In this document: one piece after another, positions 1 to 32,000 of the stretch
Numbering within the stretch: the stretch's first letter is position 1
Layout: every line of letters starts with the position of its first letter
DNA from: Promethearchaeum syntrophicum
Lineage (GTDB): Archaea; Asgardarchaeota; Lokiarchaeia; Sigyniarchaeales; Promethearchaeaceae
Length of the DNA stretch: 32,000 nt
Assembly: GCF_008000775.2 (NCBI RefSeq)
Contig: NZ_CP042905.2
Coordinates: forward strand, 2,910,001 to 2,942,000
Direction of reading: 5' to 3'
Position numbers and translations under genes: made by a program
Notes under the pieces: model-generated
The model's database searches: none
Seen by the model: the letters and a program-made list of their open reading frames with translations, nothing else
Told to the model about the DNA's origin: nothing

Positions 1-939
1 AACTAATTCTAGTGCTTCTCTTATAGTTTTTTTGGCTTTTTGAAATTGACCCTGTACTAACCAATAATTTGCTAGAGTTTGTAAAGCTAATATTTTTCCT
101 TGAGGATCATAAAAATCTTCATATATTTCAAAAGCGGAGTTCAACATCTGATATGCTTTTTTTAATTCACCCAGATCAATCCAATAATTTGCATAACTTA
201 CACTCATGGATGCAATATTTGCTACATAATTCAATTTTTTCGCTAATTCTAACCCTTCTTCTAAATGTTTGAAACCTGTGGTATATTCACCCATAAGCCT
301 CAGTGCATCAGATATGTTACTTTGAAAAGAACATACTCCCCGATAAAAATTCAATTTTTTCGCTTTTTCAATACTTAATCTTGAAAATTTGACAGATTTT
401 TCCATTTCTCCTCTTAATAAATAAATTAAAGCACTATTTCCAAGAGCCATTGTATACATTATGGTTTCCTTATTCTTGGTAAGTCTCATTGTATTCTTGT
501 AACGTTCCAAACTTTTAACAAATTCACCCTTTGCAAAATAAAGGCTTCCAAGACAGTTGTTAGCTTGAGCTTCTTTTTCAGGTAAAGATAATTTCTTAAA
601 AATCTCTATTGCTTGCGTACAATTCGAAATTCCTTCACCTAAATTGCTTGAATAAATATTACAAATTCCTTTTCCAAGCATTGCCTCAGCGATTTCTCTT
701 TGAAAATTATGGACACTGGCTTTTTTCAAAACTTCCTCATAAAGTTTAAGAGATTCATTGATTTTAGTTTGTGAAAAAAGTGAATATGCAAGAGAAATTT
801 TGATTTGAAGATCTTCTCGATTACTGTTATCCTTTGCTAGAAGCTCACGTAAAGTGATTTCACTTTGTTGTGGATTGCTGACTACTAATTCCCTTGCTTT
901 TTCCAATTCAATTGAGAGTTTCTTTTGTTTTTCTGGCAA
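1..939 (-). CDS. TPR-repeat protein, partial (C-terminus runs off the window start)
   Basis: Absent from the supplied ORF track because it has no in-window stop. A hand scan of plus-strand triplets 1-960 in this frame finds no tta/cta/tca, and TAA at 963-961 closes the frame upstream. The first start candidate is TTG at 939-937. The translation (..NCLGSLYFAKGEFVKSLERYKNTM.., ..LANYWLVQGQFQKAKKTIREALEL..) shows repeated ~34-aa helical hairpins with the TPR A/G/Y/L pattern. Confidence 0.6.
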   Translation of the reverse strand, partial: MPEKQKKLSIELEKARELVVSNPQQSEITLRELLAKDNSNREDLQIKISLAYSLFSQTKINESLKLYEEVLKKASVHNFQREIAEAMLGKGICNIYSSNLGEGISNCTQAIEIFKKLSLPEKEAQANNCLGSLYFAKGEFVKSLERYKNTMRLTKNKETIMYTMALGNSALIYLLRGEMEKSVKFSRLSIEKAKKLNFYRGVCSFQSNISDALRLMGEYTTGFKHLEEGLELAKKLNYVANIASMSVSYANYWIDLGELKKAYQMLNSAFEIYEDFYDPQGKILALQTLANYWLVQGQFQKAKKTIREALELV

Positions 940-1255
940 AATGAACCTACCTAGTGTGGTTTAAGGGGGAGAATCCTTTCAAAGAGAAAGTTGTAATTTC
1001 TCTCAAAATATTCAGTTTTGATTTATTCGTGAATATCATAAAGAGAATTATAGAACAATCAATGCTATTATCGTAATCAAACCTAAAAATTCTACTTTTT
1101 GAAATGAAATTAAGTGGTTTCAAATAATCTGGAAAGTTTTAAACCTAAAACAACACATTGTGAAATTGGCCGAAAATAATCCTTCACTAACATTCGTAAA
1201 TATATTTAAAAAATCTCTTTAATTTTAGTCATGCGTAGAGAATTTGATGTAAACC

Positions 1256-2479
1256 TTAAAGAAAAGCAATTAATAATGCTATGATTGTAATTAAACTTAA
1301 AAATCCTAAACCCAAATAAGAAAACAGGAAGTTCTTAAAATATTTTATTTTGAACTCTATGGCTTCATAAGGGCATAATTCAGCACAGCAATAACATGAA
1401 ATGCATTTTTCTTTATCCCAAATTGGAATAAATTCTCCAATTTTTAATTTCTCAGGAGATGCTAAAGCATCCACTGGACAATTTTTCCAGCAAGTCCCAC
1501 ATAATTGACATTTTTCAACATCTATCTTAATTGTTGATTTGAAAATTTTATCACCAATATATTCAGCTATTTGTCGAGGTAATCGAAGACTAATTGGCAT
1601 AACTCTAGGAAGTTTGAAAGGACGGAAAACAGATTCAATGGTTTGACCTACAATTTTAAATTCATCTAAATCTGAACTCCCAATTCCTTTGGCTACTCCC
1701 TTTTTAATATATTTAACTTTAGCTGGATCTAATCCTATAATTTTACAAACTAAAGTATCCATAGCGACTCCATCATATCCTGCAACAATGATTTTCAAAT
1801 CGTCTACTACATCACCTGCACCAGGCCCATTTCCTTCCATAGCCAAAAATCCATCAATAACAGTTAATTGAGGTTTTGAAACGGAATAAATATCCACTAA
1901 AGCAGAGGCAAATTGGTCAATTGCCGGAAACCGAGCATGTTTTTCTGCCTTTTTAGTCAATATTATTGTTCCAAACATATTTTTAATACAGCAAGTAAGA
2001 GTACATTGAGAATGAGTTTTTATTTTTGGAAGATTAATTATTAAATCAACCTCTTCTAAAAGTTTTGTACTCGCGATTTCGTTTAAAATTAATGGGTTGG
2101 GCACGGGATAGATTTTACGTTCTGTTTTTTCAAATGCTATTGCAATTGCGTCTTCTTCATCGCAAACTGCTTGAATACCGCAGGTTTTAAGTGCTACAGC
2201 TGTAGAATTGAGGGAACTTCCTCCTGAAGAATCTCCCACATATATTTTGGAAGGATTAAATTGCTTTAACCAATGAATTACTGCTCGAACAACTAAAGGA
2301 TGGGTTGTAACAGCTCTCTCAGGAGGTTTTGCACTTAATAGATTTGCTTTTAGTAGAATTTTCATACCTTCTTGTTTCATTAGTGATTTTGCTTTTATTG
2401 CATTTAATGCATCGAAAACTGCTTTTTCGACATTATCTTCAACGATCTTTTGAATTGTAATTATTTTTTGTAAGGACAT
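1256..2479 (-). CDS. DUF362-family protein with C-terminal 2x[4Fe-4S] ferredoxin domain and a terminal TM helix
   Basis: 407-aa ORF with an ATG start. Two ferredoxin cluster motifs are present (CQLCGTCWKNCP and CISCYCCAELCP). The N-terminal ~300 aa has the DUF362-like pattern (LKANLL, THP, VGDSSGG) as I recall it. A hydrophobic C-terminal helix is present (LGLGFLSLITIIALLIAFL). Confidence 0.7.
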   Translation of the reverse strand: MSLQKIITIQKIVEDNVEKAVFDALNAIKAKSLMKQEGMKILLKANLLSAKPPERAVTTHPLVVRAVIHWLKQFNPSKIYVGDSSGGSSLNSTAVALKTCGIQAVCDEEDAIAIAFEKTERKIYPVPNPLILNEIASTKLLEEVDLIINLPKIKTHSQCTLTCCIKNMFGTIILTKKAEKHARFPAIDQFASALVDIYSVSKPQLTVIDGFLAMEGNGPGAGDVVDDLKIIVAGYDGVAMDTLVCKIIGLDPAKVKYIKKGVAKGIGSSDLDEFKIVGQTIESVFRPFKLPRVMPISLRLPRQIAEYIGDKIFKSTIKIDVEKCQLCGTCWKNCPVDALASPEKLKIGEFIPIWDKEKCISCYCCAELCPYEAIEFKIKYFKNFLFSYLGLGFLSLITIIALLIAFL

Positions 2480-2515
2480 GCTATTTTCAACTTATTTTTA
2501 TTTAATAATAGAAGT

Positions 2516-2537
2516 AAAAAAAAGAAGAATAAAAAAA
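2516..2537 (-). terminator. oligo-T tract pair downstream of operon A
   Basis: On the minus strand, a T7 run (2537-2531) and a T8 run (2523-2516) begin 24 nt after the TGA of the 1145-aa gene. Archaeal termination typically uses oligo-T tracts. Confidence 0.4.
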
Positions 2538-2560
2538 TATTCATTATATATTTTAGATTT

Positions 2561-5500
2561 TCAATCTTTTTTTGGTTTTTTTGATTTTTTCTTAGGTAAT
2601 TCTTTAATCTTTGGTTTTCTTAGATATCTAATTTTCTTAGGTTTTTGATCCTTTGAAATTGGTTGAAGATCGCCATTTTCGATATCATTAGGTTTTACAA
2701 ATTGATCAGGTTTTAGTTTCTCAATTTTCTGGATTGGTCCTACCTTTTTAGGTTGTTCAGCTTTAGGTAATTCCAAATTTTCCTCTAAACTTGATAGTTT
2801 TCCTTCGATATCAAGTTTCTTTTCTACCTTCGGAATTTTAGGAGTTTTCTTTTGTGATTCTTTTATTGGGGGTTTTTCACCACTAAAATTCTTCTTTACA
2901 TCTCCCTTAGTTATTGATTTTTGATCACTTATGGGAATATGATGAACTTTCAATAATGATTTGTTTCTTGAAGGTAAGGTACCTTTCGTTCTTATTTTAT
3001 AATCTTCAATAAATAATTCATCAGCATTCTTCACGGAAAGTACTTTTTCAGCTCCCTTTCCTTTGGATATTGCTTTATTTAAACTTCTAATTTCTCGAAT
3101 TATTTTTGGATATTTAAAGTGCTGTTGATATGCTATAAACATACCTATCAACCCAACCATTAAAACTCCCATGATATAGAGGAGAAATGCAGGTATTCCT
3201 CCTTCTTGGGGGGCAATCACATTTAAAGTCATTTGAAATTTCTGAAAATTATAATTTCCCCCTTCCTTATAGACAAAAATATCAATTGTATAAATTCCTT
3301 CTTGAATATTTCTCAAATTTGTCGAATATTCACCAGGATTAGATTCTTCCATTTCACCTTCACCATATTTCCATGTGAACGTAACCTCACAACCTTCTAC
3401 ATATCCCCCATAATCTAAATCTTCGATGAATATCGTAGGATCAAAATTTCTTCCCGGTAAAATAGTAAAACTATTATTTTGATTAATTGAGGTGATATTG
3501 GTTTCAATTTGTCGAATTTTTATTTCATTTAATATGGTTTTTTGCTCAAACCCATATTTACTAGCAGTGATTTCTATTGAATAAATTTGATTCACACCAG
3601 TATTGGTATTATTGCAATGAATTTGATAATCCCCATTATTAATTTCATTAACGATGAAATTATCTTCCCAAGTTACGTCAATATTACAACCAGTTATTCC
3701 TAGTCCTGAAGTTTCTTCTTTAAAATTTAGATTTATAATAAAACTCTGATTCAGTGCTACAGTTAATCTGGGAAATTCTTCAACATCCAATATTGTCTTC
3801 AATTCAACTTCAACAACAATATTACTTGATGTACTTGCATAAAGAGGATGACTAGCTTCAATATTTAATGTATTATTTCCAGGATTTATGGAAGGTGCTG
3901 TGAGTTCTGTGAAATAATATCCCGGAGCAATTTCATTCAATGTTTGTAAACCATTTGTCAAATTCAAGAATGTCAAAGTTGCCGATTCAATAGCTTCTCC
4001 GGAAACAATATCAAAGAAATTAATTCGTAAAGATGTTGTAGATCCCTCAATAAAATGGTCGATAAAATCATCATCAGGAATTAAAATGGAATAGTGTTTA
4101 ATAGTTATGTGTGTATAGGCCATGCCAGTTTCATTAATTGGGTTGATACCATCAGTGTTATTCCACGAAACAAAGACATCATAATCGCCCACAATATAGT
4201 CTGGACCATTTTCAGGAATTTGAATTGGACTAAACTGAATTGTTCCATCAGCTAATACAGCAATTTCTTCTGATTTAGAAATCCATTTAGTTCCGTTTGG
4301 GAAAAATATATCAAGGTTTGCATGGGTGCTGGATAAATCAGTAAAATTGACTCCTGAAGTTTTAACTTGAGCAGTGATGTTTAGGTATTCGCCAGAGAAG
4401 TAAGTGTTATTCACGCTCCAATCACTTGGACCGGGAGTACCTGTTGTATTTTTTGATGTAACAAGATTTTGGATATAATTTGGAGATTGTGCATTGAATT
4501 TCCAAAAACCATCTGGTGTTGCTGAAAGATTGTTTACGGGGATTATTAATTGACCAGGTTTAGAAATATCACACTCTGTGATATTATTATCTGTTGGTAA
4601 TTGCGGTGTCGAAACCCAAGTAATTGTCCAATCACTTGGAAAATAAAGTGTAAAATTTTCTTCAGCATACCCAGTCGGAACTGAAAAATACGAATAAAAT
4701 TCCCAATTTGCGTCTGAAGCATTTGCAATGGAAAAAGATGTACCAGGTGATCCAGAATTTGTTTCATAATTTGTTGTAGGACTTGTTTTTTGGGCATATA
4801 AATTAAAATCAGAATTAAAATCAACTGTGTAATCGTAATATGGACTATCATCTGCAGTAAAATTAGCATAAACTGGTGTTGTGGTCCAGCTACTAAGTTG
4901 TGATATTGTTCCCACACCAAAATCAGAGGATAAAATAGAATTTGTGTTCATTTTCAATCCAATTTGTTCAGCTTTTACAGAAGCTTTTACTTCTAATTCA
5001 ATATTTGCTAAAAATACTTGTTGGTGCGAGATATGTGTAAAACCATCTGAGTAACTAGCATCTGTCGCAATATATTGTAATCTTACTGCAATTGAATGAC
5101 TCGTTTCATTAAGTTGAGAAGTAAAAACATTAGTTGTATTTACCCAAATCCCCATTGGAATACTAAAATCATGCCATAGGGATTCTCCATAATTTTTCAA
5201 TGAATAAGTCCCAATAGAATAAATCATAACCGTATCGACATAAAATCTGATTTCCCAAGAATTAAAATTAGCTAAATAATTTGGATTTGCTTGAAAATTT
5301 AAATTTGAATCTTCTATTTGACCTCTATCAATATTAAAAGTGGAATTCCATTGACAGTAGTCTCCTTCATGATAGGAATAATAACCCGCCAACTGTGCAG
5401 CATTACCTTCCATGACTAACTCCAACGCATCTCTTCCTGTCGATGATGCTGAATCATAATAATTTCCAGACATCAAATTAGCAGTTCCGGTATCAATATC

Positions 5501-5998
5501 TGAAAATGTCCAATTTTGGAAAGAATTCTGAATATCCACACTATCATCTTCAGTGAATAGATAGGTTCCGTCATCGTTCCCATAATTAAATGTCCCATTT
5601 ACCCAATTTCTGGTGTCTCTTAAATTAGTAATATCAGAATTTAATTTAGTACCTTCCCAATTTTCACCTAATGGTATTTGGTGCGATGCTTGACTCCCAT
5701 TTGTGAATGTTAAATCTATATCTGAATCAGTTCGGTTAGCATTATGTAGTAAATCCAATGATTGCCCGATTCCAGTATATTCATCAACTAAAATATCCGA
5801 GGAAACTGGAGAATCAATAATTTGAACGTTTTTGCTGATATCGTTTGAATCTGATTTTTTCTCAAAAGAATTGGACAAATTATCAACTTTAAAAACTAAG
5901 AAAAAAAATAAAAACCCTACAATAATTAAAGTTTTTAATTTTCTCTCAGTCTTTCCTTTCGACTTAATTTTTCTATTTCTTACATTTATCTTGTTCAT
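2561..5998 (-). CDS. giant surface protein A2: signal anchor, N-x-S/T-rich ectodomain, single TM, 188-aa Lys/Pro/Glu-rich cytoplasmic tail
   Basis: 1145-aa ORF. Its ATG overlaps the upstream stop (ATGA at 5998-5995). It has an N-terminal hydrophobic anchor (LKTLIIVGFLFFFLVF), more than 20 N-x-S/T sequons by eye, and a TM helix (IPAFLLYIMGVLMVGLIGMFIAY). The juxtamembrane motif YPKIIREIRSLNKAISKGK follows the TM. The tail is paralogous to that of the upstream gene. Confidence 0.85.
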   Translation of the reverse strand: MNKINVRNRKIKSKGKTERKLKTLIIVGFLFFFLVFKVDNLSNSFEKKSDSNDISKNVQIIDSPVSSDILVDEYTGIGQSLDLLHNANRTDSDIDLTFTNGSQASHQIPLGENWEGTKLNSDITNLRDTRNWVNGTFNYGNDDGTYLFTEDDSVDIQNSFQNWTFSDIDTGTANLMSGNYYDSASSTGRDALELVMEGNAAQLAGYYSYHEGDYCQWNSTFNIDRGQIEDSNLNFQANPNYLANFNSWEIRFYVDTVMIYSIGTYSLKNYGESLWHDFSIPMGIWVNTTNVFTSQLNETSHSIAVRLQYIATDASYSDGFTHISHQQVFLANIELEVKASVKAEQIGLKMNTNSILSSDFGVGTISQLSSWTTTPVYANFTADDSPYYDYTVDFNSDFNLYAQKTSPTTNYETNSGSPGTSFSIANASDANWEFYSYFSVPTGYAEENFTLYFPSDWTITWVSTPQLPTDNNITECDISKPGQLIIPVNNLSATPDGFWKFNAQSPNYIQNLVTSKNTTGTPGPSDWSVNNTYFSGEYLNITAQVKTSGVNFTDLSSTHANLDIFFPNGTKWISKSEEIAVLADGTIQFSPIQIPENGPDYIVGDYDVFVSWNNTDGINPINETGMAYTHITIKHYSILIPDDDFIDHFIEGSTTSLRINFFDIVSGEAIESATLTFLNLTNGLQTLNEIAPGYYFTELTAPSINPGNNTLNIEASHPLYASTSSNIVVEVELKTILDVEEFPRLTVALNQSFIINLNFKEETSGLGITGCNIDVTWEDNFIVNEINNGDYQIHCNNTNTGVNQIYSIEITASKYGFEQKTILNEIKIRQIETNITSINQNNSFTILPGRNFDPTIFIEDLDYGGYVEGCEVTFTWKYGEGEMEESNPGEYSTNLRNIQEGIYTIDIFVYKEGGNYNFQKFQMTLNVIAPQEGGIPAFLLYIMGVLMVGLIGMFIAYQQHFKYPKIIREIRSLNKAISKGKGAEKVLSVKNADELFIEDYKIRTKGTLPSRNKSLLKVHHIPISDQKSITKGDVKKNFSGEKPPIKESQKKTPKIPKVEKKLDIEGKLSSLEENLELPKAEQPKKVGPIQKIEKLKPDQFVKPNDIENGDLQPISKDQKPKKIRYLRKPKIKELPKKKSKKPKKD

Positions 5999-8016
5999 TT
6001 TTCATCAGTTTTATTTTTTGGTAAATCTTCAACTTTTGGTTTTCTTAGATATCTAATTTTTTTTGGTTTTTGTCTCATTGATATGGGATTAAGATCACTT
6101 TCTTCGATATTATGAGGCTTTACAAATTGATCGGGTTTTAATTTCTCAATTTTTTGGGTTATTATTACTTTTTTGGGCAGTTCAGCTTTAGGTAATTCCA
6201 AATTTTCCTCTAAGCTCGATGGTTTTTTAGAAATTTCTGGTATTTTTACCTCTTTTGATATTTTAGGAGTGATTATTTCTTTTTCTTTTAAAAGTGCTTC
6301 TTCAACTTTTAACTCTTTTTTAACATCTCCCTTAGTTATTGACTTCTGAACACTTTCTCGAACCCCACGACCTTTCAAATTTGTTTCATTTATTGAAGTC
6401 ACGGATCCTTTTGCTTTGGCAATATAATCCTGAACAAATAAATCATCAGATATTTTCACAGATAACACTTTTTCAGCCGCTTTTCCTTTACGTATAGCTT
6501 TTCCTAAACTTCTAATTTCTCGAATAATTTTTGGGTATTTGAAGTATTGTTGATAGGCAACAAATGAGGTAATTAATCCAACAATAATAAAACCCATAAT
6601 ATAAAAGACGAAATCTGGAATCGATTCCAAAACCGTTGGAATAGGAATATTTCGCTCTACCACTGTAAAAGATGTTGTTAAATTGACATTATCAAACGTT
6701 ACTGTTACATTTTCATTTAAATGAAAATTATCGGCAACAAATAATTGTAACTTCAGTGTTATATTTTCAGTTTCATCTATAAGAGTGGGAGATATGTCAA
6801 AATTTTCACGCTGGAAGGTTGAAGAGAATTCAGTTAATTTAATTGTTTTAGAAAGCAGAACTTGATTAACATAAACTCTGATTTCGGAATTTATAGATGA
6901 AGTAGGCCATAATGGAGAAATTTTATAGTCAAAATAAAGAGAAGCATTATTTATAATAAAAAATCCAACATCACCCAATTCATATTCACCGTTATCAATT
7001 TTATTACCTGTTTGATCCCATGATGCCGATGTTAATTGATCAATTTTCTTTTCATATGTAAATGTAAAATTTACATTTTTTATCCGTAGGTTATTCCAAT
7101 AATCATAATCGGTACCAGCATTATCTTCACAGAATATATCCATACCTAAAATAACAGTAAAGTTCTCCCAATCATGAGAAAAAACTGAAGATAAATAAAA
7201 TTTAATGTTATCTTCTAAAACCATGTTCATATATTTTTCAATTTCAAGAGTGTTGGTTACTGCATCAACATAATATCCCAATTCAGATGATTGGTAATAT
7301 GCAATTTCATAGATATTCTCTAATAATGGATCTGCAATTGATACATAAAACCTAACATGATCGTACACAAATCCTTGAGTGGTTTGAGTTTCCCCAGAAT
7401 ACACATTCGGATCAACATCAATATTAGAATTAACACTTGCATTAATTAATGCACTAACATTAGCAGATGTAATTTGATAATCCGACATATTATTAGGCAT
7501 TGTAAAATTTTGAACCCAAAGAACACTAGGTAATTGTCTAGGCCCTTCTCGCCAACTATGATTTGCCCAACACCCAAATTCATCCATTCCATAAGAATCT
7601 TGCAGAGAATTATATGGCCATTCTGGATAGGCAGGAAAAGCAGGATTATGGATTGCAGTCCAATTTGTACTATCTGGGATTCCACTTACATTTGAAAATT
7701 CGTAATTTTCTCCTATAACTATATTATTAGCTTGATCATTTTCTAAATATTGGTTGATATCTGAGACATCTCCGTCTTCTTCCATGATCCATGGAGAATA
7801 AGAAGGTTCAAAACTAAAATTAGGATCCATAACCATAAGTTTAGAGAAATCTGTTCTATTTTCTATGTAAGAATCCGCAGGTGTTTCAATTTCTAAAGCT
7901 TTTGAATTTCCTATAAAATTTGGGAGAATGATTAAACTAATAAGAATTCCTGATACAAAAATATAAAGAAGTAAGTGGTTTTTTAATTTTTTATTTTTCA
8001 AAATGCTTCCCCCCAT
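5995..8016 (-). CDS. giant surface protein A1 (paralogue of A2): signal anchor, sequon-rich ectodomain, TM, 185-aa conserved cytoplasmic tail
   Basis: The track ORF starts at TTG 8046. I prefer ATG 8016 (MGGSILKNKKLKNHLLLYIFVSGILISLIIL), which lies 2 nt after the TAA of the upstream gene. The TM (FVFYIMGFIIVGLITSFVAY) and the tail (YPKIIREIRSLGKAIRKGK...QKPKKIRYLRKPK) are roughly two-thirds identical to A2 by eye. Confidence 0.8.
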   Translation of the reverse strand: MGGSILKNKKLKNHLLLYIFVSGILISLIILPNFIGNSKALEIETPADSYIENRTDFSKLMVMDPNFSFEPSYSPWIMEEDGDVSDINQYLENDQANNIVIGENYEFSNVSGIPDSTNWTAIHNPAFPAYPEWPYNSLQDSYGMDEFGCWANHSWREGPRQLPSVLWVQNFTMPNNMSDYQITSANVSALINASVNSNIDVDPNVYSGETQTTQGFVYDHVRFYVSIADPLLENIYEIAYYQSSELGYYVDAVTNTLEIEKYMNMVLEDNIKFYLSSVFSHDWENFTVILGMDIFCEDNAGTDYDYWNNLRIKNVNFTFTYEKKIDQLTSASWDQTGNKIDNGEYELGDVGFFIINNASLYFDYKISPLWPTSSINSEIRVYVNQVLLSKTIKLTEFSSTFQRENFDISPTLIDETENITLKLQLFVADNFHLNENVTVTFDNVNLTTSFTVVERNIPIPTVLESIPDFVFYIMGFIIVGLITSFVAYQQYFKYPKIIREIRSLGKAIRKGKAAEKVLSVKISDDLFVQDYIAKAKGSVTSINETNLKGRGVRESVQKSITKGDVKKELKVEEALLKEKEIITPKISKEVKIPEISKKPSSLEENLELPKAELPKKVIITQKIEKLKPDQFVKPHNIEESDLNPISMRQKPKKIRYLRKPKVEDLPKNKTDEK

Positions 8017-8018
8017 TC

Positions 8019-10250
8019 TTATTGCTCTAAAACATTCTCTCTCCAAATTTTTAATCTCTTTGATAATATTTTCCTCTTGAAATCATCCATAAAGGGTTTA
8101 CCATGCAAATCATTTATCCAATTTGTTATATCTGATTCAGTTCGAGCAATATTGAGCTTTTTACTAATTAAAGTTTTGATATCCTCCAAACCACTAACAA
8201 GCGTTTTAGGATCACTAACATCTATCGATTTAGATATTTCTTCAATTTTATCAATTATATCCTGTACATCTCCAGAATCATGTTTCGGTGATTCTTTTTT
8301 AACCTTTTTCTCCTCAACAACCTTAAGTGGTTCTTTACTTTGAGAAGGAGTAGGTATAATTGAGGTATCTTTTTTCAATGCGGGACTGAAAGGATCAATT
8401 ACTACAGGTTTGTGTTTTTCTATGGGTTTTTGCCTATCTGCCTGTTTTTGCAAAGAACTTATTGCTTGTGCCCCCAAACCCCCTTTACTTGGCTCACTAG
8501 GTTTTTTCTTGGGTTCCACTGGAATTAAGCGGGGTTGTTCTGATTTTTTAATTGGCTCTTGTTTAATTGGTTTCTTTATAATATCCTTATGGGCACCCAT
8601 CCAAGCGTCTTCTAGGATAGGGACGAAAATTTTAATATGTTCAGTTAAAATACTCCCGATTCCTGCAACTTCCATTTTAAATCCAGATATTCCTCTATTT
8701 ATCTTTATAATACTCAAAATTATCTCTTCATAATCTCTACTTACTCCCCAAAGATTTTGAAGCTTCCGATCTCTGTACGTAATATTATCCACTGAATCAA
8801 AGAATGCCATTTTTTGTTGATGAATAGGATCATCCGGATAAATAGAGCAGCATAATCTGATATTTATATGGTTTCGGACGTGCTTTAGAGGTTCAATATC
8901 AATATCGGAAAGCGTTGGTGCTACAATTAATATCCGCATTTTGGCTCTTGATATTGCATCATTAATTTGAGCCTGCATTCCTTCGGGAGTTTTTATAAAC
9001 CACACATCTTGCATGGTGAAATTAACTACCCGTTTCGATTCATCCCAAAATTCATCAATAGTCGCCGTGCTTAGATCTAATTGCTTTACAATTTTTCCTA
9101 AAATATCATCTAAGGTTATAACTACCTCATCTGAAAATGTGCTTCGTAAATCACCAAATGATTCATTTACTGTATTCGATATGTTCACAATTCTATCTTG
9201 CGTTTGAGTTAAAGTTGCATCAAATTGAGTAATGATAGAATCAAAAGATGTATGTAATTTATCTCCAATTGAATCCGCGTTAGAGGTAATTTCGGTAATA
9301 TCTTCAAGCAAGGTATCCATAATATTTCTAAACTTAGATTCAAATTCTGCTTGAAGTTCACTCCTTATGATTTCCATTTGATTATCAATATTCTTTTGAA
9401 CGACATCTTCTACTGTTTTTATTACAACACCAAGATGCAATTTTTCAAGATTAGTTGTGATTTTCTTAGAGACGATTTCAAATTGATTAAATAAATTTAC
9501 AAAATGTATATCTAGGAGAGAAATACTCTGATCACGCAAATCTTTAATACCCATAATCACTTTTTGTTGTTCCATTAGATTATGTAAACTATTATCAAGC
9601 ACTGTTCTTTGAGAGGATAATTGTTTGGAAACATCTGTTTTCATTTGATTTAAGTAGTCTATAAATTCGCTAAGAGTTTTAGCACCCTTACTACTTTCTT
9701 CAAAGGACATAAAAGAAGTTTGAAGGTCAGTCGGAGTAGACATCTTCATTGCAGCGATCATATTTCTAAATTTATCCAATTGGGCCATAAGGGCAGCGTA
9801 AGGAGGTAATGCTTGAAAATAAACAGTAGATCCCGGAATTTCTTTAAATAATCCTTTTTTTACGAATTTATCAGTAATTATTTTTATTTGTTCTATAGGG
9901 TGATTTGCGAGTATAGATAATTCTCCTAAAGACATCGGACCTTTTCCACTGGCCATAAAATAGAGTTGGATTTCTTCTTCACTTAATTCTATGCTCTTTA
10001 AAACTTCTTGGGTGAATTTCGTTGATTTTGGTTTAGTATCCGATTTCACTTCTTCTATTTCGAAAGAATCGACATTAAAACCTTTATTTATCGAAATGGT
10101 TAATTTATGGGCAGGCATGCCATGAATGTTTTCTAATTTTACTGGAAATTGAGCGTGTTCCATTGCTTTTCTATCTATTGGAAAAATTATATCTTTTAAG
10201 CAATGTTTACATCGAAAAGTAATTTCTTTCGGAATTTTGTGGATGTTCAT
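8019..10250 (-). CDS. TrmB-like winged-helix / long helical coiled-coil protein with PLD-like C-terminal module and Lys/Pro-rich linker
   Basis: The track ORF starts at TTG 10271. I prefer ATG 10250, which is preceded by AGGTGA (TAAGGTGAATTATATG) 10 nt after the upstream stop. The wHTH segment LSEEEIQLYFMASGKGPMSLGELSILANHPIEQIKIITDKFVKKGLFKEIPGSTVYFQALPP matches the TrmB HTH pattern. About 250 aa of heptad-like helical sequence follows. The segment WFIKTPEGMQAQINDAISRAKMRILIVAP resembles the PLD-like C-domain of TrmB-family proteins. Confidence 0.6.
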   Translation of the reverse strand: MNIHKIPKEITFRCKHCLKDIIFPIDRKAMEHAQFPVKLENIHGMPAHKLTISINKGFNVDSFEIEEVKSDTKPKSTKFTQEVLKSIELSEEEIQLYFMASGKGPMSLGELSILANHPIEQIKIITDKFVKKGLFKEIPGSTVYFQALPPYAALMAQLDKFRNMIAAMKMSTPTDLQTSFMSFEESSKGAKTLSEFIDYLNQMKTDVSKQLSSQRTVLDNSLHNLMEQQKVIMGIKDLRDQSISLLDIHFVNLFNQFEIVSKKITTNLEKLHLGVVIKTVEDVVQKNIDNQMEIIRSELQAEFESKFRNIMDTLLEDITEITSNADSIGDKLHTSFDSIITQFDATLTQTQDRIVNISNTVNESFGDLRSTFSDEVVITLDDILGKIVKQLDLSTATIDEFWDESKRVVNFTMQDVWFIKTPEGMQAQINDAISRAKMRILIVAPTLSDIDIEPLKHVRNHINIRLCCSIYPDDPIHQQKMAFFDSVDNITYRDRKLQNLWGVSRDYEEIILSIIKINRGISGFKMEVAGIGSILTEHIKIFVPILEDAWMGAHKDIIKKPIKQEPIKKSEQPRLIPVEPKKKPSEPSKGGLGAQAISSLQKQADRQKPIEKHKPVVIDPFSPALKKDTSIIPTPSQSKEPLKVVEEKKVKKESPKHDSGDVQDIIDKIEEISKSIDVSDPKTLVSGLEDIKTLISKKLNIARTESDITNWINDLHGKPFMDDFKRKILSKRLKIWRENVLEQ

Positions 10251-10260
10251 ATAATTCACC

Positions 10261-11535
10261 TTATACTCCAACTTTCTCCCAGTATGTATTTTCTAATAAT
10301 TCCAAAGCAATCTGCGCAATTTCCTTTGTTATTGGTGAAACTAATGAAGTTTCATCAATTGCACCCCATCTTAAGGAAGAGCGATCTTTAATTTTGGGTA
10401 ACAAAAATTCAGGAAATGTCGATAGAAAAGAGATTTCAGCCATCACACAAATCCAGTTTCTCCCTTCTCCATCTTTTATTAATTTCACAATACCTACTTC
10501 GAGTAGTTTCTTTAAAACATCATCAAGTTGAGCAAAATTTGATAAAACATTTGGGAGCTTCTTTACAGGATAGGCTTTTGTATTCAATAAAGCAAGTAAA
10601 TCAAAAATATCAGGATCTAAAATAATTTTTGCTAATTTTTCACTTTCTCCATAAAGATCAGTAAATGGATCATATGTAGCGTAATAATTATTTAATTCTT
10701 CAAAATATTGTTTATGGATTTCATGTTTTTTCATATCGGCCATTAATTCTTTTGGAGGGATCCGTATCAACGAAAGATCTTTTAGCAAAAACAAGTATTC
10801 CCCTTCACCGTGAACCCTCCCTGTGTCTTTGCTGTGAACCCCTCTTGCCCAATCCCTTCTGACTATATTCATCTCAAGAAAGGGTTTTAAAATAATATCC
10901 ATATTAGGATTCTTTTTGACTCGATCTATTAGCGATCTTAGTTTAATTCTGGAAAGTGGTCCTTCTTTTAATAGCTTCAACGTCATCATTCGTTCATAAC
11001 TTGAAAAGATCAAAGCAATTTTCTGAATTTTTGTTAAATTTGATAAGCGTTCGATTTGAAATAAGGCAAATTTTACTTGATTCAGCATTTCTCTTTCTAC
11101 TTCTCTTAAAACTTGTGCGGTTTTACTACTTTTAGCAAGTTTATTAAAAATTTTACCCAATTTCTCACACATCTGATAAAATACACCTTCATAGAGTTCA
11201 ACATCGTCGTCCAAAGCAAATAATGCTAAGATTAGGTACTGACTCTCATCAATTGAATGGTGATAATATGAGAGTACTCTGTATGGGGTTTCTTTAAGTC
11301 TTCCTAAAATGAAATTCTTTATCATCCGCTCGCGTTTTTTAAAATCCAATCCTGTGGTGTGATTATAGAATAATCTATACTTATCATTTTCAGTAATTAG
11401 ATCGTTTAAGTCGATCTTTTCCTTTTCGGTGCCGGTCCCAGGCATTTCAGAAACTAAATTTTTAAATTCGGGCTCAATATCCCCCGTTTCATCTTGATTT
11501 AGTTCAAATTGAAAAATTGTAATTGTAACAACCAT
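10261..11535 (-). CDS. longin-like alpha/beta N-domain + tandem winged-helix protein (paralogue of 24261..25340)
   Basis: 424-aa ORF with an ATG start; it is the first gene of operon A. Blocks EYLFLLKDLSLIRIPPKEL and NWICVMAEISFLSTFPEFLL align by eye with TYVFLLKYLICFRAPPLDL and QVYFLKSDIILDFVPMNYMI of the 359-aa protein. WH-like segments include TLKLLKEGPLSRIKLRSLIDRV. Confidence 0.55.
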   Translation of the reverse strand: MVVTITIFQFELNQDETGDIEPEFKNLVSEMPGTGTEKEKIDLNDLITENDKYRLFYNHTTGLDFKKRERMIKNFILGRLKETPYRVLSYYHHSIDESQYLILALFALDDDVELYEGVFYQMCEKLGKIFNKLAKSSKTAQVLREVEREMLNQVKFALFQIERLSNLTKIQKIALIFSSYERMMTLKLLKEGPLSRIKLRSLIDRVKKNPNMDIILKPFLEMNIVRRDWARGVHSKDTGRVHGEGEYLFLLKDLSLIRIPPKELMADMKKHEIHKQYFEELNNYYATYDPFTDLYGESEKLAKIILDPDIFDLLALLNTKAYPVKKLPNVLSNFAQLDDVLKKLLEVGIVKLIKDGEGRNWICVMAEISFLSTFPEFLLPKIKDRSSLRWGAIDETSLVSPITKEIAQIALELLENTYWEKVGV

Positions 11536-11723
11536 TGTAATTTACCTTATATAATATTTTTACATTAATTCTATCATGGAATAGAATTTTGTTTTATATC
11601 TTATATGTCGACCTTTGTTCATAATAAGCCTTTGTTAATAATAATCAAAAAAAAAAATCAATTAATAAGCTTTTAGTATATAATTATTAGGAAAGAAATA
11701 AAAATCAAAGATAAGAGTTTAAA

Positions 11724-12527
11724 ATGTTAGAAAAAGTGATGAACACGATTATTTGTGATGATAACCTTAAGATTTTGAATAAATTCCCTCCAAATTGCGT
11801 TGATTTAACCATTACAAGTCCTCCTTATGATAAACTAAGAGATTATGATGGGTTTAAATTTGATTTTGAAAATCTTGCAAAAGAATTATATCGAGTTTCC
11901 AAAAAAGGGGGAATTCTTGTATGGATAATTGGAGATGCTACGATCAAAGGCTCAGAAACTGGATCATCATTTCGGCAAGCTCTTTTCTTTAAAGAAATCG
12001 GTTTTAAACTTCATGATACCATGATCTATAAAAAAAGTGGATTCGCAAATCCTTCAAAAAATCGGTATCATCAAATTTTTGAATATATGTTTGTCTTTTC
12101 GAAGGGGAAACCAAAGACATTCAACCCAATAAAGGATAAGCCGAATAAAACTCAATATAATTTTAGTAAAAAGCGTCGAAATAAAGACGGAACGATGACT
12201 CATCAAAATGATAAAAGTAGAATTGAAGTCCAACCTTTTGGAATGAGATTTAATATATGGAGATATGTTACCGGTCGGGGAAACACAACCAAAGATGCAA
12301 TAGCCTTTGAACATCCTGCATTATTCCCTGAAAAGCTTGTTCAAGATCATATTCTTTCCTGGTCAAATGAAGGGGATATTGTATTAGATCCGATGAATGG
12401 GGCGGGAACCACTACAAAAATGGCATATCTCCTGAACAGGAAATATATTGGAATTGATATTTCAGAAAAATACTGTGATATTGCTCGGAAAAGATTAGAA
12501 ATCGCTAAGAAAACAAGAATAAAATAA
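11724..12527 (+). CDS. beta-class DNA methyltransferase (N-4/N-6 methylase family; the SPPY motif suggests N4-cytosine specificity)
   Basis: 267-aa ORF. Catalytic motif IV (TSPPYD) lies near the N-terminus and the AdoMet motif I (DPMNGAGTT) near the C-terminus, which is the beta-class permutation. No restriction endonuclease candidate lies adjacent. Confidence 0.85.
   Translation: MLEKVMNTIICDDNLKILNKFPPNCVDLTITSPPYDKLRDYDGFKFDFENLAKELYRVSKKGGILVWIIGDATIKGSETGSSFRQALFFKEIGFKLHDTMIYKKSGFANPSKNRYHQIFEYMFVFSKGKPKTFNPIKDKPNKTQYNFSKKRRNKDGTMTHQNDKSRIEVQPFGMRFNIWRYVTGRGNTTKDAIAFEHPALFPEKLVQDHILSWSNEGDIVLDPMNGAGTTTKMAYLLNRKYIGIDISEKYCDIARKRLEIAKKTRIK
12018..12510. repeat. direct repeat copy 1 (3' part of the methyltransferase gene); copy 2 lies at 15738..16235, constant offset 3723 bp
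   Basis: By hand alignment, 12038-12305 carries about 30 mismatches, 12306-12472 is identical to 16029-16195 (167 bp), and divergence resumes toward the stop codons. Confidence 0.9.
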
Positions 12528-12738
12528 AAAATAAAAAATAAGAATTGTTCCATTTGTTAAATACAAAAAATCTTTACAGAAGGGGATAAATGAGTCAGTT
12601 TTGAATTTTTGAGAATAAAAAAATTTGTCTTAATCTTCCCTAAAACTATCAAACCACTCGACATTATTCCCCGCACTTCCCCCAAGCTTCGATAATAGTT
12701 TCTCCTATTCACCAGTTTTGAATCTTTTTTTTTACAAA

Positions 12739-13510
12739 GTTGTAATGAATCTTTAAAATTTATATTTATTTACACATTTTCGAATCACCCACTAAGTTTT
12801 GGTAATATTTATCTTTGTTTGAGAATTTTTTCGGACCTTTTTTTGGCAAAGTTTAACATTTATCTTTTTTTAGGAGCCTCTTACCAAAAGATAAAACAAC
12901 TTCGAAATAAAAATATTCCAACAGTTAAAACTTAATTCACCAACTCACCTGTTTCCGCCTTGCTTGATTGGGATGTGAGATATTAAGGGATATTTCCCGC
13001 ACTTAGGATGGTTTATAATGGGCGATTTCTACTCCATCATCAGAGGTGAAGCGGTTTAGATTCATCTGGGAAGCTTCGATTTTGTCTGTATTCATGAACT
13101 TCCATTAAGAAGAGGATTTATAAAATTCGAGAAAAAAAAAAAGAGTTGCAATATTATCTTTGTTTGAAGCTTTTTTTCGGACCTTTTTTAAGCAAAGTTG
13201 CAACATTATCTTTGATTTCGGACCTTTTTTAAACAAAGTTGCAAATTTATCTTTGGTTCTGGACCTTTTACTGGACCTTTTTTAAACAAAGTTGCAAAAT
13301 TATCTTTGTTTGGGAGCATTTTGAAGCAAAGTTGCAGAATTATCTTTGCTAAAACATCATTAATGTCAAAAATATTAATTTGTACATCTCCGTTTAAATG
13401 GTGAAAATTGCATTTTAGAGAAAAAAGAGAGTTGCAAATTTATCTTTTGGTATTATCTTATCTTTGTGTTTGGGAGCCTTTTGGGCTAAAGTTGAAAAAT
13501 AGTCTCAAAT
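12739..13510. repeat. iteron-like array: ~10 copies of an imperfect-palindrome motif (C)AAAGTTGCAAnnTTATCTTTG
   Basis: GTTGCA-type anchors lie at 12739, 12796, 12851, 13145, 13197, 13238, 13291, 13331, 13431 and 13491. The core five copies are tandem with 40-53 bp spacing. Their inter-motif segments are themselves repeated (ttcggacctttttta / tttgggagc). Confidence 0.85.
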
Positions 13511-13536
13511 TTTTTTTCAATGTTACATGAAGGAAT

Positions 13537-14724
13537 CTATTTTAATATTGAGAACCCTGAAGGTAGTTTGTGAGTTAGTCGCTGTGAGATTACGTTCAAG
13601 AGATGATTTTCTGGAGAAAAGTTTGATTCGAGTAGCTGGCGTACTTCGTATCCTCCTTCCCAGCCGAGTCGTTCGATATCACCTTCTGATAGGGATTTGG
13701 GATTTTCAATATATTGTTGGGCGAGTTCCATGGGGGTTTTACTGTAAAATTCGACGATGGCATCATATTTGGCAGGATCTTTAATCATTGCATGAGTTAT
13801 AAGTTCGTCGGTGCTCATGTTTACTTTATAGGTTTCCTGTCGGATTTTTTTATCGTGATAGTCGTCGATGAGTTTAATCGCAATCGGACATAGTTGAAAA
13901 TTTTTATAATAATCTTCATAATGTATGATTCTTTTGAAAAAATCGGGAAATTTGATGCCGGAGAGTGTGCGGATGGGATTGTTCCACACGAAAATTTCAA
14001 TATTTCTTTCCAGTTTTATGGAGTGCGGATTTCGAATCAATTTTTGTTTATCACGATCCGAAAGGTATCTTTTGTTAAATTTCGATGGGAGGTGCTCCAG
14101 CGATGTGATTTGATTATAAAAAACATTCAATTTCTTAAGGAACGGTATTTCAGACGGTATTCCTTTCAAGGAAATGAGCTTGTTGCGGACCAAATGTATC
14201 TCTTGAAGAACGGGAGCATTTGCAGGAAAATATTCGAGGGTTTCGATGTTAGTTCTAGTTATTCGGATTGTTTTTAATCTTGGGATCGATTTGGGCATAT
14301 ACTTGATAGATTCTAAGGGAACATTATCGATTTTGAATCTCTCTAACGATGGAAGTTCGTACGGGATACCTTTTAAATTTTTAAGGGAAGAGCTGACAAC
14401 GGTTAGGTTTTTTAATTTAGGGAGATTTTTGGGCAATCCAATTAGGTTAGGAAATTCTTGATTACGGATAAATAGAACTTCAAGATTCGGGAGATTTTCG
14501 GGCATGCCTTTTAAATTTCCGAATTCTATTTTGGGATGATAAAAAAGGTTAACAATAACACATTCAGGGGATTCTAAGATGATAACAGATCTTCGCAAAT
14601 TTTCGTGTTTTTCTTCACACCTGAAGGTTTTTAAATTTGAAGACTTAGGATTTTCATTGGTTATCAGTAGTTTTCTGGTATCCTCAGTGATTTCATGCCA
14701 AATATTACTACTCATTTTCTTCAT
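13537..14724 (-). CDS. leucine-rich repeat (LRR) protein with non-LRR C-terminal domain
   Basis: 395-aa ORF with an ATG start. It has about 8 consecutive ~22-aa LRR units (e.g. LPNLEVLFIRNQEFPNLIGLP, LPKLKNLTVVSSSLKNLKGIP, IPFLKKLNVFYNQITSLEHLP). The C-terminal ~130 aa are unrelated and more GC-rich. Confidence 0.8.
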   Translation of the reverse strand: MKKMSSNIWHEITEDTRKLLITNENPKSSNLKTFRCEEKHENLRRSVIILESPECVIVNLFYHPKIEFGNLKGMPENLPNLEVLFIRNQEFPNLIGLPKNLPKLKNLTVVSSSLKNLKGIPYELPSLERFKIDNVPLESIKYMPKSIPRLKTIRITRTNIETLEYFPANAPVLQEIHLVRNKLISLKGIPSEIPFLKKLNVFYNQITSLEHLPSKFNKRYLSDRDKQKLIRNPHSIKLERNIEIFVWNNPIRTLSGIKFPDFFKRIIHYEDYYKNFQLCPIAIKLIDDYHDKKIRQETYKVNMSTDELITHAMIKDPAKYDAIVEFYSKTPMELAQQYIENPKSLSEGDIERLGWEGGYEVRQLLESNFSPENHLLNVISQRLTHKLPSGFSILK

Positions 14725-14747
14725 ATCCTATTATTTTTCACGTGGTA

Positions 14748-14762
14748 CGCCTTATAAATGTT
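14748..14762 (-). promoter_or_regulatory. candidate TATA box for the LRR gene
   Basis: On the minus strand, TTTATAA (14758-14752) is centred ~31 nt upstream of ATG 14724. This spacing suits an archaeal promoter with a very short leader. Confidence 0.35.
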
Positions 14763-14799
14763 ATGCATTTGCTGGTTTTTTATGATATGAGTAATAAAT

Positions 14800-14814
14800 A
14801 AAAAAGAAAAAAAA
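14800..14814 (-). terminator. oligo-T terminator after the 338-aa gene
   Basis: On the minus strand, T8 (14814-14807), C, then T6 (14805-14800) begin 13 nt after the TAA at 14829-14827. Confidence 0.5.
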
Positions 14815-14826
14815 TTCGGGAATATT

Positions 14827-15843
14827 TTATGAGGTCACTCTATGCCATACATTTTCAAACAATTTTCGTATAAATGTCAAATATTTCTGTGTAATTATTT
14901 TTTCATTGTTATTGGGAGCGATTGTTGTTATTGAAAACGTAGAAGCAGTATACATCTCCAATAAGAATGATTCTGGGAAATATGACATATCGGGCAATTC
15001 ATACGCTGTATCTCCAGGATATAACCAATGAGTCCAACCATTAGTGGCGATGTTATCTGGCGAAGTCCACTCAGGATGTATCTCGGACACTTGTAATGGA
15101 TTAAACAATAAATGTGCCTGTCCAGAACTTGTCATTTGCTGATATAAATGATGGAATGAAATTTGTGCCCATTGATTTGTAGATCCGTCGGGCAGCAATT
15201 CATTGTTGGCATTTCCCAGATCCACCCACCAATCACTGTCTTGTGGGCAAATTGTCTGAATAGATGCCATAGGATCAGTATTCCAAACTAATCCATAAAT
15301 CAACACTAATTCCTTGGCTTTCTCTTCTGTCAATCCAAGTCTATGGTTATAATCCAAGTTATAATTACCTTCTGCATCTTTCGACCAATCTATTAACATC
15401 AGTTGTTTAAAGAATTCTATATGCCGATTGAAAGGACCATATATTTGAAAATGCCCATTGAGGGTTTCGGCTGCACTCAATAATTTAAAGTCCGAATCGG
15501 TAATTGTAGGCATCCACGAACTTTCTTGACGCATCGCATCAAATTCTGCAGGATTAACCCTGCCTTCGGCAATAATTTTATCAATGATACGACCGTTTCC
15601 TTCAAATGCAATATCCCTATACCAATCTACTAGCGTACATGTGCTAGGTATATGGGGTCTGTTTCCTAATTTATAAAAACTTCCATCTACCTCAATAGTT
15701 CCATCAGCATGGAATATATAATGGAATTCAGGAATGAGATTATTTGGTTTATCAAAAATCTGGATTCGCAAATCCCTCGAAAAATCGATATCATCAAATT
15801 TTTGAATATATGTTTGTCTTCTCAAAAGGTAAACCAAAGACAT
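14827..15843 (-). CDS. Trp-rich hypothetical protein; the first ~35 codons are antisense to the methyltransferase fragment (chimeric or 5'-truncated)
   Basis: 338-aa ORF. I recognise no family. Between codon ~36 and an internal Met (..EFDAMRQE..) I find no ATG/GTG/TTG, so the only usable start lies inside MTase-derived sequence. Composition is visibly more GC-rich than neighbouring genes. Confidence 0.5.
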   Translation of the reverse strand: MSLVYLLRRQTYIQKFDDIDFSRDLRIQIFDKPNNLIPEFHYIFHADGTIEVDGSFYKLGNRPHIPSTCTLVDWYRDIAFEGNGRIIDKIIAEGRVNPAEFDAMRQESSWMPTITDSDFKLLSAAETLNGHFQIYGPFNRHIEFFKQLMLIDWSKDAEGNYNLDYNHRLGLTEEKAKELVLIYGLVWNTDPMASIQTICPQDSDWWVDLGNANNELLPDGSTNQWAQISFHHLYQQMTSSGQAHLLFNPLQVSEIHPEWTSPDNIATNGWTHWLYPGDTAYELPDMSYFPESFLLEMYTASTFSITTIAPNNNEKIITQKYLTFIRKLFENVWHRVTS

Positions 15844-16238
15844 TTAATCCGATTAAGGATAAACCAAATAAAACTCAATATAATTTTAGTAAAAAGCGAC
15901 GTAATAAAGATGGCTCAATGACCCATCAAAATGATAAGAGTCGAATTGAAGTCCAACCTTTTGGAATGAGATTTAATATATGGAGATACATTACTGGGAG
16001 AGGAAATACAACCAAAGATGCAATAGCTTTTGAACATCCTGCATTATTCCCTGAAAAGCTTGTTCAAGATCATATTCTTTCCTGGTCAAATGAAGGGGAT
16101 ATTGTATTAGATCCGATGAATGGGGCGGGAACCACTACAAAAATGGCATATCTCCTGAACAGGAAATATATTGGAATTGATATTTCAGAAAAATATTGCG
16201 AAATTGCTAGGAAAAGATTATTATCAGCTAAGAAGTAA
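15738..16238 (+). pseudogene. 5'-truncated methyltransferase gene fragment (C-terminal ~164 codons only)
   Basis: The track ORF 15744..16238 begins at a TTG and an in-frame TGA lies just upstream (15735-15737). It lacks the SPPY catalytic motif. Within the alignable part the protein differs from residues ~101-260 of the full gene only at T/S, V/I and D/E, apart from the divergent ends. Confidence 0.85.
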
Positions 16239-16311
16239 GAAAAAATTAGGTAAATTAAAATTTACAATTAAAATTAAATTGAAGGCTTTTTATTACTCCA
16301 AATTTTATAAT

Positions 16312-17034
16312 ATGTATAAAATGAATACATTAAAATCGGTTTCTTGGGGAAAAAATGCAATTCAACTACTAAATTTGTTAAATAATGGTGGTTTAATGGA
16401 AAATGTCCCCACAATACTAATGCTCCGCCATTCAGAAAGAGAGGAGCCAGAAATTCTTGAAGAAATTTTTGAGGCCCCCTTAACTGAAAGAGGACATAAA
16501 GCAGCATTTGAATTCGGAATGAATCTACCAAAGAAGTATGAATATAGATTTTTTCACAGTTCAGTACCACGTTGCAAAAATACAGCTTTGGAAATAAGAA
16601 AAGGAATTTCAAACTCAAAACAAAAGAATTCAATCTCAATAGAAAGTATAGAAAGTTTAATTAAGATTAATTGTGATTTTGAGAAATTTAAAACATATTT
16701 AAGACAAACAGAAACCGATACGATATTTTTGGATAGATGGATTGGTCAATTTTATAATCCCCTTGAAATTGAACCAGCATTAGCTGTTGCTAAAAGAATA
16801 GCAAAAGATATAAAAAAATTGAATAAAACACAGAAAAAAAAAACAATTGATGTGTTTGTGAGTCATGATTTTCATGTTATACTTTCTCAATTTTACCTGT
16901 CAGGAAATCTTGTTACAAATGAATGGATTCAATATTTAGATGGATTTATCATACAATTCTTTGATAAAAAGATGAAAATTTATTCTCAAAGGGGGAAAGT
17001 TGAAGTAAATTACCCCTATTGGTGGACAAATTAG
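16312..17034 (+). CDS. histidine phosphatase superfamily (phosphoglycerate-mutase-like) protein
   Basis: It carries an RHSE-type catalytic motif (ILMLRHSEREE) and a distal catalytic His context (FVSHDFHV). The track start at 16171 overlaps the MTase fragment, so I prefer ATG 16312 (MYKMNTLK) or 16321. Confidence 0.65.
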   Translation: MYKMNTLKSVSWGKNAIQLLNLLNNGGLMENVPTILMLRHSEREEPEILEEIFEAPLTERGHKAAFEFGMNLPKKYEYRFFHSSVPRCKNTALEIRKGISNSKQKNSISIESIESLIKINCDFEKFKTYLRQTETDTIFLDRWIGQFYNPLEIEPALAVAKRIAKDIKKLNKTQKKKTIDVFVSHDFHVILSQFYLSGNLVTNEWIQYLDGFIIQFFDKKMKIYSQRGKVEVNYPYWWTN

Positions 17035-17557
17035 ATTTCTGTGATAGTAACCTTTCCAACCTTTATTTCAAATTTTACGGACGTAAATCAGAAATCAATA
17101 TTCTCGTAACTCTCAAATTATTTAACTAAGAACGTTCTGATTTTATGACATTTAAGCCATATTTGATAAATTACTTTAGAAAATTCTCCAATAGATGTTA
17201 TAGTAAAATTTTATTTTTTAAAGACGATCCACAGAAACGCTCAAATTTTTATTTAAAATATATTGACAACATATTGCTTTATATATAATCTACATACCCA
17301 AAATTATCGGTTTGTCTAAATATTAACCCTAACTTCAGAAAAACATGGACACTCCCGAATTGACAAAATCGGAATACTTTTTATTGAAACCTATAAATAA
17401 CTTTAGATCTGATATAATTCCCATAGTATTTTTTGCATTTAATTTAAATAAAATGAAAGAGAATTATAATTAACTAATAATTTTTTTAAATAAACACTTC
17501 ATTAATTAAAGCAGAAATTAAGTGAATAGGCAAATATTCAGATTTTTGGTGCGGTAA

Positions 17558-18340
17558 ATGGCAAAAACTATTAAAAAATTAATCAAACATATCATCCAAT
17601 ACAATATTTTCGATTATTTTATTCCAAAATTACGAAAATTTTATAAAAAAATTGGAATCTTAGAATTCATGGACACCAGATTTTATTGGGTAGCATGGCG
17701 CATTGTACGACTAGCAAAACACATGTTATGGCGAGGAAAAGTTACTGGAGTTTCAAATATTCCACAAAAAGGAGCTGCAATATTTCTACCCAATCACAGC
17801 CACGCACTTGATCCGTTCTTATCTGCATCCAATGTTCCGCGTAAAGTCCATTGGGTTTCAAAACTTGAAAATTATAAATATCCTTTATTTCGACCGATTC
17901 TTCAATGCACCGGCTCTATTCCACTCCGAAGAGGTCAATCTGATCAAAACGCTATCCGATTGATTAAGAATGAATTAAATCGCGGGGAAATTGTTGGAAT
18001 GTTTCCTGAGGGTACCCGAACAAAAGATGGTCAACTTCGGCGTTTTCATACAGGAGCTGCTCGACTTTGTATAGAATATGGAATTCCTTACATTCCAGTA
18101 GGAATACGAAACTCATTTAAATTAGAAGTAGGACGAAATGTTGAAGTTCATATCGGAAAACCTCGATATCCAGATCCATCATGGAAACTTAATTATGAAA
18201 ACGCAAAGAAATTTACAGATTTGATGAGAAAAGATATCGCAGCTCTAGTACATAATGAAGAGCCTAAATCGATAAGAATATATGAACATGAAGAGATTTT
18301 CCCAGTTCATATTAAAAAATCTCCTACAATGGAGAACTAA
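17558..18340 (+). CDS. 1-acyl-sn-glycerol-3-phosphate acyltransferase-like (PlsC/LPLAT family) protein
   Basis: The HX4D acyltransferase motif (NHSHALDP), FPEGTRT block and IPYIPVGI block occur in the canonical order and spacing. An N-terminal hydrophobic segment is present. Confidence 0.85.
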   Translation: MAKTIKKLIKHIIQYNIFDYFIPKLRKFYKKIGILEFMDTRFYWVAWRIVRLAKHMLWRGKVTGVSNIPQKGAAIFLPNHSHALDPFLSASNVPRKVHWVSKLENYKYPLFRPILQCTGSIPLRRGQSDQNAIRLIKNELNRGEIVGMFPEGTRTKDGQLRRFHTGAARLCIEYGIPYIPVGIRNSFKLEVGRNVEVHIGKPRYPDPSWKLNYENAKKFTDLMRKDIAALVHNEEPKSIRIYEHEEIFPVHIKKSPTMEN

Positions 18341-18343
18341 TCC

Positions 18344-18355
18344 TTTTTTCTTTTT
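18344..18355 (+). terminator. oligo-T tract after the acyltransferase gene
   Basis: T6 (18344-18349), C, then T5 (18351-18355) begin 4 nt after the TAA at 18338-18340. Confidence 0.45.
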
Positions 18356-18427
18356 CCATTCTTATTCTATTCTACTAATTTATTGCACTCATACGGATAT
18401 TTTTACTTATTTCTTTATATTCATTTG

Positions 18428-18784
18428 ATGAACTGTTCCAAATTTACCAATCTGGTGCTTGATATTCTTAATAATAATGGCAAATCGTTCAATGATCTGA
18501 AAAAACGCTTTTATATTTCACTCAATACCCCCAAAATGGAATTTACTGTTAAATACAAGAAGGATTTACGGGGATTTGAATTCATCACAATTAGTTACGT
18601 TTTTTCCCAAATACAAGATGAGAATCCTGATAGCGATATATTAAAGTTTCAAATTGATAAAAAGAGCCGATCTTGGAAACTTCTATATGATAGATCTACT
18701 GAATATTTTCAAAATTTGATAAATATACTCCAATCGCTCGATATTCGTTATGAAAAGGTTTTGTGTTGTGAAAAATTATATTAA
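18428..18784 (+). CDS. hypothetical protein (118 aa from ATG)
   Basis: The track ORF starts at TTG 18383. The first ATG at 18428 gives MNCSKFTNLVLDILNNNGKSF... I recognise no motif. Confidence 0.4.
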   Translation: MNCSKFTNLVLDILNNNGKSFNDLKKRFYISLNTPKMEFTVKYKKDLRGFEFITISYVFSQIQDENPDSDILKFQIDKKSRSWKLLYDRSTEYFQNLINILQSLDIRYEKVLCCEKLY

Positions 18785-19228
18785 TTTGTTGATTTTGTCA
18801 TCCATAATTTTTAATTTTTTCTTGGTTTTATGCCTTAAATTTACGATAAATCGATTCATTTTAATTTCTTACATCGGTTAATAAGATTAATTTCTTTTTT
18901 CCCTCCGTCAAAAATCTTCCTTCCCACTCAAAAATATTTCCCTAACACTTTACTACTTAATTCCGAAGGTTTTTTTGTCGTTCTAAATTTTTTATCAATT
19001 ACATTTTTAAATTTTTTTCAAAGCTCTTTTTTCTTCTATCCAATTTTTAGATTTCCTTCCCAATTTTTCTCAATTTCTCAAAAAACTTCAAAACATTTAA
19101 ATACTCATTTTACAATTATTAAAATAGGTTGAAAATTTCATTAATACGTCGACAAAAATACCCATTTTTGCTGATGCTTCAATAATTTTTAATGGTTTTC
19201 AATCCGTAATTCGCGGAGAAGAAAAAAA

Positions 19229-19447
19229 ATGGCAAAAAAGAAAAGATCATTTGCATGGTCACCTGTTCGTAAGTTAATGAAGAAATCGGGTGCCAACATC
19301 GTCGCTCGAGATGCAGTTGAATTATTAATCATCGATTTAGAAAAAACTGCAACCACATTGACTAAAAAAGCATTAGGATTTGCACGACATGCTAAACGTA
19401 AGAAGATTGCTAAAGAAGATATGGATTTAGCAATTAAATACCTTTAA
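19229..19447 (+). CDS. archaeal histone (HMf-type histone fold) with short basic N-terminal extension
   Basis: 72 aa. It aligns by eye to HMfB along its length (FAWSPVRKLMKKSGA.. versus LPIAPIGRIIKDAGA..; ARHAKRKKIAKEDMDLAI versus ARHAGRKTIKAEDIELAV). It adds the leader MAKKKRS. Confidence 0.85.
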   Translation: MAKKKRSFAWSPVRKLMKKSGANIVARDAVELLIIDLEKTATTLTKKALGFARHAKRKKIAKEDMDLAIKYL

Positions 19448-19473
19448 AATTTAATCTATTAGAGGTATTTTAG

Positions 19474-19483
19474 TTTTTTTTTT
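19474..19483 (+). terminator. oligo-T (T10) terminator after the histone gene
   Basis: A run of ten T residues lies 27 nt downstream of the histone stop codon. Confidence 0.5.
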
Positions 19484-19552
19484 ATTTCTTTTTGATAACC
19501 GATTAAATTCGATTAGTATTTTGATATTTTTAAATATTGGAGTTTTAAATAG

Positions 19553-20270
19553 AAATCGGATCTTGAACTTGCCAATAAATCAATTCTGGTTTTAACTTTA
19601 TTAGTTGTCCCTCTGTGTGTTATTCTCTTCTTTCTAAAAATTAATTTTAAACAATTTGCGGGAAAAAATTTTGAGGAATCGTAGGGTTTAATACTTCCCA
19701 CTTCTGCATGTATTTTTGTAGTACAGGGGATAATGGAAGAAACGCTATTTAGAGATATTATTAAGAAACATTTGTATTTTAAGATAAAAGAGTTTCACGA
19801 TTCTGATAAGAAATGGTTCAAAAAGTAGATTGTGGTGTGATTTCAGTAATTTTTGGAAACATTCTAATAATTTCTATTCCTTTTTGGGGAGATGCTTTAC
19901 GATTTATCGCTGCTATTATACCAATATGTGAAAGGGTTGCATTAAGAGATGGAGATTTACAAAGACCTCTGGGTGATTATCTGGGCGTTGCAATCCCTGC
20001 ATCTGTTAACATGCTTGTATAGCCATTTTATCTAAGAGTTGGAATATTAATATAGGTGGGGATCTAATTCTCTATAAAAAAACTAAAGATCCATTGATGG
20101 CAGCTTTGGCAGTATCAGCAATGATTTGTAGTTTTGCCCACTTTCAAGATTGGCGTTATGTTTTATTTGCAACCTTTTCTGGTTATGGATACGGATACGC
20201 TTACTACAAAACGGAAAATTTGGCTGGGGCAGCGTTAGTTCATATGGGAGTTGATGCAGTTTGGAGTTAA
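19553..20270 (+). pseudogene. decayed CPBP-family (CAAX/Abi-type) intramembrane protease gene
   Basis: CPBP motif 1 (EETLFR, 19736-19753), motif 2 context (ICSFAHF) and motif 3 (LVHMGVD) are all present. The reading frame is broken: it has no start codon, in-frame TAG codons at 19550, 19682 and 19826, and at least two frame changes (frames of 19553, 19813 and 20010). Confidence 0.55.
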
Positions 20271-20470
20271 ATTTTATCTATTCCTTAAAAAATTAGAAAT
20301 TATTGAAAGAAAATCAGAAAATAGTAAAAAAATATGGATTTAGAAGGGATTGAATTATGCTTTGTAAGTCATAATTTTTGAAAAATTTGGACTTCCTAAG
20401 CTTTTTATAGGTGGAATACTATATATAATTTAGTAATCTAATATAGTATCGAATGGATGGTATATAAAAA

Positions 20471-21034
20471 ATGATACGTCAAGTAAAACAATTCCAAGCT
20501 GAAGCGTTAATTAATTCCGAAACATATCGCAATTTTGTCCAAAAAACCCAATCTGAAATACTTAGGGGAATCTCTACTGTGGTTGTGCTCAAGATTATTA
20601 ATTCTCACGCTAAGGAAGGAATTTATGGTTATCTTTTATTACGCGAGTTGGAAGAATCAACAAAAAAAACACTCGTGATAGAAGAGGGAACACTCTATCC
20701 TTTACTAAAGAAGTTAGAAAAGGAAAAAGTAATTCGATCTGAACGAAAAGATGTTCAGGGGCGATCTCGTAAATATTATTTTATTACCCCTGAAGGTCAG
20801 AAAATTCAAAACCATTTAATGGGATTCTTTTCAAAATTGGTTGAATCGATGAGTGATTTAATGGATATCAATGTAGATTTACCGCAGAAAAATGTTCTTT
20901 TTTGCCCTAATTGTGCTAATCGAATCGATCTAAAGGATCCTGATTCTCATTTCTGTGAAGTATGTGGATTGAATATTCAGAATTTAAGGTTTGTTCCCAA
21001 AACAAATAATGAAAATGGAGATGAAATATTATGA
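20471..21034 (+). CDS. PadR-family transcriptional regulator with C-terminal zinc-ribbon
   Basis: It carries the classic PadR wHTH signature (GYLLLRELEE...EEGTLYPLLKKLEKEKVIRSERK...RKYYFITPEGQK) and a C-terminal CPNC...CEVC motif. Confidence 0.85.
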   Translation: MIRQVKQFQAEALINSETYRNFVQKTQSEILRGISTVVVLKIINSHAKEGIYGYLLLRELEESTKKTLVIEEGTLYPLLKKLEKEKVIRSERKDVQGRSRKYYFITPEGQKIQNHLMGFFSKLVESMSDLMDINVDLPQKNVLFCPNCANRIDLKDPDSHFCEVCGLNIQNLRFVPKTNNENGDEIL

Positions 21035-22194
21035 ATAGATATAATTATATTATTGACGATTTTCTAAAAAAAGTGAAGGAAAAACTACCTTCATGGATTC
21101 GGGAAGATAAAAAAGAATGTACCGATATTTTAGAAGAAATGGAAGAACATATTTTGGATCTTGCTCAAGAATTGGCAGGAGGTCCAGAAGAAGAGGCCGA
21201 TATAGAAAACATTCGCGAAGCTATTGCCCGGATGGGATCTCCTGAGGAAATTTCAAAGGAATATAAAAAAAGAGGAACTCCGAAGTATTATTTAACGGAA
21301 GAATGGATTCCTTGGTATAAAAATGTATTAGGTATAGTTATAGGCGTAATAATGGCAATAAATGTGATAACCCTAATATTTTCAATCGATGATGGGGAAA
21401 GTTTTTGGGAGATAGCATTAGGTTTCCTCAATGGATTATGGGGGTCAACTCTATTTTCATTCATCATAATCAGTGTTATTTTCATTGCGTTATCAATGGA
21501 AGGCTTTATGCCCCATGATTTTGCAGAAATGTACAATAAATATGGTAAATATGTGGAAAAAGAACCCAGTAAAACGAAGAGAGGAACACACGGTCATCAT
21601 TTTCAACGGGAAATGGAGAGAGTTGAACGTGATCTTCATAGGGTAGAAAAAACAGTTGAAAAAGCCACAAAAGAAGTGGAGAGAGCAAAAGCAACAGTAT
21701 CAGTGAAAATTCAAAAGAAAACTAAAAGAAAACCACCAATTAAGGTTGGAGACTGCTTGGCGAGCGGAATATTTGGAATATTATGGGGTTTGTTCCTGAT
21801 AATGCAACCAATTGAAAGTTTTAATGTGAACTTCACTCCAGAATTCTTAGAATTTGTGAGATTTATGGGTACCCTAGCTTTCAGTGAAGCAATAATTAAC
21901 CTTTTCCAAGCATTTGCGGGAATCTCTCGGTCATTTACTCAACAAATATTACTCTTCCTCTTAGGTATTGTGCAAGTATTGAATATTTTAGTCTTTGTCA
22001 GCGCTCTTAAAAGCCCAGAAATTCTTTCAATGTTCTCACTTGCATCAGGTTGGACTTGGGACCCAACTACAGTGTTTAAAATTTTGATGTATATATCTAT
22101 ATTCGGAACAGGAATTGACATCCTTAAAAAGTTGGGCGATATTGGGATGTATCAAGGCCGTTTAGAAAGATATTATGTTGAAACTTTTGATTAA
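21031..22194 (+). CDS. DUF1700/HAAS-like membrane protein partnered with PadR
   Basis: Its start overlaps the PadR stop (ATGA). The N-terminal helical domain ends in MGSPEEISKEY, typical of DUF1700 proteins. Multiple TM helices and a central charged coiled segment follow. Confidence 0.7.
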   Translation: MNRYNYIIDDFLKKVKEKLPSWIREDKKECTDILEEMEEHILDLAQELAGGPEEEADIENIREAIARMGSPEEISKEYKKRGTPKYYLTEEWIPWYKNVLGIVIGVIMAINVITLIFSIDDGESFWEIALGFLNGLWGSTLFSFIIISVIFIALSMEGFMPHDFAEMYNKYGKYVEKEPSKTKRGTHGHHFQREMERVERDLHRVEKTVEKATKEVERAKATVSVKIQKKTKRKPPIKVGDCLASGIFGILWGLFLIMQPIESFNVNFTPEFLEFVRFMGTLAFSEAIINLFQAFAGISRSFTQQILLFLLGIVQVLNILVFVSALKSPEILSMFSLASGWTWDPTTVFKILMYISIFGTGIDILKKLGDIGMYQGRLERYYVETFD

Positions 22195-22200
22195 AGTCAG

Positions 22201-22208
22201 TTTTTTTT
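22201..22208 (+). terminator. oligo-T (T8) tract after the PadR/DUF1700 pair
   Basis: A T8 run starts 7 nt after the TAA at 22192-22194. Confidence 0.45.
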
Positions 22209-22268
22209 ATACTATATTTAATTTTTTCTTTTTTTCTTCTTTTTTAAGATTTTGGGTGGAATATACCT

Positions 22269-23357
22269 TTATAATTTTGCGAAAAATTCAGTTTGGGTTT
22301 TTCCTGCTTCAATATGAAGCCCTTGTTGTACGAATTTTTTCATTCCAAGCCATGGAATGATATCGGCGTTATTTGAATCATGGAAAATAGTAGAATTTGC
22401 AAGCATTGGTATTTTATTAAAATCCCGTTTCAACCTTTGGAGGAAAGCAGGAAATTTTGAAGAGCCCCCAATTACAATAATTGAAGCAAATAACTCTCTT
22501 CGGAGAGAAGGAGGAGTTTCTTTCAAAGTTTCAATTAATAATTGATCTACTGCCATATTTTTGTTATTTCCGAGGAAAGGTTTGAATAAGAATTCAGGTA
22601 CAAGTATTTTTTCTATTCCAACAATGATTGATTCATTAAAATTGGGAATATTTATTGTTTCTTTTAATGCTTCTACAAGGATTTTTGATTGTAAAATTTC
22701 ATTAAAATTCTCAACAAAATGGGTTTTAGTAGTTTTAATCTCTTCCACTAATTGTTGAAACTGTTTGTTTTTAATCGGTGTAAATTTCGTTCGAAGTAGT
22801 GATAAGAGATATTCAGATAGATGTTTCCCAGCTAGTTCTGATGATTTAACTGAATTTCTGATGGGTTGTCGTTGTTGATATTGAATAGCTCTAGTTTGAT
22901 CATACCCGAGATCCAATACTGTGCAATTTTCTAAATCATAAAAATATACACTAAACTTACTACTTGGAGCATTCACAATTCTATATATATTAAATTGTTG
23001 AAACAGGAATGCTTTCACTGTGTTTATAGTTTCTTCAGACCATAATACTGGTGTACCTAAAATTAATGTTGAATTCTCGAGAATAGAAGAGAACCGACCA
23101 AAAATAAACAATAAAAAATTTTTAAATATTTCTTCTTTGTGAAATTGCTTGGAAGAAAAAATGTCTTTAATTTCCAAAATTCCTTGGTAGGAGAAAATTT
23201 TCTGATCAAATTTATGATTTTCAAAATCAGGTGAGGTTACTGATGTAAACCGTGGAATTCCCACTTTACTTGTAAATTTTAAGGGATACACATCGTTATA
23301 GGTATTAATTTTTGCGAATCCTGTTCCTAAATCGACTAATATTACATCATCACTCAT
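22269..23357 (-). CDS. divergent actin-family ATPase (actin-related protein, ARP-like)
   Basis: 362 aa. It is collinear with eukaryotic actin by eye. Phosphate-1 is ILVDLGTGFAK (actin: VCDNGSGMCKAG) and phosphate-2 is TVLDLGYDQT (actin: IVMDSGDGVT). LAGKHLSEYL matches LAGRDLTDYL, and IIVGIEKILVPEFLFKPFLG matches [21 protein letters not shown]. The adenosine motif is IIVIGGSSKFPAFLQRLKRDF. GGAGGT lies upstream of the ATG. Confidence 0.85.
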   Translation of the reverse strand: MSDDVILVDLGTGFAKINTYNDVYPLKFTSKVGIPRFTSVTSPDFENHKFDQKIFSYQGILEIKDIFSSKQFHKEEIFKNFLLFIFGRFSSILENSTLILGTPVLWSEETINTVKAFLFQQFNIYRIVNAPSSKFSVYFYDLENCTVLDLGYDQTRAIQYQQRQPIRNSVKSSELAGKHLSEYLLSLLRTKFTPIKNKQFQQLVEEIKTTKTHFVENFNEILQSKILVEALKETINIPNFNESIIVGIEKILVPEFLFKPFLGNNKNMAVDQLLIETLKETPPSLRRELFASIIVIGGSSKFPAFLQRLKRDFNKIPMLANSTIFHDSNNADIIPWLGMKKFVQQGLHIEAGKTQTEFFAKL

Positions 23358-24237
23358 TTATATTACCTCCTGTCCTAGTTCCGAGAATTGTAGATCGGAT
23401 GAACTTTTGTAAGTTTCTATACTGATCCTCTCCGTTTGCAAATTCAAAAATAGGAATTTTTAGAATTAAAGATAAATTTTCGGATAAAATCATATGATCA
23501 TGCTTGAAAGTTATTCCGTAAATCTTTAAATTTGGTTGATTTTGACGAATTTTGAATAATTTAGGGAGAGTGTAGGCAATAAAATCCATATTTGGTTCGA
23601 TTAAAATATAAGCAAAATTTTTGTTTTCCAATAATTGATACATCAATTTTTCATTCTCTATATCAATATTCCAAAATTTAACATCACAATTTGTAAGACC
23701 ATGATCCACGAATTTGAAGATATTTAAATTTTCTAAATTTGATAACTCAGAATCTGACACAGATTGGGAAGATCTTGGAGAATTTTTTGATAGAAAATGC
23801 CAGAAATCTTGCTTTATTTGTGATTGAGGACTAATAATTCCAATATCTAAAGATGTGTTACAGATTTTTAAAACAATTTCATCATAAGGATTGAACTCTT
23901 CCATAGAAAAAATTTCGCGAACTTTGATATGACCAAACTTCTCCAAAAATAGGTTCTTCAGTTCGAAAATTATATCATTGATCAGTTCTAGATTGTCATA
24001 TTTATTCACAAATAGAATTATCGAAACCTCATTATTTAAAAAAGAAGCTATATGCATTTCCAATTCAGACATCTGTAACATTTCAATTTTCTGCTTATAA
24101 TGAGTTAATTGTGCAGAAAATGCATCAATTGCAGTTGTAAATCCCCCTATTAATTGATAATCTACTCTTGTATCAGTAAAACTATGATTATAAATGCAAA
24201 TTCCTACATTCGTGATAACCATTACTTGATGAATCAT
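23350..24237 (-). CDS. longin-like domain fused to a degenerate Ras-like (pseudo-GTPase) domain
   Basis: 295 aa. The N-terminal ~105 aa has a TRAPP/sedlin-like longin pattern (VMVITNVGICIYNHSF...QLIGGFTTAIDAFSAQL...MHIASFLNNEVSIILFVNK). The C-terminal ~170 aa follows small-GTPase strand/helix order, with VKFWNID for WDTAG and ITFKHD for NKxD, but it has no GxxxxGK[ST] P-loop. AAGGAG lies upstream of the ATG. Confidence 0.45.
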   Translation of the reverse strand: MIHQVMVITNVGICIYNHSFTDTRVDYQLIGGFTTAIDAFSAQLTHYKQKIEMLQMSELEMHIASFLNNEVSIILFVNKYDNLELINDIIFELKNLFLEKFGHIKVREIFSMEEFNPYDEIVLKICNTSLDIGIISPQSQIKQDFWHFLSKNSPRSSQSVSDSELSNLENLNIFKFVDHGLTNCDVKFWNIDIENEKLMYQLLENKNFAYILIEPNMDFIAYTLPKLFKIRQNQPNLKIYGITFKHDHMILSENLSLILKIPIFEFANGEDQYRNLQKFIRSTILGTRTGGNINE

Positions 24238-24260
24238 TTTAAAATTCTTTCTCCTTTATA

Positions 24261-25340
24261 TCAGTGAGATTCTAGATAGTTTTCTTTTAATATCGAAATA
24301 TAGCTTAAAAGAAGTTTATCGGGTTTTCTATCCTCAACATGCATATTATAGATCTGATTGATCATGTAGTTCATAGGAACAAAATCCAGAATAATATCGG
24401 ATTTTAAGAAATATACTTGTTCTTCATTTTGATCAACTACAATATCAACAATATCACTATTAATCAAATTATTGACTAAATTCATAACTTGATCGACACC
24501 GTGTAACTTTAGTTTCGTTAAAGAGCTGTGTTTGGCATAAGATTTCCTAAGAAAGTCAATAATGACCCAATAATTAGTTTGTCGTATATAACCGGCAATT
24601 TCAATATTGTCTTGCTCATTTGGCACATATTTCTTAAAGAAATCTCGAATTTTTTTTAAAATCTTTTGATTTAGTTCATTATCTTTCGCTATTTTTATCT
24701 TTTGGGATAAATCTAAAGGAGGTGCCCGAAAACATATAAGATATTTCAACAGAAAGACATAAGTGCCATCAACTCCACGCACGATAGAGGTTTTTAATAT
24801 ATCATTTTGGACTAACCCATCTATAATATATTCAAAGTTATATAATTTGGTCTTAAGGATATCCTCCAACCAAATTTTCAATTCATCCCGATAAAAACAA
24901 CCTTCTTCACTTAATGTTTTGAATATAGCCCGATTAAGATTACTCCCATACATCATTGCTCTACGTTGTTCGAGATTCGTGCTTGGAAATTCGGTACATC
25001 GCTGATAAATTGAAGGTAATAACGTATTAAAGGTATCTTCTTCAATAAAAGGTATTAAATAATATAGAAGATCGGAGATAACTTCCTTGTAATCCTCAGG
25101 TTGTTCTTCAATGGTTAGTAAAAGCGATAAGAAATAGTTATGTGTCGATCCTGTCCATACGGAGATAATATTTAATGCGCCCACATACATGGAAACAATA
25201 TCAGATTGCGCCCCGTAAAGGTGTTGAGAATATAGTTGCATCATAGTCTTATCCGATACATCTAATTCTTTTGGATATTTTCCTAACTCTTCCGCTCCCG
25301 AACGGTAATCCCATCTCCAAAGAATCATACCTATAGGCAT
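24261..25340 (-). CDS. longin-like N-domain + tandem winged-helix protein (paralogue of 10261..11535)
   Basis: 359 aa. Its ATG overlaps the stop of the upstream giant gene by 1 nt (TAATG) and is preceded by GGAGGAG. The N-terminus has a beta-beta-alpha-beta-beta-beta-alpha pattern (IGMILWRWD..GAEELGKYP..MMQLYSQHLYG..IVSMYVGALNIISVWTG..YFLSLLLTIEE..). Two WH-like units align with the 424-aa protein. Confidence 0.5.
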   Translation of the reverse strand: MPIGMILWRWDYRSGAEELGKYPKELDVSDKTMMQLYSQHLYGAQSDIVSMYVGALNIISVWTGSTHNYFLSLLLTIEEQPEDYKEVISDLLYYLIPFIEEDTFNTLLPSIYQRCTEFPSTNLEQRRAMMYGSNLNRAIFKTLSEEGCFYRDELKIWLEDILKTKLYNFEYIIDGLVQNDILKTSIVRGVDGTYVFLLKYLICFRAPPLDLSQKIKIAKDNELNQKILKKIRDFFKKYVPNEQDNIEIAGYIRQTNYWVIIDFLRKSYAKHSSLTKLKLHGVDQVMNLVNNLINSDIVDIVVDQNEEQVYFLKSDIILDFVPMNYMINQIYNMHVEDRKPDKLLLSYISILKENYLESH

Positions 25341-28300
25341 TACAAATCTCCTCCTGTTTTATAGTCTTGCGAAAGTTGATTTATATATTCTAAAACGAGA
25401 TCTACAATTCGAGGAAGATATTGTTCAGAAATACCCATATTTTTCAATTTGATATTGATTTCATCCCGCGAATAGATACTAAGGTCTTCAAACATAAGTT
25501 TAGCTTCCTCTACCAAGAGTGCTTTATTCGTAGCTTGCTGATAGAGATCAATAAACTGCTTAATATCTTCACGAACCGGTTTGAATGGTGATTCCAAATC
25601 TATTGAAATCCAACGCGATCCATATTCCTCACTAATGATTTCATCAATTCTGAGATTGTCTAATTTATACTTCCGCCCTCGTGTGATAACCAATTTTAGG
25701 TGATTTAAATCTTTTACAAATTTTGGAATTCGGGCATTTTTAATTACTATATAACTGCTTAATCCCGTTATAGTGATAAGGAAAGCAACTCCAATAATGA
25801 TCCAAAAAGGAATCGGAATATCAAGAAACTCTTGATAATTTACCTGAACATAAATCTTTTCTGTGGTATGAATATATTCTTCTTTCACAATATTAATTTC
25901 AATTACATAGAGCCCTATTTCATCAAATGATGATAACATAAGTTGAAAATTCCCATCTTCGAGTTCGATAGTTTCACTTTCAATTTCCACATTATCTTTT
26001 ATTATCCGATAAGTGAAAGTCCCCCCAGAAATTTGTTCATGTTTATGATTTCTAGTAGTGATATTTAAAATTAAATCATTTTTCTGTTCAATATCGATAT
26101 CAGAACTATTGTAATATTCTTGATTTTCATTCATAAATATAATATCTGTACTAATTGGTATCAAATGAATATCAAGCGTAAAGGTTGTAAGACTTGTAGA
26201 ATGATTTACTTTCTCAAAAACAATCGAAATAGAATAAGACCCGATAGGAAGAATTTCGGTACCTGGTTTAAATTGATAATTTCCCATTCCAAGATTGTTG
26301 AGTAGTCCGAAATCAGAATAATTCGCATCCACTGATTGAATAGTATAAGTTGTATTCGCATTCTCAATGTTTTCTTCGAAATTATTTACTAAGTTTAAAT
26401 TGAGACTAAATTCATCAAACCGATATATGTCAATTGTATTTCGAAAAATGGTGCTATCATTCAACGAAGTAGGAATAGCATAAATTTCAAATTTTGCAAT
26501 AGCTGTACTCGTAGTATAATAAATTTTCTCAAAAGTTATGATCGAAGTATAATTTCCGATAGGTAATTCGGAAGTTATAGGATCATATCTATAAATACCA
26601 TCGGATTGATGTTCTAATACTCCTGTAACTATAAGATCTGATTCTTCATGACTTAAGTAAAAGGAAGGAGCAATATTAGAGATCGGAACATGTTGATAGT
26701 TATCCCAGAATTCATATTCTACTGTAACATCTTTTTGAGTAACAATTAACTCGTGTTCAGAATAAAAGAGATCTGATCCATTTACTCTAGTTGGTACAGA
26801 ATATATCTCAATATTGAAGTTCCTTGTTCGTTCGTTATAATGATCTTTTTGAGCCAAAACAGATACTGAGTGATATCCTGGTGAAGCAATAGTTGAATTG
26901 ATTTCGATTGCATATAATCCATCAGATAAATAAGTCATTGGAAGATATGATGTAAAATCACCCCATTCAATCCATAATTCCCCATAATGTATTGGAGAAT
27001 CATTATTAAGGTCTCGATATGTTGCATAAACGGTGAAATTTTCATTATAAATCAATGAATCAACATTTTTTGAAATATTTAGAGTTGTTGAGATATTATA
27101 AATGTTAAATATTTCATTGATTGCTTCGGGATCTCCATATCCATATAAAACCGCTTCGATAGATATTGAATATACTATAGGGTTTCCTGAATCAAAGTAC
27201 CCAGAGGTTGTATTGATTACAAATGAATGGTTACCCAGTTCTCCGGGAATTTTATCTGCTTCGCCTTGAAAAATAATATTTCTCTCAATGTCCTCAACCG
27301 TTATGAGAGTTTCATTTGCCCATGTTGGACCTGAAGATCCACCAGGACCATAAGTGATATTATACATAAAGGATAAATCAATATTATCTCCCCAATCATA
27401 AGTTAACGGGAGTGAATTAAATAGAGTCAATTCTGTCTCAAAATTCTCTACTTGTTCACCTGCTAGTGAAATAGTGAGATTTTCATAAAGATAAGAAGAA
27501 TAGGGAGCAGCGGTAAAATTAAAAGCAGAAAAAAGATCATTAATTACAGTCTCTTCCGAAAAAAAGATTATTCGAATCGAATAATTAATAGAACTCAACC
27601 AATTGATAGTTACATTCCCGTTTTCATCGGATAATTCAAATCCAATGTAATCTCCATTGTCCGATGGAGAAGTCCAATTATATAATTCAACGATAGCACC
27701 ATCAACAGGATCCTCAGAAGGATTTTTAATATTTAGATGAATTTTAAACATATCTACTGTTTCTATATGATATGTTGTTGCTAACAGAACAAAATCATCT
27801 AAATAGGCTAAATTTGTGGTATTTCCATAATTATTGTATGTGATATTAATATCGTAATTCTGTTGAATATAATAAATTGAAATATTGCCATAAGAATCAG
27901 TTAAAGAATTATAAATTTGATCTTGTCCTGTAGCATCAAAAATCGAGATATTGGAGTTGGGGAGAACATTTCCAGTTATATCTTTAACTTGAATGTTGAA
28001 TTCTGTTAAATTTGTAGAAATAACAATAAAATCTCCATCACTTGGATAGGAGATTGAATAATTTCGAATAAATCGATTTTCAAGCCATGGTGCTCGTAAT
28101 ATCGCTGTATAATCTCCATCGGGTAAATTCCCGAATGAACAATTACCATTTGAATCGGTTAGTTTTGAAGCGTATTTTTGGTGATTTGTGGAATTTACAA
28201 GGGTAATGTTCACATCCGGAACATCTTTCAGTTCAGAATCAATAATATTAACTTTCAATACCGATATATAGATAACGTCGAGCAAAACTACATCATTTCG

Positions 28301-29479
28301 ATTGTAATCTGTAATATCATCATCAATGGTTATCTCAATTTTATTTTCAGATGCAAGATCTAAACCCAAATCTGTGAAGGAAACAAGAGTGAATGTACCT
28401 TGACCTAATACAGGAGTACTTTGACTATCATGCCAAATATCATTTACATACAGATCTACTATTCGACTATCTGAAGAAGTTCCTGAATTTAAGACCGAAG
28501 TAGACACATTTTGACTCCCTGATAAATCTACATCTAAATTATAGATAGCAAAATCATTAATGAATTGATTTTTTATATCGGATGTTTTAGTCCTTAAATC
28601 GGTTGCATTATCCCCGAATCCATAAATAATCGGCACAGTAAAATAATCTTCTGGATAAAGATCGGATTCATAATACTTTGTTACCATACCACAATTCTGA
28701 TTGAGAGCTGAATCAACATTTCCAAGAGAGCCACTAATATGAGTTTCAAGATCAGTCGGATCACCCACTTCATATTCTACAGGGGTGACAGGTGAATTCC
28801 ACCCGATTGCTCGTTTAGAAATTGCATCTTCTTGCCAAATGAGATTATCCACAGGATCAAAGTAGGCATTATCGTTATCAATAGTTTCATCAATATCCAA
28901 ATCACTTAATGACCAAAATTCAATATTGTATGCCCAATCATCAACATGAAAGGTAAAACTCATGACGAAAAAATTTTCATCCGGATAAACAGCATATACA
29001 ATTCTAATATTTACAGTTACGCTAGGAAATGAGAGTTCCACGACCGTAGATCCGATCTGAGCACCATTTGGGTTTTCTGCGTCTGATAATAGACGTAAAG
29101 GTTCTTCTGCAACTACTATTGCATCGCTCAAAGGTTTGGGATTTTTATCATAAGCTGCCACCCAAAACATAGAATAAAAATTATGATGGAACCCCTCGAA
29201 GTATAAATTACTTTCAGCATTTGATAAAAAGCCCTTTTCATCAATTTTCAATTCATAGTTTCCGTTATTTAGAGTTAGGGCTGTGGCTGAAGTCTGAGGA
29301 AATGTGGAATCATTATCTAAAAAACCGTCCCCAAGATTTTCGGTATTAGATTGAGATAAGTTAATCAAATTTTTGTTTGTATATAATATATTTGCGCATA
29401 AAATGAGCGATATTAGCATAATACCCAAGAATTTGGCCTTAAAATCCTCACGTTTAGTATTTTGTTTATAATCGAGCAT
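25340..29479 (-). CDS. giant surface protein B: signal anchor, sequon-rich ectodomain with CarboxypepD_reg-like and ~105-aa beta-sandwich repeats, TM, 133-aa cytoplasmic helical tail
   Basis: The track ORF starts at GTG 29488. I prefer ATG 29479 (MLDYKQNTKRED..). It has three TDxxGN-type prealbumin-like units (~27590-28260) and repeated modules ending ..LPIGxYxIxIxFEK.. (~25850-27130). The TM is FWIIIGVAFLITITGLSSYIVI. The juxtamembrane IPKFVKDLNHLKLVITRGR is collinear with the YPKIIREIRSLxKAIxKGK of the operon-A proteins. Confidence 0.85.
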   Translation of the reverse strand: MLDYKQNTKREDFKAKFLGIMLISLILCANILYTNKNLINLSQSNTENLGDGFLDNDSTFPQTSATALTLNNGNYELKIDEKGFLSNAESNLYFEGFHHNFYSMFWVAAYDKNPKPLSDAIVVAEEPLRLLSDAENPNGAQIGSTVVELSFPSVTVNIRIVYAVYPDENFFVMSFTFHVDDWAYNIEFWSLSDLDIDETIDNDNAYFDPVDNLIWQEDAISKRAIGWNSPVTPVEYEVGDPTDLETHISGSLGNVDSALNQNCGMVTKYYESDLYPEDYFTVPIIYGFGDNATDLRTKTSDIKNQFINDFAIYNLDVDLSGSQNVSTSVLNSGTSSDSRIVDLYVNDIWHDSQSTPVLGQGTFTLVSFTDLGLDLASENKIEITIDDDITDYNRNDVVLLDVIYISVLKVNIIDSELKDVPDVNITLVNSTNHQKYASKLTDSNGNCSFGNLPDGDYTAILRAPWLENRFIRNYSISYPSDGDFIVISTNLTEFNIQVKDITGNVLPNSNISIFDATGQDQIYNSLTDSYGNISIYYIQQNYDINITYNNYGNTTNLAYLDDFVLLATTYHIETVDMFKIHLNIKNPSEDPVDGAIVELYNWTSPSDNGDYIGFELSDENGNVTINWLSSINYSIRIIFFSEETVINDLFSAFNFTAAPYSSYLYENLTISLAGEQVENFETELTLFNSLPLTYDWGDNIDLSFMYNITYGPGGSSGPTWANETLITVEDIERNIIFQGEADKIPGELGNHSFVINTTSGYFDSGNPIVYSISIEAVLYGYGDPEAINEIFNIYNISTTLNISKNVDSLIYNENFTVYATYRDLNNDSPIHYGELWIEWGDFTSYLPMTYLSDGLYAIEINSTIASPGYHSVSVLAQKDHYNERTRNFNIEIYSVPTRVNGSDLFYSEHELIVTQKDVTVEYEFWDNYQHVPISNIAPSFYLSHEESDLIVTGVLEHQSDGIYRYDPITSELPIGNYTSIITFEKIYYTTSTAIAKFEIYAIPTSLNDSTIFRNTIDIYRFDEFSLNLNLVNNFEENIENANTTYTIQSVDANYSDFGLLNNLGMGNYQFKPGTEILPIGSYSISIVFEKVNHSTSLTTFTLDIHLIPISTDIIFMNENQEYYNSSDIDIEQKNDLILNITTRNHKHEQISGGTFTYRIIKDNVEIESETIELEDGNFQLMLSSFDEIGLYVIEINIVKEEYIHTTEKIYVQVNYQEFLDIPIPFWIIIGVAFLITITGLSSYIVIKNARIPKFVKDLNHLKLVITRGRKYKLDNLRIDEIISEEYGSRWISIDLESPFKPVREDIKQFIDLYQQATNKALLVEEAKLMFEDLSIYSRDEINIKLKNMGISEQYLPRIVDLVLEYINQLSQDYKTGGDL

Positions 29480-29737
29480 GAAAAGCACCTTCTAATTGTA
29501 ATGAGCTACTTTCACCTATATATATTTATCTTATATTATATAATTTGATGGATGGTGGAGGATTATCCAGTGATGAGGTATAATAGATAGATTATCTTTT
29601 TGTAATGTTTCTAAACTATTTTTTTCGTGTTTCCAAACAAGGTTACATCAAAAACGATTAATAAAAACAATTATATAAATAAGTTTACACTTTCACGCAT
29701 CTATATATATAATCATATTTCTTCCTTCATCATAAAA

Positions 29738-30238
29738 TCAAGTATCTCCATCTTTATATGATGCTCCAGTGAGAGCCTTACGCATAATTCTGTAACCAAA
29801 AAACGTTTTAGGGAAAAAACCTTCTTGAGAATATTCAATAGAAACGTAATCTAGTAAAAAAATCAGATCAGCAATCGCACATATAATTAAAAATCCCGTA
29901 ATCAAACGTTTTAAATTAATGCTTTCTGGGGGAATACCCATAAAATAGGGAACAAATATTGCTAGCACCATTCCAGCGATAACGAAAATATAGCTTAAAT
30001 AACGATACCACGCCTTTTTATATATGAATAGAAAGACGGTTAAAATAAATATCCCTATGATCAAACTTAACGAAAAAAATTGCCAGAAAGTAGTTAAGGG
30101 ATAAAAAATGAAGAACGTGATTATAATACCTAAGTTAATTATTTCAAATATTACAATTGAAAGGTGTCTTTTTTTCCAATTCGGGTTCGAGAAATCAAAA
30201 TAATTTTGAATATCAGATTGGTTCGGTTTGGTTGTCAT
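29738..30238 (-). CDS. small 4-TM membrane protein (tandem paralogue 1)
   Basis: 166 aa with an ATG start. It shares YFDFSNPNWKKRH, FIYK+AWY+YL.YIFV and DL.FLL.YVSIEYSQ blocks with the adjacent gene. Confidence 0.6.
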   Translation of the reverse strand: MTTKPNQSDIQNYFDFSNPNWKKRHLSIVIFEIINLGIIITFFIFYPLTTFWQFFSLSLIIGIFILTVFLFIYKKAWYRYLSYIFVIAGMVLAIFVPYFMGIPPESINLKRLITGFLIICAIADLIFLLDYVSIEYSQEGFFPKTFFGYRIMRKALTGASYKDGDT

Positions 30239-30261
30239 TTTCTTTCAAAAATCTTCTCTTA

Positions 30262-30741
30262 TTACAGATTTCTTTTTACGCTAATAAAAGTTCCATACTC
30301 TTTTAAATTTCTAGGTTTAGCCTTACGCTGAGAATATTCTATAGAAACGTAATTTAATAAAAAAACGAGATCAAAAATTGCACTTATAATTAACAATCCC
30401 AGAAGTAAACGTTCAAAAATAATTCCTTCTGGGGGAAAATCCATTAAAAATGTAACTAATATTGCACACACCATTCCAAAGATAACAAAAATATAGTTTA
30501 AATAATGATACCAAGCCCGTTTATATATAAAAAGAATGATGGTTATAATAAATATCCCAAAAAATGCACTCACGGTTGTAATTTTCCAGATATTGGTTAA
30601 AGGATTTAGTACAAGAAAAGCGATTATTATTGCTAAGTTAAATACGTCAACTATTAAAAATAAGATATGTCGTTTTTTCCAATTGGGATTTGAGAAATCA
30701 AAATAATGCTCAATATGAGATTGGTAAGGTTTGATTGCCAT
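30262..30741 (-). CDS. small 4-TM membrane protein (tandem paralogue 2)
   Basis: 159 aa with an ATG start. It is roughly half identical by eye to 29738..30238 and has the same predicted topology. Confidence 0.6.
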   Translation of the reverse strand: MAIKPYQSHIEHYFDFSNPNWKKRHILFLIVDVFNLAIIIAFLVLNPLTNIWKITTVSAFFGIFIITIILFIYKRAWYHYLNYIFVIFGMVCAILVTFLMDFPPEGIIFERLLLGLLIISAIFDLVFLLNYVSIEYSQRKAKPRNLKEYGTFISVKRNL

Positions 30742-30861
30742 TTTCTTTGTGAGTTTAACTTAAATTCCTCAATGTAACAATAAAAAAACAATTATATAAA
30801 GATATCTACAATATCTTAAATCGAATTTCAAAAAAACGACTTTTTCATTTCCCAGAATAAC

Positions 30862-31917
30862 CTACAGCCAATTTAGCACATCTTCTGCAAATCCTAGAAA
30901 ATCTTTAATTTCAAGCTGGGTTCCATCATCCAAAACGACATGTCCTGTGAAATACCCAAAAACTTGATGTTGGATTGATTTAAGAATTAGAAAGTTCGTA
31001 TTCCCTTGTCTATCTATAATCGGCTTAAAATCCATTTCAAACCGACCATCATTGCTTGAAAACTTCCAAGGTTTCATGAAATCCGTGGAATCTACATGAA
31101 AAGTAACTTCATCCAATTTATGAGCTTTTCCCTTATAGAATAACATATTTTCAGAAGCAGGTGAGCGATCACTAAATCCATATCCGATATTCCACCCTAT
31201 GGATTCTCCATTGAGATATCCAGAAGCAGACCCCCAATACCACTGATTTTTATAAGTCCAGCGCCCTCTTCCCCAATCTAATACGGCCATACTAGTATCA
31301 GATGAGAAATTATATTCTGTTTCTCCAATAGTGATTAATCCTTCTGTCGGCATGCAATTGACCTTTTGATTATAATAGAATGCTTTTCGGTTTTCTTTCC
31401 AAGAAGTAGCGATAACCATTGTATCCATAGTTGGATCTTGATGAATTGTGAGCGTGCCTTTTAATCCAGTTTCCCCTTTACAATTTTTAAATTTAGGACA
31501 ATCAACAGTGATAACACGTTTAGGACCATCATATTCAAATTTCAATGCAATTTTTTTATCTTTGAATTCAATTATTCCATCTCCAGAATCTGAGGGAAAT
31601 CCTGTTTTTCCCCGAGGTAATATGGACATTGTGTCAAATTGTGTATAAGTTTTAGTCTCAAAATCTAACCAAGCAACTGCCACCAATCCCAAATACCCAA
31701 GATCGCTGATAGTAAATGTGATCCCATATTTTTTTGAAGAATCCAAGATGGCAAAATAATCCCATTCCTTGATCCGGTGCCAACCAGCTTTAATTTTACT
31801 CCTATCATAATGCCACAATAACTTGGTGGCATATCCCGATTCAACTAAATGTCCTTTATCATCTAATAATTCAATTGGTGTTGTAATTTTGTTTTGAATT
31901 CCCATAGGATAAATCAT
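30862..31917 (-). CDS. DUF2804-like protein
   Basis: About 351 aa from ATG 31917 (the track lists TTG 31920). The soluble, beta-rich sequence has the WHRIKEWDYFAI motif and ~350-aa length that I associate with DUF2804. This rests on recall only. Confidence 0.45.
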   Translation of the reverse strand: MIYPMGIQNKITTPIELLDDKGHLVESGYATKLLWHYDRSKIKAGWHRIKEWDYFAILDSSKKYGITFTISDLGYLGLVAVAWLDFETKTYTQFDTMSILPRGKTGFPSDSGDGIIEFKDKKIALKFEYDGPKRVITVDCPKFKNCKGETGLKGTLTIHQDPTMDTMVIATSWKENRKAFYYNQKVNCMPTEGLITIGETEYNFSSDTSMAVLDWGRGRWTYKNQWYWGSASGYLNGESIGWNIGYGFSDRSPASENMLFYKGKAHKLDEVTFHVDSTDFMKPWKFSSNDGRFEMDFKPIIDRQGNTNFLILKSIQHQVFGYFTGHVVLDDGTQLEIKDFLGFAEDVLNWL

Positions 31918-32000
31918 CAATTCGCCAAATTTAAGTGTTTTTTTTTAATTCTATAAAATTAAGAAAACGTGGAGTCTCTCACGAAGAGAATGGAAAAGTT

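Follow-up and report, generated by a model that had tools for sequence, protein, structure and literature searches.

The four genes of operon A in Promethearchaeum syntrophicum MK-D1 (DSAG12_03152, DSAG12_03151 and the next two genes downstream) may be one version of a Lokiarchaeal cassette with a tail-docking adaptor and a rod-forming gene 2 protein, a reading to which we assign a probability of about 0.42. A surface-protein tail adaptor cassette is conserved across Lokiarchaeia, and its longin-WH-WH adaptor most likely docks on the membrane anchor of the surface protein.

Gene organisation of operon A

Four minus-strand genes with tight junctions had been predicted in the window, i.e. the whole stretch of 32,000 nucleotides that was analysed, and every junction was borne out when read in the sequence (Table 1). 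The TAA of gene 1 (10263-10261) is followed by AGGTGA (10261-10256) and, after a gap of 10 nt, by the ATG of gene 2 at 10250; the stop codon of gene 2 (8021-8019) is separated by 2 nt from the ATG of gene 3 at 8016, and genes 3 and 4 overlap in ATGA at 5998-5995. Gene 2 encodes 743 aa from its ATG or 750 aa from a TTG further upstream, and public gene calls give the same lengths of 424 aa and 743 aa for genes 1 and 2. The four genes are co-transcribed. Oligo-T tracts are archaeal terminators, and two such runs downstream of gene 4 are likely to mark the end of the operon A transcript.

Table 1. Features of operon A and of the paralogous operon B (positions are those of the window)
Feature	Position	Strand	Residues	Basis
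Palindrome AATTCTAT-N6-ATAGAATT, ~30-50 nt upstream of adaptor start codon	11567-11588			conservation
Gene 1, 424-aa adaptor, DSAG12_03152	10261-11535	-		ORF
Gene 1 longin-type domain	11041-11535	-	1-165	AF2 model
Gene 1 winged helix 1 (WH1)	10726-11040	-	166-270	AF2 model
Gene 1 winged helix 2 (WH2)	10366-10575	-	~321-390	AF2 model
Gene 2, 743-aa TrmB/TrmBL2-derived protein, DSAG12_03151	8019-10250	-		ORF
Gene 2 CCHH beta-domain (Zn)	10050-10229	-	8-67	AF2 model
Gene 2 wHTH	9810-10019	-	78-147	AF2 model, TrmB profile
Gene 2 acidic helical rod	9027-9800	-	151-408	AF2 model
Gene 2 PLD-like domain	8595-9005	-	416-552	AF2 model, Foldseek
Gene 2 Lys/Pro-rich disordered linker	8277-8573	-	560-658	AF2 model
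Gene 2 helical bundle	8025-8273	-	660-742	AF2 model
Gene 3, 673-aa type-I surface protein (from ATG 8016)	5995-8016	-		ORF
Gene 3 TM and juxtamembrane anchor, contains AYQQYFKYPKIIREIRSLGKAIRKGK	6427-6624	-	465-530	juxtamembrane HMM
Gene 4, 1145-aa type-I surface protein	2561-5998	-		ORF
Gene 4 TM and juxtamembrane anchor, contains AYQQHFKYPKIIREIRSLNKAISKGK...ELFIEDY	2996-3199	-	934-1001	juxtamembrane HMM
Oligo-T runs T7 and T8, 25-45 nt past last operon A stop	2516-2537	-		read from sequence
Operon B, paralogous cassette	22269-29488	-		ORFs
Operon B 1382-aa surface protein	25340-29488	-		ORF, C-type anchor HMM
Operon B 359-aa adaptor	24261-25340	-		ORF, hhalign to 424-aa adaptor
Operon B 295-aa protein	23350-24237	-		ORF
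Operon B 362-aa actin-family protein	22269-23357	-		Pfam Actin 9e-24

The longin/winged-helix adaptor

The AF2 model of the 424-aa adaptor (pLDDT 85.9, pTM 0.79; all AF2 models are of single chains) showed a beta-beta-alpha-beta-beta-beta-alpha fold followed by two WH domains, and among its Foldseek matches in the PDB are FNIP2, a Lokiarchaeal longin, sedlin/TRAPP, Ykt6, Sec22b and ArsR-type WHs. No TM segment was predicted in the adaptor. WH1 (pI 10.2) and WH2 (pI 9.3) are both basic; their presumed recognition helices, as judged from sequence and AF2 helices, carry D/E and hydrophobic residues and not basic ones. The adaptor has 217 homologues, and those that are named all come from Asgard archaea, mostly Promethearchaeota. 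Its proposed paralogy with the 359-aa adaptor of operon B was upheld both by BLASTP (E 3e-7) and by hhalign comparison of the two family profiles (probability 98.8%, E 8.2e-17, 297 columns).

Surface proteins and their anchors

Genes 3 and 4 each encode an N-terminal hydrophobic segment and a single C-terminal TM segment (residues 14-32 and 469-487 in gene 3, 23-41 and 937-955 in gene 4), with ectodomains of ~435 aa and ~895 aa and with a 186-aa basic and a 190-aa basic, Lys/Pro-rich tail, respectively; Lys and Arg make up 24-27% of the tails. N-X-S/T sequons are enriched in both ectodomains, with 15 observed against 7 expected in gene 3 and 25 against 17 in gene 4. The gene 3 ectodomain belongs to the commonest class in these loci (94, plus 24 mixed, of 138 ectodomain segments of related loci), and orthologues of the gene 4 ectodomain are present in L. 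ossiferum and other loci. The two ectodomains showed no significant pairwise similarity in BLASTP. The TM segment and 206-aa tail are 64% identical (E 2e-75), and from the anchor to the C-terminus nucleotide identity is 72.5%, with 59% at third positions.

An HMM of the juxtamembrane segment, built on other Lokiarchaeal loci, scored 47.4 bits with gene 3 and 47.8 bits with gene 4, and besides the charges the anchor residues YPK...AF..Y are strictly kept. The original prediction also held that operons A and B share this motif. Compared directly, the two anchors are weakly alike (hhalign P 0.004); their likeness reaches significance because an intermediate clade, C, bridges both (A versus C, E 1e-6; C versus B, E 2.7e-14), so that the claim stands by way of clade C and not by direct comparison. 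The C-type HMM matched all three surface proteins of the window at the TM/juxtamembrane position, with 17.5 bits for gene 3 and 35 bits for residues 1224-1272 in the tail of the operon B protein.

The TrmB-derived protein

Gene 2 encodes a genuine TrmB/TrmBL2 derivative. Foldseek matched its model to TrmBL2 (E 5.6e-9), TrmB (1.6e-5) and the PLD-fold proteins Nuc/Zucchini/F13 (~1e-6), and its wHTH profile matched PDB TrmB with E 3.3e-4. Pfam TrmB was matched by 12 of the 16 family members examined; the protein of the window scored under the threshold. The TrmB-type wHTH, the PLD-like module and the Lys/Pro-rich linker that had been predicted were all confirmed, the PLD-like domain being HKD-less (no HxK(x)4D motif). 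Some 250 aa of heptad-like helices had also been proposed; the helices are real (AF2, residues 151-408) but not heptad, as hydrophobicity recurs in them with a period of 3.67 (z 5.4) and not 3.5 (z 0.1). In the family, whose members have 700-930 aa, the helical region covers 249-336 aa, is almost devoid of proline and has a median net charge of -11, and C14, C17, H43 and H48 are near-invariant. The wHTH has a pI of 6.8. At the start of its recognition helix, the residues aligned with NRVY of TrmB and PRTY of TrmBL2 are EQIK, the family consensus being EEIK; three lysines of the recognition helix and wing (K128, K132, K136) are conserved.

Gene linkage and versions of the cassette

A-type loci were surveyed in 78 species-level genomes. 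The TrmB-like gene directly follows the adaptor gene in 62/68 loci, with gaps of 6-35 nt in loci other than operon A, and all 32 loci with enough flank, to which this count was limited, encode a protein that carries the conserved TM/juxtamembrane segment AYQKVLKYPKPVRKVRKYRK. One adaptor serves an array of 1-5 surface proteins, whose genes are divergent from the adaptor/TrmB-like pair in 29 of the 32 loci. The linkage holds at 40% protein identity over the 78 genomes with differing flanking genes, and the genes remain linked although their order is shuffled between divergent and co-directional. The four-gene order of the B-type was the same in the window and in all loci from three independent look-ups. 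In a third, larger clade (C-type) the adaptor abuts a giant TM-tailed protein in 69 of 74 cases; each giant gene has its own adaptor gene, and such pairs are often repeated in tandem.

Some diverged lineages encode single-chain fusions of ectodomain, TM segment, anchor, a ~70-90-aa linker and the adaptor, and these fall in eight separate 50%-identity clusters; rare fusions include a SIR2-like domain with TPR, or HhH repeats. Version A has a TrmB-like protein as its partner, and version B has two partners, an actin homologue and a protein of ~285 aa; no partner gene was found near the C-type pairs, and no DNA-binding partner in the B and C loci examined. From the linkage and the other versions it follows that the invariant core is the surface protein with a probably tail-docking adaptor, while the partners vary. 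Reuse of this core had been predicted in place of a chance neighbourhood, and it is sustained by homologous adaptors, by linkage in 78 genomes, by fusions and by tailed giants beside the adaptors of every clade examined (A, 32/32; B, all loci fetched; C, 69/74). The further claim of different cytosolic effectors holds in that the partners differ by version, but a filament-like coiled coil replacing the ARP was not established, gene 2 encoding a non-heptad TrmB derivative.

Promoter elements

The palindrome upstream of the adaptor gene is fully kept in three other Promethearchaeum species with varying flanks and occurs once in the window, against 0.13 matches expected. Among the loci, it lies upstream of the adaptor only in the Promethearchaeum clade. 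Situated next to the promoter, it may act as an operator. At the corresponding position, 31/36 main-clade loci conserve TACTTAAGAAAT with a TATA-like box alongside (-55 to -76); the background of CTTAAG is 0.175 per kb.

Discussion

The invariant core would consist of a large type-I surface glycoprotein, which carries the conserved TM and basic juxtamembrane segment at its end, and of a cytoplasmic longin-WH-WH adaptor that binds this anchor or the tail. We infer such binding because of the Rosetta-stone fusions, the adaptor/giant pairing in clade C and the clade-specific anchor variants. In version A, the adaptor would recruit the TrmB-derived product of the next gene, 10 nt further on, a partnership suggested by the short gap with AGGTGA and the similarly short gaps elsewhere. 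In the weakest step, this protein might dimerise via its TrmB-type helices and PLD-like domain and form an elongated, acidic, non-heptad helical rod beneath the membrane, which would cross-link or organise the basic tails of the neighbouring surface-protein array and so fill the role of the actin homologue and ~285-aa partner in version B; the wHTH may still contact DNA. Lokiarchaea have complex proteins on their surface and no ordered S-layer (PMC9834061). The acidic, proline-poor rod, the basic tails, EQIK/EEIK and the neutral wHTH point to a scaffold, as do the B and C versions without a DNA-binding partner. Against a scaffold, gene 2 does derive from the TrmB family and has three conserved lysines, regulators and their targets typically have such a divergent layout, and conserved palindromic elements are located at the promoter. 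To our knowledge, every characterised TrmB-family member binds DNA. As regards docking, the basic juxtamembrane segment could partly be a positive-inside topology signal, and WH1 is itself basic, which counts against its docking on a basic tail.

It is possible, if doubtful, that the gene 2 protein is instead a membrane-controlled transcription factor of the adjacent surface-protein genes, which the tail-docked adaptor would sequester or release; the surface array would thereby exert feedback or outside-in signalling on its own promoter. The TrmB/TrmBL2 fold and sequence signal, the regulator-target layout in 29/32 loci, the palindrome kept at the promoter of four Promethearchaeum species, TACTTAAGAAAT beside the TATA-like box and the conserved Lys of recognition helix and wing all agree with this. 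However, EQIK/EEIK replaces NRVY or PRTY, the wHTH pI is neutral, the protein of the window falls under the Pfam threshold, and 700-930 aa with rod, disordered linker and extra bundle are superfluous for a regulator; B and C cassettes have no TrmB-like protein, and the promoter elements could serve any factor or represent BRE/TATA. Transcriptional control without docking is very unlikely: both cytoplasmic proteins would be soluble winged-helix regulators of nearby genes, and the juxtamembrane motif only a topogenic or lipid-binding signal. The adaptor does have basic, ArsR-like WH folds, and one source calls a homologue an ArsR-family regulator, but its presumed recognition helices are not basic, it is covalently fused to the tail in diverged lineages and adjoins a giant gene in 69/74 C-clade cases without a shared regulon context, and the anchor strictly conserves residues other than charges.

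We also consider it unlikely that the adaptor is a dedicated factor for biogenesis or retention, which would read the giant protein's anchor to help with its membrane insertion, folding, localisation or turnover without cytoplasmic coupling, the TrmB-like protein being a co-chaperone or unrelated. Such a factor would account for the one-to-one pairing of adaptor and giant genes, frequently in tandem, and for start/stop overlaps, which suggest stoichiometric co-translation; the longin fold is also that of the SRX domain of the SRP receptor. Yet fused adaptors are placed C-terminally, after the TM segment, and so could not act before insertion, a single adaptor serves 1-5 surface proteins in A-type loci, and the co-inherited TrmB-like protein and ARP are left unexplained. 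A chance neighbourhood, or synteny without a functional link, is hardly credible. Nothing favours it except the general fact that Asgard ESP genes lie mostly outside conserved neighbourhoods (bioRxiv 10.1101/2020.10.19.343400), and it is contradicted by the A-type linkage at 40% identity amid different flanking genes and in rearranged order, by the fusions and by the C-type pairing.

The gene 2 protein shares with TrmB/TrmBL2 (PDB 3QPH, 2F5T, 5BPD) the order of wHTH, dimerisation helix and PLD-like alpha/beta domain. It differs by an added N-terminal CCHH beta-domain, an expanded helical segment in its family (249-336 aa, period ~3.67), an added ~100-aa Lys/Pro linker and C-terminal helical bundle, an acidic or neutral start of the recognition helix, and a gene position after a longin-WH gene (62/68 loci) near tailed surface proteins; the second sugar-binding subdomain was not detected in it. 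The adaptor, with its N-terminal longin followed by helical/winged-helix modules, resembles FLCN/FNIP, Nprl2/Nprl3 of GATOR1, C9orf72/SMCR8, TRAPP sedlin and the Asgard 'NPRL2-like longin', a sort of which Asgard genomes hold many families. Its Foldseek E-values, however, are only ~1e-2. It lacks a DENN domain, no GTPase is encoded in operon A, and the WD/GP-type motifs discussed for GAP longins are absent from the A-type hairpin. Association with surface-protein tails is its defining trait and is not described for the longin platform families.

By analogy, AP/COPI longin subunits, integrin-talin and cadherin-catenin may be compared, where a cytoplasmic protein reads a short juxtamembrane motif and links it to machinery; the operon B counterpart of the eukaryotic linker machinery would include an actin homologue. 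There is no sequence relationship and no demonstrated structural one to these systems, the cassette is known from genes and single-chain models, and it includes neither a vesicle coat nor a recognised cytoskeleton-binding domain. A wHTH protein tethered at the membrane by a membrane protein's cytoplasmic portion, as in Mlc-PtsG and ToxR/CadC, is a possible common principle, but operon A has an intermediate adaptor and a far larger wHTH protein, and the families are unrelated. The 1-5 paralogues with diverse ectodomains and a near-constant TM/juxtamembrane segment likewise recall clustered protocadherins, although the A-type arrays are separate genes and not alternative exons, and these families too are unrelated. 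No earlier description of a surface-protein/adaptor cassette was found in the literature. The cassette may show how Asgard relatives of eukaryotes link the cell surface to the interior.

Organisation of operon A

All four minus-strand ORFs of operon A were found in the window where the original prediction had placed them, and their junctions were as described there. The stop codon of gene 1 (TAA, 10263-10261) is followed by AGGTGA at 10261-10256 and by the ATG of gene 2 at 10250, the stop codon of gene 2 (8021-8019) is followed by the ATG of gene 3 at 8016, and genes 3 and 4 overlap in an ATGA at 5998-5995. ATG 10250 was favoured over an upstream TTG as the start of gene 2, because the public gene calls give 743 aa for this protein (and 424 aa for gene 1). 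The product of gene 1 was identical to DSAG12_03152 of P. syntrophicum MK-D1, a member of the Asgard phylum Promethearchaeota (formerly Lokiarchaeota), and gene 2 is the next locus, DSAG12_03151. Oligo-T runs after the operon (Table) probably mark the end of its transcript. The spacer between operon A and a divergent DNA methylase gene is AT-rich and 188 nt long. A scan for sigma-70 promoters and hairpin terminators, which is not meaningful for an archaeon, showed no excess.

None of the four proteins had a curated family assignment. NCBIfam and PADLOC yielded only a sub-threshold LeoBC match of gene 2 (E 0.003), and a defence-system reading of the operon was therefore rejected, despite the SIR2-like and TPR parts of some rare adaptor fusions. 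In the papers searched, neither the locus tags nor the concept led to a description of it.

Table. Features of the window, of related loci and of the gene 2 protein
Feature	Position	Strand	Remark
Gene 1	10261-11535	minus	longin-WH adaptor
AATTCTAT-N6-ATAGAATT	11567-11588		upstream of adaptor; candidate operator
Oligo-T runs	2516-2537		after last stop of operon A
Tails past the anchor	2561-3060, 5995-6500	minus	window
Tailed homologue	14169-19322		related locus L004
Leucine-rich-repeat protein	13537-14724	minus	window
Leucine-rich-repeat protein	6566-7534	minus	C-type locus L105
PadR/HAAS pair	20471-22194	plus	window
295-aa protein and actin homologue	22269-24237	minus	operon B
Adaptor with LWRWDYRSG hairpin	24261-25340	minus	operon B
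Small beta-domain	gene 2, residues 8-67		C14, C17, H43 and H48 nearly invariant
wHTH	gene 2, residues 78-147		AF2 model
Long helices	gene 2, residues 151-408		AF2 model
Alpha/beta (PLD-like) domain	gene 2, residues 416-552		AF2 model
Disordered linker	gene 2, residues 560-658		21% Lys, 15% Pro
Helical bundle	gene 2, residues 660-742		AF2 model

Gene 1 encodes a longin-winged-helix protein

The sequence of gene 1 gave no match in Pfam, NCBIfam or PDB, and a search of PDB with the adaptor profile was likewise empty. An AF2 model built from a 30-sequence alignment (pLDDT 85.9, pTM 0.79) showed a beta-beta-alpha-beta-beta-beta-alpha topology in residues 1-165 (by DSSP E2-14, E20-30, H43-61, E75-79, E86-93, E99-106 and H112-135), followed by two winged helices (H169-221 with E225-259, and H324-347 with E350-373), each with a three-helix bundle and a beta-hairpin wing. 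The top Foldseek matches in PDB were longins, i.e. FNIP2 (FLCN complex), the Lokiarchaeal Roadblock-Longin protein 8YQG, sedlin/TRAPP (SEDL), Ykt6 and Sec22b, with probabilities of 0.7-1.0 but E-values of merely 0.01-0.2. The non-longin matches were ArsR-type winged helices (HlyU, CadC, SrnR and NolR; target TM 0.53-0.64, probability 0.96-1.0). Topology and fold match together identify residues 1-165 as a longin domain, and both following copies as winged helices. BLASTP aligned the 424-aa protein with the 359-aa adaptor of operon B at E 3e-7, and the profiles of the two adaptor families matched with a probability of 98.8% (E 8.2e-17, 297 columns). The names longin/WH adaptor, which has fold-level support, and paralogue of the 359-aa protein were therefore right.

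Gene 1 does not have the properties of longin GAP/GEF platforms of the FLCN, Nprl2 and C9orf72 type. Operon A contains no small GTPase gene, and the first hairpin of A-type adaptors, FxFxLNQxxxGEIEPEF, is without the WD...GP segment that PMC12290439 describes in the C9orf72 longin. These two absences count against membership of that group, not against longin-type docking. In the other two clades (B- and C-type) the hairpin at the start of the adaptor has a W-D-x-R-x-G motif that hardly varies (LWRWDYRSG in operon B, MKWDERIGTEIL in others), and its W-D-x3-G spacing is the same as in the C9orf72 segment. It is conceivable that the B- and C-type adaptors regulate a GTPase, beside the 295-aa GTPase-like protein of operon B.

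Gene 2 encodes an expanded TrmB-type protein

The AF2 model of gene 2 had a pLDDT of 70, with 80-90 in the folded domains. Foldseek matched it to TrmBL2 (5BPD, E 5.6e-9), to the sugar-binding domain of TrmB (2F5T, 1.6e-5) and to full-length TrmB (3QPH, 5.9e-5), and the modelled order of wHTH, dimerisation helix and PLD-like effector-type domain is that of TrmB. The window protein scored 17.6-21.3 bits against Pfam TrmB (PF01978; cutoff 25.6), and at E <= 0.1 the same Pfam model recognised 12 of the 16 family members, the best of them at 3.4e-8. A profile of the family wHTH was needed to find 3QPH by sequence (E 3.3e-4, whole domain covered), as phmmer with the lone wHTH sequence gave no match in PDB. 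The PLD-like domain matched Nuc, NucT, Zucchini, F13 and PLD3 with E-values of 1e-6 to 1e-3. The catalytic HxK(x)4D motif of PLD/Nuc enzymes was not found in it; the sole H.K, H538-I-K540, lies in the C-terminal helix with no Asp at the required spacing. The domain is presumably a non-catalytic PLD-like fold, as in TrmB and TrmBL2. The predicted TrmB-type wHTH, PLD-like module and Lys/Pro-rich linker were all recovered by these analyses.

The heptad-like character predicted for the helices was not. Hydrophobic periodicity in the helical region of the window protein gave z values of 0.1 at 3.5, 4.2 at 3.6 and 5.4 at 3.67, so that a canonical heptad coiled coil was rejected. The best period had a median of 3.69 over 28 family members, only five of which showed a heptad z above 2.9. 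Across the family this region comprises 249-336 aa, is nearly proline-free and is acidic (median net charge -11). Weak Pfam matches to Apolipoprotein, a family of 11-mer repeats (11/30), agree with the non-heptad period; Baculo_PEP_C was matched in 8/30.

The recognition helix of the wHTH starts with EQIK (family consensus EEIK), which aligns to NRVY in TrmB and PRTY in TrmBL2, and the domain is neutral (pI 6.8); conserved lysines remain. The helix start and the pI would place canonical DNA reading by this helix in doubt. The C-terminal bundle of gene 2 showed no similarity to the helical domain in the tail of the surface protein of operon B.

Surface proteins and a homologous anchor

From hydropathy and composition, genes 3 and 4 (673 and 1145 aa) are predicted to encode type-I surface glycoproteins, each with an N-terminal hydrophobic segment, a sequon-enriched ectodomain, one C-terminal TM segment and a Lys-rich tail of ~190 aa. 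Published proteomics of P. syntrophicum, whose text does not name the operon-A genes, reportedly left the S-layer candidates proposed earlier undetected and showed high glycosylation for a solute-binding protein only. The two ectodomains showed no significant pairwise similarity, and from the TM segment to the C-terminus the proteins were 64% identical (E 2e-75). Third codon positions in this shared region were merely 59% identical, which rules out recent gene conversion and points to constraint. Both proteins scored 47 bits against an HMM of the anchor, i.e. the conserved TM/juxtamembrane segment, of which the consensus across A-type loci is AYQKVLKYPKPVRKVRKYRKTLKKKKSPDISIISREKAF..Y. Past the anchor the tails are rich in Lys, Pro and Glu and of low complexity, and one homologous tail ends in PKPAAESL / PKPVAKPL repeats. 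A C-terminal patch, I-x-[YF]-x-[RH]-[KR]-P-x-I-K-E-L, is common to both window proteins and to the L. ossiferum orthologue. It could serve as a further site of docking, or as a tail that binds nucleic acid or lipid.

The juxtamembrane likeness claimed for operons A and B was weak in direct comparison and became significant by way of the C-type proteins. Direct hhalign comparison of the tails gave P 0.004 and a probability of 7-8%, and BLASTP of the whole surface proteins was not significant. The A- and C-type anchor profiles matched at E 1e-6 (probability 91%), and the C-type and operon-B profiles at E 2.7e-14 (98%); the C-type HMM matched all three window surface proteins exactly at the TM/juxtamembrane position. 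The anchor is thus homologous throughout, and each adaptor clade is accompanied by a particular variant of it.

Conservation of operon A

With one genome per species, 139 relatives of the A-type adaptor were found and 79 loci analysed. Of 68 loci with enough downstream sequence, 62 have the TrmB-like gene after the adaptor. Where the flanks reached 6 kb or more upstream and 9 kb or more downstream, every locus (32/32) had one or more anchor-bearing proteins; these counts denote presence and not independent prediction, as the HMM was built from the same loci. The surface genes are divergent from the adaptor in 29 of these 32 loci, and lie downstream of it, as in the window, in the Promethearchaeum/Lokiarchaeum branch. 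They form arrays of one to five anchor proteins, most with a gene-3-type ectodomain of ~450-490 aa, some of them fused pairwise. Two complete ectodomain-TM-anchor units were observed in single ORFs of L016, L021, L025, L030, L040, L043-L048, L056, L059, L062, L071, L077 and L079, with anchor motifs near residues 500 and 1050 or 800 and 1700. Such head-to-tail fusion suggests that neighbouring surface proteins act together.

Several loci (L060, L072, L073, L078 and L080) encode small multi-TM proteins (ORFs of ~124 aa) with a conserved ...LGIPKGVK... segment, at 6-10 kb downstream of the adaptor; these were rejected as anchor homologues. Loci L017, L020, L024, L032, L043, L044, L057, L062, L065, L067 and L079 come from MAGs labelled Hod-, Hermod-, Thor- or Odinarchaeota. 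Their adaptors are ~40% identical to Lokiarchaeal ones, the same as Lokiarchaeal ones among themselves; either the cassette of surface protein and adaptor extends beyond Lokiarchaeia or these MAGs are differently labelled.

Upstream of the adaptor, four Promethearchaeum species share an unchanged AATTCTAT-N6-ATAGAATT between flanks that diverge. Of 36 main-clade loci, 31 have TACTTAAGAAAT beside AATTATATA at -55 to -76 (CTTAAG background 0.175 per kb). In L014-L064 the intergenic DNA between about -55 and -120, counted from the start of the adaptor gene, is unusually conserved, though the proteins are only ~40% identical to those of the window, and contains a TTTAATTAAA palindrome ~20 nt upstream of TACTTAAGAAAT-AATTATATA; L010 and L011 carry TTGCATGGCAA in its place. 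The conserved elements may be operators, or simply BRE/TATA.

Operon B, C-type loci and fusion proteins

In every B-type locus fetched (L085-L089), the order was surface protein, adaptor, ~285-aa protein and actin homologue. The 362-aa protein of operon B matched Pfam Actin at 9e-24. The 295-aa protein has no Pfam assignment; by eye, its N-terminal part is roadblock/longin-like and its G-domain is degenerate. A regulator/membrane-partner pair lies in the interval that separates operons A and B. Its PadR-type regulator, Zn-ribbon-like at the C-terminus, overlaps the beginning of the second member, a HAAS-domain protein of 387 aa.

The family of the 359-aa adaptor is small (24 sequences). A search of 1.84 billion proteins with a profile of both adaptor families retrieved 348 cluster representatives. 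The largest B-like group, the C-type (11-sequence alignment), returned 80 metagenome loci. Of the 74 C-type adaptors that could be tested, 69 abut a TM-tailed protein (1200-1900 aa when complete), and tandem units of giant protein and adaptor are frequent. No homologues of the TrmB-like protein, the actin or the 295-aa protein were found near C-type adaptors in these loci. The genes downstream encode RuBisCO-like, LRR, aminotransferase and glycosidase proteins, and these housekeeping genes were rejected as partners, their presence reflecting synteny. Leucine-rich-repeat proteins lie close to the A/B region of the window as well as to C-type loci, perhaps by coincidence.

Single-chain fusions of 1330-2548 aa, from several diverged clusters, comprised an ectodomain, TM segment, anchor (e.g. 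YRVYKNAKIPNFVKKVRTMKKAIEG), a linker of ~70-90 aa and a complete adaptor. As the fusion is retained over large divergence, it is best read as reflecting a real link between tail and adaptor. Two cluster representatives (P0388 and P0400) carry a C-terminal SIR2-like domain and TPR repeats on the adaptor (PADLOC Aga_SIR2 2.6e-6, TPR 2.4e-8), an effector architecture otherwise typical of defence or NAD-depleting systems. In two others (P0350 and P0362), three helix-hairpin-helix repeat units precede the winged-helix pair of the adaptor and the longin domain is absent, a variant that may bind DNA; further representatives carry Lys/Pro/Glu-rich helical extensions.

Discussion

The cassette would be in kind a membrane receptor with a cytoplasmic adaptor, built from unannotated families. 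Anchor and adaptor were linked in all 32 A-type loci with enough flank, 69 of 74 C-type and all fetched B-type loci. This linkage, the homology of the adaptors and the fusions bear out the modular family of the original prediction and leave a chance neighbourhood hardly credible. The core is likely a surface protein with a cognate, tail-docking longin-WH protein, and the TrmB-like protein is probably a physical partner of the A-type adaptor. The gene 2 protein would be a dimeric, acidic, rod-like scaffold organising the basic tails of the surface array. We give this whole chain of inference a probability of about 0.4, and favour it because the sister cassettes have either a non-DNA partner or no partner, because the recognition helix looks degenerate, and because gene 2 is mostly rod, linker and bundle.

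The main rival, in which the TrmB-like protein is a membrane-controlled TrmB-type regulator, is rather unlikely. The history of the TrmB family, the divergent layout of the surface genes and the promoter palindromes speak for it, and the conserved promoter elements keep it alive; the degenerate look of the recognition helix and the partners of the sister cassettes favour the scaffold. That the adaptor is a biogenesis factor is improbable, and soluble regulators with no docking at all, to be set against the tail-adaptor fusions, are very improbable.

Among TrmB-family proteins, the architecture of gene 2 is new and much expanded. Gene 1 resembles the FLCN/FNIP, Nprl2/3 and TRAPP platforms in its longin fold, at fold level only, and differs from them in having no GTPase partner and no catalytic motifs. 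Asgard genomes encode many longin families with few conserved neighbourhoods (bioRxiv 10.1101/2020.10.19.343400). Cultured Lokiarchaea have no ordered S-layer and display elaborate surface proteins on actin-supported protrusions, which are thought to mediate cell-cell contacts relevant to eukaryogenesis (PMC9834061).

The cassette offers concrete candidates for a link between surface and interior, with an array-wide cytoplasmic anchor, a dedicated and sometimes fused adaptor, and lineage-specific partners (an actin homologue or a TrmB-derived rod), and makes Asgard surface-to-interior coupling directly testable. If the TrmB-like protein were a regulator, it would be part of a novel form of archaeal feedback from the cell surface to genes. 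If docking is true, a longin domain would sit at a membrane-protein tail in an archaeon, a point relevant to how eukaryotic adaptor and trafficking logic arose. A speculative and rather improbable extension is that Lokiarchaeia possess receptor-like surface proteins whose anchor is read by a longin adaptor, a prokaryotic forerunner of cargo-tail/receptor-adaptor logic with interchangeable outputs, namely an actin-family filament system in operon B or a TrmB-derived rod tethering or controlling DNA in operon A. If so, the 'complex surface densities' of cryo-tomography would be physically wired to cytoskeleton and nucleoid.

Follow-up and report, generated by a model that had tools for sequence, protein, structure and literature searches.

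Four minus-strand genes of the cultured Asgard archaeon Ca. Prometheoarchaeum syntrophicum MK-D1, all annotated as 'hypothetical', may encode a membrane-spanning assembly that links a surface adhesin to an actin-family cytoskeleton, a putative reading that is given a probability of about 0.4. Judged from the sequence of their junctions the genes are one operon, which encodes in order a giant surface protein, a 359-aa candidate adaptor, a 295-aa fusion of a longin domain to a pseudoGTPase and a 362-aa actin-related protein (ARP). This order is found at 11 independent loci, namely that of the window (the whole 32,000-nt stretch of DNA analysed here) and ten others. No description of the four-gene cassette was found in the literature searched, and a conserved operon that combines a giant anchored surface protein with three cytoplasmic eukaryote-like folds makes a hitherto undescribed candidate, open to testing, for a surface-cytoskeleton link.

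Operon organisation

An ORF scan reproduced exactly the four genes of the original prediction, and direct reading of the sequence bore out the junctions it had described (Table 1). The giant and 359-aa genes overlap by 1 nt in a TAATG at 25340 with GGAGGAG ahead of it, a 23-nt gap containing AAGGAG lies ahead of 24237 between the 359-aa and 295-aa genes, and the 295-aa and ARP genes share an 8-nt overlap, ATGAGTGA, at 23350-23357 with GGAGGT ahead. Gaps within the cluster are -1, 23 and -8 nt, and the AT-rich region upstream of the giant gene is its putative promoter region, since this is the sole promoter-sized gap in or adjoining the cluster. The ATG at 29479, which follows GAAGGTG, reads as the likelier start of the giant gene and would give a protein of 1379 aa.

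The tight giant/359 junction is shared widely. The GGAGGAG codes for Gly-Gly close to the giant C-terminus in 17 of 18 giants scanned, a GGAG(G)-type element stands 7-12 nt ahead of the start codon in the window and in all 27 related modules, and across the 11 measured cassettes the giant stop and the 359 start are spaced by -1 to +3 nt.

Table 1. Features of the cassette and its upstream region (positions in the window)
Feature	Position	Strand	Basis or remark
Intergenic region upstream of giant gene, 249 nt, AT-rich	29489..29737	-	
Giant surface protein gene	25340..29488	-	ORF, 1382 aa from GTG
N-terminal hydrophobic segment, aa 18-36, signal peptide or signal anchor	29381..29437	-	Kyte-Doolittle scan
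Ig-like / carboxypeptidase-regulatory-like beta-sandwich domain, ectodomain	28076..28258	-	Pfam
Single C-terminal transmembrane helix, aa 1230-1248	25745..25801	-	Kyte-Doolittle scan
Cytoplasmic tail, 134 aa	25343..25744	-	Tail comparison among giants
Shine-Dalgarno GGAGGAG of 359-aa gene	25348..25354	-	Within last codons of giant gene
359-aa adaptor gene, DSAG12_03167, QEE17334.1	24261..25340	-	Alpha/beta N-domain and two winged-helix domains
N-domain, aa 1-110, beta-alpha-beta-beta-beta-alpha, longin/roadblock-like (tentative)	25011..25340	-	AF2, pLDDT 36-66
Winged helix 1, aa 120-206	24723..24983	-	AF2, pLDDT 80-91
Winged helix 2, aa 241-320	24381..24620	-	AF2, pLDDT about 90
295-aa longin + pseudoGTPase gene, DSAG12_03166, QEE17333.1	23350..24237	-	
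Longin domain, aa 1-105, FUZ/MON1/HPS1 LD1-type	23923..24237	-	Transitive homology; AF2 pLDDT 28-70 (low)
Arf-like small-GTPase fold, degenerate G motifs, aa 128-285	23383..23856	-	AF2, pLDDT about 80-87
362-aa ARP gene, DSAG12_03165, QEE17332.1	22269..23357	-	

The giant surface protein and its tail

The giant stands at the head of every cassette, its orthologues ranging from 1343 to 1979 aa, and its predicted topology is that of a glycoprotein-like adhesin anchored at the cell surface by one transmembrane helix. Residues 411-471 match the CarboxypepD_reg, Ig-like and SpaA families of Pfam (PF13620, E 1.1e-12; PF24025; PF17802), and sequence searches of PDB, NCBIfam and PADLOC returned no match for the protein. 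With a pI of 4.05 the ectodomain is acidic, and it carries 35 N-X-S/T glycosylation sequons, and the juxtamembrane segment of the tail is basic. The C-terminal helix was found by Kyte-Doolittle scanning in 17 of 18 orthologous and paralogous giants; in the L017b giant it falls under the scan threshold, but a hydrophobic stretch and the tail motifs can still be read from the sequence. The scan, the acidic sequon-rich ectodomain and the basic juxtamembrane segment all agree with the surface protein with a cytosolic tail that was first proposed.

Two tail motifs are common to the whole giant family, a juxtamembrane ARIPxx[IV]K and a W..[LI]DL[DE]. In a comparison of the 18 scanned giants plus the L028 giants, those of the ARP class have an additional helical module (FIDLYQQATNKALLVEEAKLMFEDLSIYSRDEI...), about 60 aa long, that is missing from the non-ARP paralogues. 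Within the 18-giant set five of the six ARP-class giants have tails of 134-185 aa, versus 63-88 aa in the non-ARP paralogues, and tail length, like the extra module, correlates with whether the pseudoGTPase and the ARP are present. Divergence of the tail follows that of the partner 359-like protein (Spearman coefficient 0.71) more closely than divergence of the ectodomain does (0.44), values that rest on non-independent pairs and that a shared duplication history alone could yield.

The giant and 359-like genes form a multi-copy family in Lokiarchaeia, in which they are translationally coupled in 28 of 28 cases. Most of these modules have neither an ARP nor a pseudoGTPase, so the core role of the 359-aa protein is not actin-specific. 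This coupled family and the limitation of the extra tail module to ARP-class giants are new; the pair as a widespread module had escaped the first reading of the DNA.

The winged-helix adaptor

Twenty-four homologues of the 359-aa protein were found, the named ones all from Promethearchaeota, and several Lokiarchaeia genomes encode paralogues. Sequence searches of Pfam and PDB, the family profile included, produced no match. The two winged-helix units foreseen in the original prediction are well modelled by AF2 (pLDDT 76.6 for the protein, about 90 for these units), and the first has weak Foldseek matches to ESCRT-II Vps22 and ArsR/SmtB. The longin-like N-domain did not fare as well: its model is of low confidence, its Foldseek matches to LAMTOR, Roadblock/LC7, MON1-CCZ1 and Fuzzy-Inturned are weak (E 0.06-0.2), and no sequence homology to the longin domain of the 295-aa protein was detected (hhalign probability 0.2%).

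A possible but rather unlikely alternative to the surface-actin link is that the 359-like protein is a biogenesis or sorting adaptor, a cytoplasmic escort that reads the giant tail and steers how the giant is inserted, retained, clustered or sorted into protrusions or vesicles, with the pseudoGTPase and ARP as accessory localisation or remodelling factors of one subclass and no structural link to a filament. The universal unit is indeed the two-gene module, present in several copies per genome and mostly missing the ARP, and its strict translational coupling implies matched production. The top whole-chain Foldseek match of the 359-aa protein is ESCRT-II Vps22, albeit a weak one, stand-alone longin proteins adjoin two paralogous modules (one of them passes PF19036), and longin, GTPase and ESCRT parts all belong to the eukaryotic trafficking machinery (PMC10933270, PMC10936438). 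However, the likeness to ESCRT-II falls short of significance (E 0.011, TM 0.17-0.26), a search of the 359-aa protein for Pfam EAP30 or Vps25 matches found none, and no recognisable ESCRT-III or ATPase gene adjoins any inspected module, while the conserved actin-family gene and the matching ARP-class tail extension would be left without a role.

It is improbable that the giant is instead a sensor and the 359-aa protein a double winged-helix transcription regulator, sequestered by the giant's tail until a surface stimulus releases it, in the manner of anti-sigma/sigma pairs or membrane-tethered regulators. No DNA-binding fold is commoner in prokaryotes than the winged helix-turn-helix, Foldseek matches of the 359-aa protein include the ArsR/SmtB, MarR and CodY regulators, and regulator/anti-regulator pairs are typically co-transcribed and coupled, like giant and 359. 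Typical DNA-binding domains of this kind are basic, however, whereas both winged helices are acidic family-wide (median pI 5.4 for the first and 5.2 for the second) and are predicted to be of the protein-binding kind. Three near-identical modules in tandem in the single genome of L. ossiferum better suit structural paralogues than dedicated regulators, and the pseudoGTPase, the ARP and the ARP-class tail extension would be unexplained.

The longin-pseudoGTPase fusion

The motifs of the 295-aa protein mark it as a degenerate branch of the longin + Arf-like GTPase fusion family and as a dead GTPase. The family profile matches P0065, P0066, P0086 and others at E 1e-8 to 1e-14, and the N-domains of P0065 and P0086 exceed the PF19036 cut-off of 26.1 with 34.9 and 31.7 bits. 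The longin domain is also related to a stand-alone 140-aa protein adjoining a paralogous module (hhalign probability 96%). A longin domain of the TRAPP/sedlin type, as originally assigned, was not supported and is corrected to the FUZ/MON1/HPS1 type (PF19036), but the Ras-like fold lacking a P-loop was upheld by Foldseek and by HMM homology to intact longin + Arf-like fusions. The PDB search gave 308 matches at E<=1e-3, and all 50 listed are small GTPases with probability 1.0; those listed for the C-domain include Rab6, MglA (3t12_A, 6izw_A), KRas and Asgard ArfR1, and the AF2 model has the canonical order b1a1b2b3a2b4a3b5a4b6a5. When the cassette clade is aligned with its intact relatives, GxxGVGKT has become IS.QS.IK, WDxxGQ has become WN[ILF][DN][ILY]E and NKQD and G5 are lost, which reduces G1 to the P-loop Lys alone and leaves no G3, G4 or G5.

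Each member of the pseudoGTPase clade on a long-enough contig is flanked by 359-like and Actin-family genes, whereas both intact-GTPase relatives on long-enough contigs are stand-alone in housekeeping contexts (a third contig is too short). A specific recruitment of the pseudoGTPase into the cassette is thereby supported.

The actin-related protein

Membership of the actin family, already claimed for the 362-aa protein, is clear from its Pfam Actin score (84.2 bits against a cut-off of 27; MreB reaches just 11.8 bits) and from matches to actins, Arp1 and Arp2 in PDB at E 1e-15 to 1e-17. D11, G13, K18, G156, G182 and G301 are invariant and G302 is present in 10 of 11 loci. The phosphate-2 motif, contrary to what had been stated, is not intact, with D157 replaced by H or Y and G158 by Y, D, H or S across the 11 loci; of the catalytic residues, position 137 is never Q, and H161 is replaced by R, or S in one locus. 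The residues thus portray a true actin-family protein that has kept the nucleotide pocket and lost the hydrolysis residues, and owing to the loss of Q137, D157, G158 and H161 the ARP may neither polymerise nor hydrolyse ATP. A C-terminal FFAKL motif is found in eight of the ten loci with the C-terminus on the contig.

These replacements, together with an orthologue identity of 28-32% (versus 41-56% for the adaptor), would also fit an ATP-bound, non-polymerising regulatory or chaperone-like subunit that stabilises the longin-pseudoGTPase complex, comparable to Hsp70-like ATPases or to the nuclear ARPs of the Arp4/Arp8 type. Many ARPs of eukaryotes do not polymerise at all. Nevertheless, such a non-cytoskeletal role has little probability, as the similarity is specific to actin, Arp1 and Arp2 rather than Hsp70 or sugar kinases, and the P-E-x-L-F-x-P plug-region motif and the equivalents of W340-G342 are invariant. 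It also overlaps with the surface-actin link, where the ARP may cap or nucleate instead of polymerising.

Conservation and proposed assembly

The gene-neighbourhood linkage is conserved: the 11 loci span 27-54% GC, have unrelated flanking genes and keep equally tight junctions. Such recurrence is more than chance, and this synteny contradicts an adjacency of unrelated genes, which is extremely improbable.

In the proposed surface-actin link, the 359-aa adaptor would bind the tail of its own giant at about 1:1. Recruitment of the longin-pseudoGTPase, in the ARP class, would fall to the additional tail module, to the adaptor or to both. The recruited protein would serve as a permanently 'on' GTPase-like platform, possibly by way of a longin/roadblock-type dimer with the adaptor N-domain. 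This platform would keep the ARP at the membrane, where it may anchor, cap or nucleate actin-family filaments, either of Lokiactin or of its own polymer. As an outcome, surface adhesin and cytoskeleton would be coupled mechanically or positionally, for instance in cell protrusions. Longin and roadblock domains do form dimeric GTPase platforms, and in Asgard cells a Lokiactin cytoskeleton lies beneath a surface thick with proteins (PMC10933270, PMC9834061). Counting against the link are the absence of ARP and pseudoGTPase from most modules, the fast evolution of the ARP, its loss of Q137, D157, G158 and H161, and the low-confidence models of the 295-aa and 359-aa N-domains, between which no sequence homology was detected.

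Comparison with known systems

Asgard fusions of longin and Arf/Rag-like GTPase domains have been described, including those of MK-D1 (Tran et al. 2024, PMC10933270; Liu et al. 2021, bioRxiv 10.1101/2020.10.19.343400). The 295-aa protein is homologous to these over its full length (profile E 1e-14 to 1e-18), with a PF19036-type longin followed by an Arf-like G domain, but its clade has lost G3, G4, G5 and, save for the Lys, G1. Its gene is also locked into the ARP operon, unlike the two intact relatives judged, and MK-D1 GTPase genes generally lie outside operons with roadblock/longin genes (Tran et al., PMC10933270). Asgard ARP groups have been treated by phylogeny and expression (Rodrigues-Oliveira et al. 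2022, PMC9834061). Like these, the cassette ARP is a divergent Lokiarchaeion actin-family protein distinct from Lokiactin, and the literature searched, that study included, yielded no account of operon partners conserved as a set with Asgard ARPs.

Among eukaryotic platforms, Mon1-Ccz1, Fuzzy-Inturned/CPLANE with Rsg1, Ragulator-Rag and GATOR1 NPRL2/3 were compared. The cassette shares their longin type (PF19036, 'First longin domain of FUZ, MON1 and HPS1') and their pairing of longin/roadblock with a small-G fold, and the 359-aa protein has structural echoes, below significance, in MON1-CCZ1, Fuzzy-Inturned, LAMTOR and C9orf72-SMCR8. Unlike tri-longin platforms, the cassette has one longin domain per protein and its operon has no active GTPase substrate; Pfam searches of its proteins for NPR2, NPR3 or DENN matches found none. 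Integrin-talin/kindlin, cadherin-catenin and Arp2/3 at adhesion sites would be functional analogies, sharing with the cassette a proposed principle in which an adhesion receptor crosses the membrane once, has a short conserved cytoplasmic tail and is paired with dedicated adaptors in the cytosol and with an effector of the actin family; no components homologous to these linkages were detected in the cassette.

The Myxococcus MglA/MglB-MreB bacterial focal-adhesion system (Agl-Glt) brings a Ras-like protein and its roadblock/longin-superfamily partner together with a protein of the actin superfamily and an adhesin complex of the envelope. The cassette appears to share this logic, and the C-domain of the 295-aa protein has MglA among its top structural matches, but the parts are homologous at the level of the fold only. 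In the cassette the G domain is predicted to be catalytically dead and is part of the same protein as the longin domain, the actin homologue belongs to the eukaryote type (Pfam Actin, not MreB), and the surface part is a single-pass giant with a winged-helix adaptor of its own.

Gene layout of the cassette

The cassette of MK-D1 is composed of four minus-strand genes that encode, in order, a giant surface protein, a 359-aa adaptor, a 295-aa longin-pseudoGTPase and an actin-related protein (ARP), and the open reading frames were found exactly where the original prediction had placed them. Its junctions also match on direct reading of the sequence: the giant and adaptor genes share a 1-nt stop/start overlap (...GGAGGAGATTTGTAATG) with the Shine-Dalgarno sequence lying within the giant gene, a 23-nt spacer that includes AAGGAG separates the adaptor and 295-aa genes, and the latter overlaps the ARP gene by 8 nt (GGAGGTAATATAAATGAGTGA). 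The more likely start of the giant gene is the ATG at 29479, which has GAAGGTG ahead of it. DSAG12_03165, DSAG12_03166 and DSAG12_03167 are all deposited as 'hypothetical protein'.

The cluster is preceded by an AT-rich gap of 249 nt, and two small hydrophobic proteins, each with an N-terminal ...HYFDFSNPNWKKRH, are encoded directly upstream. They have no match in Pfam and no counterparts at other cassette loci, and are therefore probably outside the system. The downstream end of the cluster faces a regulator and partner pair, a PadR-zinc ribbon gene and a HAAS-domain gene that overlap by 4 nt and are convergent on the ARP gene. A T-rich repeat between the two converging units may serve as oligo-T terminator for the plus-strand pair.

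Features in and around the cassette (window positions)
Feature	Position	Strand	Remarks
424-aa protein	10261-11535	minus	tandem winged-helix region of the 359-aa protein (HMM positions 115-332, E 7e-15), different N-terminus
PadR-family regulator fused to zinc ribbon (187 aa) and HAAS-domain protein (387 aa)	20471-22194	plus	
T-rich tandem repeat	22202-22253		26 nt, 2 copies, between the convergent HAAS gene and the ARP gene
ARP	22269-23357	minus	362 aa, DSAG12_03165
295-aa protein	23350-24237	minus	DSAG12_03166
359-aa protein	24261-25340	minus	DSAG12_03167
Giant surface protein	25340-29488	minus	1382 aa
Small hydrophobic proteins, tandem paralogues	29738-30238 and 30262-30741	minus	166 and 159 aa

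Conservation of the cassette

A conserved neighbourhood in Asgard genomes had been proposed as a check, and the order giant, 359-like, 295-like and Actin-family gene recurs in 11 independent loci (the window and the related loci L001/2, L003, L004, L005/6, L007-L011 and L028/29). Apart from a looser case at L011, the junctions are tight, at -1 to +3 nt, mostly -4 nt, and 4-32 nt; the flanking genes are unrelated and the GC content ranges from 27% to 54%. This comparison of sequences establishes the cassette as a conserved operon with predicted translational coupling. The most divergent example, L028, is a Logan contig (SRR28370465) of 54% GC which encodes two tandem giants with Pentaxin/Laminin_G_3 ectodomains. 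They are followed by genes for proteins of 362, 291 and 355 aa, and a second, convergent pair made up of a giant and a 381-aa adaptor ends at the same point.

At L005 a 1276-aa TIR-NACHT/STAND-WD40 protein is encoded directly upstream of the cassette (1124-4954, minus strand), and is not conserved at other loci. A role in anti-phage defence was considered and rejected, as the flanks vary and PADLOC matched none of the four proteins to a defence-system model.

The giant surface protein

The giant begins with a hydrophobic N-terminal signal/anchor (aa 18-36), and a single TM (aa 1230-1248) lies towards the C-terminus, followed by a 134-aa tail that is basic over its first 42 residues (pI 9.8). 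With a pI of 4.05 the ectodomain is acidic; it carries 35 N-X-S/T sequons, where the three cytosolic proteins have 0, 3 and 4, and shows CarboxypepD_reg/Ig-like/SpaA beta-sandwich signatures in Pfam. A PDB sequence search returned no relative of the giant. These features bear out the proposal of a single-pass surface protein with a cytoplasmic tail, and by its sequence the giant is a predicted type-I-like surface adhesin or glycoprotein.

Common to the giants are the one C-terminal TM, an ARIPxx[IV]K motif next to the membrane, and W..LDLD. A Gly-Gly pair also lies one to three residues from the C-terminus in 17/18 giants scanned (window 25343-25354; L001-L028). It was considered as a ubiquitin-like processing signal, but a better explanation is that the GGAGG Shine-Dalgarno serving the adaptor gene is read in frame; this element is present in 27/27 modules as well as in the window.

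The tail is 134-185 aa long in five of the six scanned giants that head four-gene cassettes (the ARP class), whereas it measures 63-88 aa in the non-ARP paralogues, which are paired with a 359-like adaptor only. ARP-class tails contain an extra helical module, F..Y...T.K.LL.EA....L.I[YF]S, which is absent from the non-ARP paralogues and duplicated in the first of the L028 giants. Presence of the tail extension is thus correlated with that of the pseudoGTPase and the ARP. Tail and adaptor divergence are correlated with a Spearman coefficient of 0.71 (0.66 among non-ARP paralogues), compared with 0.44 (0.24) for the membrane-proximal ectodomain and the adaptor. Since the pairs are not independent, this co-divergence of a dedicated adaptor family with the giant tail is suggestive only.

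The 359-aa adaptor

The 359-aa protein has no relative in Pfam, NCBIfam or PDB sequence searches, including those with a 23-member family profile. Its AF2 model (pLDDT 76.6) comprises a low-confidence beta-alpha-beta-beta-beta-alpha N-domain and two winged-helix (WH) units with a pLDDT of about 90. Foldseek matches in the PDB are all sub-significant and include ESCRT-II Vps22, ArsR/SmtB wHTH, LAMTOR/Roadblock, MON1-CCZ1 and Fuzzy-Inturned, which nevertheless form a consistent theme. Tandem winged helices of ESCRT-II type (EAP30/Vps25) were considered for the protein, a tentative candidate given that the Vps22 match is sub-significant. The two winged helices proposed for this protein therefore stand, while the longin-like N-domain is tentative, given the low-confidence model and the sub-significant matches. 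When the 359-aa N-domain was compared with that of the 295-aa protein, hhalign gave no homology, so that common ancestry of these 'longin-like' domains is unsupported. Both WH domains are acidic throughout the family (median pI 5.2-5.4), which favours protein binding over DNA binding.

The 295-aa longin-pseudoGTPase

On its own the 295-aa protein has no direct match in Pfam, where all members of the family were searched, in NCBIfam, or in the PDB with either the single sequence (phmmer) or family profiles. Its C-domain (aa 128-285) is modelled by AF2 with a pLDDT of about 80-87 in the canonical small-GTPase topology, and yields 308 Foldseek matches in the PDB at E<=1e-3; all 50 among the matches listed are small GTPases, with a probability of 1.0 and TM (target) scores of 0.51-0.69. 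An exhaustive search with the family profile retrieves, beyond the close clade, full-length proteins of about 280-310 aa (E 1e-14 to 1e-18) in which the same N-domain is joined to a GTPase whose motifs GxxGVGKT, WDxxGQ and NKQD are intact. In Pfam these relatives match Fuz_longin_1 (PF19036) and Arf/Roc/Ras, with Arf at 56-78 bits. The GTPase link of the 295-aa protein comes from the full-database profile search and Foldseek only, and hhalign of the C-domain profile with HRAS (approximate query sequence) gave a probability of 0.02%.

In a joint alignment with the intact relatives, G1 of the cassette clade has become IS.QS.IK, where only the P-loop Lys is kept, G3 has become WN[ILF][DN][ILY]E, and G4 and G5 are lost across the clade, including the distant P0058. 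The Ras-like fold lacking a P-loop that was originally described is thus recovered, and because the G motifs other than the P-loop Lys are replaced, the 295-aa protein is predicted to be a pseudoGTPase. Within the longin-Arf/Rag-like fusion family, which was already noted in MK-D1 (PMC10933270; bioRxiv 10.1101/2020.10.19.343400), it would represent a branch of pseudoGTPases. Two intact-GTPase relatives lie on contigs of sufficient length for their context to be assessed, and both are free-standing genes with housekeeping neighbours (a third contig is too short). It therefore appears that the dead-GTPase clade was specifically recruited into the cassette operon.

The longin domain had been described as TRAPP/sedlin-type, and this assignment has to be revised. 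No member of the 295-aa family matches Sedlin or Sybindin in Pfam at E<=5, and the weak Pfam matches among relatives are to Clat_adaptor_s and Fuz_longin_1. While 0/25 members of the cassette clade match PF19036 directly, the N-domains of relatives exceed its cut-off of 26.1 bits (34.9 for P0065 and 31.7 for P0086), and in the low-confidence AF2 model of the 295-aa N-domain the beta-beta-alpha-beta-beta-alpha order fits a longin. Judging from its relatives, the domain is probably FUZ/MON1/HPS1-type rather than sedlin-type. The longin-type N-domain is also found fused to a prenyltransferase alpha-alpha toroid domain (P0081) and to apparently polytopic hydrophobic membrane domains (P0067, P0070 and P0075), and looks like a widely reused adaptor domain.

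The actin-related protein

The ARP scores 84.2 bits against Pfam Actin (PF00022, cut-off 27) and 11.8 bits against MreB_Mbl, and in the PDB it is closest to actins, Arp1 and Arp2 (E 1e-15 to 1e-17), in agreement with its earlier assignment to the actin family. D11, G13, K18, G156, G182 and G301 are invariant in 11/11 cassette ARPs and G302 is present in 10/11, so the phosphate-1 and adenosine motifs are intact as predicted. The phosphate-2 motif DxGDG is degenerate: D154 is kept in 8/11 (N in three), D157 is replaced by H/Y and G158 by Y/D/H/S. The catalytic position Q137 is never Q in the 11 cassette ARPs and H161 is R, or S in one locus. The ARP has therefore probably kept the nucleotide pocket and lost the hydrolysis apparatus, and the phosphate-2 motif was wrongly called intact. 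The C-terminus reads FFAKL in 8/10 loci with that end on the contig.

A wider family of giant and adaptor modules

A genome scan with two peptide patterns recovered proteins paralogous to the 359-aa adaptor (about 30% identity), with four in Ca. Lokiarchaeum ossiferum (three in tandem), two in Harpocratesius repetitus and one to two additional copies in each MAG with an ARP cassette. At all mapped paralogue loci an ORF of 1300-2670 aa ends a few nt from the paralogue start (about 85 nt at the looser L018), and no full-length gene for a pseudoGTPase or an ARP comes after any of them, L013 having only a 140-aa longin-only relative alongside. Such stand-alone longin proteins of 136-140 aa adjoin two non-ARP modules, at L013 (9207-9629, minus strand) and L023 (9330-9740, plus strand); the 136-aa protein exceeds the PF19036 cut-off (28.8 bits), and for the other, homology to the 295-aa N-domain has a probability of 96%. 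The three L. ossiferum modules in direct tandem lie at about 1.85-1.88 Mb of CP104013 (L016/L017) and the fourth at about 0.72 Mb (L022). Their giants, of 2017-2665 aa, may be the 'complex surface proteins' seen by cryo-ET on this organism (PMC9834061), and the module family offers a handle on these structures.

The window also contains a second operon-like run of four minus-strand genes (2561-11535). The 424-aa gene is followed by genes encoding a 750-aa protein with a weak TrmB-like wHTH match, a 683-aa protein with TMs at aa 24-42 and 479-497, and a 1145-aa protein with a signal, a TM at aa 937-955 and a cytosolic tail of 190 aa. It may be a wider pattern that tandem-WH proteins share operons with single-pass surface proteins that bear a tail.

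Proposed mechanism and alternatives

It is proposed that the 359-aa adaptor binds the tail of its own giant and that the longin-pseudoGTPase of ARP-class cassettes would be recruited by the tail extension, the adaptor or both, as a constitutive GTPase-like platform. This platform would in turn place the ARP at the membrane, where it could anchor, cap or nucleate actin-family filaments. The model as a whole is plausible, with a probability of roughly 0.4. The four genes could instead constitute an adaptor system for the biogenesis or sorting of cargo, which is possible but doubtful. A membrane-sequestered wHTH regulator is an improbable reading, down-weighted by the acidity of the WH domains, and there is similarly little to expect from an ARP that acts as a non-cytoskeletal subunit, an explanation that overlaps with the proposed model. 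Adjacency by chance of four genes that keep their order among unrelated flanks is scarcely credible.

A bolder extension of the filament-anchoring model, which is unlikely though worth stating, is that Lokiarchaeia possess a prokaryotic counterpart of the focal adhesion, in which giant adhesins act through dedicated WH/longin adaptors and a constitutively 'on' longin-pseudoGTPase upon an ARP that nucleates or anchors Lokiactin at defined sites of the membrane and thereby shapes protrusions and cell-cell contacts. If true, it would provide the first example outside eukaryotes of a machine that couples a membrane receptor to actin, and would show FUZ/MON1-type longin-GTPase platforms at work in actin control before eukaryotes arose.

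The cassette bears on how Asgard archaea connect the actin cytoskeleton to the membrane and cell surface, and on the roles of Asgard ARPs and of many longin and GTPase-like 'eukaryotic signature' proteins. In the cultured MK-D1 it places an ARP, a longin-pseudoGTPase and a novel adaptor in genetic linkage with one particular surface protein, and gives concrete binary interactions and localisations to test. A surface-cytoskeleton linkage, if real, would have a direct bearing on protrusion-based models of eukaryogenesis.

Comparison with known systems

The domain-level interpretation of the original prediction is largely confirmed, with corrections to the phosphate-2 motif and the longin type, and its view that the gene set matches no known system holds for the searchable literature. 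The locus tags and accessions of the cassette are not mentioned in searchable papers and supplements, and no description of an ARP/longin/surface-protein operon or of the giant and adaptor module family was found in the literature open to search, subscription-only sources excluded. Within that literature the cassette is new in composition, whereas its parts belong to known kinds, namely Asgard ARPs, longin-GTPase fusions and Ig-like surface proteins. Liu et al. (bioRxiv 10.1101/2020.10.19.343400) report that the majority of Asgard ESP genes lie outside conserved neighbourhoods, and the operons they name, ESCRT and LAMTOR/Rab/DENN, do not include the present cassette. MK-D1 GTPase genes are generally not operonic with longin or roadblock genes (Tran et al., PMC10933270). 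Neither the 295-aa nor the 359-aa family has a Robl_LC7 match in Pfam. An MglA/MglB-type polarity module has an active MglA GTPase and a separate roadblock GAP, whereas here the G motifs of the 295-aa protein are degenerate, and the actin homologue is not MreB. Although the parts are not orthologous, the closest functional analogue is the MglA/MglB-MreB focal-adhesion system of Myxococcus, and MglA is among the top structural matches of the 295-aa C-domain.

Follow-up and report, generated by a model that had tools for sequence, protein, structure and literature searches.

Fusions of longin domains to GTPases have already been described in Asgard archaea (PMC10933270). Promethearchaeum syntrophicum MK-D1 encodes 74 small GTPases, 26 of which are fused to roadblock/longin domains (PMC10933270), and the genes for its GTPases and for their regulators generally do not share operons (Tran et al. 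2024, PMC10933270). The 295-aa protein studied here, encoded in the window (the whole 32,000-nucleotide stretch of DNA that was analyzed), has a predicted architecture like that of the Rag/Arf-like class of these MK-D1 fusions (PMC10933270), in which a single chain of ~300 aa carries a longin domain and, C-terminal to it, a Ras-superfamily fold; both occur in the same lineage. Its N-terminal domain is demonstrably homologous to that of two intact fusions, P0020 and P0021. However, in contrast to longin-GTPase fusions, the 295-aa family has lost the G1, G3, G4, and G5 consensus motifs, no GTPase Pfam family matches the 295-aa protein, and its gene is a fixed member of a cassette that also encodes a giant surface protein and an actin-related protein, while P0021 is encoded elsewhere.

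Other systems share individual properties with this protein. TRAPPC1/Bet5, which belongs to the Sybindin family and to the TRAPP Rab-GEF, is the best profile match of the N-terminal domain, and both begin directly at strand β-1. TRAPPC1, however, stands alone as a subunit, with TRAPPC4 and TRAPPC3/5 as its partners and a separate Rab as its target, whereas the longin domain of the 295-aa protein is linked covalently to a G-like domain, and the cassette contains no TRAPPC3-like gene. Rag/Gtr GTPases do carry a G domain and a roadblock/longin-superfamily dimerization domain in one chain, and one half of their heterodimer may be "locked." Their G domain is nevertheless N-terminal and their roadblock domain C-terminal, which is the reverse of the order here, their G motifs are intact, and Pfam Gtr1_RagA does not match the 295-aa protein. 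A roadblock or longin fold is also paired with a Ras-like domain in MglA-MglB and in the SRP receptor, where SRX is longin-like and pairs with SRβ. The Myxococcus MglA-MglB polarity module is linked to MreB, and the MglA system, like the cassette described below, has ties to an actin-family cytoskeleton and also to surface adhesion complexes. In both systems, however, the partners are separate polypeptides with active GTPases, MglB is a roadblock protein with an N-terminal helix rather than a longin, and we found no homology of the 295-aa protein to either system beyond the fold level.

G-domain folds with degenerate motifs are known from eukaryotic pseudoGTPases such as CENP-M, the pG1/pG2 domains of p190RhoGAP, and the G-like domain of the dynein light intermediate chain, where they serve structural or scaffolding purposes. 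The likeness to the 295-aa protein is at the level of (predicted) fold and motifs, without any sequence relationship, and the 295-aa family differs in being archaeal, longin-fused, and strongly conserved at the P-loop Lys and G3 Asp. To our knowledge, pseudoGTPase remodeling has hitherto been discussed mainly for eukaryotes, and our literature search found no published motif-degenerate longin-GTPase fusion, Asgard pseudoGTPase, or cassette of this kind. Ideas on the origin of eukaryotic trafficking and cytoskeletal control in Asgard archaea give a central place to actin regulators and to pairs of longin/roadblock domains with GTPases.

A conserved gene in a four-gene cassette

The gene encoding the 295-aa protein is real and conserved. 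The reading frame proposed in the preliminary description was recovered exactly, as a minus-strand ORF of 295 aa (Table 1), while the opposite (+) strand at 23350-24237 contains many stops. The MIHQ start is kept across the family, and the motifs quoted in the preliminary description were all located in the translation (ISPQSQIKQ at residues 135-143, FWNIDIE at 188-194, ITFKHD at 242-247, and LIGGFTTAIDAFSAQL at 29-44). Homologues share 23-90% identity with the 295-aa protein. An exhaustive search of 1.84 billion representatives found 11 proteins with E ≤ 1e-10, nearly all of them family members, either full-length or fragments. The family is small, and all the contigs in which we found it are of Promethearchaeota type; a word-indexed homologue search started from the family alignment yielded no further distant relatives, and none of the matches of a pattern scan through the genome collection was a confirmed relative. 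Used on its own as query against Pfam and PDB, the 295-aa sequence gave nothing usable. A Pfam match to BLYB, the Borrelia hemolysin accessory protein, stayed below threshold (24.1 bits, the cut-off being 25; E = 2.6e-4 with the full protein and 4.6e-5 with the N-terminal domain). Scans of the window for tRNA genes and Rfam families were empty.

Table 1. Coordinates in the window of the cassette genes and of the predicted domains and motif remnants of the 295-aa protein
Feature	Coordinates	Strand	Basis
Giant surface protein, first cassette gene, 1382 aa	25340..29488	-	Pfam matches, hydropathy
359-aa soluble partner	24261..25340	-	23 homologues; always directly upstream of the 295-aa gene
295-aa longin + degenerate Ras-like protein (predicted domains), whole gene	23350..24237	-	ATG-to-TGA ORF
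Predicted N-terminal longin domain, residues 1-125	23863..24237	-	AF2 elements, hhalign, PDB profile matches
Predicted C-terminal Ras-like (G-domain fold) domain, residues 126-287	23377..23862	-	AF2 element order, Foldseek matches
P-loop (G1) remnant SPQSQIKQ, residues 136-143	23809..23832	-	Aligns to GEAGVGKS of P0021
G3/switch II remnant FWNIDIE, residues 188-194	23656..23676	-	In place of WDTAGQE
G4 remnant ITFKHD, residues 242-247	23497..23514	-	In place of NKxD
G5 remnant FEFAN, residues 264-268	23434..23448	-	In place of SAK
Divergent actin-related protein, 362 aa, downstream, overlapping	22269..23357	-	Pfam Actin E = 9.4e-24; syntenic in 8 loci

The 295-aa gene is the third of four tightly packed genes, which encode, in order, a giant single-pass surface protein, a protein of ~360 aa, the 295-aa protein, and a divergent actin-related protein. 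At the successive junctions, the genes overlap by 1 nt, are separated by 23 nt, and overlap by 8 nt; this last overlap (reading ATGAGTGA) joins the stop codon of the 295-aa gene to the ATG of the actin-family gene. The preliminary description had placed the gene directly upstream of, and overlapping, an actin-related gene, and this linkage is both correct and stronger than could be known from one sequence, since the same order is conserved in eight independent loci (the window, L001, L002/L003, L048/L049, L050, L055, L056/L057, and L058). The assignment of the 362-aa product to the actin family is well above threshold, with a Pfam Actin score of 84.2 bits against a cut-off of 27 and matches to actins and Arp1/Arp2 in the PDB at E~1e-15 to 1e-17, and its identity to β-actin is 21%. 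None of the eight loci has a GTPase gene in or adjoining the cassette. A DUF2804 gene is also present in the neighborhood.

By hydropathy, the giant protein is the only one of the four products with transmembrane segments. It has Ig-like/CarboxypepD_reg repeats, a predicted transmembrane helix (residues 1230-1248), and a predicted cytoplasmic tail of 133 aa. The cassettes of L001, L002, L048, L050, L056, and L058 likewise begin with a homologous giant. The distal module of the tail was present in all five cassette loci examined and in neither of two loci in which a giant is accompanied by the partner only. That partner, of 359 aa in the window, has no Pfam or PDB match, and one of its homologues is annotated as coming from a Promethearchaeota archaeon. 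We considered whether its N terminus could be a second longin, forming a heterodimer like those of TRAPP or Mon1-Ccz1, and found no support for this, as hhalign comparisons with the longin family and with TRAPPC1/Bet5 gave a probability below 1%. A winged-helix hint for the same protein (PH1932, E = 0.16) was not significant.

Domain architecture of the 295-aa protein

The N-terminal domain is supported, by profile comparison, as a longin domain of the Sybindin/TRAPPC1 type. When TRAPPC1 and Bet5 were aligned by hhalign to a 25-sequence profile of the domain, the probability was 95.3% (E = 2e-8) over 95 columns, corresponding to residues 2-100. The best three non-ribosomal PDB profile matches were AP-4 sigma1 (E = 0.0046), Bet5 (0.0095), and TRAPPC1 (0.023). 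Pfam matches collected over 25 members were sub-threshold and mainly to longin families, that is, Sybindin in 6, Clat_adaptor_s in 5, Longin in 4, and Fuz_longin_1 in 3; for the 295-aa protein itself, the Sybindin match (E = 0.067, 13.7 bits) was below the cut-off of 25, as were the longin-clan matches of its relatives. These results bear out the proposal that the domain resembles Bet5 of TRAPP, including the helix parallel on which it was based, since the TRAPPC1/Bet5 alignment pairs LisGFltAinsf with LMYGMLFSIRSF.

Longin domains have the topology β1-β2-α1-β3-β4-β5-α2-α3 and, unlike roadblock domains, no helix ahead of β1. The AlphaFold2 (AF2) model of the 295-aa protein predicts strands at residues 2-9 and 14-19, a helix at 27-47, strands at 59-66 and 71-78, and helices at 83-101 and 112-125, which is a longin-like order. 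The expected third strand (residues ~51-57, IEMLQM) falls in a low-confidence segment of the model (pLDDT < 50; low confidence over residues 44-55), and a conserved F-x-P-[FY] helix, residues 115-122, lies within the N-terminal domain. Since the protein opens directly with a β-strand, it would be without the N-terminal helix of roadblock domains. The longin-SNARE synaptobrevin also appeared, as one match (E = 2.8e-3), among the Foldseek BFVD matches of the model.

As for the C-terminal domain, the predicted structure supports a Ras G-domain fold. We used a model computed from an alignment of 12 sequences (pLDDT 77.5, pTM 0.68) and discarded an earlier run from four sequences (pLDDT 46.5). In this model, the C-terminal domain, with pLDDT mostly 80-90, displays exactly the order of elements of Ras (β1-α1-β2-β3-α2-β4-α3-β5-α4-β6-α5). 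Foldseek returned 606 PDB matches at E ≤ 1e-3, the best 50 of which are exclusively small GTPases, including Rab, Ras, Rho, Arf (with the Asgard protein GerdArfR1), and MglA (3t1o, 3t12), with target-normalized TM-scores of 0.55-0.67. The top BFVD matches are likewise nearly all small GTPases, represented by the Ras/Rab proteins of giant viruses, and the small-GTPase matches in both databases have a probability of 1.0 and cover ~175-190 columns. The Ras-like fold put forward in the preliminary description thus agrees with the model.

The same proposal found no counterpart in sequence comparisons with canonical GTPases. No Pfam GTPase family (Ras/Roc/Arf/Gtr1) matched the 295-aa protein at E ≤ 1, a profile search with the C-terminal domain found no GTPases among PDB sequences, and its local hhalign comparison with a profile of canonical Ras/Rab/Arf/Ran/Rac proteins was not significant (P = 0.1). 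Its best match among PDB sequences was to part of the Rossmann domain of glycerol-3-phosphate dehydrogenase (E = 0.004). Only the G domain of P0021 could be aligned with the C-terminal domain HMM from end to end, at 24.8 bits with the linker included, and when the linker was removed, hhalign gave P = 0.0013 over 144 co-linear columns. The assignment to the G-domain fold therefore rests on the predicted structure, from a 12-sequence alignment, together with one bridging homologue, and we claim sequence-level homology to Ras through the P0021 bridge only.

G motifs and intact relatives

The consensus G1, G3, G4, and G5 motifs are lost across the family, as judged from counts over 17 members. The canonical GxxxxGK[ST] occurs in only one of the 17 (P0010, with GNEFEGKT), the Gly immediately ahead of the P-loop Lys is replaced by I, T, L, S, A, or Y in 16, and the Mg2+-ligating Ser/Thr is found in only 7. 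At the G3 site, the Gly of DxxG is absent from every member. NKxD and SAx are likewise missing from all 17, and their columns are variable, with a conserved family motif, IPIFE, at the G5 site. Combined with the modeled fold, these disrupted motifs resemble the situation in pseudoGTPases.

The statement that all nucleotide-binding motifs are degenerate is consequently right with respect to the consensus patterns but too sweeping at the level of individual residues. The P-loop Lys (K142) is kept in 16 of 17 members and D192 of the G3 site in 15. Together with a family-specific QS pair in the P-loop remnant (Q138/S139, 15 of 17), the invariant W189, and the nearly invariant N190, they are the best conserved positions of the C-terminal domain. 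In P0003, for instance, the P-loop site reads GSQSQTKS. The retention of K142 and D192 leaves room for residual phosphate binding or non-canonical binding, and the conservation pattern of the site is as expected if a phosphate-bearing ligand were still bound.

Two more distant proteins connect this family to ordinary GTPases. In P0020, the N-terminal domain of the family is joined to a bona fide Ras domain (Pfam Ras 2e-44). P0021 has the same architecture and linker and about the same length as the 295-aa protein, with intact GEAGVGKS and NKQD motifs. The N-terminal HMM matches P0020 with 57 bits and P0021 with 54 bits, and each was found in the search of 1.84 billion representatives with E = 7e-6. 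Since P0021 aligns co-linearly, with the motif remnants of the 295-aa protein falling on G1, G3, G4, and G5, its intact motifs indicate that the C-terminal domain has its origin in a real GTPase. The DxxG Gly, however, is missing from P0021 as well (FYNFDLNT). P0021 is encoded in an unrelated context (JAB/ThiF), which implies that the linkage to actin is specific to the degenerate family. Relatives with an intact P-loop, which the preliminary description had proposed to look for, therefore do exist, within the family (P0010) and at a greater distance (P0021). The findings that could have overturned that description, namely a C-terminal fold other than Ras, an N-terminal domain other than longin, or an overlooked intact P-loop, did not emerge from the model, the profile comparisons, or the P-loop site, which reads SPQSQIKQ.

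Proposed role and alternatives

We favor, with a probability of roughly 55%, a reading in which the 295-aa protein is a cytosolic two-domain protein, a longin joined to a former GTPase that no longer cycles, acting as an adaptor produced from the four-protein cassette. Its C-terminal domain would derive from longin-GTPase fusions, which are common in Asgard archaea, with subsequent loss of the G1, G3, G4, and G5 consensus. The protein most likely does not cycle between GTP and GDP and would be a fixed, switch-less adaptor, that is, a pseudoGTPase, co-produced with the giant protein, the ~360-aa protein, and the actin relative. By analogy with TRAPP, Mon1-Ccz1, and the SRX-SRβ pair of the SRP receptor, the longin domain may provide a platform for dimerization or docking, while the remodeled face that once held the nucleotide would hold a partner constitutively. 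That the gene sits between those for the giant protein and the actin relative suggests an adaptor from membrane to cytoskeleton, which through physical interactions of both domains might, at the membrane, link the tail of the receptor with the actin relative.

The retained residues also lend themselves to another reading, which we consider a possibility but doubt, in which the C-terminal domain still works as a switch for an NTP or another phosphate ligand through a non-canonical site. K142 and D192 would be its Walker A Lys and Walker B Asp, Q138/S139 would replace the contacts of the glycine-rich loop, the loss of NKxD would relax base specificity, and the longin domain would be a GEF/GAP-like regulator in cis. 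Such a switch would account for why K142, D192, and QS, with W189/N190, are the most conserved positions of the domain, and it gains from the canonical P-loop of P0010, from the GSQSQTKS of P0003, and from intact P0021, whose own lack of the DxxG Gly means that this loss alone does not imply inactivity. It is difficult to reconcile with the replacement of the Gly ahead of the Lys in 16 of 17 members, the scarcity of the Mg2+-ligating Ser/Thr (7 of 17), the complete loss of NKxD and SAx at columns that are not conserved, and the failure to match any Pfam P-loop family. The fold itself could instead be an artifact of modeling or convergence, with a generic three-layer α/β domain of flavodoxin or Rossmann type and coincidental motif remnants. 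The small alignment of 12 sequences, the non-significant tests against canonical GTPases, and the Rossmann stretch as best PDB sequence match would all fit, but we regard this as very improbable given that the best 50 PDB matches and nearly all top BFVD matches are small GTPases at Foldseek probability 1.0, that the order of elements is exactly that of Ras, and that P0021, with the same N-terminal domain and linker, a similar length, and a real P-loop and NKQD, is co-linear with the remnants on G1, G3, G4, and G5.

Homology of the N-terminal domain to TRAPPC1/Bet5, in the core of a Rab-GEF, raises the further prospect that the protein is a longin-type GEF/GAP platform for a separate, bona fide small GTPase encoded elsewhere, with the dead G domain as a decoy or dimer partner, comparable to the inactive half of a Rag-like pair, and the actin-related protein acting downstream as an effector without being bound directly. 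In its favor, MK-D1 has 74 small GTPases, 26 of them roadblock/longin-fused, with regulators mostly outside their operons (PMC10933270). We nonetheless consider this unlikely, since no GTPase gene lies in or beside the cassette in the eight loci and since the GEF activity of TRAPP needs a longin heterodimer and TRAPPC3-like subunits, while no second longin was detected in the partner.

Under the adaptor reading that we prefer, an Asgard longin-GTPase fusion would have been remodeled into a probable pseudoGTPase, in a family whose genes keep a fixed linkage to those for an actin-related protein and for a giant surface protein whose cytoplasmic tail is conserved. Such members escape censuses of Asgard GTPases that rely on sequence. 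The linkage leads to a testable hypothesis, that the Asgard cell surface is joined to an actin-family cytoskeleton. In its most far-reaching form, which we offer only tentatively and think rather improbable, the cassette would be an archaeal device dedicated to coupling, across the membrane, an adhesin or receptor outside the cell to an actin-family filament or nucleator, with the frozen GTPase as permanent adaptor and the fused longin as docking platform. Such a device would be a functional analogue of integrin/cadherin-adaptor-actin linkages, and could underlie the formation of protrusions or the attachment to partner cells in Promethearchaeia. The four candidate partners, namely the tail and the proteins of 359, 295, and 362 aa, are known and small enough for reconstitution.

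Gene, family and conserved cassette

The coding assignment of the preliminary description was confirmed by an ATG-to-TGA ORF of 295 aa, while the plus strand of the same interval contains many stops and the G+C content is ~31% all along the window. The stop codon of this longin/Ras-like gene overlaps by 8 nt (ATGAGTGA) the ATG of an actin-family gene (Pfam Actin, E=9.4e-24), and the proposed overlap with a directly downstream actin-related gene thus holds. As a single sequence, the protein has no significant match in Pfam or the PDB. A word-indexed search returned three homologues, and an exhaustive search of 1.84 billion cluster representatives returned 31 matches, 11 of which (E<=1e-10) are full-length or fragmentary family members with 23-90% identity. 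Judged by these searches, the gene is real and its family small.

A four-gene order is common to eight independent loci (the window and the homologous loci L001, L002/L003, L048/L049, L050, L055, L056/L057 and L058), across which identity within the family is as low as 23%. This cassette starts with a giant protein (1,340-1,980 aa) that carries CarboxypepD_reg, Ig-like or Laminin_G/Pentaxin domains, followed by a partner of 359-412 aa without detectable family, the longin/Ras-like protein and the actin relative. In the window, the first two junctions are a 1-nt overlap and a 23-nt gap, followed by the 8-nt overlap. The giant is predicted to have an N-terminal signal anchor, ~1,190 extracellular residues, one TM helix (residues 1230-1248) and a 133-aa cytoplasmic tail; no TM segments were found in the other three cassette proteins of the window.

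A two-gene version, in which a paralogous giant and a ~370-aa partner occur without the longin/Ras-like and actin genes, is found in L051/L052 and again in L002, where it is convergent to the full cassette. Because of these pairs, giant and partner look like the core, and the other two genes like an add-on. A distal ~70-residue helical tail module (FI..YQ.ATGK ... LSIYS ...) is common to all five four-gene-cassette giants examined, whereas both pair-only giants lack it and retain only a juxtamembrane motif (R-[IL]-P..[IV]K ... RW..LDL). This comparison, a small sample of five loci against two (window, L001, L002, L048, L050 and L051 among them), suggests that the distal module relates to the longin/Ras-like protein, the actin relative or both.

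Coordinates of the features discussed
Feature	Sequence	Positions	Strand
Longin/Ras-like gene	window	23350-24237	-
BLYB match (residues 19-101)	window	23935-24183	-
Actin-family gene	window	22269-23357	-
Giant cytoplasmic tail	window	25343-25741	-
Giant and partner pair	L002	9350-15181	-
Giant and partner pair	L051/L052	3388-9113	
PadR-type and HAAS genes	window	20471-22194	+
Overlap of these two (4 nt)	window	21031-21034	
Four successive large ORFs	window	2561-11535	-
Tandem small membrane proteins	window	29738-30741	-
DUF2804 gene	window	30862-31920	-
TIR/NACHT-like/WD40 protein	L048	1-2954	-

Two domains of the longin/Ras-like protein

The PDB sequences best matching an N-domain profile built from 25 sequences were AP-4 sigma1 (E=0.0046), Bet5 (0.0095 and 0.043) and TRAPPC1 (0.023), all longin folds, aligned end to end for Bet5 and TRAPPC1. 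Comparing this profile with one made from the TRAPPC1 and Bet5 segments (probability 95.3%, E=2e-8, 95 columns) bore out the resemblance to TRAPP Bet5-type longins noticed earlier, down to the helix pairing of LIGGFTTAIDAFS with LMYGMLFSIRSF. Scanned one by one, the 25 members most commonly matched Sybindin, Clat_adaptor_s, Longin, MAPKK1_Int and Fuz_longin_1 in Pfam, all sub-threshold. In an AF2 model the domain opens with a strand, in the order bb-a-(low-confidence loop)-bb-a-a, and fits a longin rather than a roadblock, although the third strand lies inside the low-confidence segment. We also observed a near-threshold Pfam match to BLYB, a Borrelia hemolysin accessory protein (24.1 bits vs a cut-off of 25; E=4.6e-5 with the N-domain alone); BlyB itself may have a longin/roadblock-like fold.

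The weaker matches of the exhaustive search are confined to residues 1-~105 and show the N-domain to be modular, with five settings in all. It stands alone in proteins of 116-200 aa, or is joined to multi-pass membrane regions of ~300 aa (homologues P0016, P0024 and P0026), to a genuine Ras domain (P0020, Pfam Ras 2e-44), to a GTPase that is divergent yet intact (P0021, with GEAGVGKS and NKQD; Pfam Roc 1.2e-7) or to the degenerate C-domain of the present family. Such a distribution points to a versatile longin module in Asgard archaea, fused to several kinds of partner. Much larger proteins (1182 and 533 aa; P0025 and P0029 among these homologues) also contain it.

As for the C-domain, an AF2 model from four sequences was poor (pLDDT 46.5), and one from 12 family members reached pLDDT 77.5 and pTM 0.68, with mostly 80-90 in this domain. 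The modelled order, b1 a1 b2 b3 a2 b4 a3 b5 a4 b6 a5, is that of the Ras G domain, with a disordered insertion (residues 156-169) at the expected place of switch I. Foldseek gave 606 PDB matches at E<=1e-3, the best 50 of which are all small GTPases (probability 1.0, target-normalised TM-score 0.55-0.67), among them Rab8, Rab1, Rho, Rab6, K-Ras, the Asgard Arf GerdArfR1 and MglA; the top BFVD matches are Ras/Rab proteins of giant viruses. The predicted fold thus agrees with the Ras-like assignment first made from the sequence.

Sequence evidence on its own is weak: the C-domain profile found no GTPase among PDB sequences, and hhalign against a canonical Ras/Rac/Rab/Arf/Ran/P0020 profile gave P=0.1, yet was co-linear over 142 columns. 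P0021, a more distant relative, shares with the protein its N-domain and F-x-P-F linker helix and is of nearly equal length. Its G domain aligns end to end with the C-domain HMM (24.8 bits), and hhalign with the linker left out gave P=0.0013 over 144 columns. On these alignments P0021 is a bridge between the C-domain and GTPases. The longin plus Ras-like architecture as a whole is very probably correct.

Degenerate G motifs and proposed role

When 17 non-identical family members were aligned with P0021 in MAFFT, the degenerate motifs lay exactly where they had been described. G1 (GxxxxGK[ST]), GEAGVGKS in P0021 and SPQSQIKQ here, is canonical in 1/17 (P0010, GNEFEGKT), so that relatives with an intact P-loop occur once within the family and, with P0021, outside it; the Lys is retained in 16/17, the following Ser/Thr in 7/17, and a new 'QS' pair in 15/17. 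G3 (DxxG; FYNFDLNT in P0021, FWNIDIE here) keeps its Asp in 15/17 and its Gly in none (0/17). G4 (NKxD; LANKQD and ITFKHD), in variable columns, and G5 (SAx; FSA and FEFAN) are conserved in 0/17. The protein is therefore without any consensus G motif, and the guanine-specificity elements are lost family-wide. The best conserved C-domain residues, I132, S139, K142, W146, W189, N190, D192 and G241, cluster at the former phosphate-binding site, which, by this conservation, is still under selection, for a partner or for a non-canonical ligand.

Both longin and roadblock domains form dimers and dock onto small GTPases at the switch face (TRAPP-Rab1, Mon1-Ccz1-Rab7, MglB-MglA, SRX-SRbeta), and pseudoGTPases act as fixed scaffolds. 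The protein would descend from an Asgard longin-GTPase fusion and have become switch-less, GTP/GDP cycling having probably been lost (probability about 0.65). More tentatively, it might be an adaptor within a complex assembled on the cytoplasmic tail of the giant, where it would recruit or regulate the actin relative.

The main rival, retention of non-canonical nucleotide or phosphate binding, is rather unlikely; the near-invariant G1 Lys and the conserved cluster speak for it, the lost guanine-specificity elements against it. A regulator for an unlinked GTPase seems improbable. Least likely is a non-GTPase alpha/beta domain; for it speaks the top PDB sequence match of the C-domain profile, a Rossmann stretch in G3P dehydrogenase (E=0.004), against it the small GTPases returned as structural matches. 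P. syntrophicum MK-D1 has 74 small GTPases, 26 with a roadblock or longin fusion, and their genes generally lie outside operons of their regulators (Tran et al. 2024, PMC10933270). The neighbourhood of P0021 (JAB, ThiF), the relative with an intact GTPase, is unrelated to the cassette. The longin plus GTPase-fold architecture is already known, as are Asgard ARPs (PMC9834061). What appears to be new is the degeneration of motifs throughout the family and the fixed association with a cassette of surface protein and actin relative; a full-text search of incomplete coverage turned up no publication on either an Asgard pseudoGTPase or this cassette, which is absence of evidence only.

The actin relative and neighbouring genes

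The actin relative matches actins and Arp1/Arp2 in the PDB at E~1e-15 to 1e-17, with 21% identity to beta-actin. It retains the phosphate-1 (DLGTGFAK) and adenosine (GGSSKFPA) motifs; its phosphate-2 motif is DLGYD, vs DSGDG, with S and R in place of actin Q137 and H161. Because of these changes, its ATP hydrolysis and polymerisation may differ from those of actin and lokiactin.

Convergent to the cassette is a PadR-HAAS sensor pair, a PadR-type regulator of 187 aa that ends in a zinc ribbon and a multi-pass membrane protein of 387 aa that starts with a HAAS domain. Two small membrane proteins of 166 and 159 aa, paralogues with 57% identity, are encoded in tandem directly upstream of the cassette; they have no family assignment, and no counterpart was seen at this position in other loci. 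Four successive large ORFs (1145, 683, 750 and 424 aa), some overlapping, form an uncharacterised operon with no Pfam match at E<=1e-3. The DUF2804 protein (homologues in L006 and L011-L047) is 87-88% identical to those of Promethearchaeum sp. MAGs, a genus in Promethearchaeota, the Asgard lineage once named Lokiarchaeia, which assigns the window to a Promethearchaeum-like Asgard archaeon; identity to those of other Asgard MAGs is 55-58%. Its closest relatives beyond Asgard are bacterial (an unclassified bacterial MAG, 62%; Bacillota/Mycoplasmatota, ~45-52%), which suggests inter-domain transfer. In L048, the gene directly upstream of the cassette lies on the other strand and encodes a very large protein with TIR_2, AAA_16, NPHP3_N and beta-propellers in Pfam.

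Follow-up and report, generated by a model that had tools for sequence, protein, structure and literature searches.

The question raised by this locus is why three surface proteins of Promethearchaeum syntrophicum that differ widely outside the cell carry a common stretch of sequence directly past the transmembrane (TM) helix, and what inside the cell might hold it. The window, by which we mean the whole 32,000-nt stretch analysed (contig NZ_CP042905.2, positions 2,910,001 to 2,942,000), encodes surface protein A (2561..5998, 1145 aa, with the anchor module at its C-terminus), surface protein B (5995..8046, 683 aa from a TTG start, with an ATG at 8016) and surface protein C (25340..29488, 1382 aa from a GTG start, with an ATG at 29479); these and all other features located below by window coordinates lie on the (-) strand. 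The ectodomain of C contains CarboxypepD_reg/Ig-like repeats (PF13620, 1e-12); a single TM helix near the C-terminus then leads to a cytoplasmic tail of 129 aa. The shared motif is best read as the cytoplasmic signature of a large, Asgard-restricted and hitherto undescribed family of C-terminal membrane-anchor modules, and is probably the place where the cell interior grips these proteins.

The motif is present in all three proteins as quoted in the preliminary description: IPKFVKDLNHLKLVITRGRKYKLDNLR in C (25649..25729, aa 1254-1280, of the flavour ARIP[KR][YF]IKDL), YPKIIREIRSLNKAISKGKGAEKVLSV in A (3032..3112, aa 963-989) and YPKIIREIRSLGKAIRKGKAAEKVLSV in B (6457..6537, aa 504-530), the coordinates first given for A and B (~3050-3130 and ~6475-6555) having been ~18 nt too high. 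It starts 6-8 residues past the single C-terminal TM helix (25751..25819 in C, where the terminal residue is the family-conserved Tyr; 3128-3196 in A; 6553-6621 in B). A second element, proposed as DE-hyd-hyd-x-E-[DE]-Y, does follow in all three, as the conserved DEIISEEY in C (25622..25645, running on into G-x-R-W), DELFIEDY in A (2999-3022) and DDLFVQDY in B (6424-6447), although B departs from the pattern with a Q at the 'x-E' position. Likewise, the glycine of the proposed KG[KR] consensus is not kept in orthologues of C (LKNPK or IRKNK), and it is the proline that is invariant family-wide. Tails reach 129-183 aa past the motif start, and C has in addition a type-specific C-terminal region absent from A and B (25361..25621), with helices predicted at low confidence. 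Each protein begins with an N-terminal signal anchor, and N-X-S/T sequons number 2.8-3.2 per 100 aa in the ectodomains vs 0-1.1 in the tails; as read from the sequence, the topology fits a cytoplasmic motif.

The resemblance is well beyond chance. Over the 19-aa core (P..G[KR]), A and C align without gaps with a BLOSUM62 score of 36, equalled by 0 of 100,000 shuffles; over the full 27 aa the ungapped score is 20 (p = 6e-4), and C has a 2-residue indel between the core and the acidic/aromatic element. A and B are paralogous across the entire TM helix and tail (129/201 identical residues, 64%), so that the motif was independently observed twice rather than three times. Against the family profile, E-values are 5e-55 for A, 1e-24 for B and 8e-30 for C.

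The module consists of the last Ig-like domain, a TM helix with Tyr as its final residue and, 5-7 residues on, an invariant Pro that opens a basic, mostly amphipathic stretch (P-[KP]-x-[VI]-[KR]-x-[ILV]-x-x-[LIM]...), with the second element, [ST/K]-[RK]-[DE]-x-h-h-x-x-x-[YF], ~10 residues beyond. Invariant across the family are this Pro and the Tyr that closes the TM helix, and A, B and C all have this Tyr followed after 5-7 residues by the Pro of P-x-x-[VI]-[KR]. The membrane-proximal Ig-like domain (25835..26026 in C, where it forms part of the conserved module; 3218-3397 in A) is frequent rather than obligatory, since the MK-D1 version of B and minimal members of 134 aa are without it; an orthologue of B at another locus (L004) has the domain that MK-D1 B lacks.

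A profile built from A, B and C (last Ig-like domain, TM helix and motif) matched 369 protein clusters at E<=1e-3 in a collection of 1.84 billion, 39 cluster representatives reaching E<=1e-10, and the matches are located at the C-terminal TM helix of proteins of up to 4301 aa. Ten clusters were looked up, of which six are annotated as Promethearchaeota and one as marine sediment metagenome, while three carry no informative name; all 60 of 60 genome loci with the module come from Asgard MAGs. The ectodomains are very diverse or absent, and the carriers range from 134 aa to >4300 aa, so they are not always giant proteins. No model in Pfam or NCBIfam covers the module, an NCBIfam search gave nothing above noise for six tails, those of A and C and of four relatives, and a word-index homology search returned a single near-identical match for the tail of C and none for that of A; the family emerged only with the exhaustive profile search. 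Open-access papers and bioRxiv contain no description of motif, module or adaptor, and prior description elsewhere is possible. As far as these sources go, the anchor module and its pairing with the adaptor described below are new and have no database entry. The protein search also revealed two further motif subtypes, KYPKPVRKVRKYR and the long-tailed KYPKIIRKIHD; locus sets were drawn with two narrower subtype alignments, and the genomic-context counts that follow leave these two subtypes out.

The genes next to the module are far more uniform than its ectodomains. We examined 140 loci, 60 from genomes and, for a different motif subtype, 80 from metagenomes, all retrieved by the motif module alone. 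At the genome loci, the next gene is an adaptor homologue for 61 module genes; for 30 it is a further module gene, within an array that terminates in an adaptor, and 59 of 59 adaptors have a module gene just upstream. The metagenome loci contain 76 module genes followed by an adaptor, five fused to it and ten cut by the contig end, with no exceptions. One seeming exception (L011) has downstream the N-terminal part of a further surface-protein gene, truncated where the contig stops, and is therefore a continuing array. The adaptor is thus immediately downstream, in the same orientation, at essentially every locus with enough contig, a strongly positive outcome of the test suggested in the preliminary description, whether motif proteins adjoin adaptor genes. 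The two adaptor genes of the window (24261..25340 and 10261..11535) share operons with the module genes. The stop codon of C and the start of the 359-aa adaptor overlap as TAATG with GGAGGAG upstream, suggestive of translational coupling.

On five contigs, ectodomain, TM helix, motif, ~85 aa and adaptor are fused in frame, with the initiator Met of the adaptor replaced, and these five fusions are a Rosetta-stone argument that tail and adaptor are physically coupled. At the other extreme, minimal members of 134-156 aa consist of TM helix, motif and tail alone, have no ectodomain, and still have the adaptor as the next gene. We conclude that module and cytosolic adaptor are an obligate pair in the genome and are sometimes made as a single polypeptide.

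Conservation is concentrated at the membrane. Mean identity is 68% over motif positions -6..+24 and 49% in the TM helix, vs 10-16% in the ectodomains, which are indeed as different as originally stated with the exception of the last ~65-aa Ig-like domain, homologous in A, C and the family. Between paralogues of one locus, identity falls from 64% in the motif to 27% in the ectodomain. Motif identity rises with adaptor identity (Spearman 0.81, 125 pairs), and the relationships between types ii and C and between the main type and A are mirrored in motif and adaptor alike. Rather than one common partner for all three proteins, as had been proposed, there is a separate adaptor paralogue for each operon type, and the motif flavour co-diversifies with it. 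Whole-operon duplication without contact would likewise give co-diversification.

The window encodes two adaptor paralogues, one of 359 aa (24261..25340, adaptor HMM 7e-163), its start overlapping the stop of C, and one of 424 aa (DSAG12_03152, 10261..11535, 1e-124), the first gene of operon A. In the AlphaFold2 model the adaptor has an N-terminal alpha/beta domain and is predicted to contain two winged-helix domains (~134-206 and ~255-321, pLDDT 80-96). By Foldseek the model resembles the SmtB/CzrA/CadC family and F93, the latter with probability 1.0 and an rmsd of 1.7-2.4 over ~70 aa. Fold matches are weak (E>=0.01); the top ones are mostly transcription factors, and protein-binding winged-helix arrays such as UFL1/DDRGK1 and ESCRT-II are also among them. 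An assignment as an ESCRT-II subunit was rejected (no Pfam match, Foldseek E = 0.08-0.13, TM-score 0.15-0.24). The 'longin' label attached to the adaptors at first found no confirmation, with no Pfam match and with hhalign probabilities of <2% against Roadblock and neighbouring families. Compared by hhalign, the adaptor N-terminus showed no relation to the Roadblock genes, to the 295-aa family introduced below and to N-terminally extended Arf-family GTPases, and a profile search against PDB sequences gave nothing meaningful. The most conserved residues of the adaptor are those of this N-terminal, non-winged-helix domain; conserved positions of the protein include W10, P23, H40, N57, S60, Y61 and G64. 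When the tail of C and the adaptor were modelled as a concatenated sequence, mean pLDDT was 55 and that of the tail, which had no alignment depth, 23-40; one homologue in the alignment was apparently misaligned (18% identity to the query vs 92% elsewhere). With tail pLDDT <40, this run is silent on docking.

Both operon types of the window are conserved. In the C-type operon the third gene encodes an uncharacterised 295-aa protein (23350..24237), which shows no relation to Roadblock or Arf-family GTPase families by hhalign, nor a BLASTP match to the 750-aa protein of the other operon. The fourth encodes a 362-aa protein (22269..23357) that matches PF00022 (9e-24, 84 bits against a cutoff of 27); we regard it as a divergent member of the actin family, as the match spans residues 58-316 only. 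The 750-aa protein of operon A (8019..10271) comprises a TrmB-like winged helix, a long helical middle and a C-terminal domain, and is homologous to a ~650-aa gene downstream of the adaptor in main-type operons; against the TrmB wHTH model (PF01978, cutoff 25.6 bits) it scores 17.6 and a homologue (L029) 30 bits. In a fourth operon type, small GTPases are the conserved neighbours.

The best explanation of these data, to which we assign a probability of roughly 0.55, would be an undescribed Asgard receptor-tail/adaptor system, in which the adaptor holds the juxtamembrane stretch together with the second element. Within an operon, a single adaptor would serve every surface protein, which may be why A/B and the tandem paralogues keep their tails despite the divergence of their ectodomains. 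The adaptor may in turn link the receptor tails to operon-specific cytosolic partners, these being the 295-aa protein and the actin-related protein in the C-type operon, and the 650-750-aa TrmB-winged-helix/coiled-coil protein in A-type and main-type operons. The docking-helix-plus-adaptor interpretation of the preliminary description is in this way partly supported.

That tail and adaptor are coupled is proved by adjacency, fusion and co-diversification; that the motif is the point of contact is not. The contact could instead be the second element or subtype-specific parts of the tail.

It may be, although we think it unlikely, that the motif works at the membrane interface, as a basic, amphipathic helix resting against the inner leaflet with a strong stop-transfer/topology, lipid-binding or clustering role, and that the adaptor binds elsewhere. 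The motif sits directly past the TM helix, its mean net charge is ~+12 in the main type (vs -9 for the adaptors), and hydrophobic moments reach 0.62-0.69 in A/B and 0.60 in the main type, high values that just 1-3% of shuffles attain. Further to that, the motif is still conserved in proteins in which the adaptor is covalently fused, from which it follows that adaptor recruitment is not its only role. However, amphipathicity is not significant in the C-type motif (muH 0.34, equalled by 32% of shuffles), the motif flavour tracks the adaptor subfamily, and a generic positive-inside signal needs neither an invariant Pro, nor a fixed Tyr/Gln/Phe frame (LYQTHFKYPP), nor 68% identity across lineages. 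A motif-only HMM run on 148 sources (the window and 147 loci) matched 197 of 199 module ORFs and no other of 4178 ORFs better than E = 0.07, and so found the motif in no other membrane protein. With this specificity, the invariant Pro and the 68% identity, a generic positive-inside or stop-transfer sequence, the outcome that was to count against the original proposal, was rejected.

Improbable in our view is a reading in which the motif is still a docking site and the output is transcription rather than the cytoskeleton. Here the adaptor would act as a DNA-binding regulator of the winged-helix kind, tethered to the tail and released or activated by ligand, perhaps together with the TrmB-like 650-750-aa protein. 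Its two predicted winged-helix domains, with mostly transcription factors as top fold matches, point this way, as do the true TrmB wHTH in the main-type partner, the common placement of regulator genes next to their targets, and the likeness of the fusions to one-component membrane regulators. Yet the fold matches are weak and include protein-binding arrays, the C-type operon has an actin-family gene and not a regulator, and the strongest conservation of the adaptor is outside its winged helices. The adaptors are also acidic overall, and the recognition helices and wings predicted for them carry neutral to negative charge (-1.0, -0.6, -0.8 and -1.7), such net acidic surfaces suiting peptide binding better than DNA binding.

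A further possibility, and quite an improbable one, is that TM helix and motif serve mainly in the mutual assembly of tandem-encoded surface proteins, with the adaptor as an assembly factor or chaperone; the TM-juxtamembrane clasp of integrin alpha and beta subunits is an analogue. The tandem arrays would suit such a role, and so would the unusually conserved TM helix, in which GxxxG-like motifs (GAIVG, VGLIG) can be read. On the other side, many loci, C-type operons included, have a single module gene, and the fusions and ectodomain-less members couple the tail to the adaptor and not to a second surface protein. That the similarity is a mere relic of common descent without present function has next to nothing in its favour beyond the common ancestry of the whole anchor module in A, B and C, as the motif is the best-conserved part against near-total ectodomain divergence in hundreds of clusters from many Asgard lineages.

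Returning to the receptor-tail/adaptor reading, the family-wide handle, its dedicated partner and the candidates downstream (actin-related protein, GTPases, coiled-coil protein) make up a candidate link between cell surface and interior. Cultured Lokiarchaeia have no S-layer and display 'complex surface proteins' on actin-supported protrusions (PMC9834061). We tentatively propose, as a possibility well short of probable, that Asgard archaea could have integrin-like outside-in/inside-out coupling made from unrelated parts, in which diverse adhesins would share one cytoplasmic handle and a dedicated adaptor would lead to an actin-related protein, small GTPases or a coiled-coil scaffold. If so, such coupling would serve to organise protrusions and the contacts made with syntrophic partners, and would be a prokaryotic counterpart, or a forerunner in principle, of eukaryotic adhesion-receptor/adaptor/cytoskeleton linkages; a link to the cytoskeleton would bear directly on models of eukaryogenesis with protrusion-mediated cell-cell contact. 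In practical terms, a short HMM picks out this class of Asgard surface proteins in metagenomes, the 125-pair alignment can be used for complex prediction, and the natural fusions suggest constructs for structural work.

Among known systems, the conserved tripartite C-terminal module of signature, TM helix and basic residues on very diverse, large, Ig-rich surface proteins of one lineage resembles PGF-CTERM/archaeosortase A, LPXTG/sortase and PEP-CTERM/exosortase. In those, the signature is outside the membrane, the protein ends in a basic tail of few residues, and a membrane transpeptidase acts as partner, whereas the Asgard signature is cytoplasmic, ~45 aa long and followed by 55-270 more residues, and its constant neighbour is a soluble winged-helix protein. 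A sorting signal of these kinds was rejected (no NCBIfam match above noise, tails of 129-183 aa past the motif start). With ESCRT-II Vps22/Vps36 and UFL1-DDRGK1, where they bind proteins near membranes, the adaptor shares repeated winged helices, and these are among its best fold matches; however, the matches are weak (E 0.01-0.13, TM-score 0.14-0.25), Pfam gives no ESCRT-II match, and the Asgard adaptor has a distinct, highly conserved N-terminal domain. In ToxR/CadC and Mlc-PtsG, too, a winged-helix protein goes with a single-pass membrane protein whose external domain is large, either as a coupled partner or in one fused chain, but the Asgard winged-helix part is C-terminal to the TM helix and its predicted DNA-reading surfaces are acidic.

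The remaining parallel is with integrin beta tails, which are bound by talin and kindlin, and with the basic juxtamembrane clusters of CD44, CD43 and ICAM-2, which are bound by FERM (ERM) proteins. Homology to integrins was rejected (no Pfam match to integrin, Integrin_b_cyt or FERM, and tails without NPxY on reading the sequence). The Asgard adaptor is, unlike FERM proteins, predicted to combine an alpha/beta domain with two winged helices, the actin link is, unlike that of integrins, a co-occurrence in the operons of one subfamily only, and the Asgard genes are, unlike eukaryotic receptor/adaptor pairs, operonic and sometimes fused. What the systems have in common is their architecture: large single-pass adhesion-type proteins with short tails, joined in the eukaryotic case through a conserved or basic membrane-proximal stretch and a cytosolic adaptor to actin, and a single adaptor serving several receptors of unrelated ectodomain, as would the adaptor of each Asgard operon.

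Two minus-strand operons of the Promethearchaeum syntrophicum MK-D1 window are relevant here. Operon A runs from the 424-aa adaptor (DSAG12_03152, 10261-11535) through a 750-aa protein (8019-10271) and surface protein B (683 aa, 5995-8046) to surface protein A (2561-5998). Operon C consists of surface protein C (25340-29488), the 359-aa adaptor (24261-25340), a 295-aa protein (23350-24237) and an actin-family protein (22269-23357; Pfam Actin 9e-24). The C stop codon overlaps the start of the 359-aa adaptor as TAATG, just downstream of a Shine-Dalgarno-like GGAGGAG run (25338-25355, minus strand), which suggests translational coupling of C and its adaptor, possibly at a fixed stoichiometry. By eye, the start of the 295-aa protein (MIHQVMVITNVG...DYQLIGGFTTAIDAF) is similar to longin/roadblock-type domains; neither Pfam nor profile comparison gave a significant match for it, GTP_EFTU at E = 0.057 being at noise level. 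Divergent from operon A lies an N6/N4 DNA methyltransferase gene (PF01555 5e-45; 11724-12527, plus strand), a neighbour also found in three fetched loci (L004-L006).

The juxtamembrane motif that the preliminary description had reported in all three surface proteins is indeed present, at residues 963-989 of A (window 3032-3112), 504-530 of B (6457-6537) and 1254-1280 of C (25649-25729), all on the minus strand. It starts a few residues past the sole C-terminal TM helix in each protein. Its cytoplasmic location is indicated by the signal anchors, by the density of N-X-S/T sequons (2.8-3.2 per 100 aa in the ectodomains vs 0-1.1 in the tails) and by the positive-inside rule. Since A and B are 64% identical across the entire TM helix and tail, the informative comparison is that of A/B with C. 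The ungapped BLOSUM62 score of 36 for the 19-residue core of A and C was reached by 0/100,000 shuffles, and the 27-residue stretch gave p = 6e-4 in the same type of comparison. This homology reaches outward, as the membrane-proximal Ig-like domain also aligns between A and C. Orthologues of C in other Asgard MAGs keep ARIP[KR][YF]IKDL..LEK and do not keep the motif Gly. MK-D1 protein B is without the membrane-proximal Ig-like domain, which its 984-aa orthologue in L004 (13548-16502) has; the N-terminal ectodomain type of B recurs in ~540-aa tandem members and in L011 (10721-11806). In the A and B tails (2561-3000, 5995-6420) the conserved part is followed by ~140 residues of Lys/Pro/Glu-rich low-complexity sequence and, at the end, by a QKPKKIRYLRKPK[IV] block shared with the L004 orthologues. 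This block is an additional conserved tail element that is specific to A-type proteins.

A profile of the last Ig-like domain, TM helix and motif (the module), made from A, B and C only, matched 369 of 1.84 billion cluster representatives at E<=1e-3 and 39 at <=1e-10. Nearly all of the best 150 matches, in sequences ranging from fragments up to 4301 aa, fall on the C-terminal TM helix of single-pass proteins, and nearly all carry a recognisable motif after it. The motif comes in several flavours: LYQTHFKYPPMVRKIRKLKKKVRKxKK (main type), YRVIQQARIPKFVKKVR (type ii), C type, A type and two others. In an alignment of 34 diverse members the motif Pro is the sole invariant column, and two further columns, a Tyr of the Ig-like domain and the terminal Tyr of the TM helix, are >90% conserved. 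Cluster look-up named Promethearchaeota in 6/10 cases and 'marine sediment metagenome' in 1/10; neither Pfam nor NCBIfam holds a model of the module.

Loci were then fetched by the module alone, with the adaptor left out of the query, and an adaptor HMM (window proteins and relatives) was run locally on their six-frame ORFs. In the main-type sample (60 loci from GTDB genomes, about one per genome; 60/60 from Asgard MAGs), an adaptor homologue (E about 1e-60) lies within 400 bp downstream of 61 module genes in the same orientation, and 30 others lead into a further module gene of an array that closes with an adaptor; a module gene precedes the adaptor in 59/59 cases. Five nominal exceptions are confined to three loci: the array runs off the contig end in L011, two module ORFs overlap in L024, and in L032 the module genes are in opposite orientations with no adaptor within the fetched stretch. 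Among 80 type-ii metagenome loci the adaptor follows 76 module genes (E 1e-84 to 1e-98), 10 are truncated where the contig ends, 5 form fusions with the adaptor, and no exceptions to the pairing were found. The expected adjacency of motif proteins and adaptor genes is thus borne out in both samples.

Both window operons recur in other MAGs, as C-type operons (surface protein, adaptor, ~290-aa protein, actin-family protein) and A-type operons (adaptor, 750-aa protein, B, A). Main-type operons have the order SDR, 1-3 module genes, 375-aa adaptor and a homologue of the window's 750-aa protein, a TrmB-wHTH/coiled-coil protein of ~650 aa. The SDR-like gene (~269 aa), a conserved flank, was assigned by reading the sequence rather than by Pfam scan (main-type example coordinates: L010 5991-6794, 11670-13625). 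A divergent ORF of ~155-160 aa lies just upstream of the main-type operon; the one scanned (L032 8899-9375) is Roadblock/LC7 (PF03259 4.6e-10). This main-type gene order as a whole recurs across L008-L067. Type-ii loci have small GTPase genes as conserved neighbours. In L106 a Gtr1/RagA-like GTPase (PF04670 8e-24; 3783-4724, plus strand) is encoded two genes ahead of the module gene, and directly downstream of the adaptor, in convergent orientation, comes an Arf-family GTPase (PF00025 3e-19; 11719-12771, minus strand) whose N-terminus is extended by ~115 aa, an arrangement shared by most of L068-L147. This looks like conserved synteny, and the GTPases are possibly part of the module-adaptor system.

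In the five fusions (L116 2-3190, L119 4724-11626, L123 3-6071, L126 3633-9662, L144 852-7766) one open frame comprises ectodomain, TM helix, motif, ~85-residue tail and full adaptor; the motif is still conserved (AKIPKFVKK...) and the adaptor start MP.G has become [IKR]P[RVI]G. At the other extreme, minimal members of 134-156 aa (L081 4805-5206, L090 14166-14567, L106 13172-13639) consist of a signal anchor, almost no ectodomain, TM helix, motif and tail, each followed by an adaptor gene. Together, the fusions and minimal members identify TM helix, tail and adaptor as the conserved functional unit, with the ectodomain as exchangeable cargo. We conclude that, throughout the Asgard lineages sampled, the tail module and the adaptor are an obligate pair, in some cases covalently joined.

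Sequence comparisons further show that constraint within the tail is strongest in the motif. Between main-type orthologues (ungapped), positions -6..+24 around the Pro have 68% mean identity, against 16% in the last Ig-like domain and 10% farther out in the ectodomain; between paralogues within one locus the motif is 64% and the ectodomain 27% identical. The main-type cytoplasmic portion, counted from the motif start, is 51-91 residues, mostly motif. A motif-only HMM recovered 197/199 module ORFs at E<1e-3 from the window and 147 loci (4178 ORFs in total), and its best hit to any other ORF of these 148 sources, a small, local search space, had E = 0.07. Motif and adaptor similarity are correlated (Spearman 0.81, 125 non-redundant module-adaptor pairs), and subtype relations are mirrored in both (ii nearest C, main nearest A), as would be expected for interacting partners and also for duplicated operons.

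The earlier proposal of a docking helix stands in part: tail-adaptor coupling is strongly supported by the pairing and fusions, and contact through the motif itself is plausible. The adaptor would bind the conserved juxtamembrane stretch, a single adaptor may serve every surface protein of its operon, and it could act as a relay to operon-specific partners, candidates being the actin-related protein with the 295-aa protein, or the TrmB-WH/coiled-coil protein. The main-type motif carries a charge of about +12 and the adaptor a mean net charge of -9; that this stretch is instead a basic helix facing the lipid, and that the adaptor binds at another site of the tail, is unlikely.

The longin/WH label given to the adaptor fared unevenly. 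Its AlphaFold2 model (33 sequences, mean pLDDT 79.5) predicts two winged-helix domains (pLDDT 80-96), in support of that half of the label, after an N-terminal strand-helix-strand-strand-strand-helix domain (pLDDT 50-78) in which the most conserved residues are concentrated. The longin half is tentative: the adaptor has no match in Pfam or among PDB sequences, and profile comparison with Roadblock proteins and neighbouring families gave no similarity. Foldseek against the PDB gave no match at E<=0.001, the weak or generic winged-helix matches being single-domain regulators, UFL1/DDRGK1, CodY and ESCRT-II Vps22/36. That the adaptor is a membrane-tethered winged-helix regulator seems quite improbable; its predicted recognition helices and wings are neutral to acidic. 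The TM helices (3128-3196, 6553-6621; main type in L008-L067) are unusually conserved (49% identity between main-type orthologues) with GxxxG-like spacing (VGLIG in A/B, GAIVG in main type), a possible sign that the helices of family members pack against each other. As an account of the motif, a clasp formed by the TM and juxtamembrane segments of tandem surface proteins is improbable.

No earlier description of the module-adaptor system was found in the searchable literature, and we rate it as an Asgard-specific, previously undescribed system. Cryo-ET of Lokiarchaeum has revealed unexplained 'complex surface proteins' on protrusions supported by actin (PMC9834061). The module could be assigned neither to eukaryotic adhesion-receptor-type tails nor to prokaryotic C-terminal sorting signals. 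The closest functional analogue of the module and adaptor is found in eukaryotic adhesion-receptor tails held by FERM-type adaptors, and the closest formal analogue of the module in prokaryotic C-terminal sorting modules.
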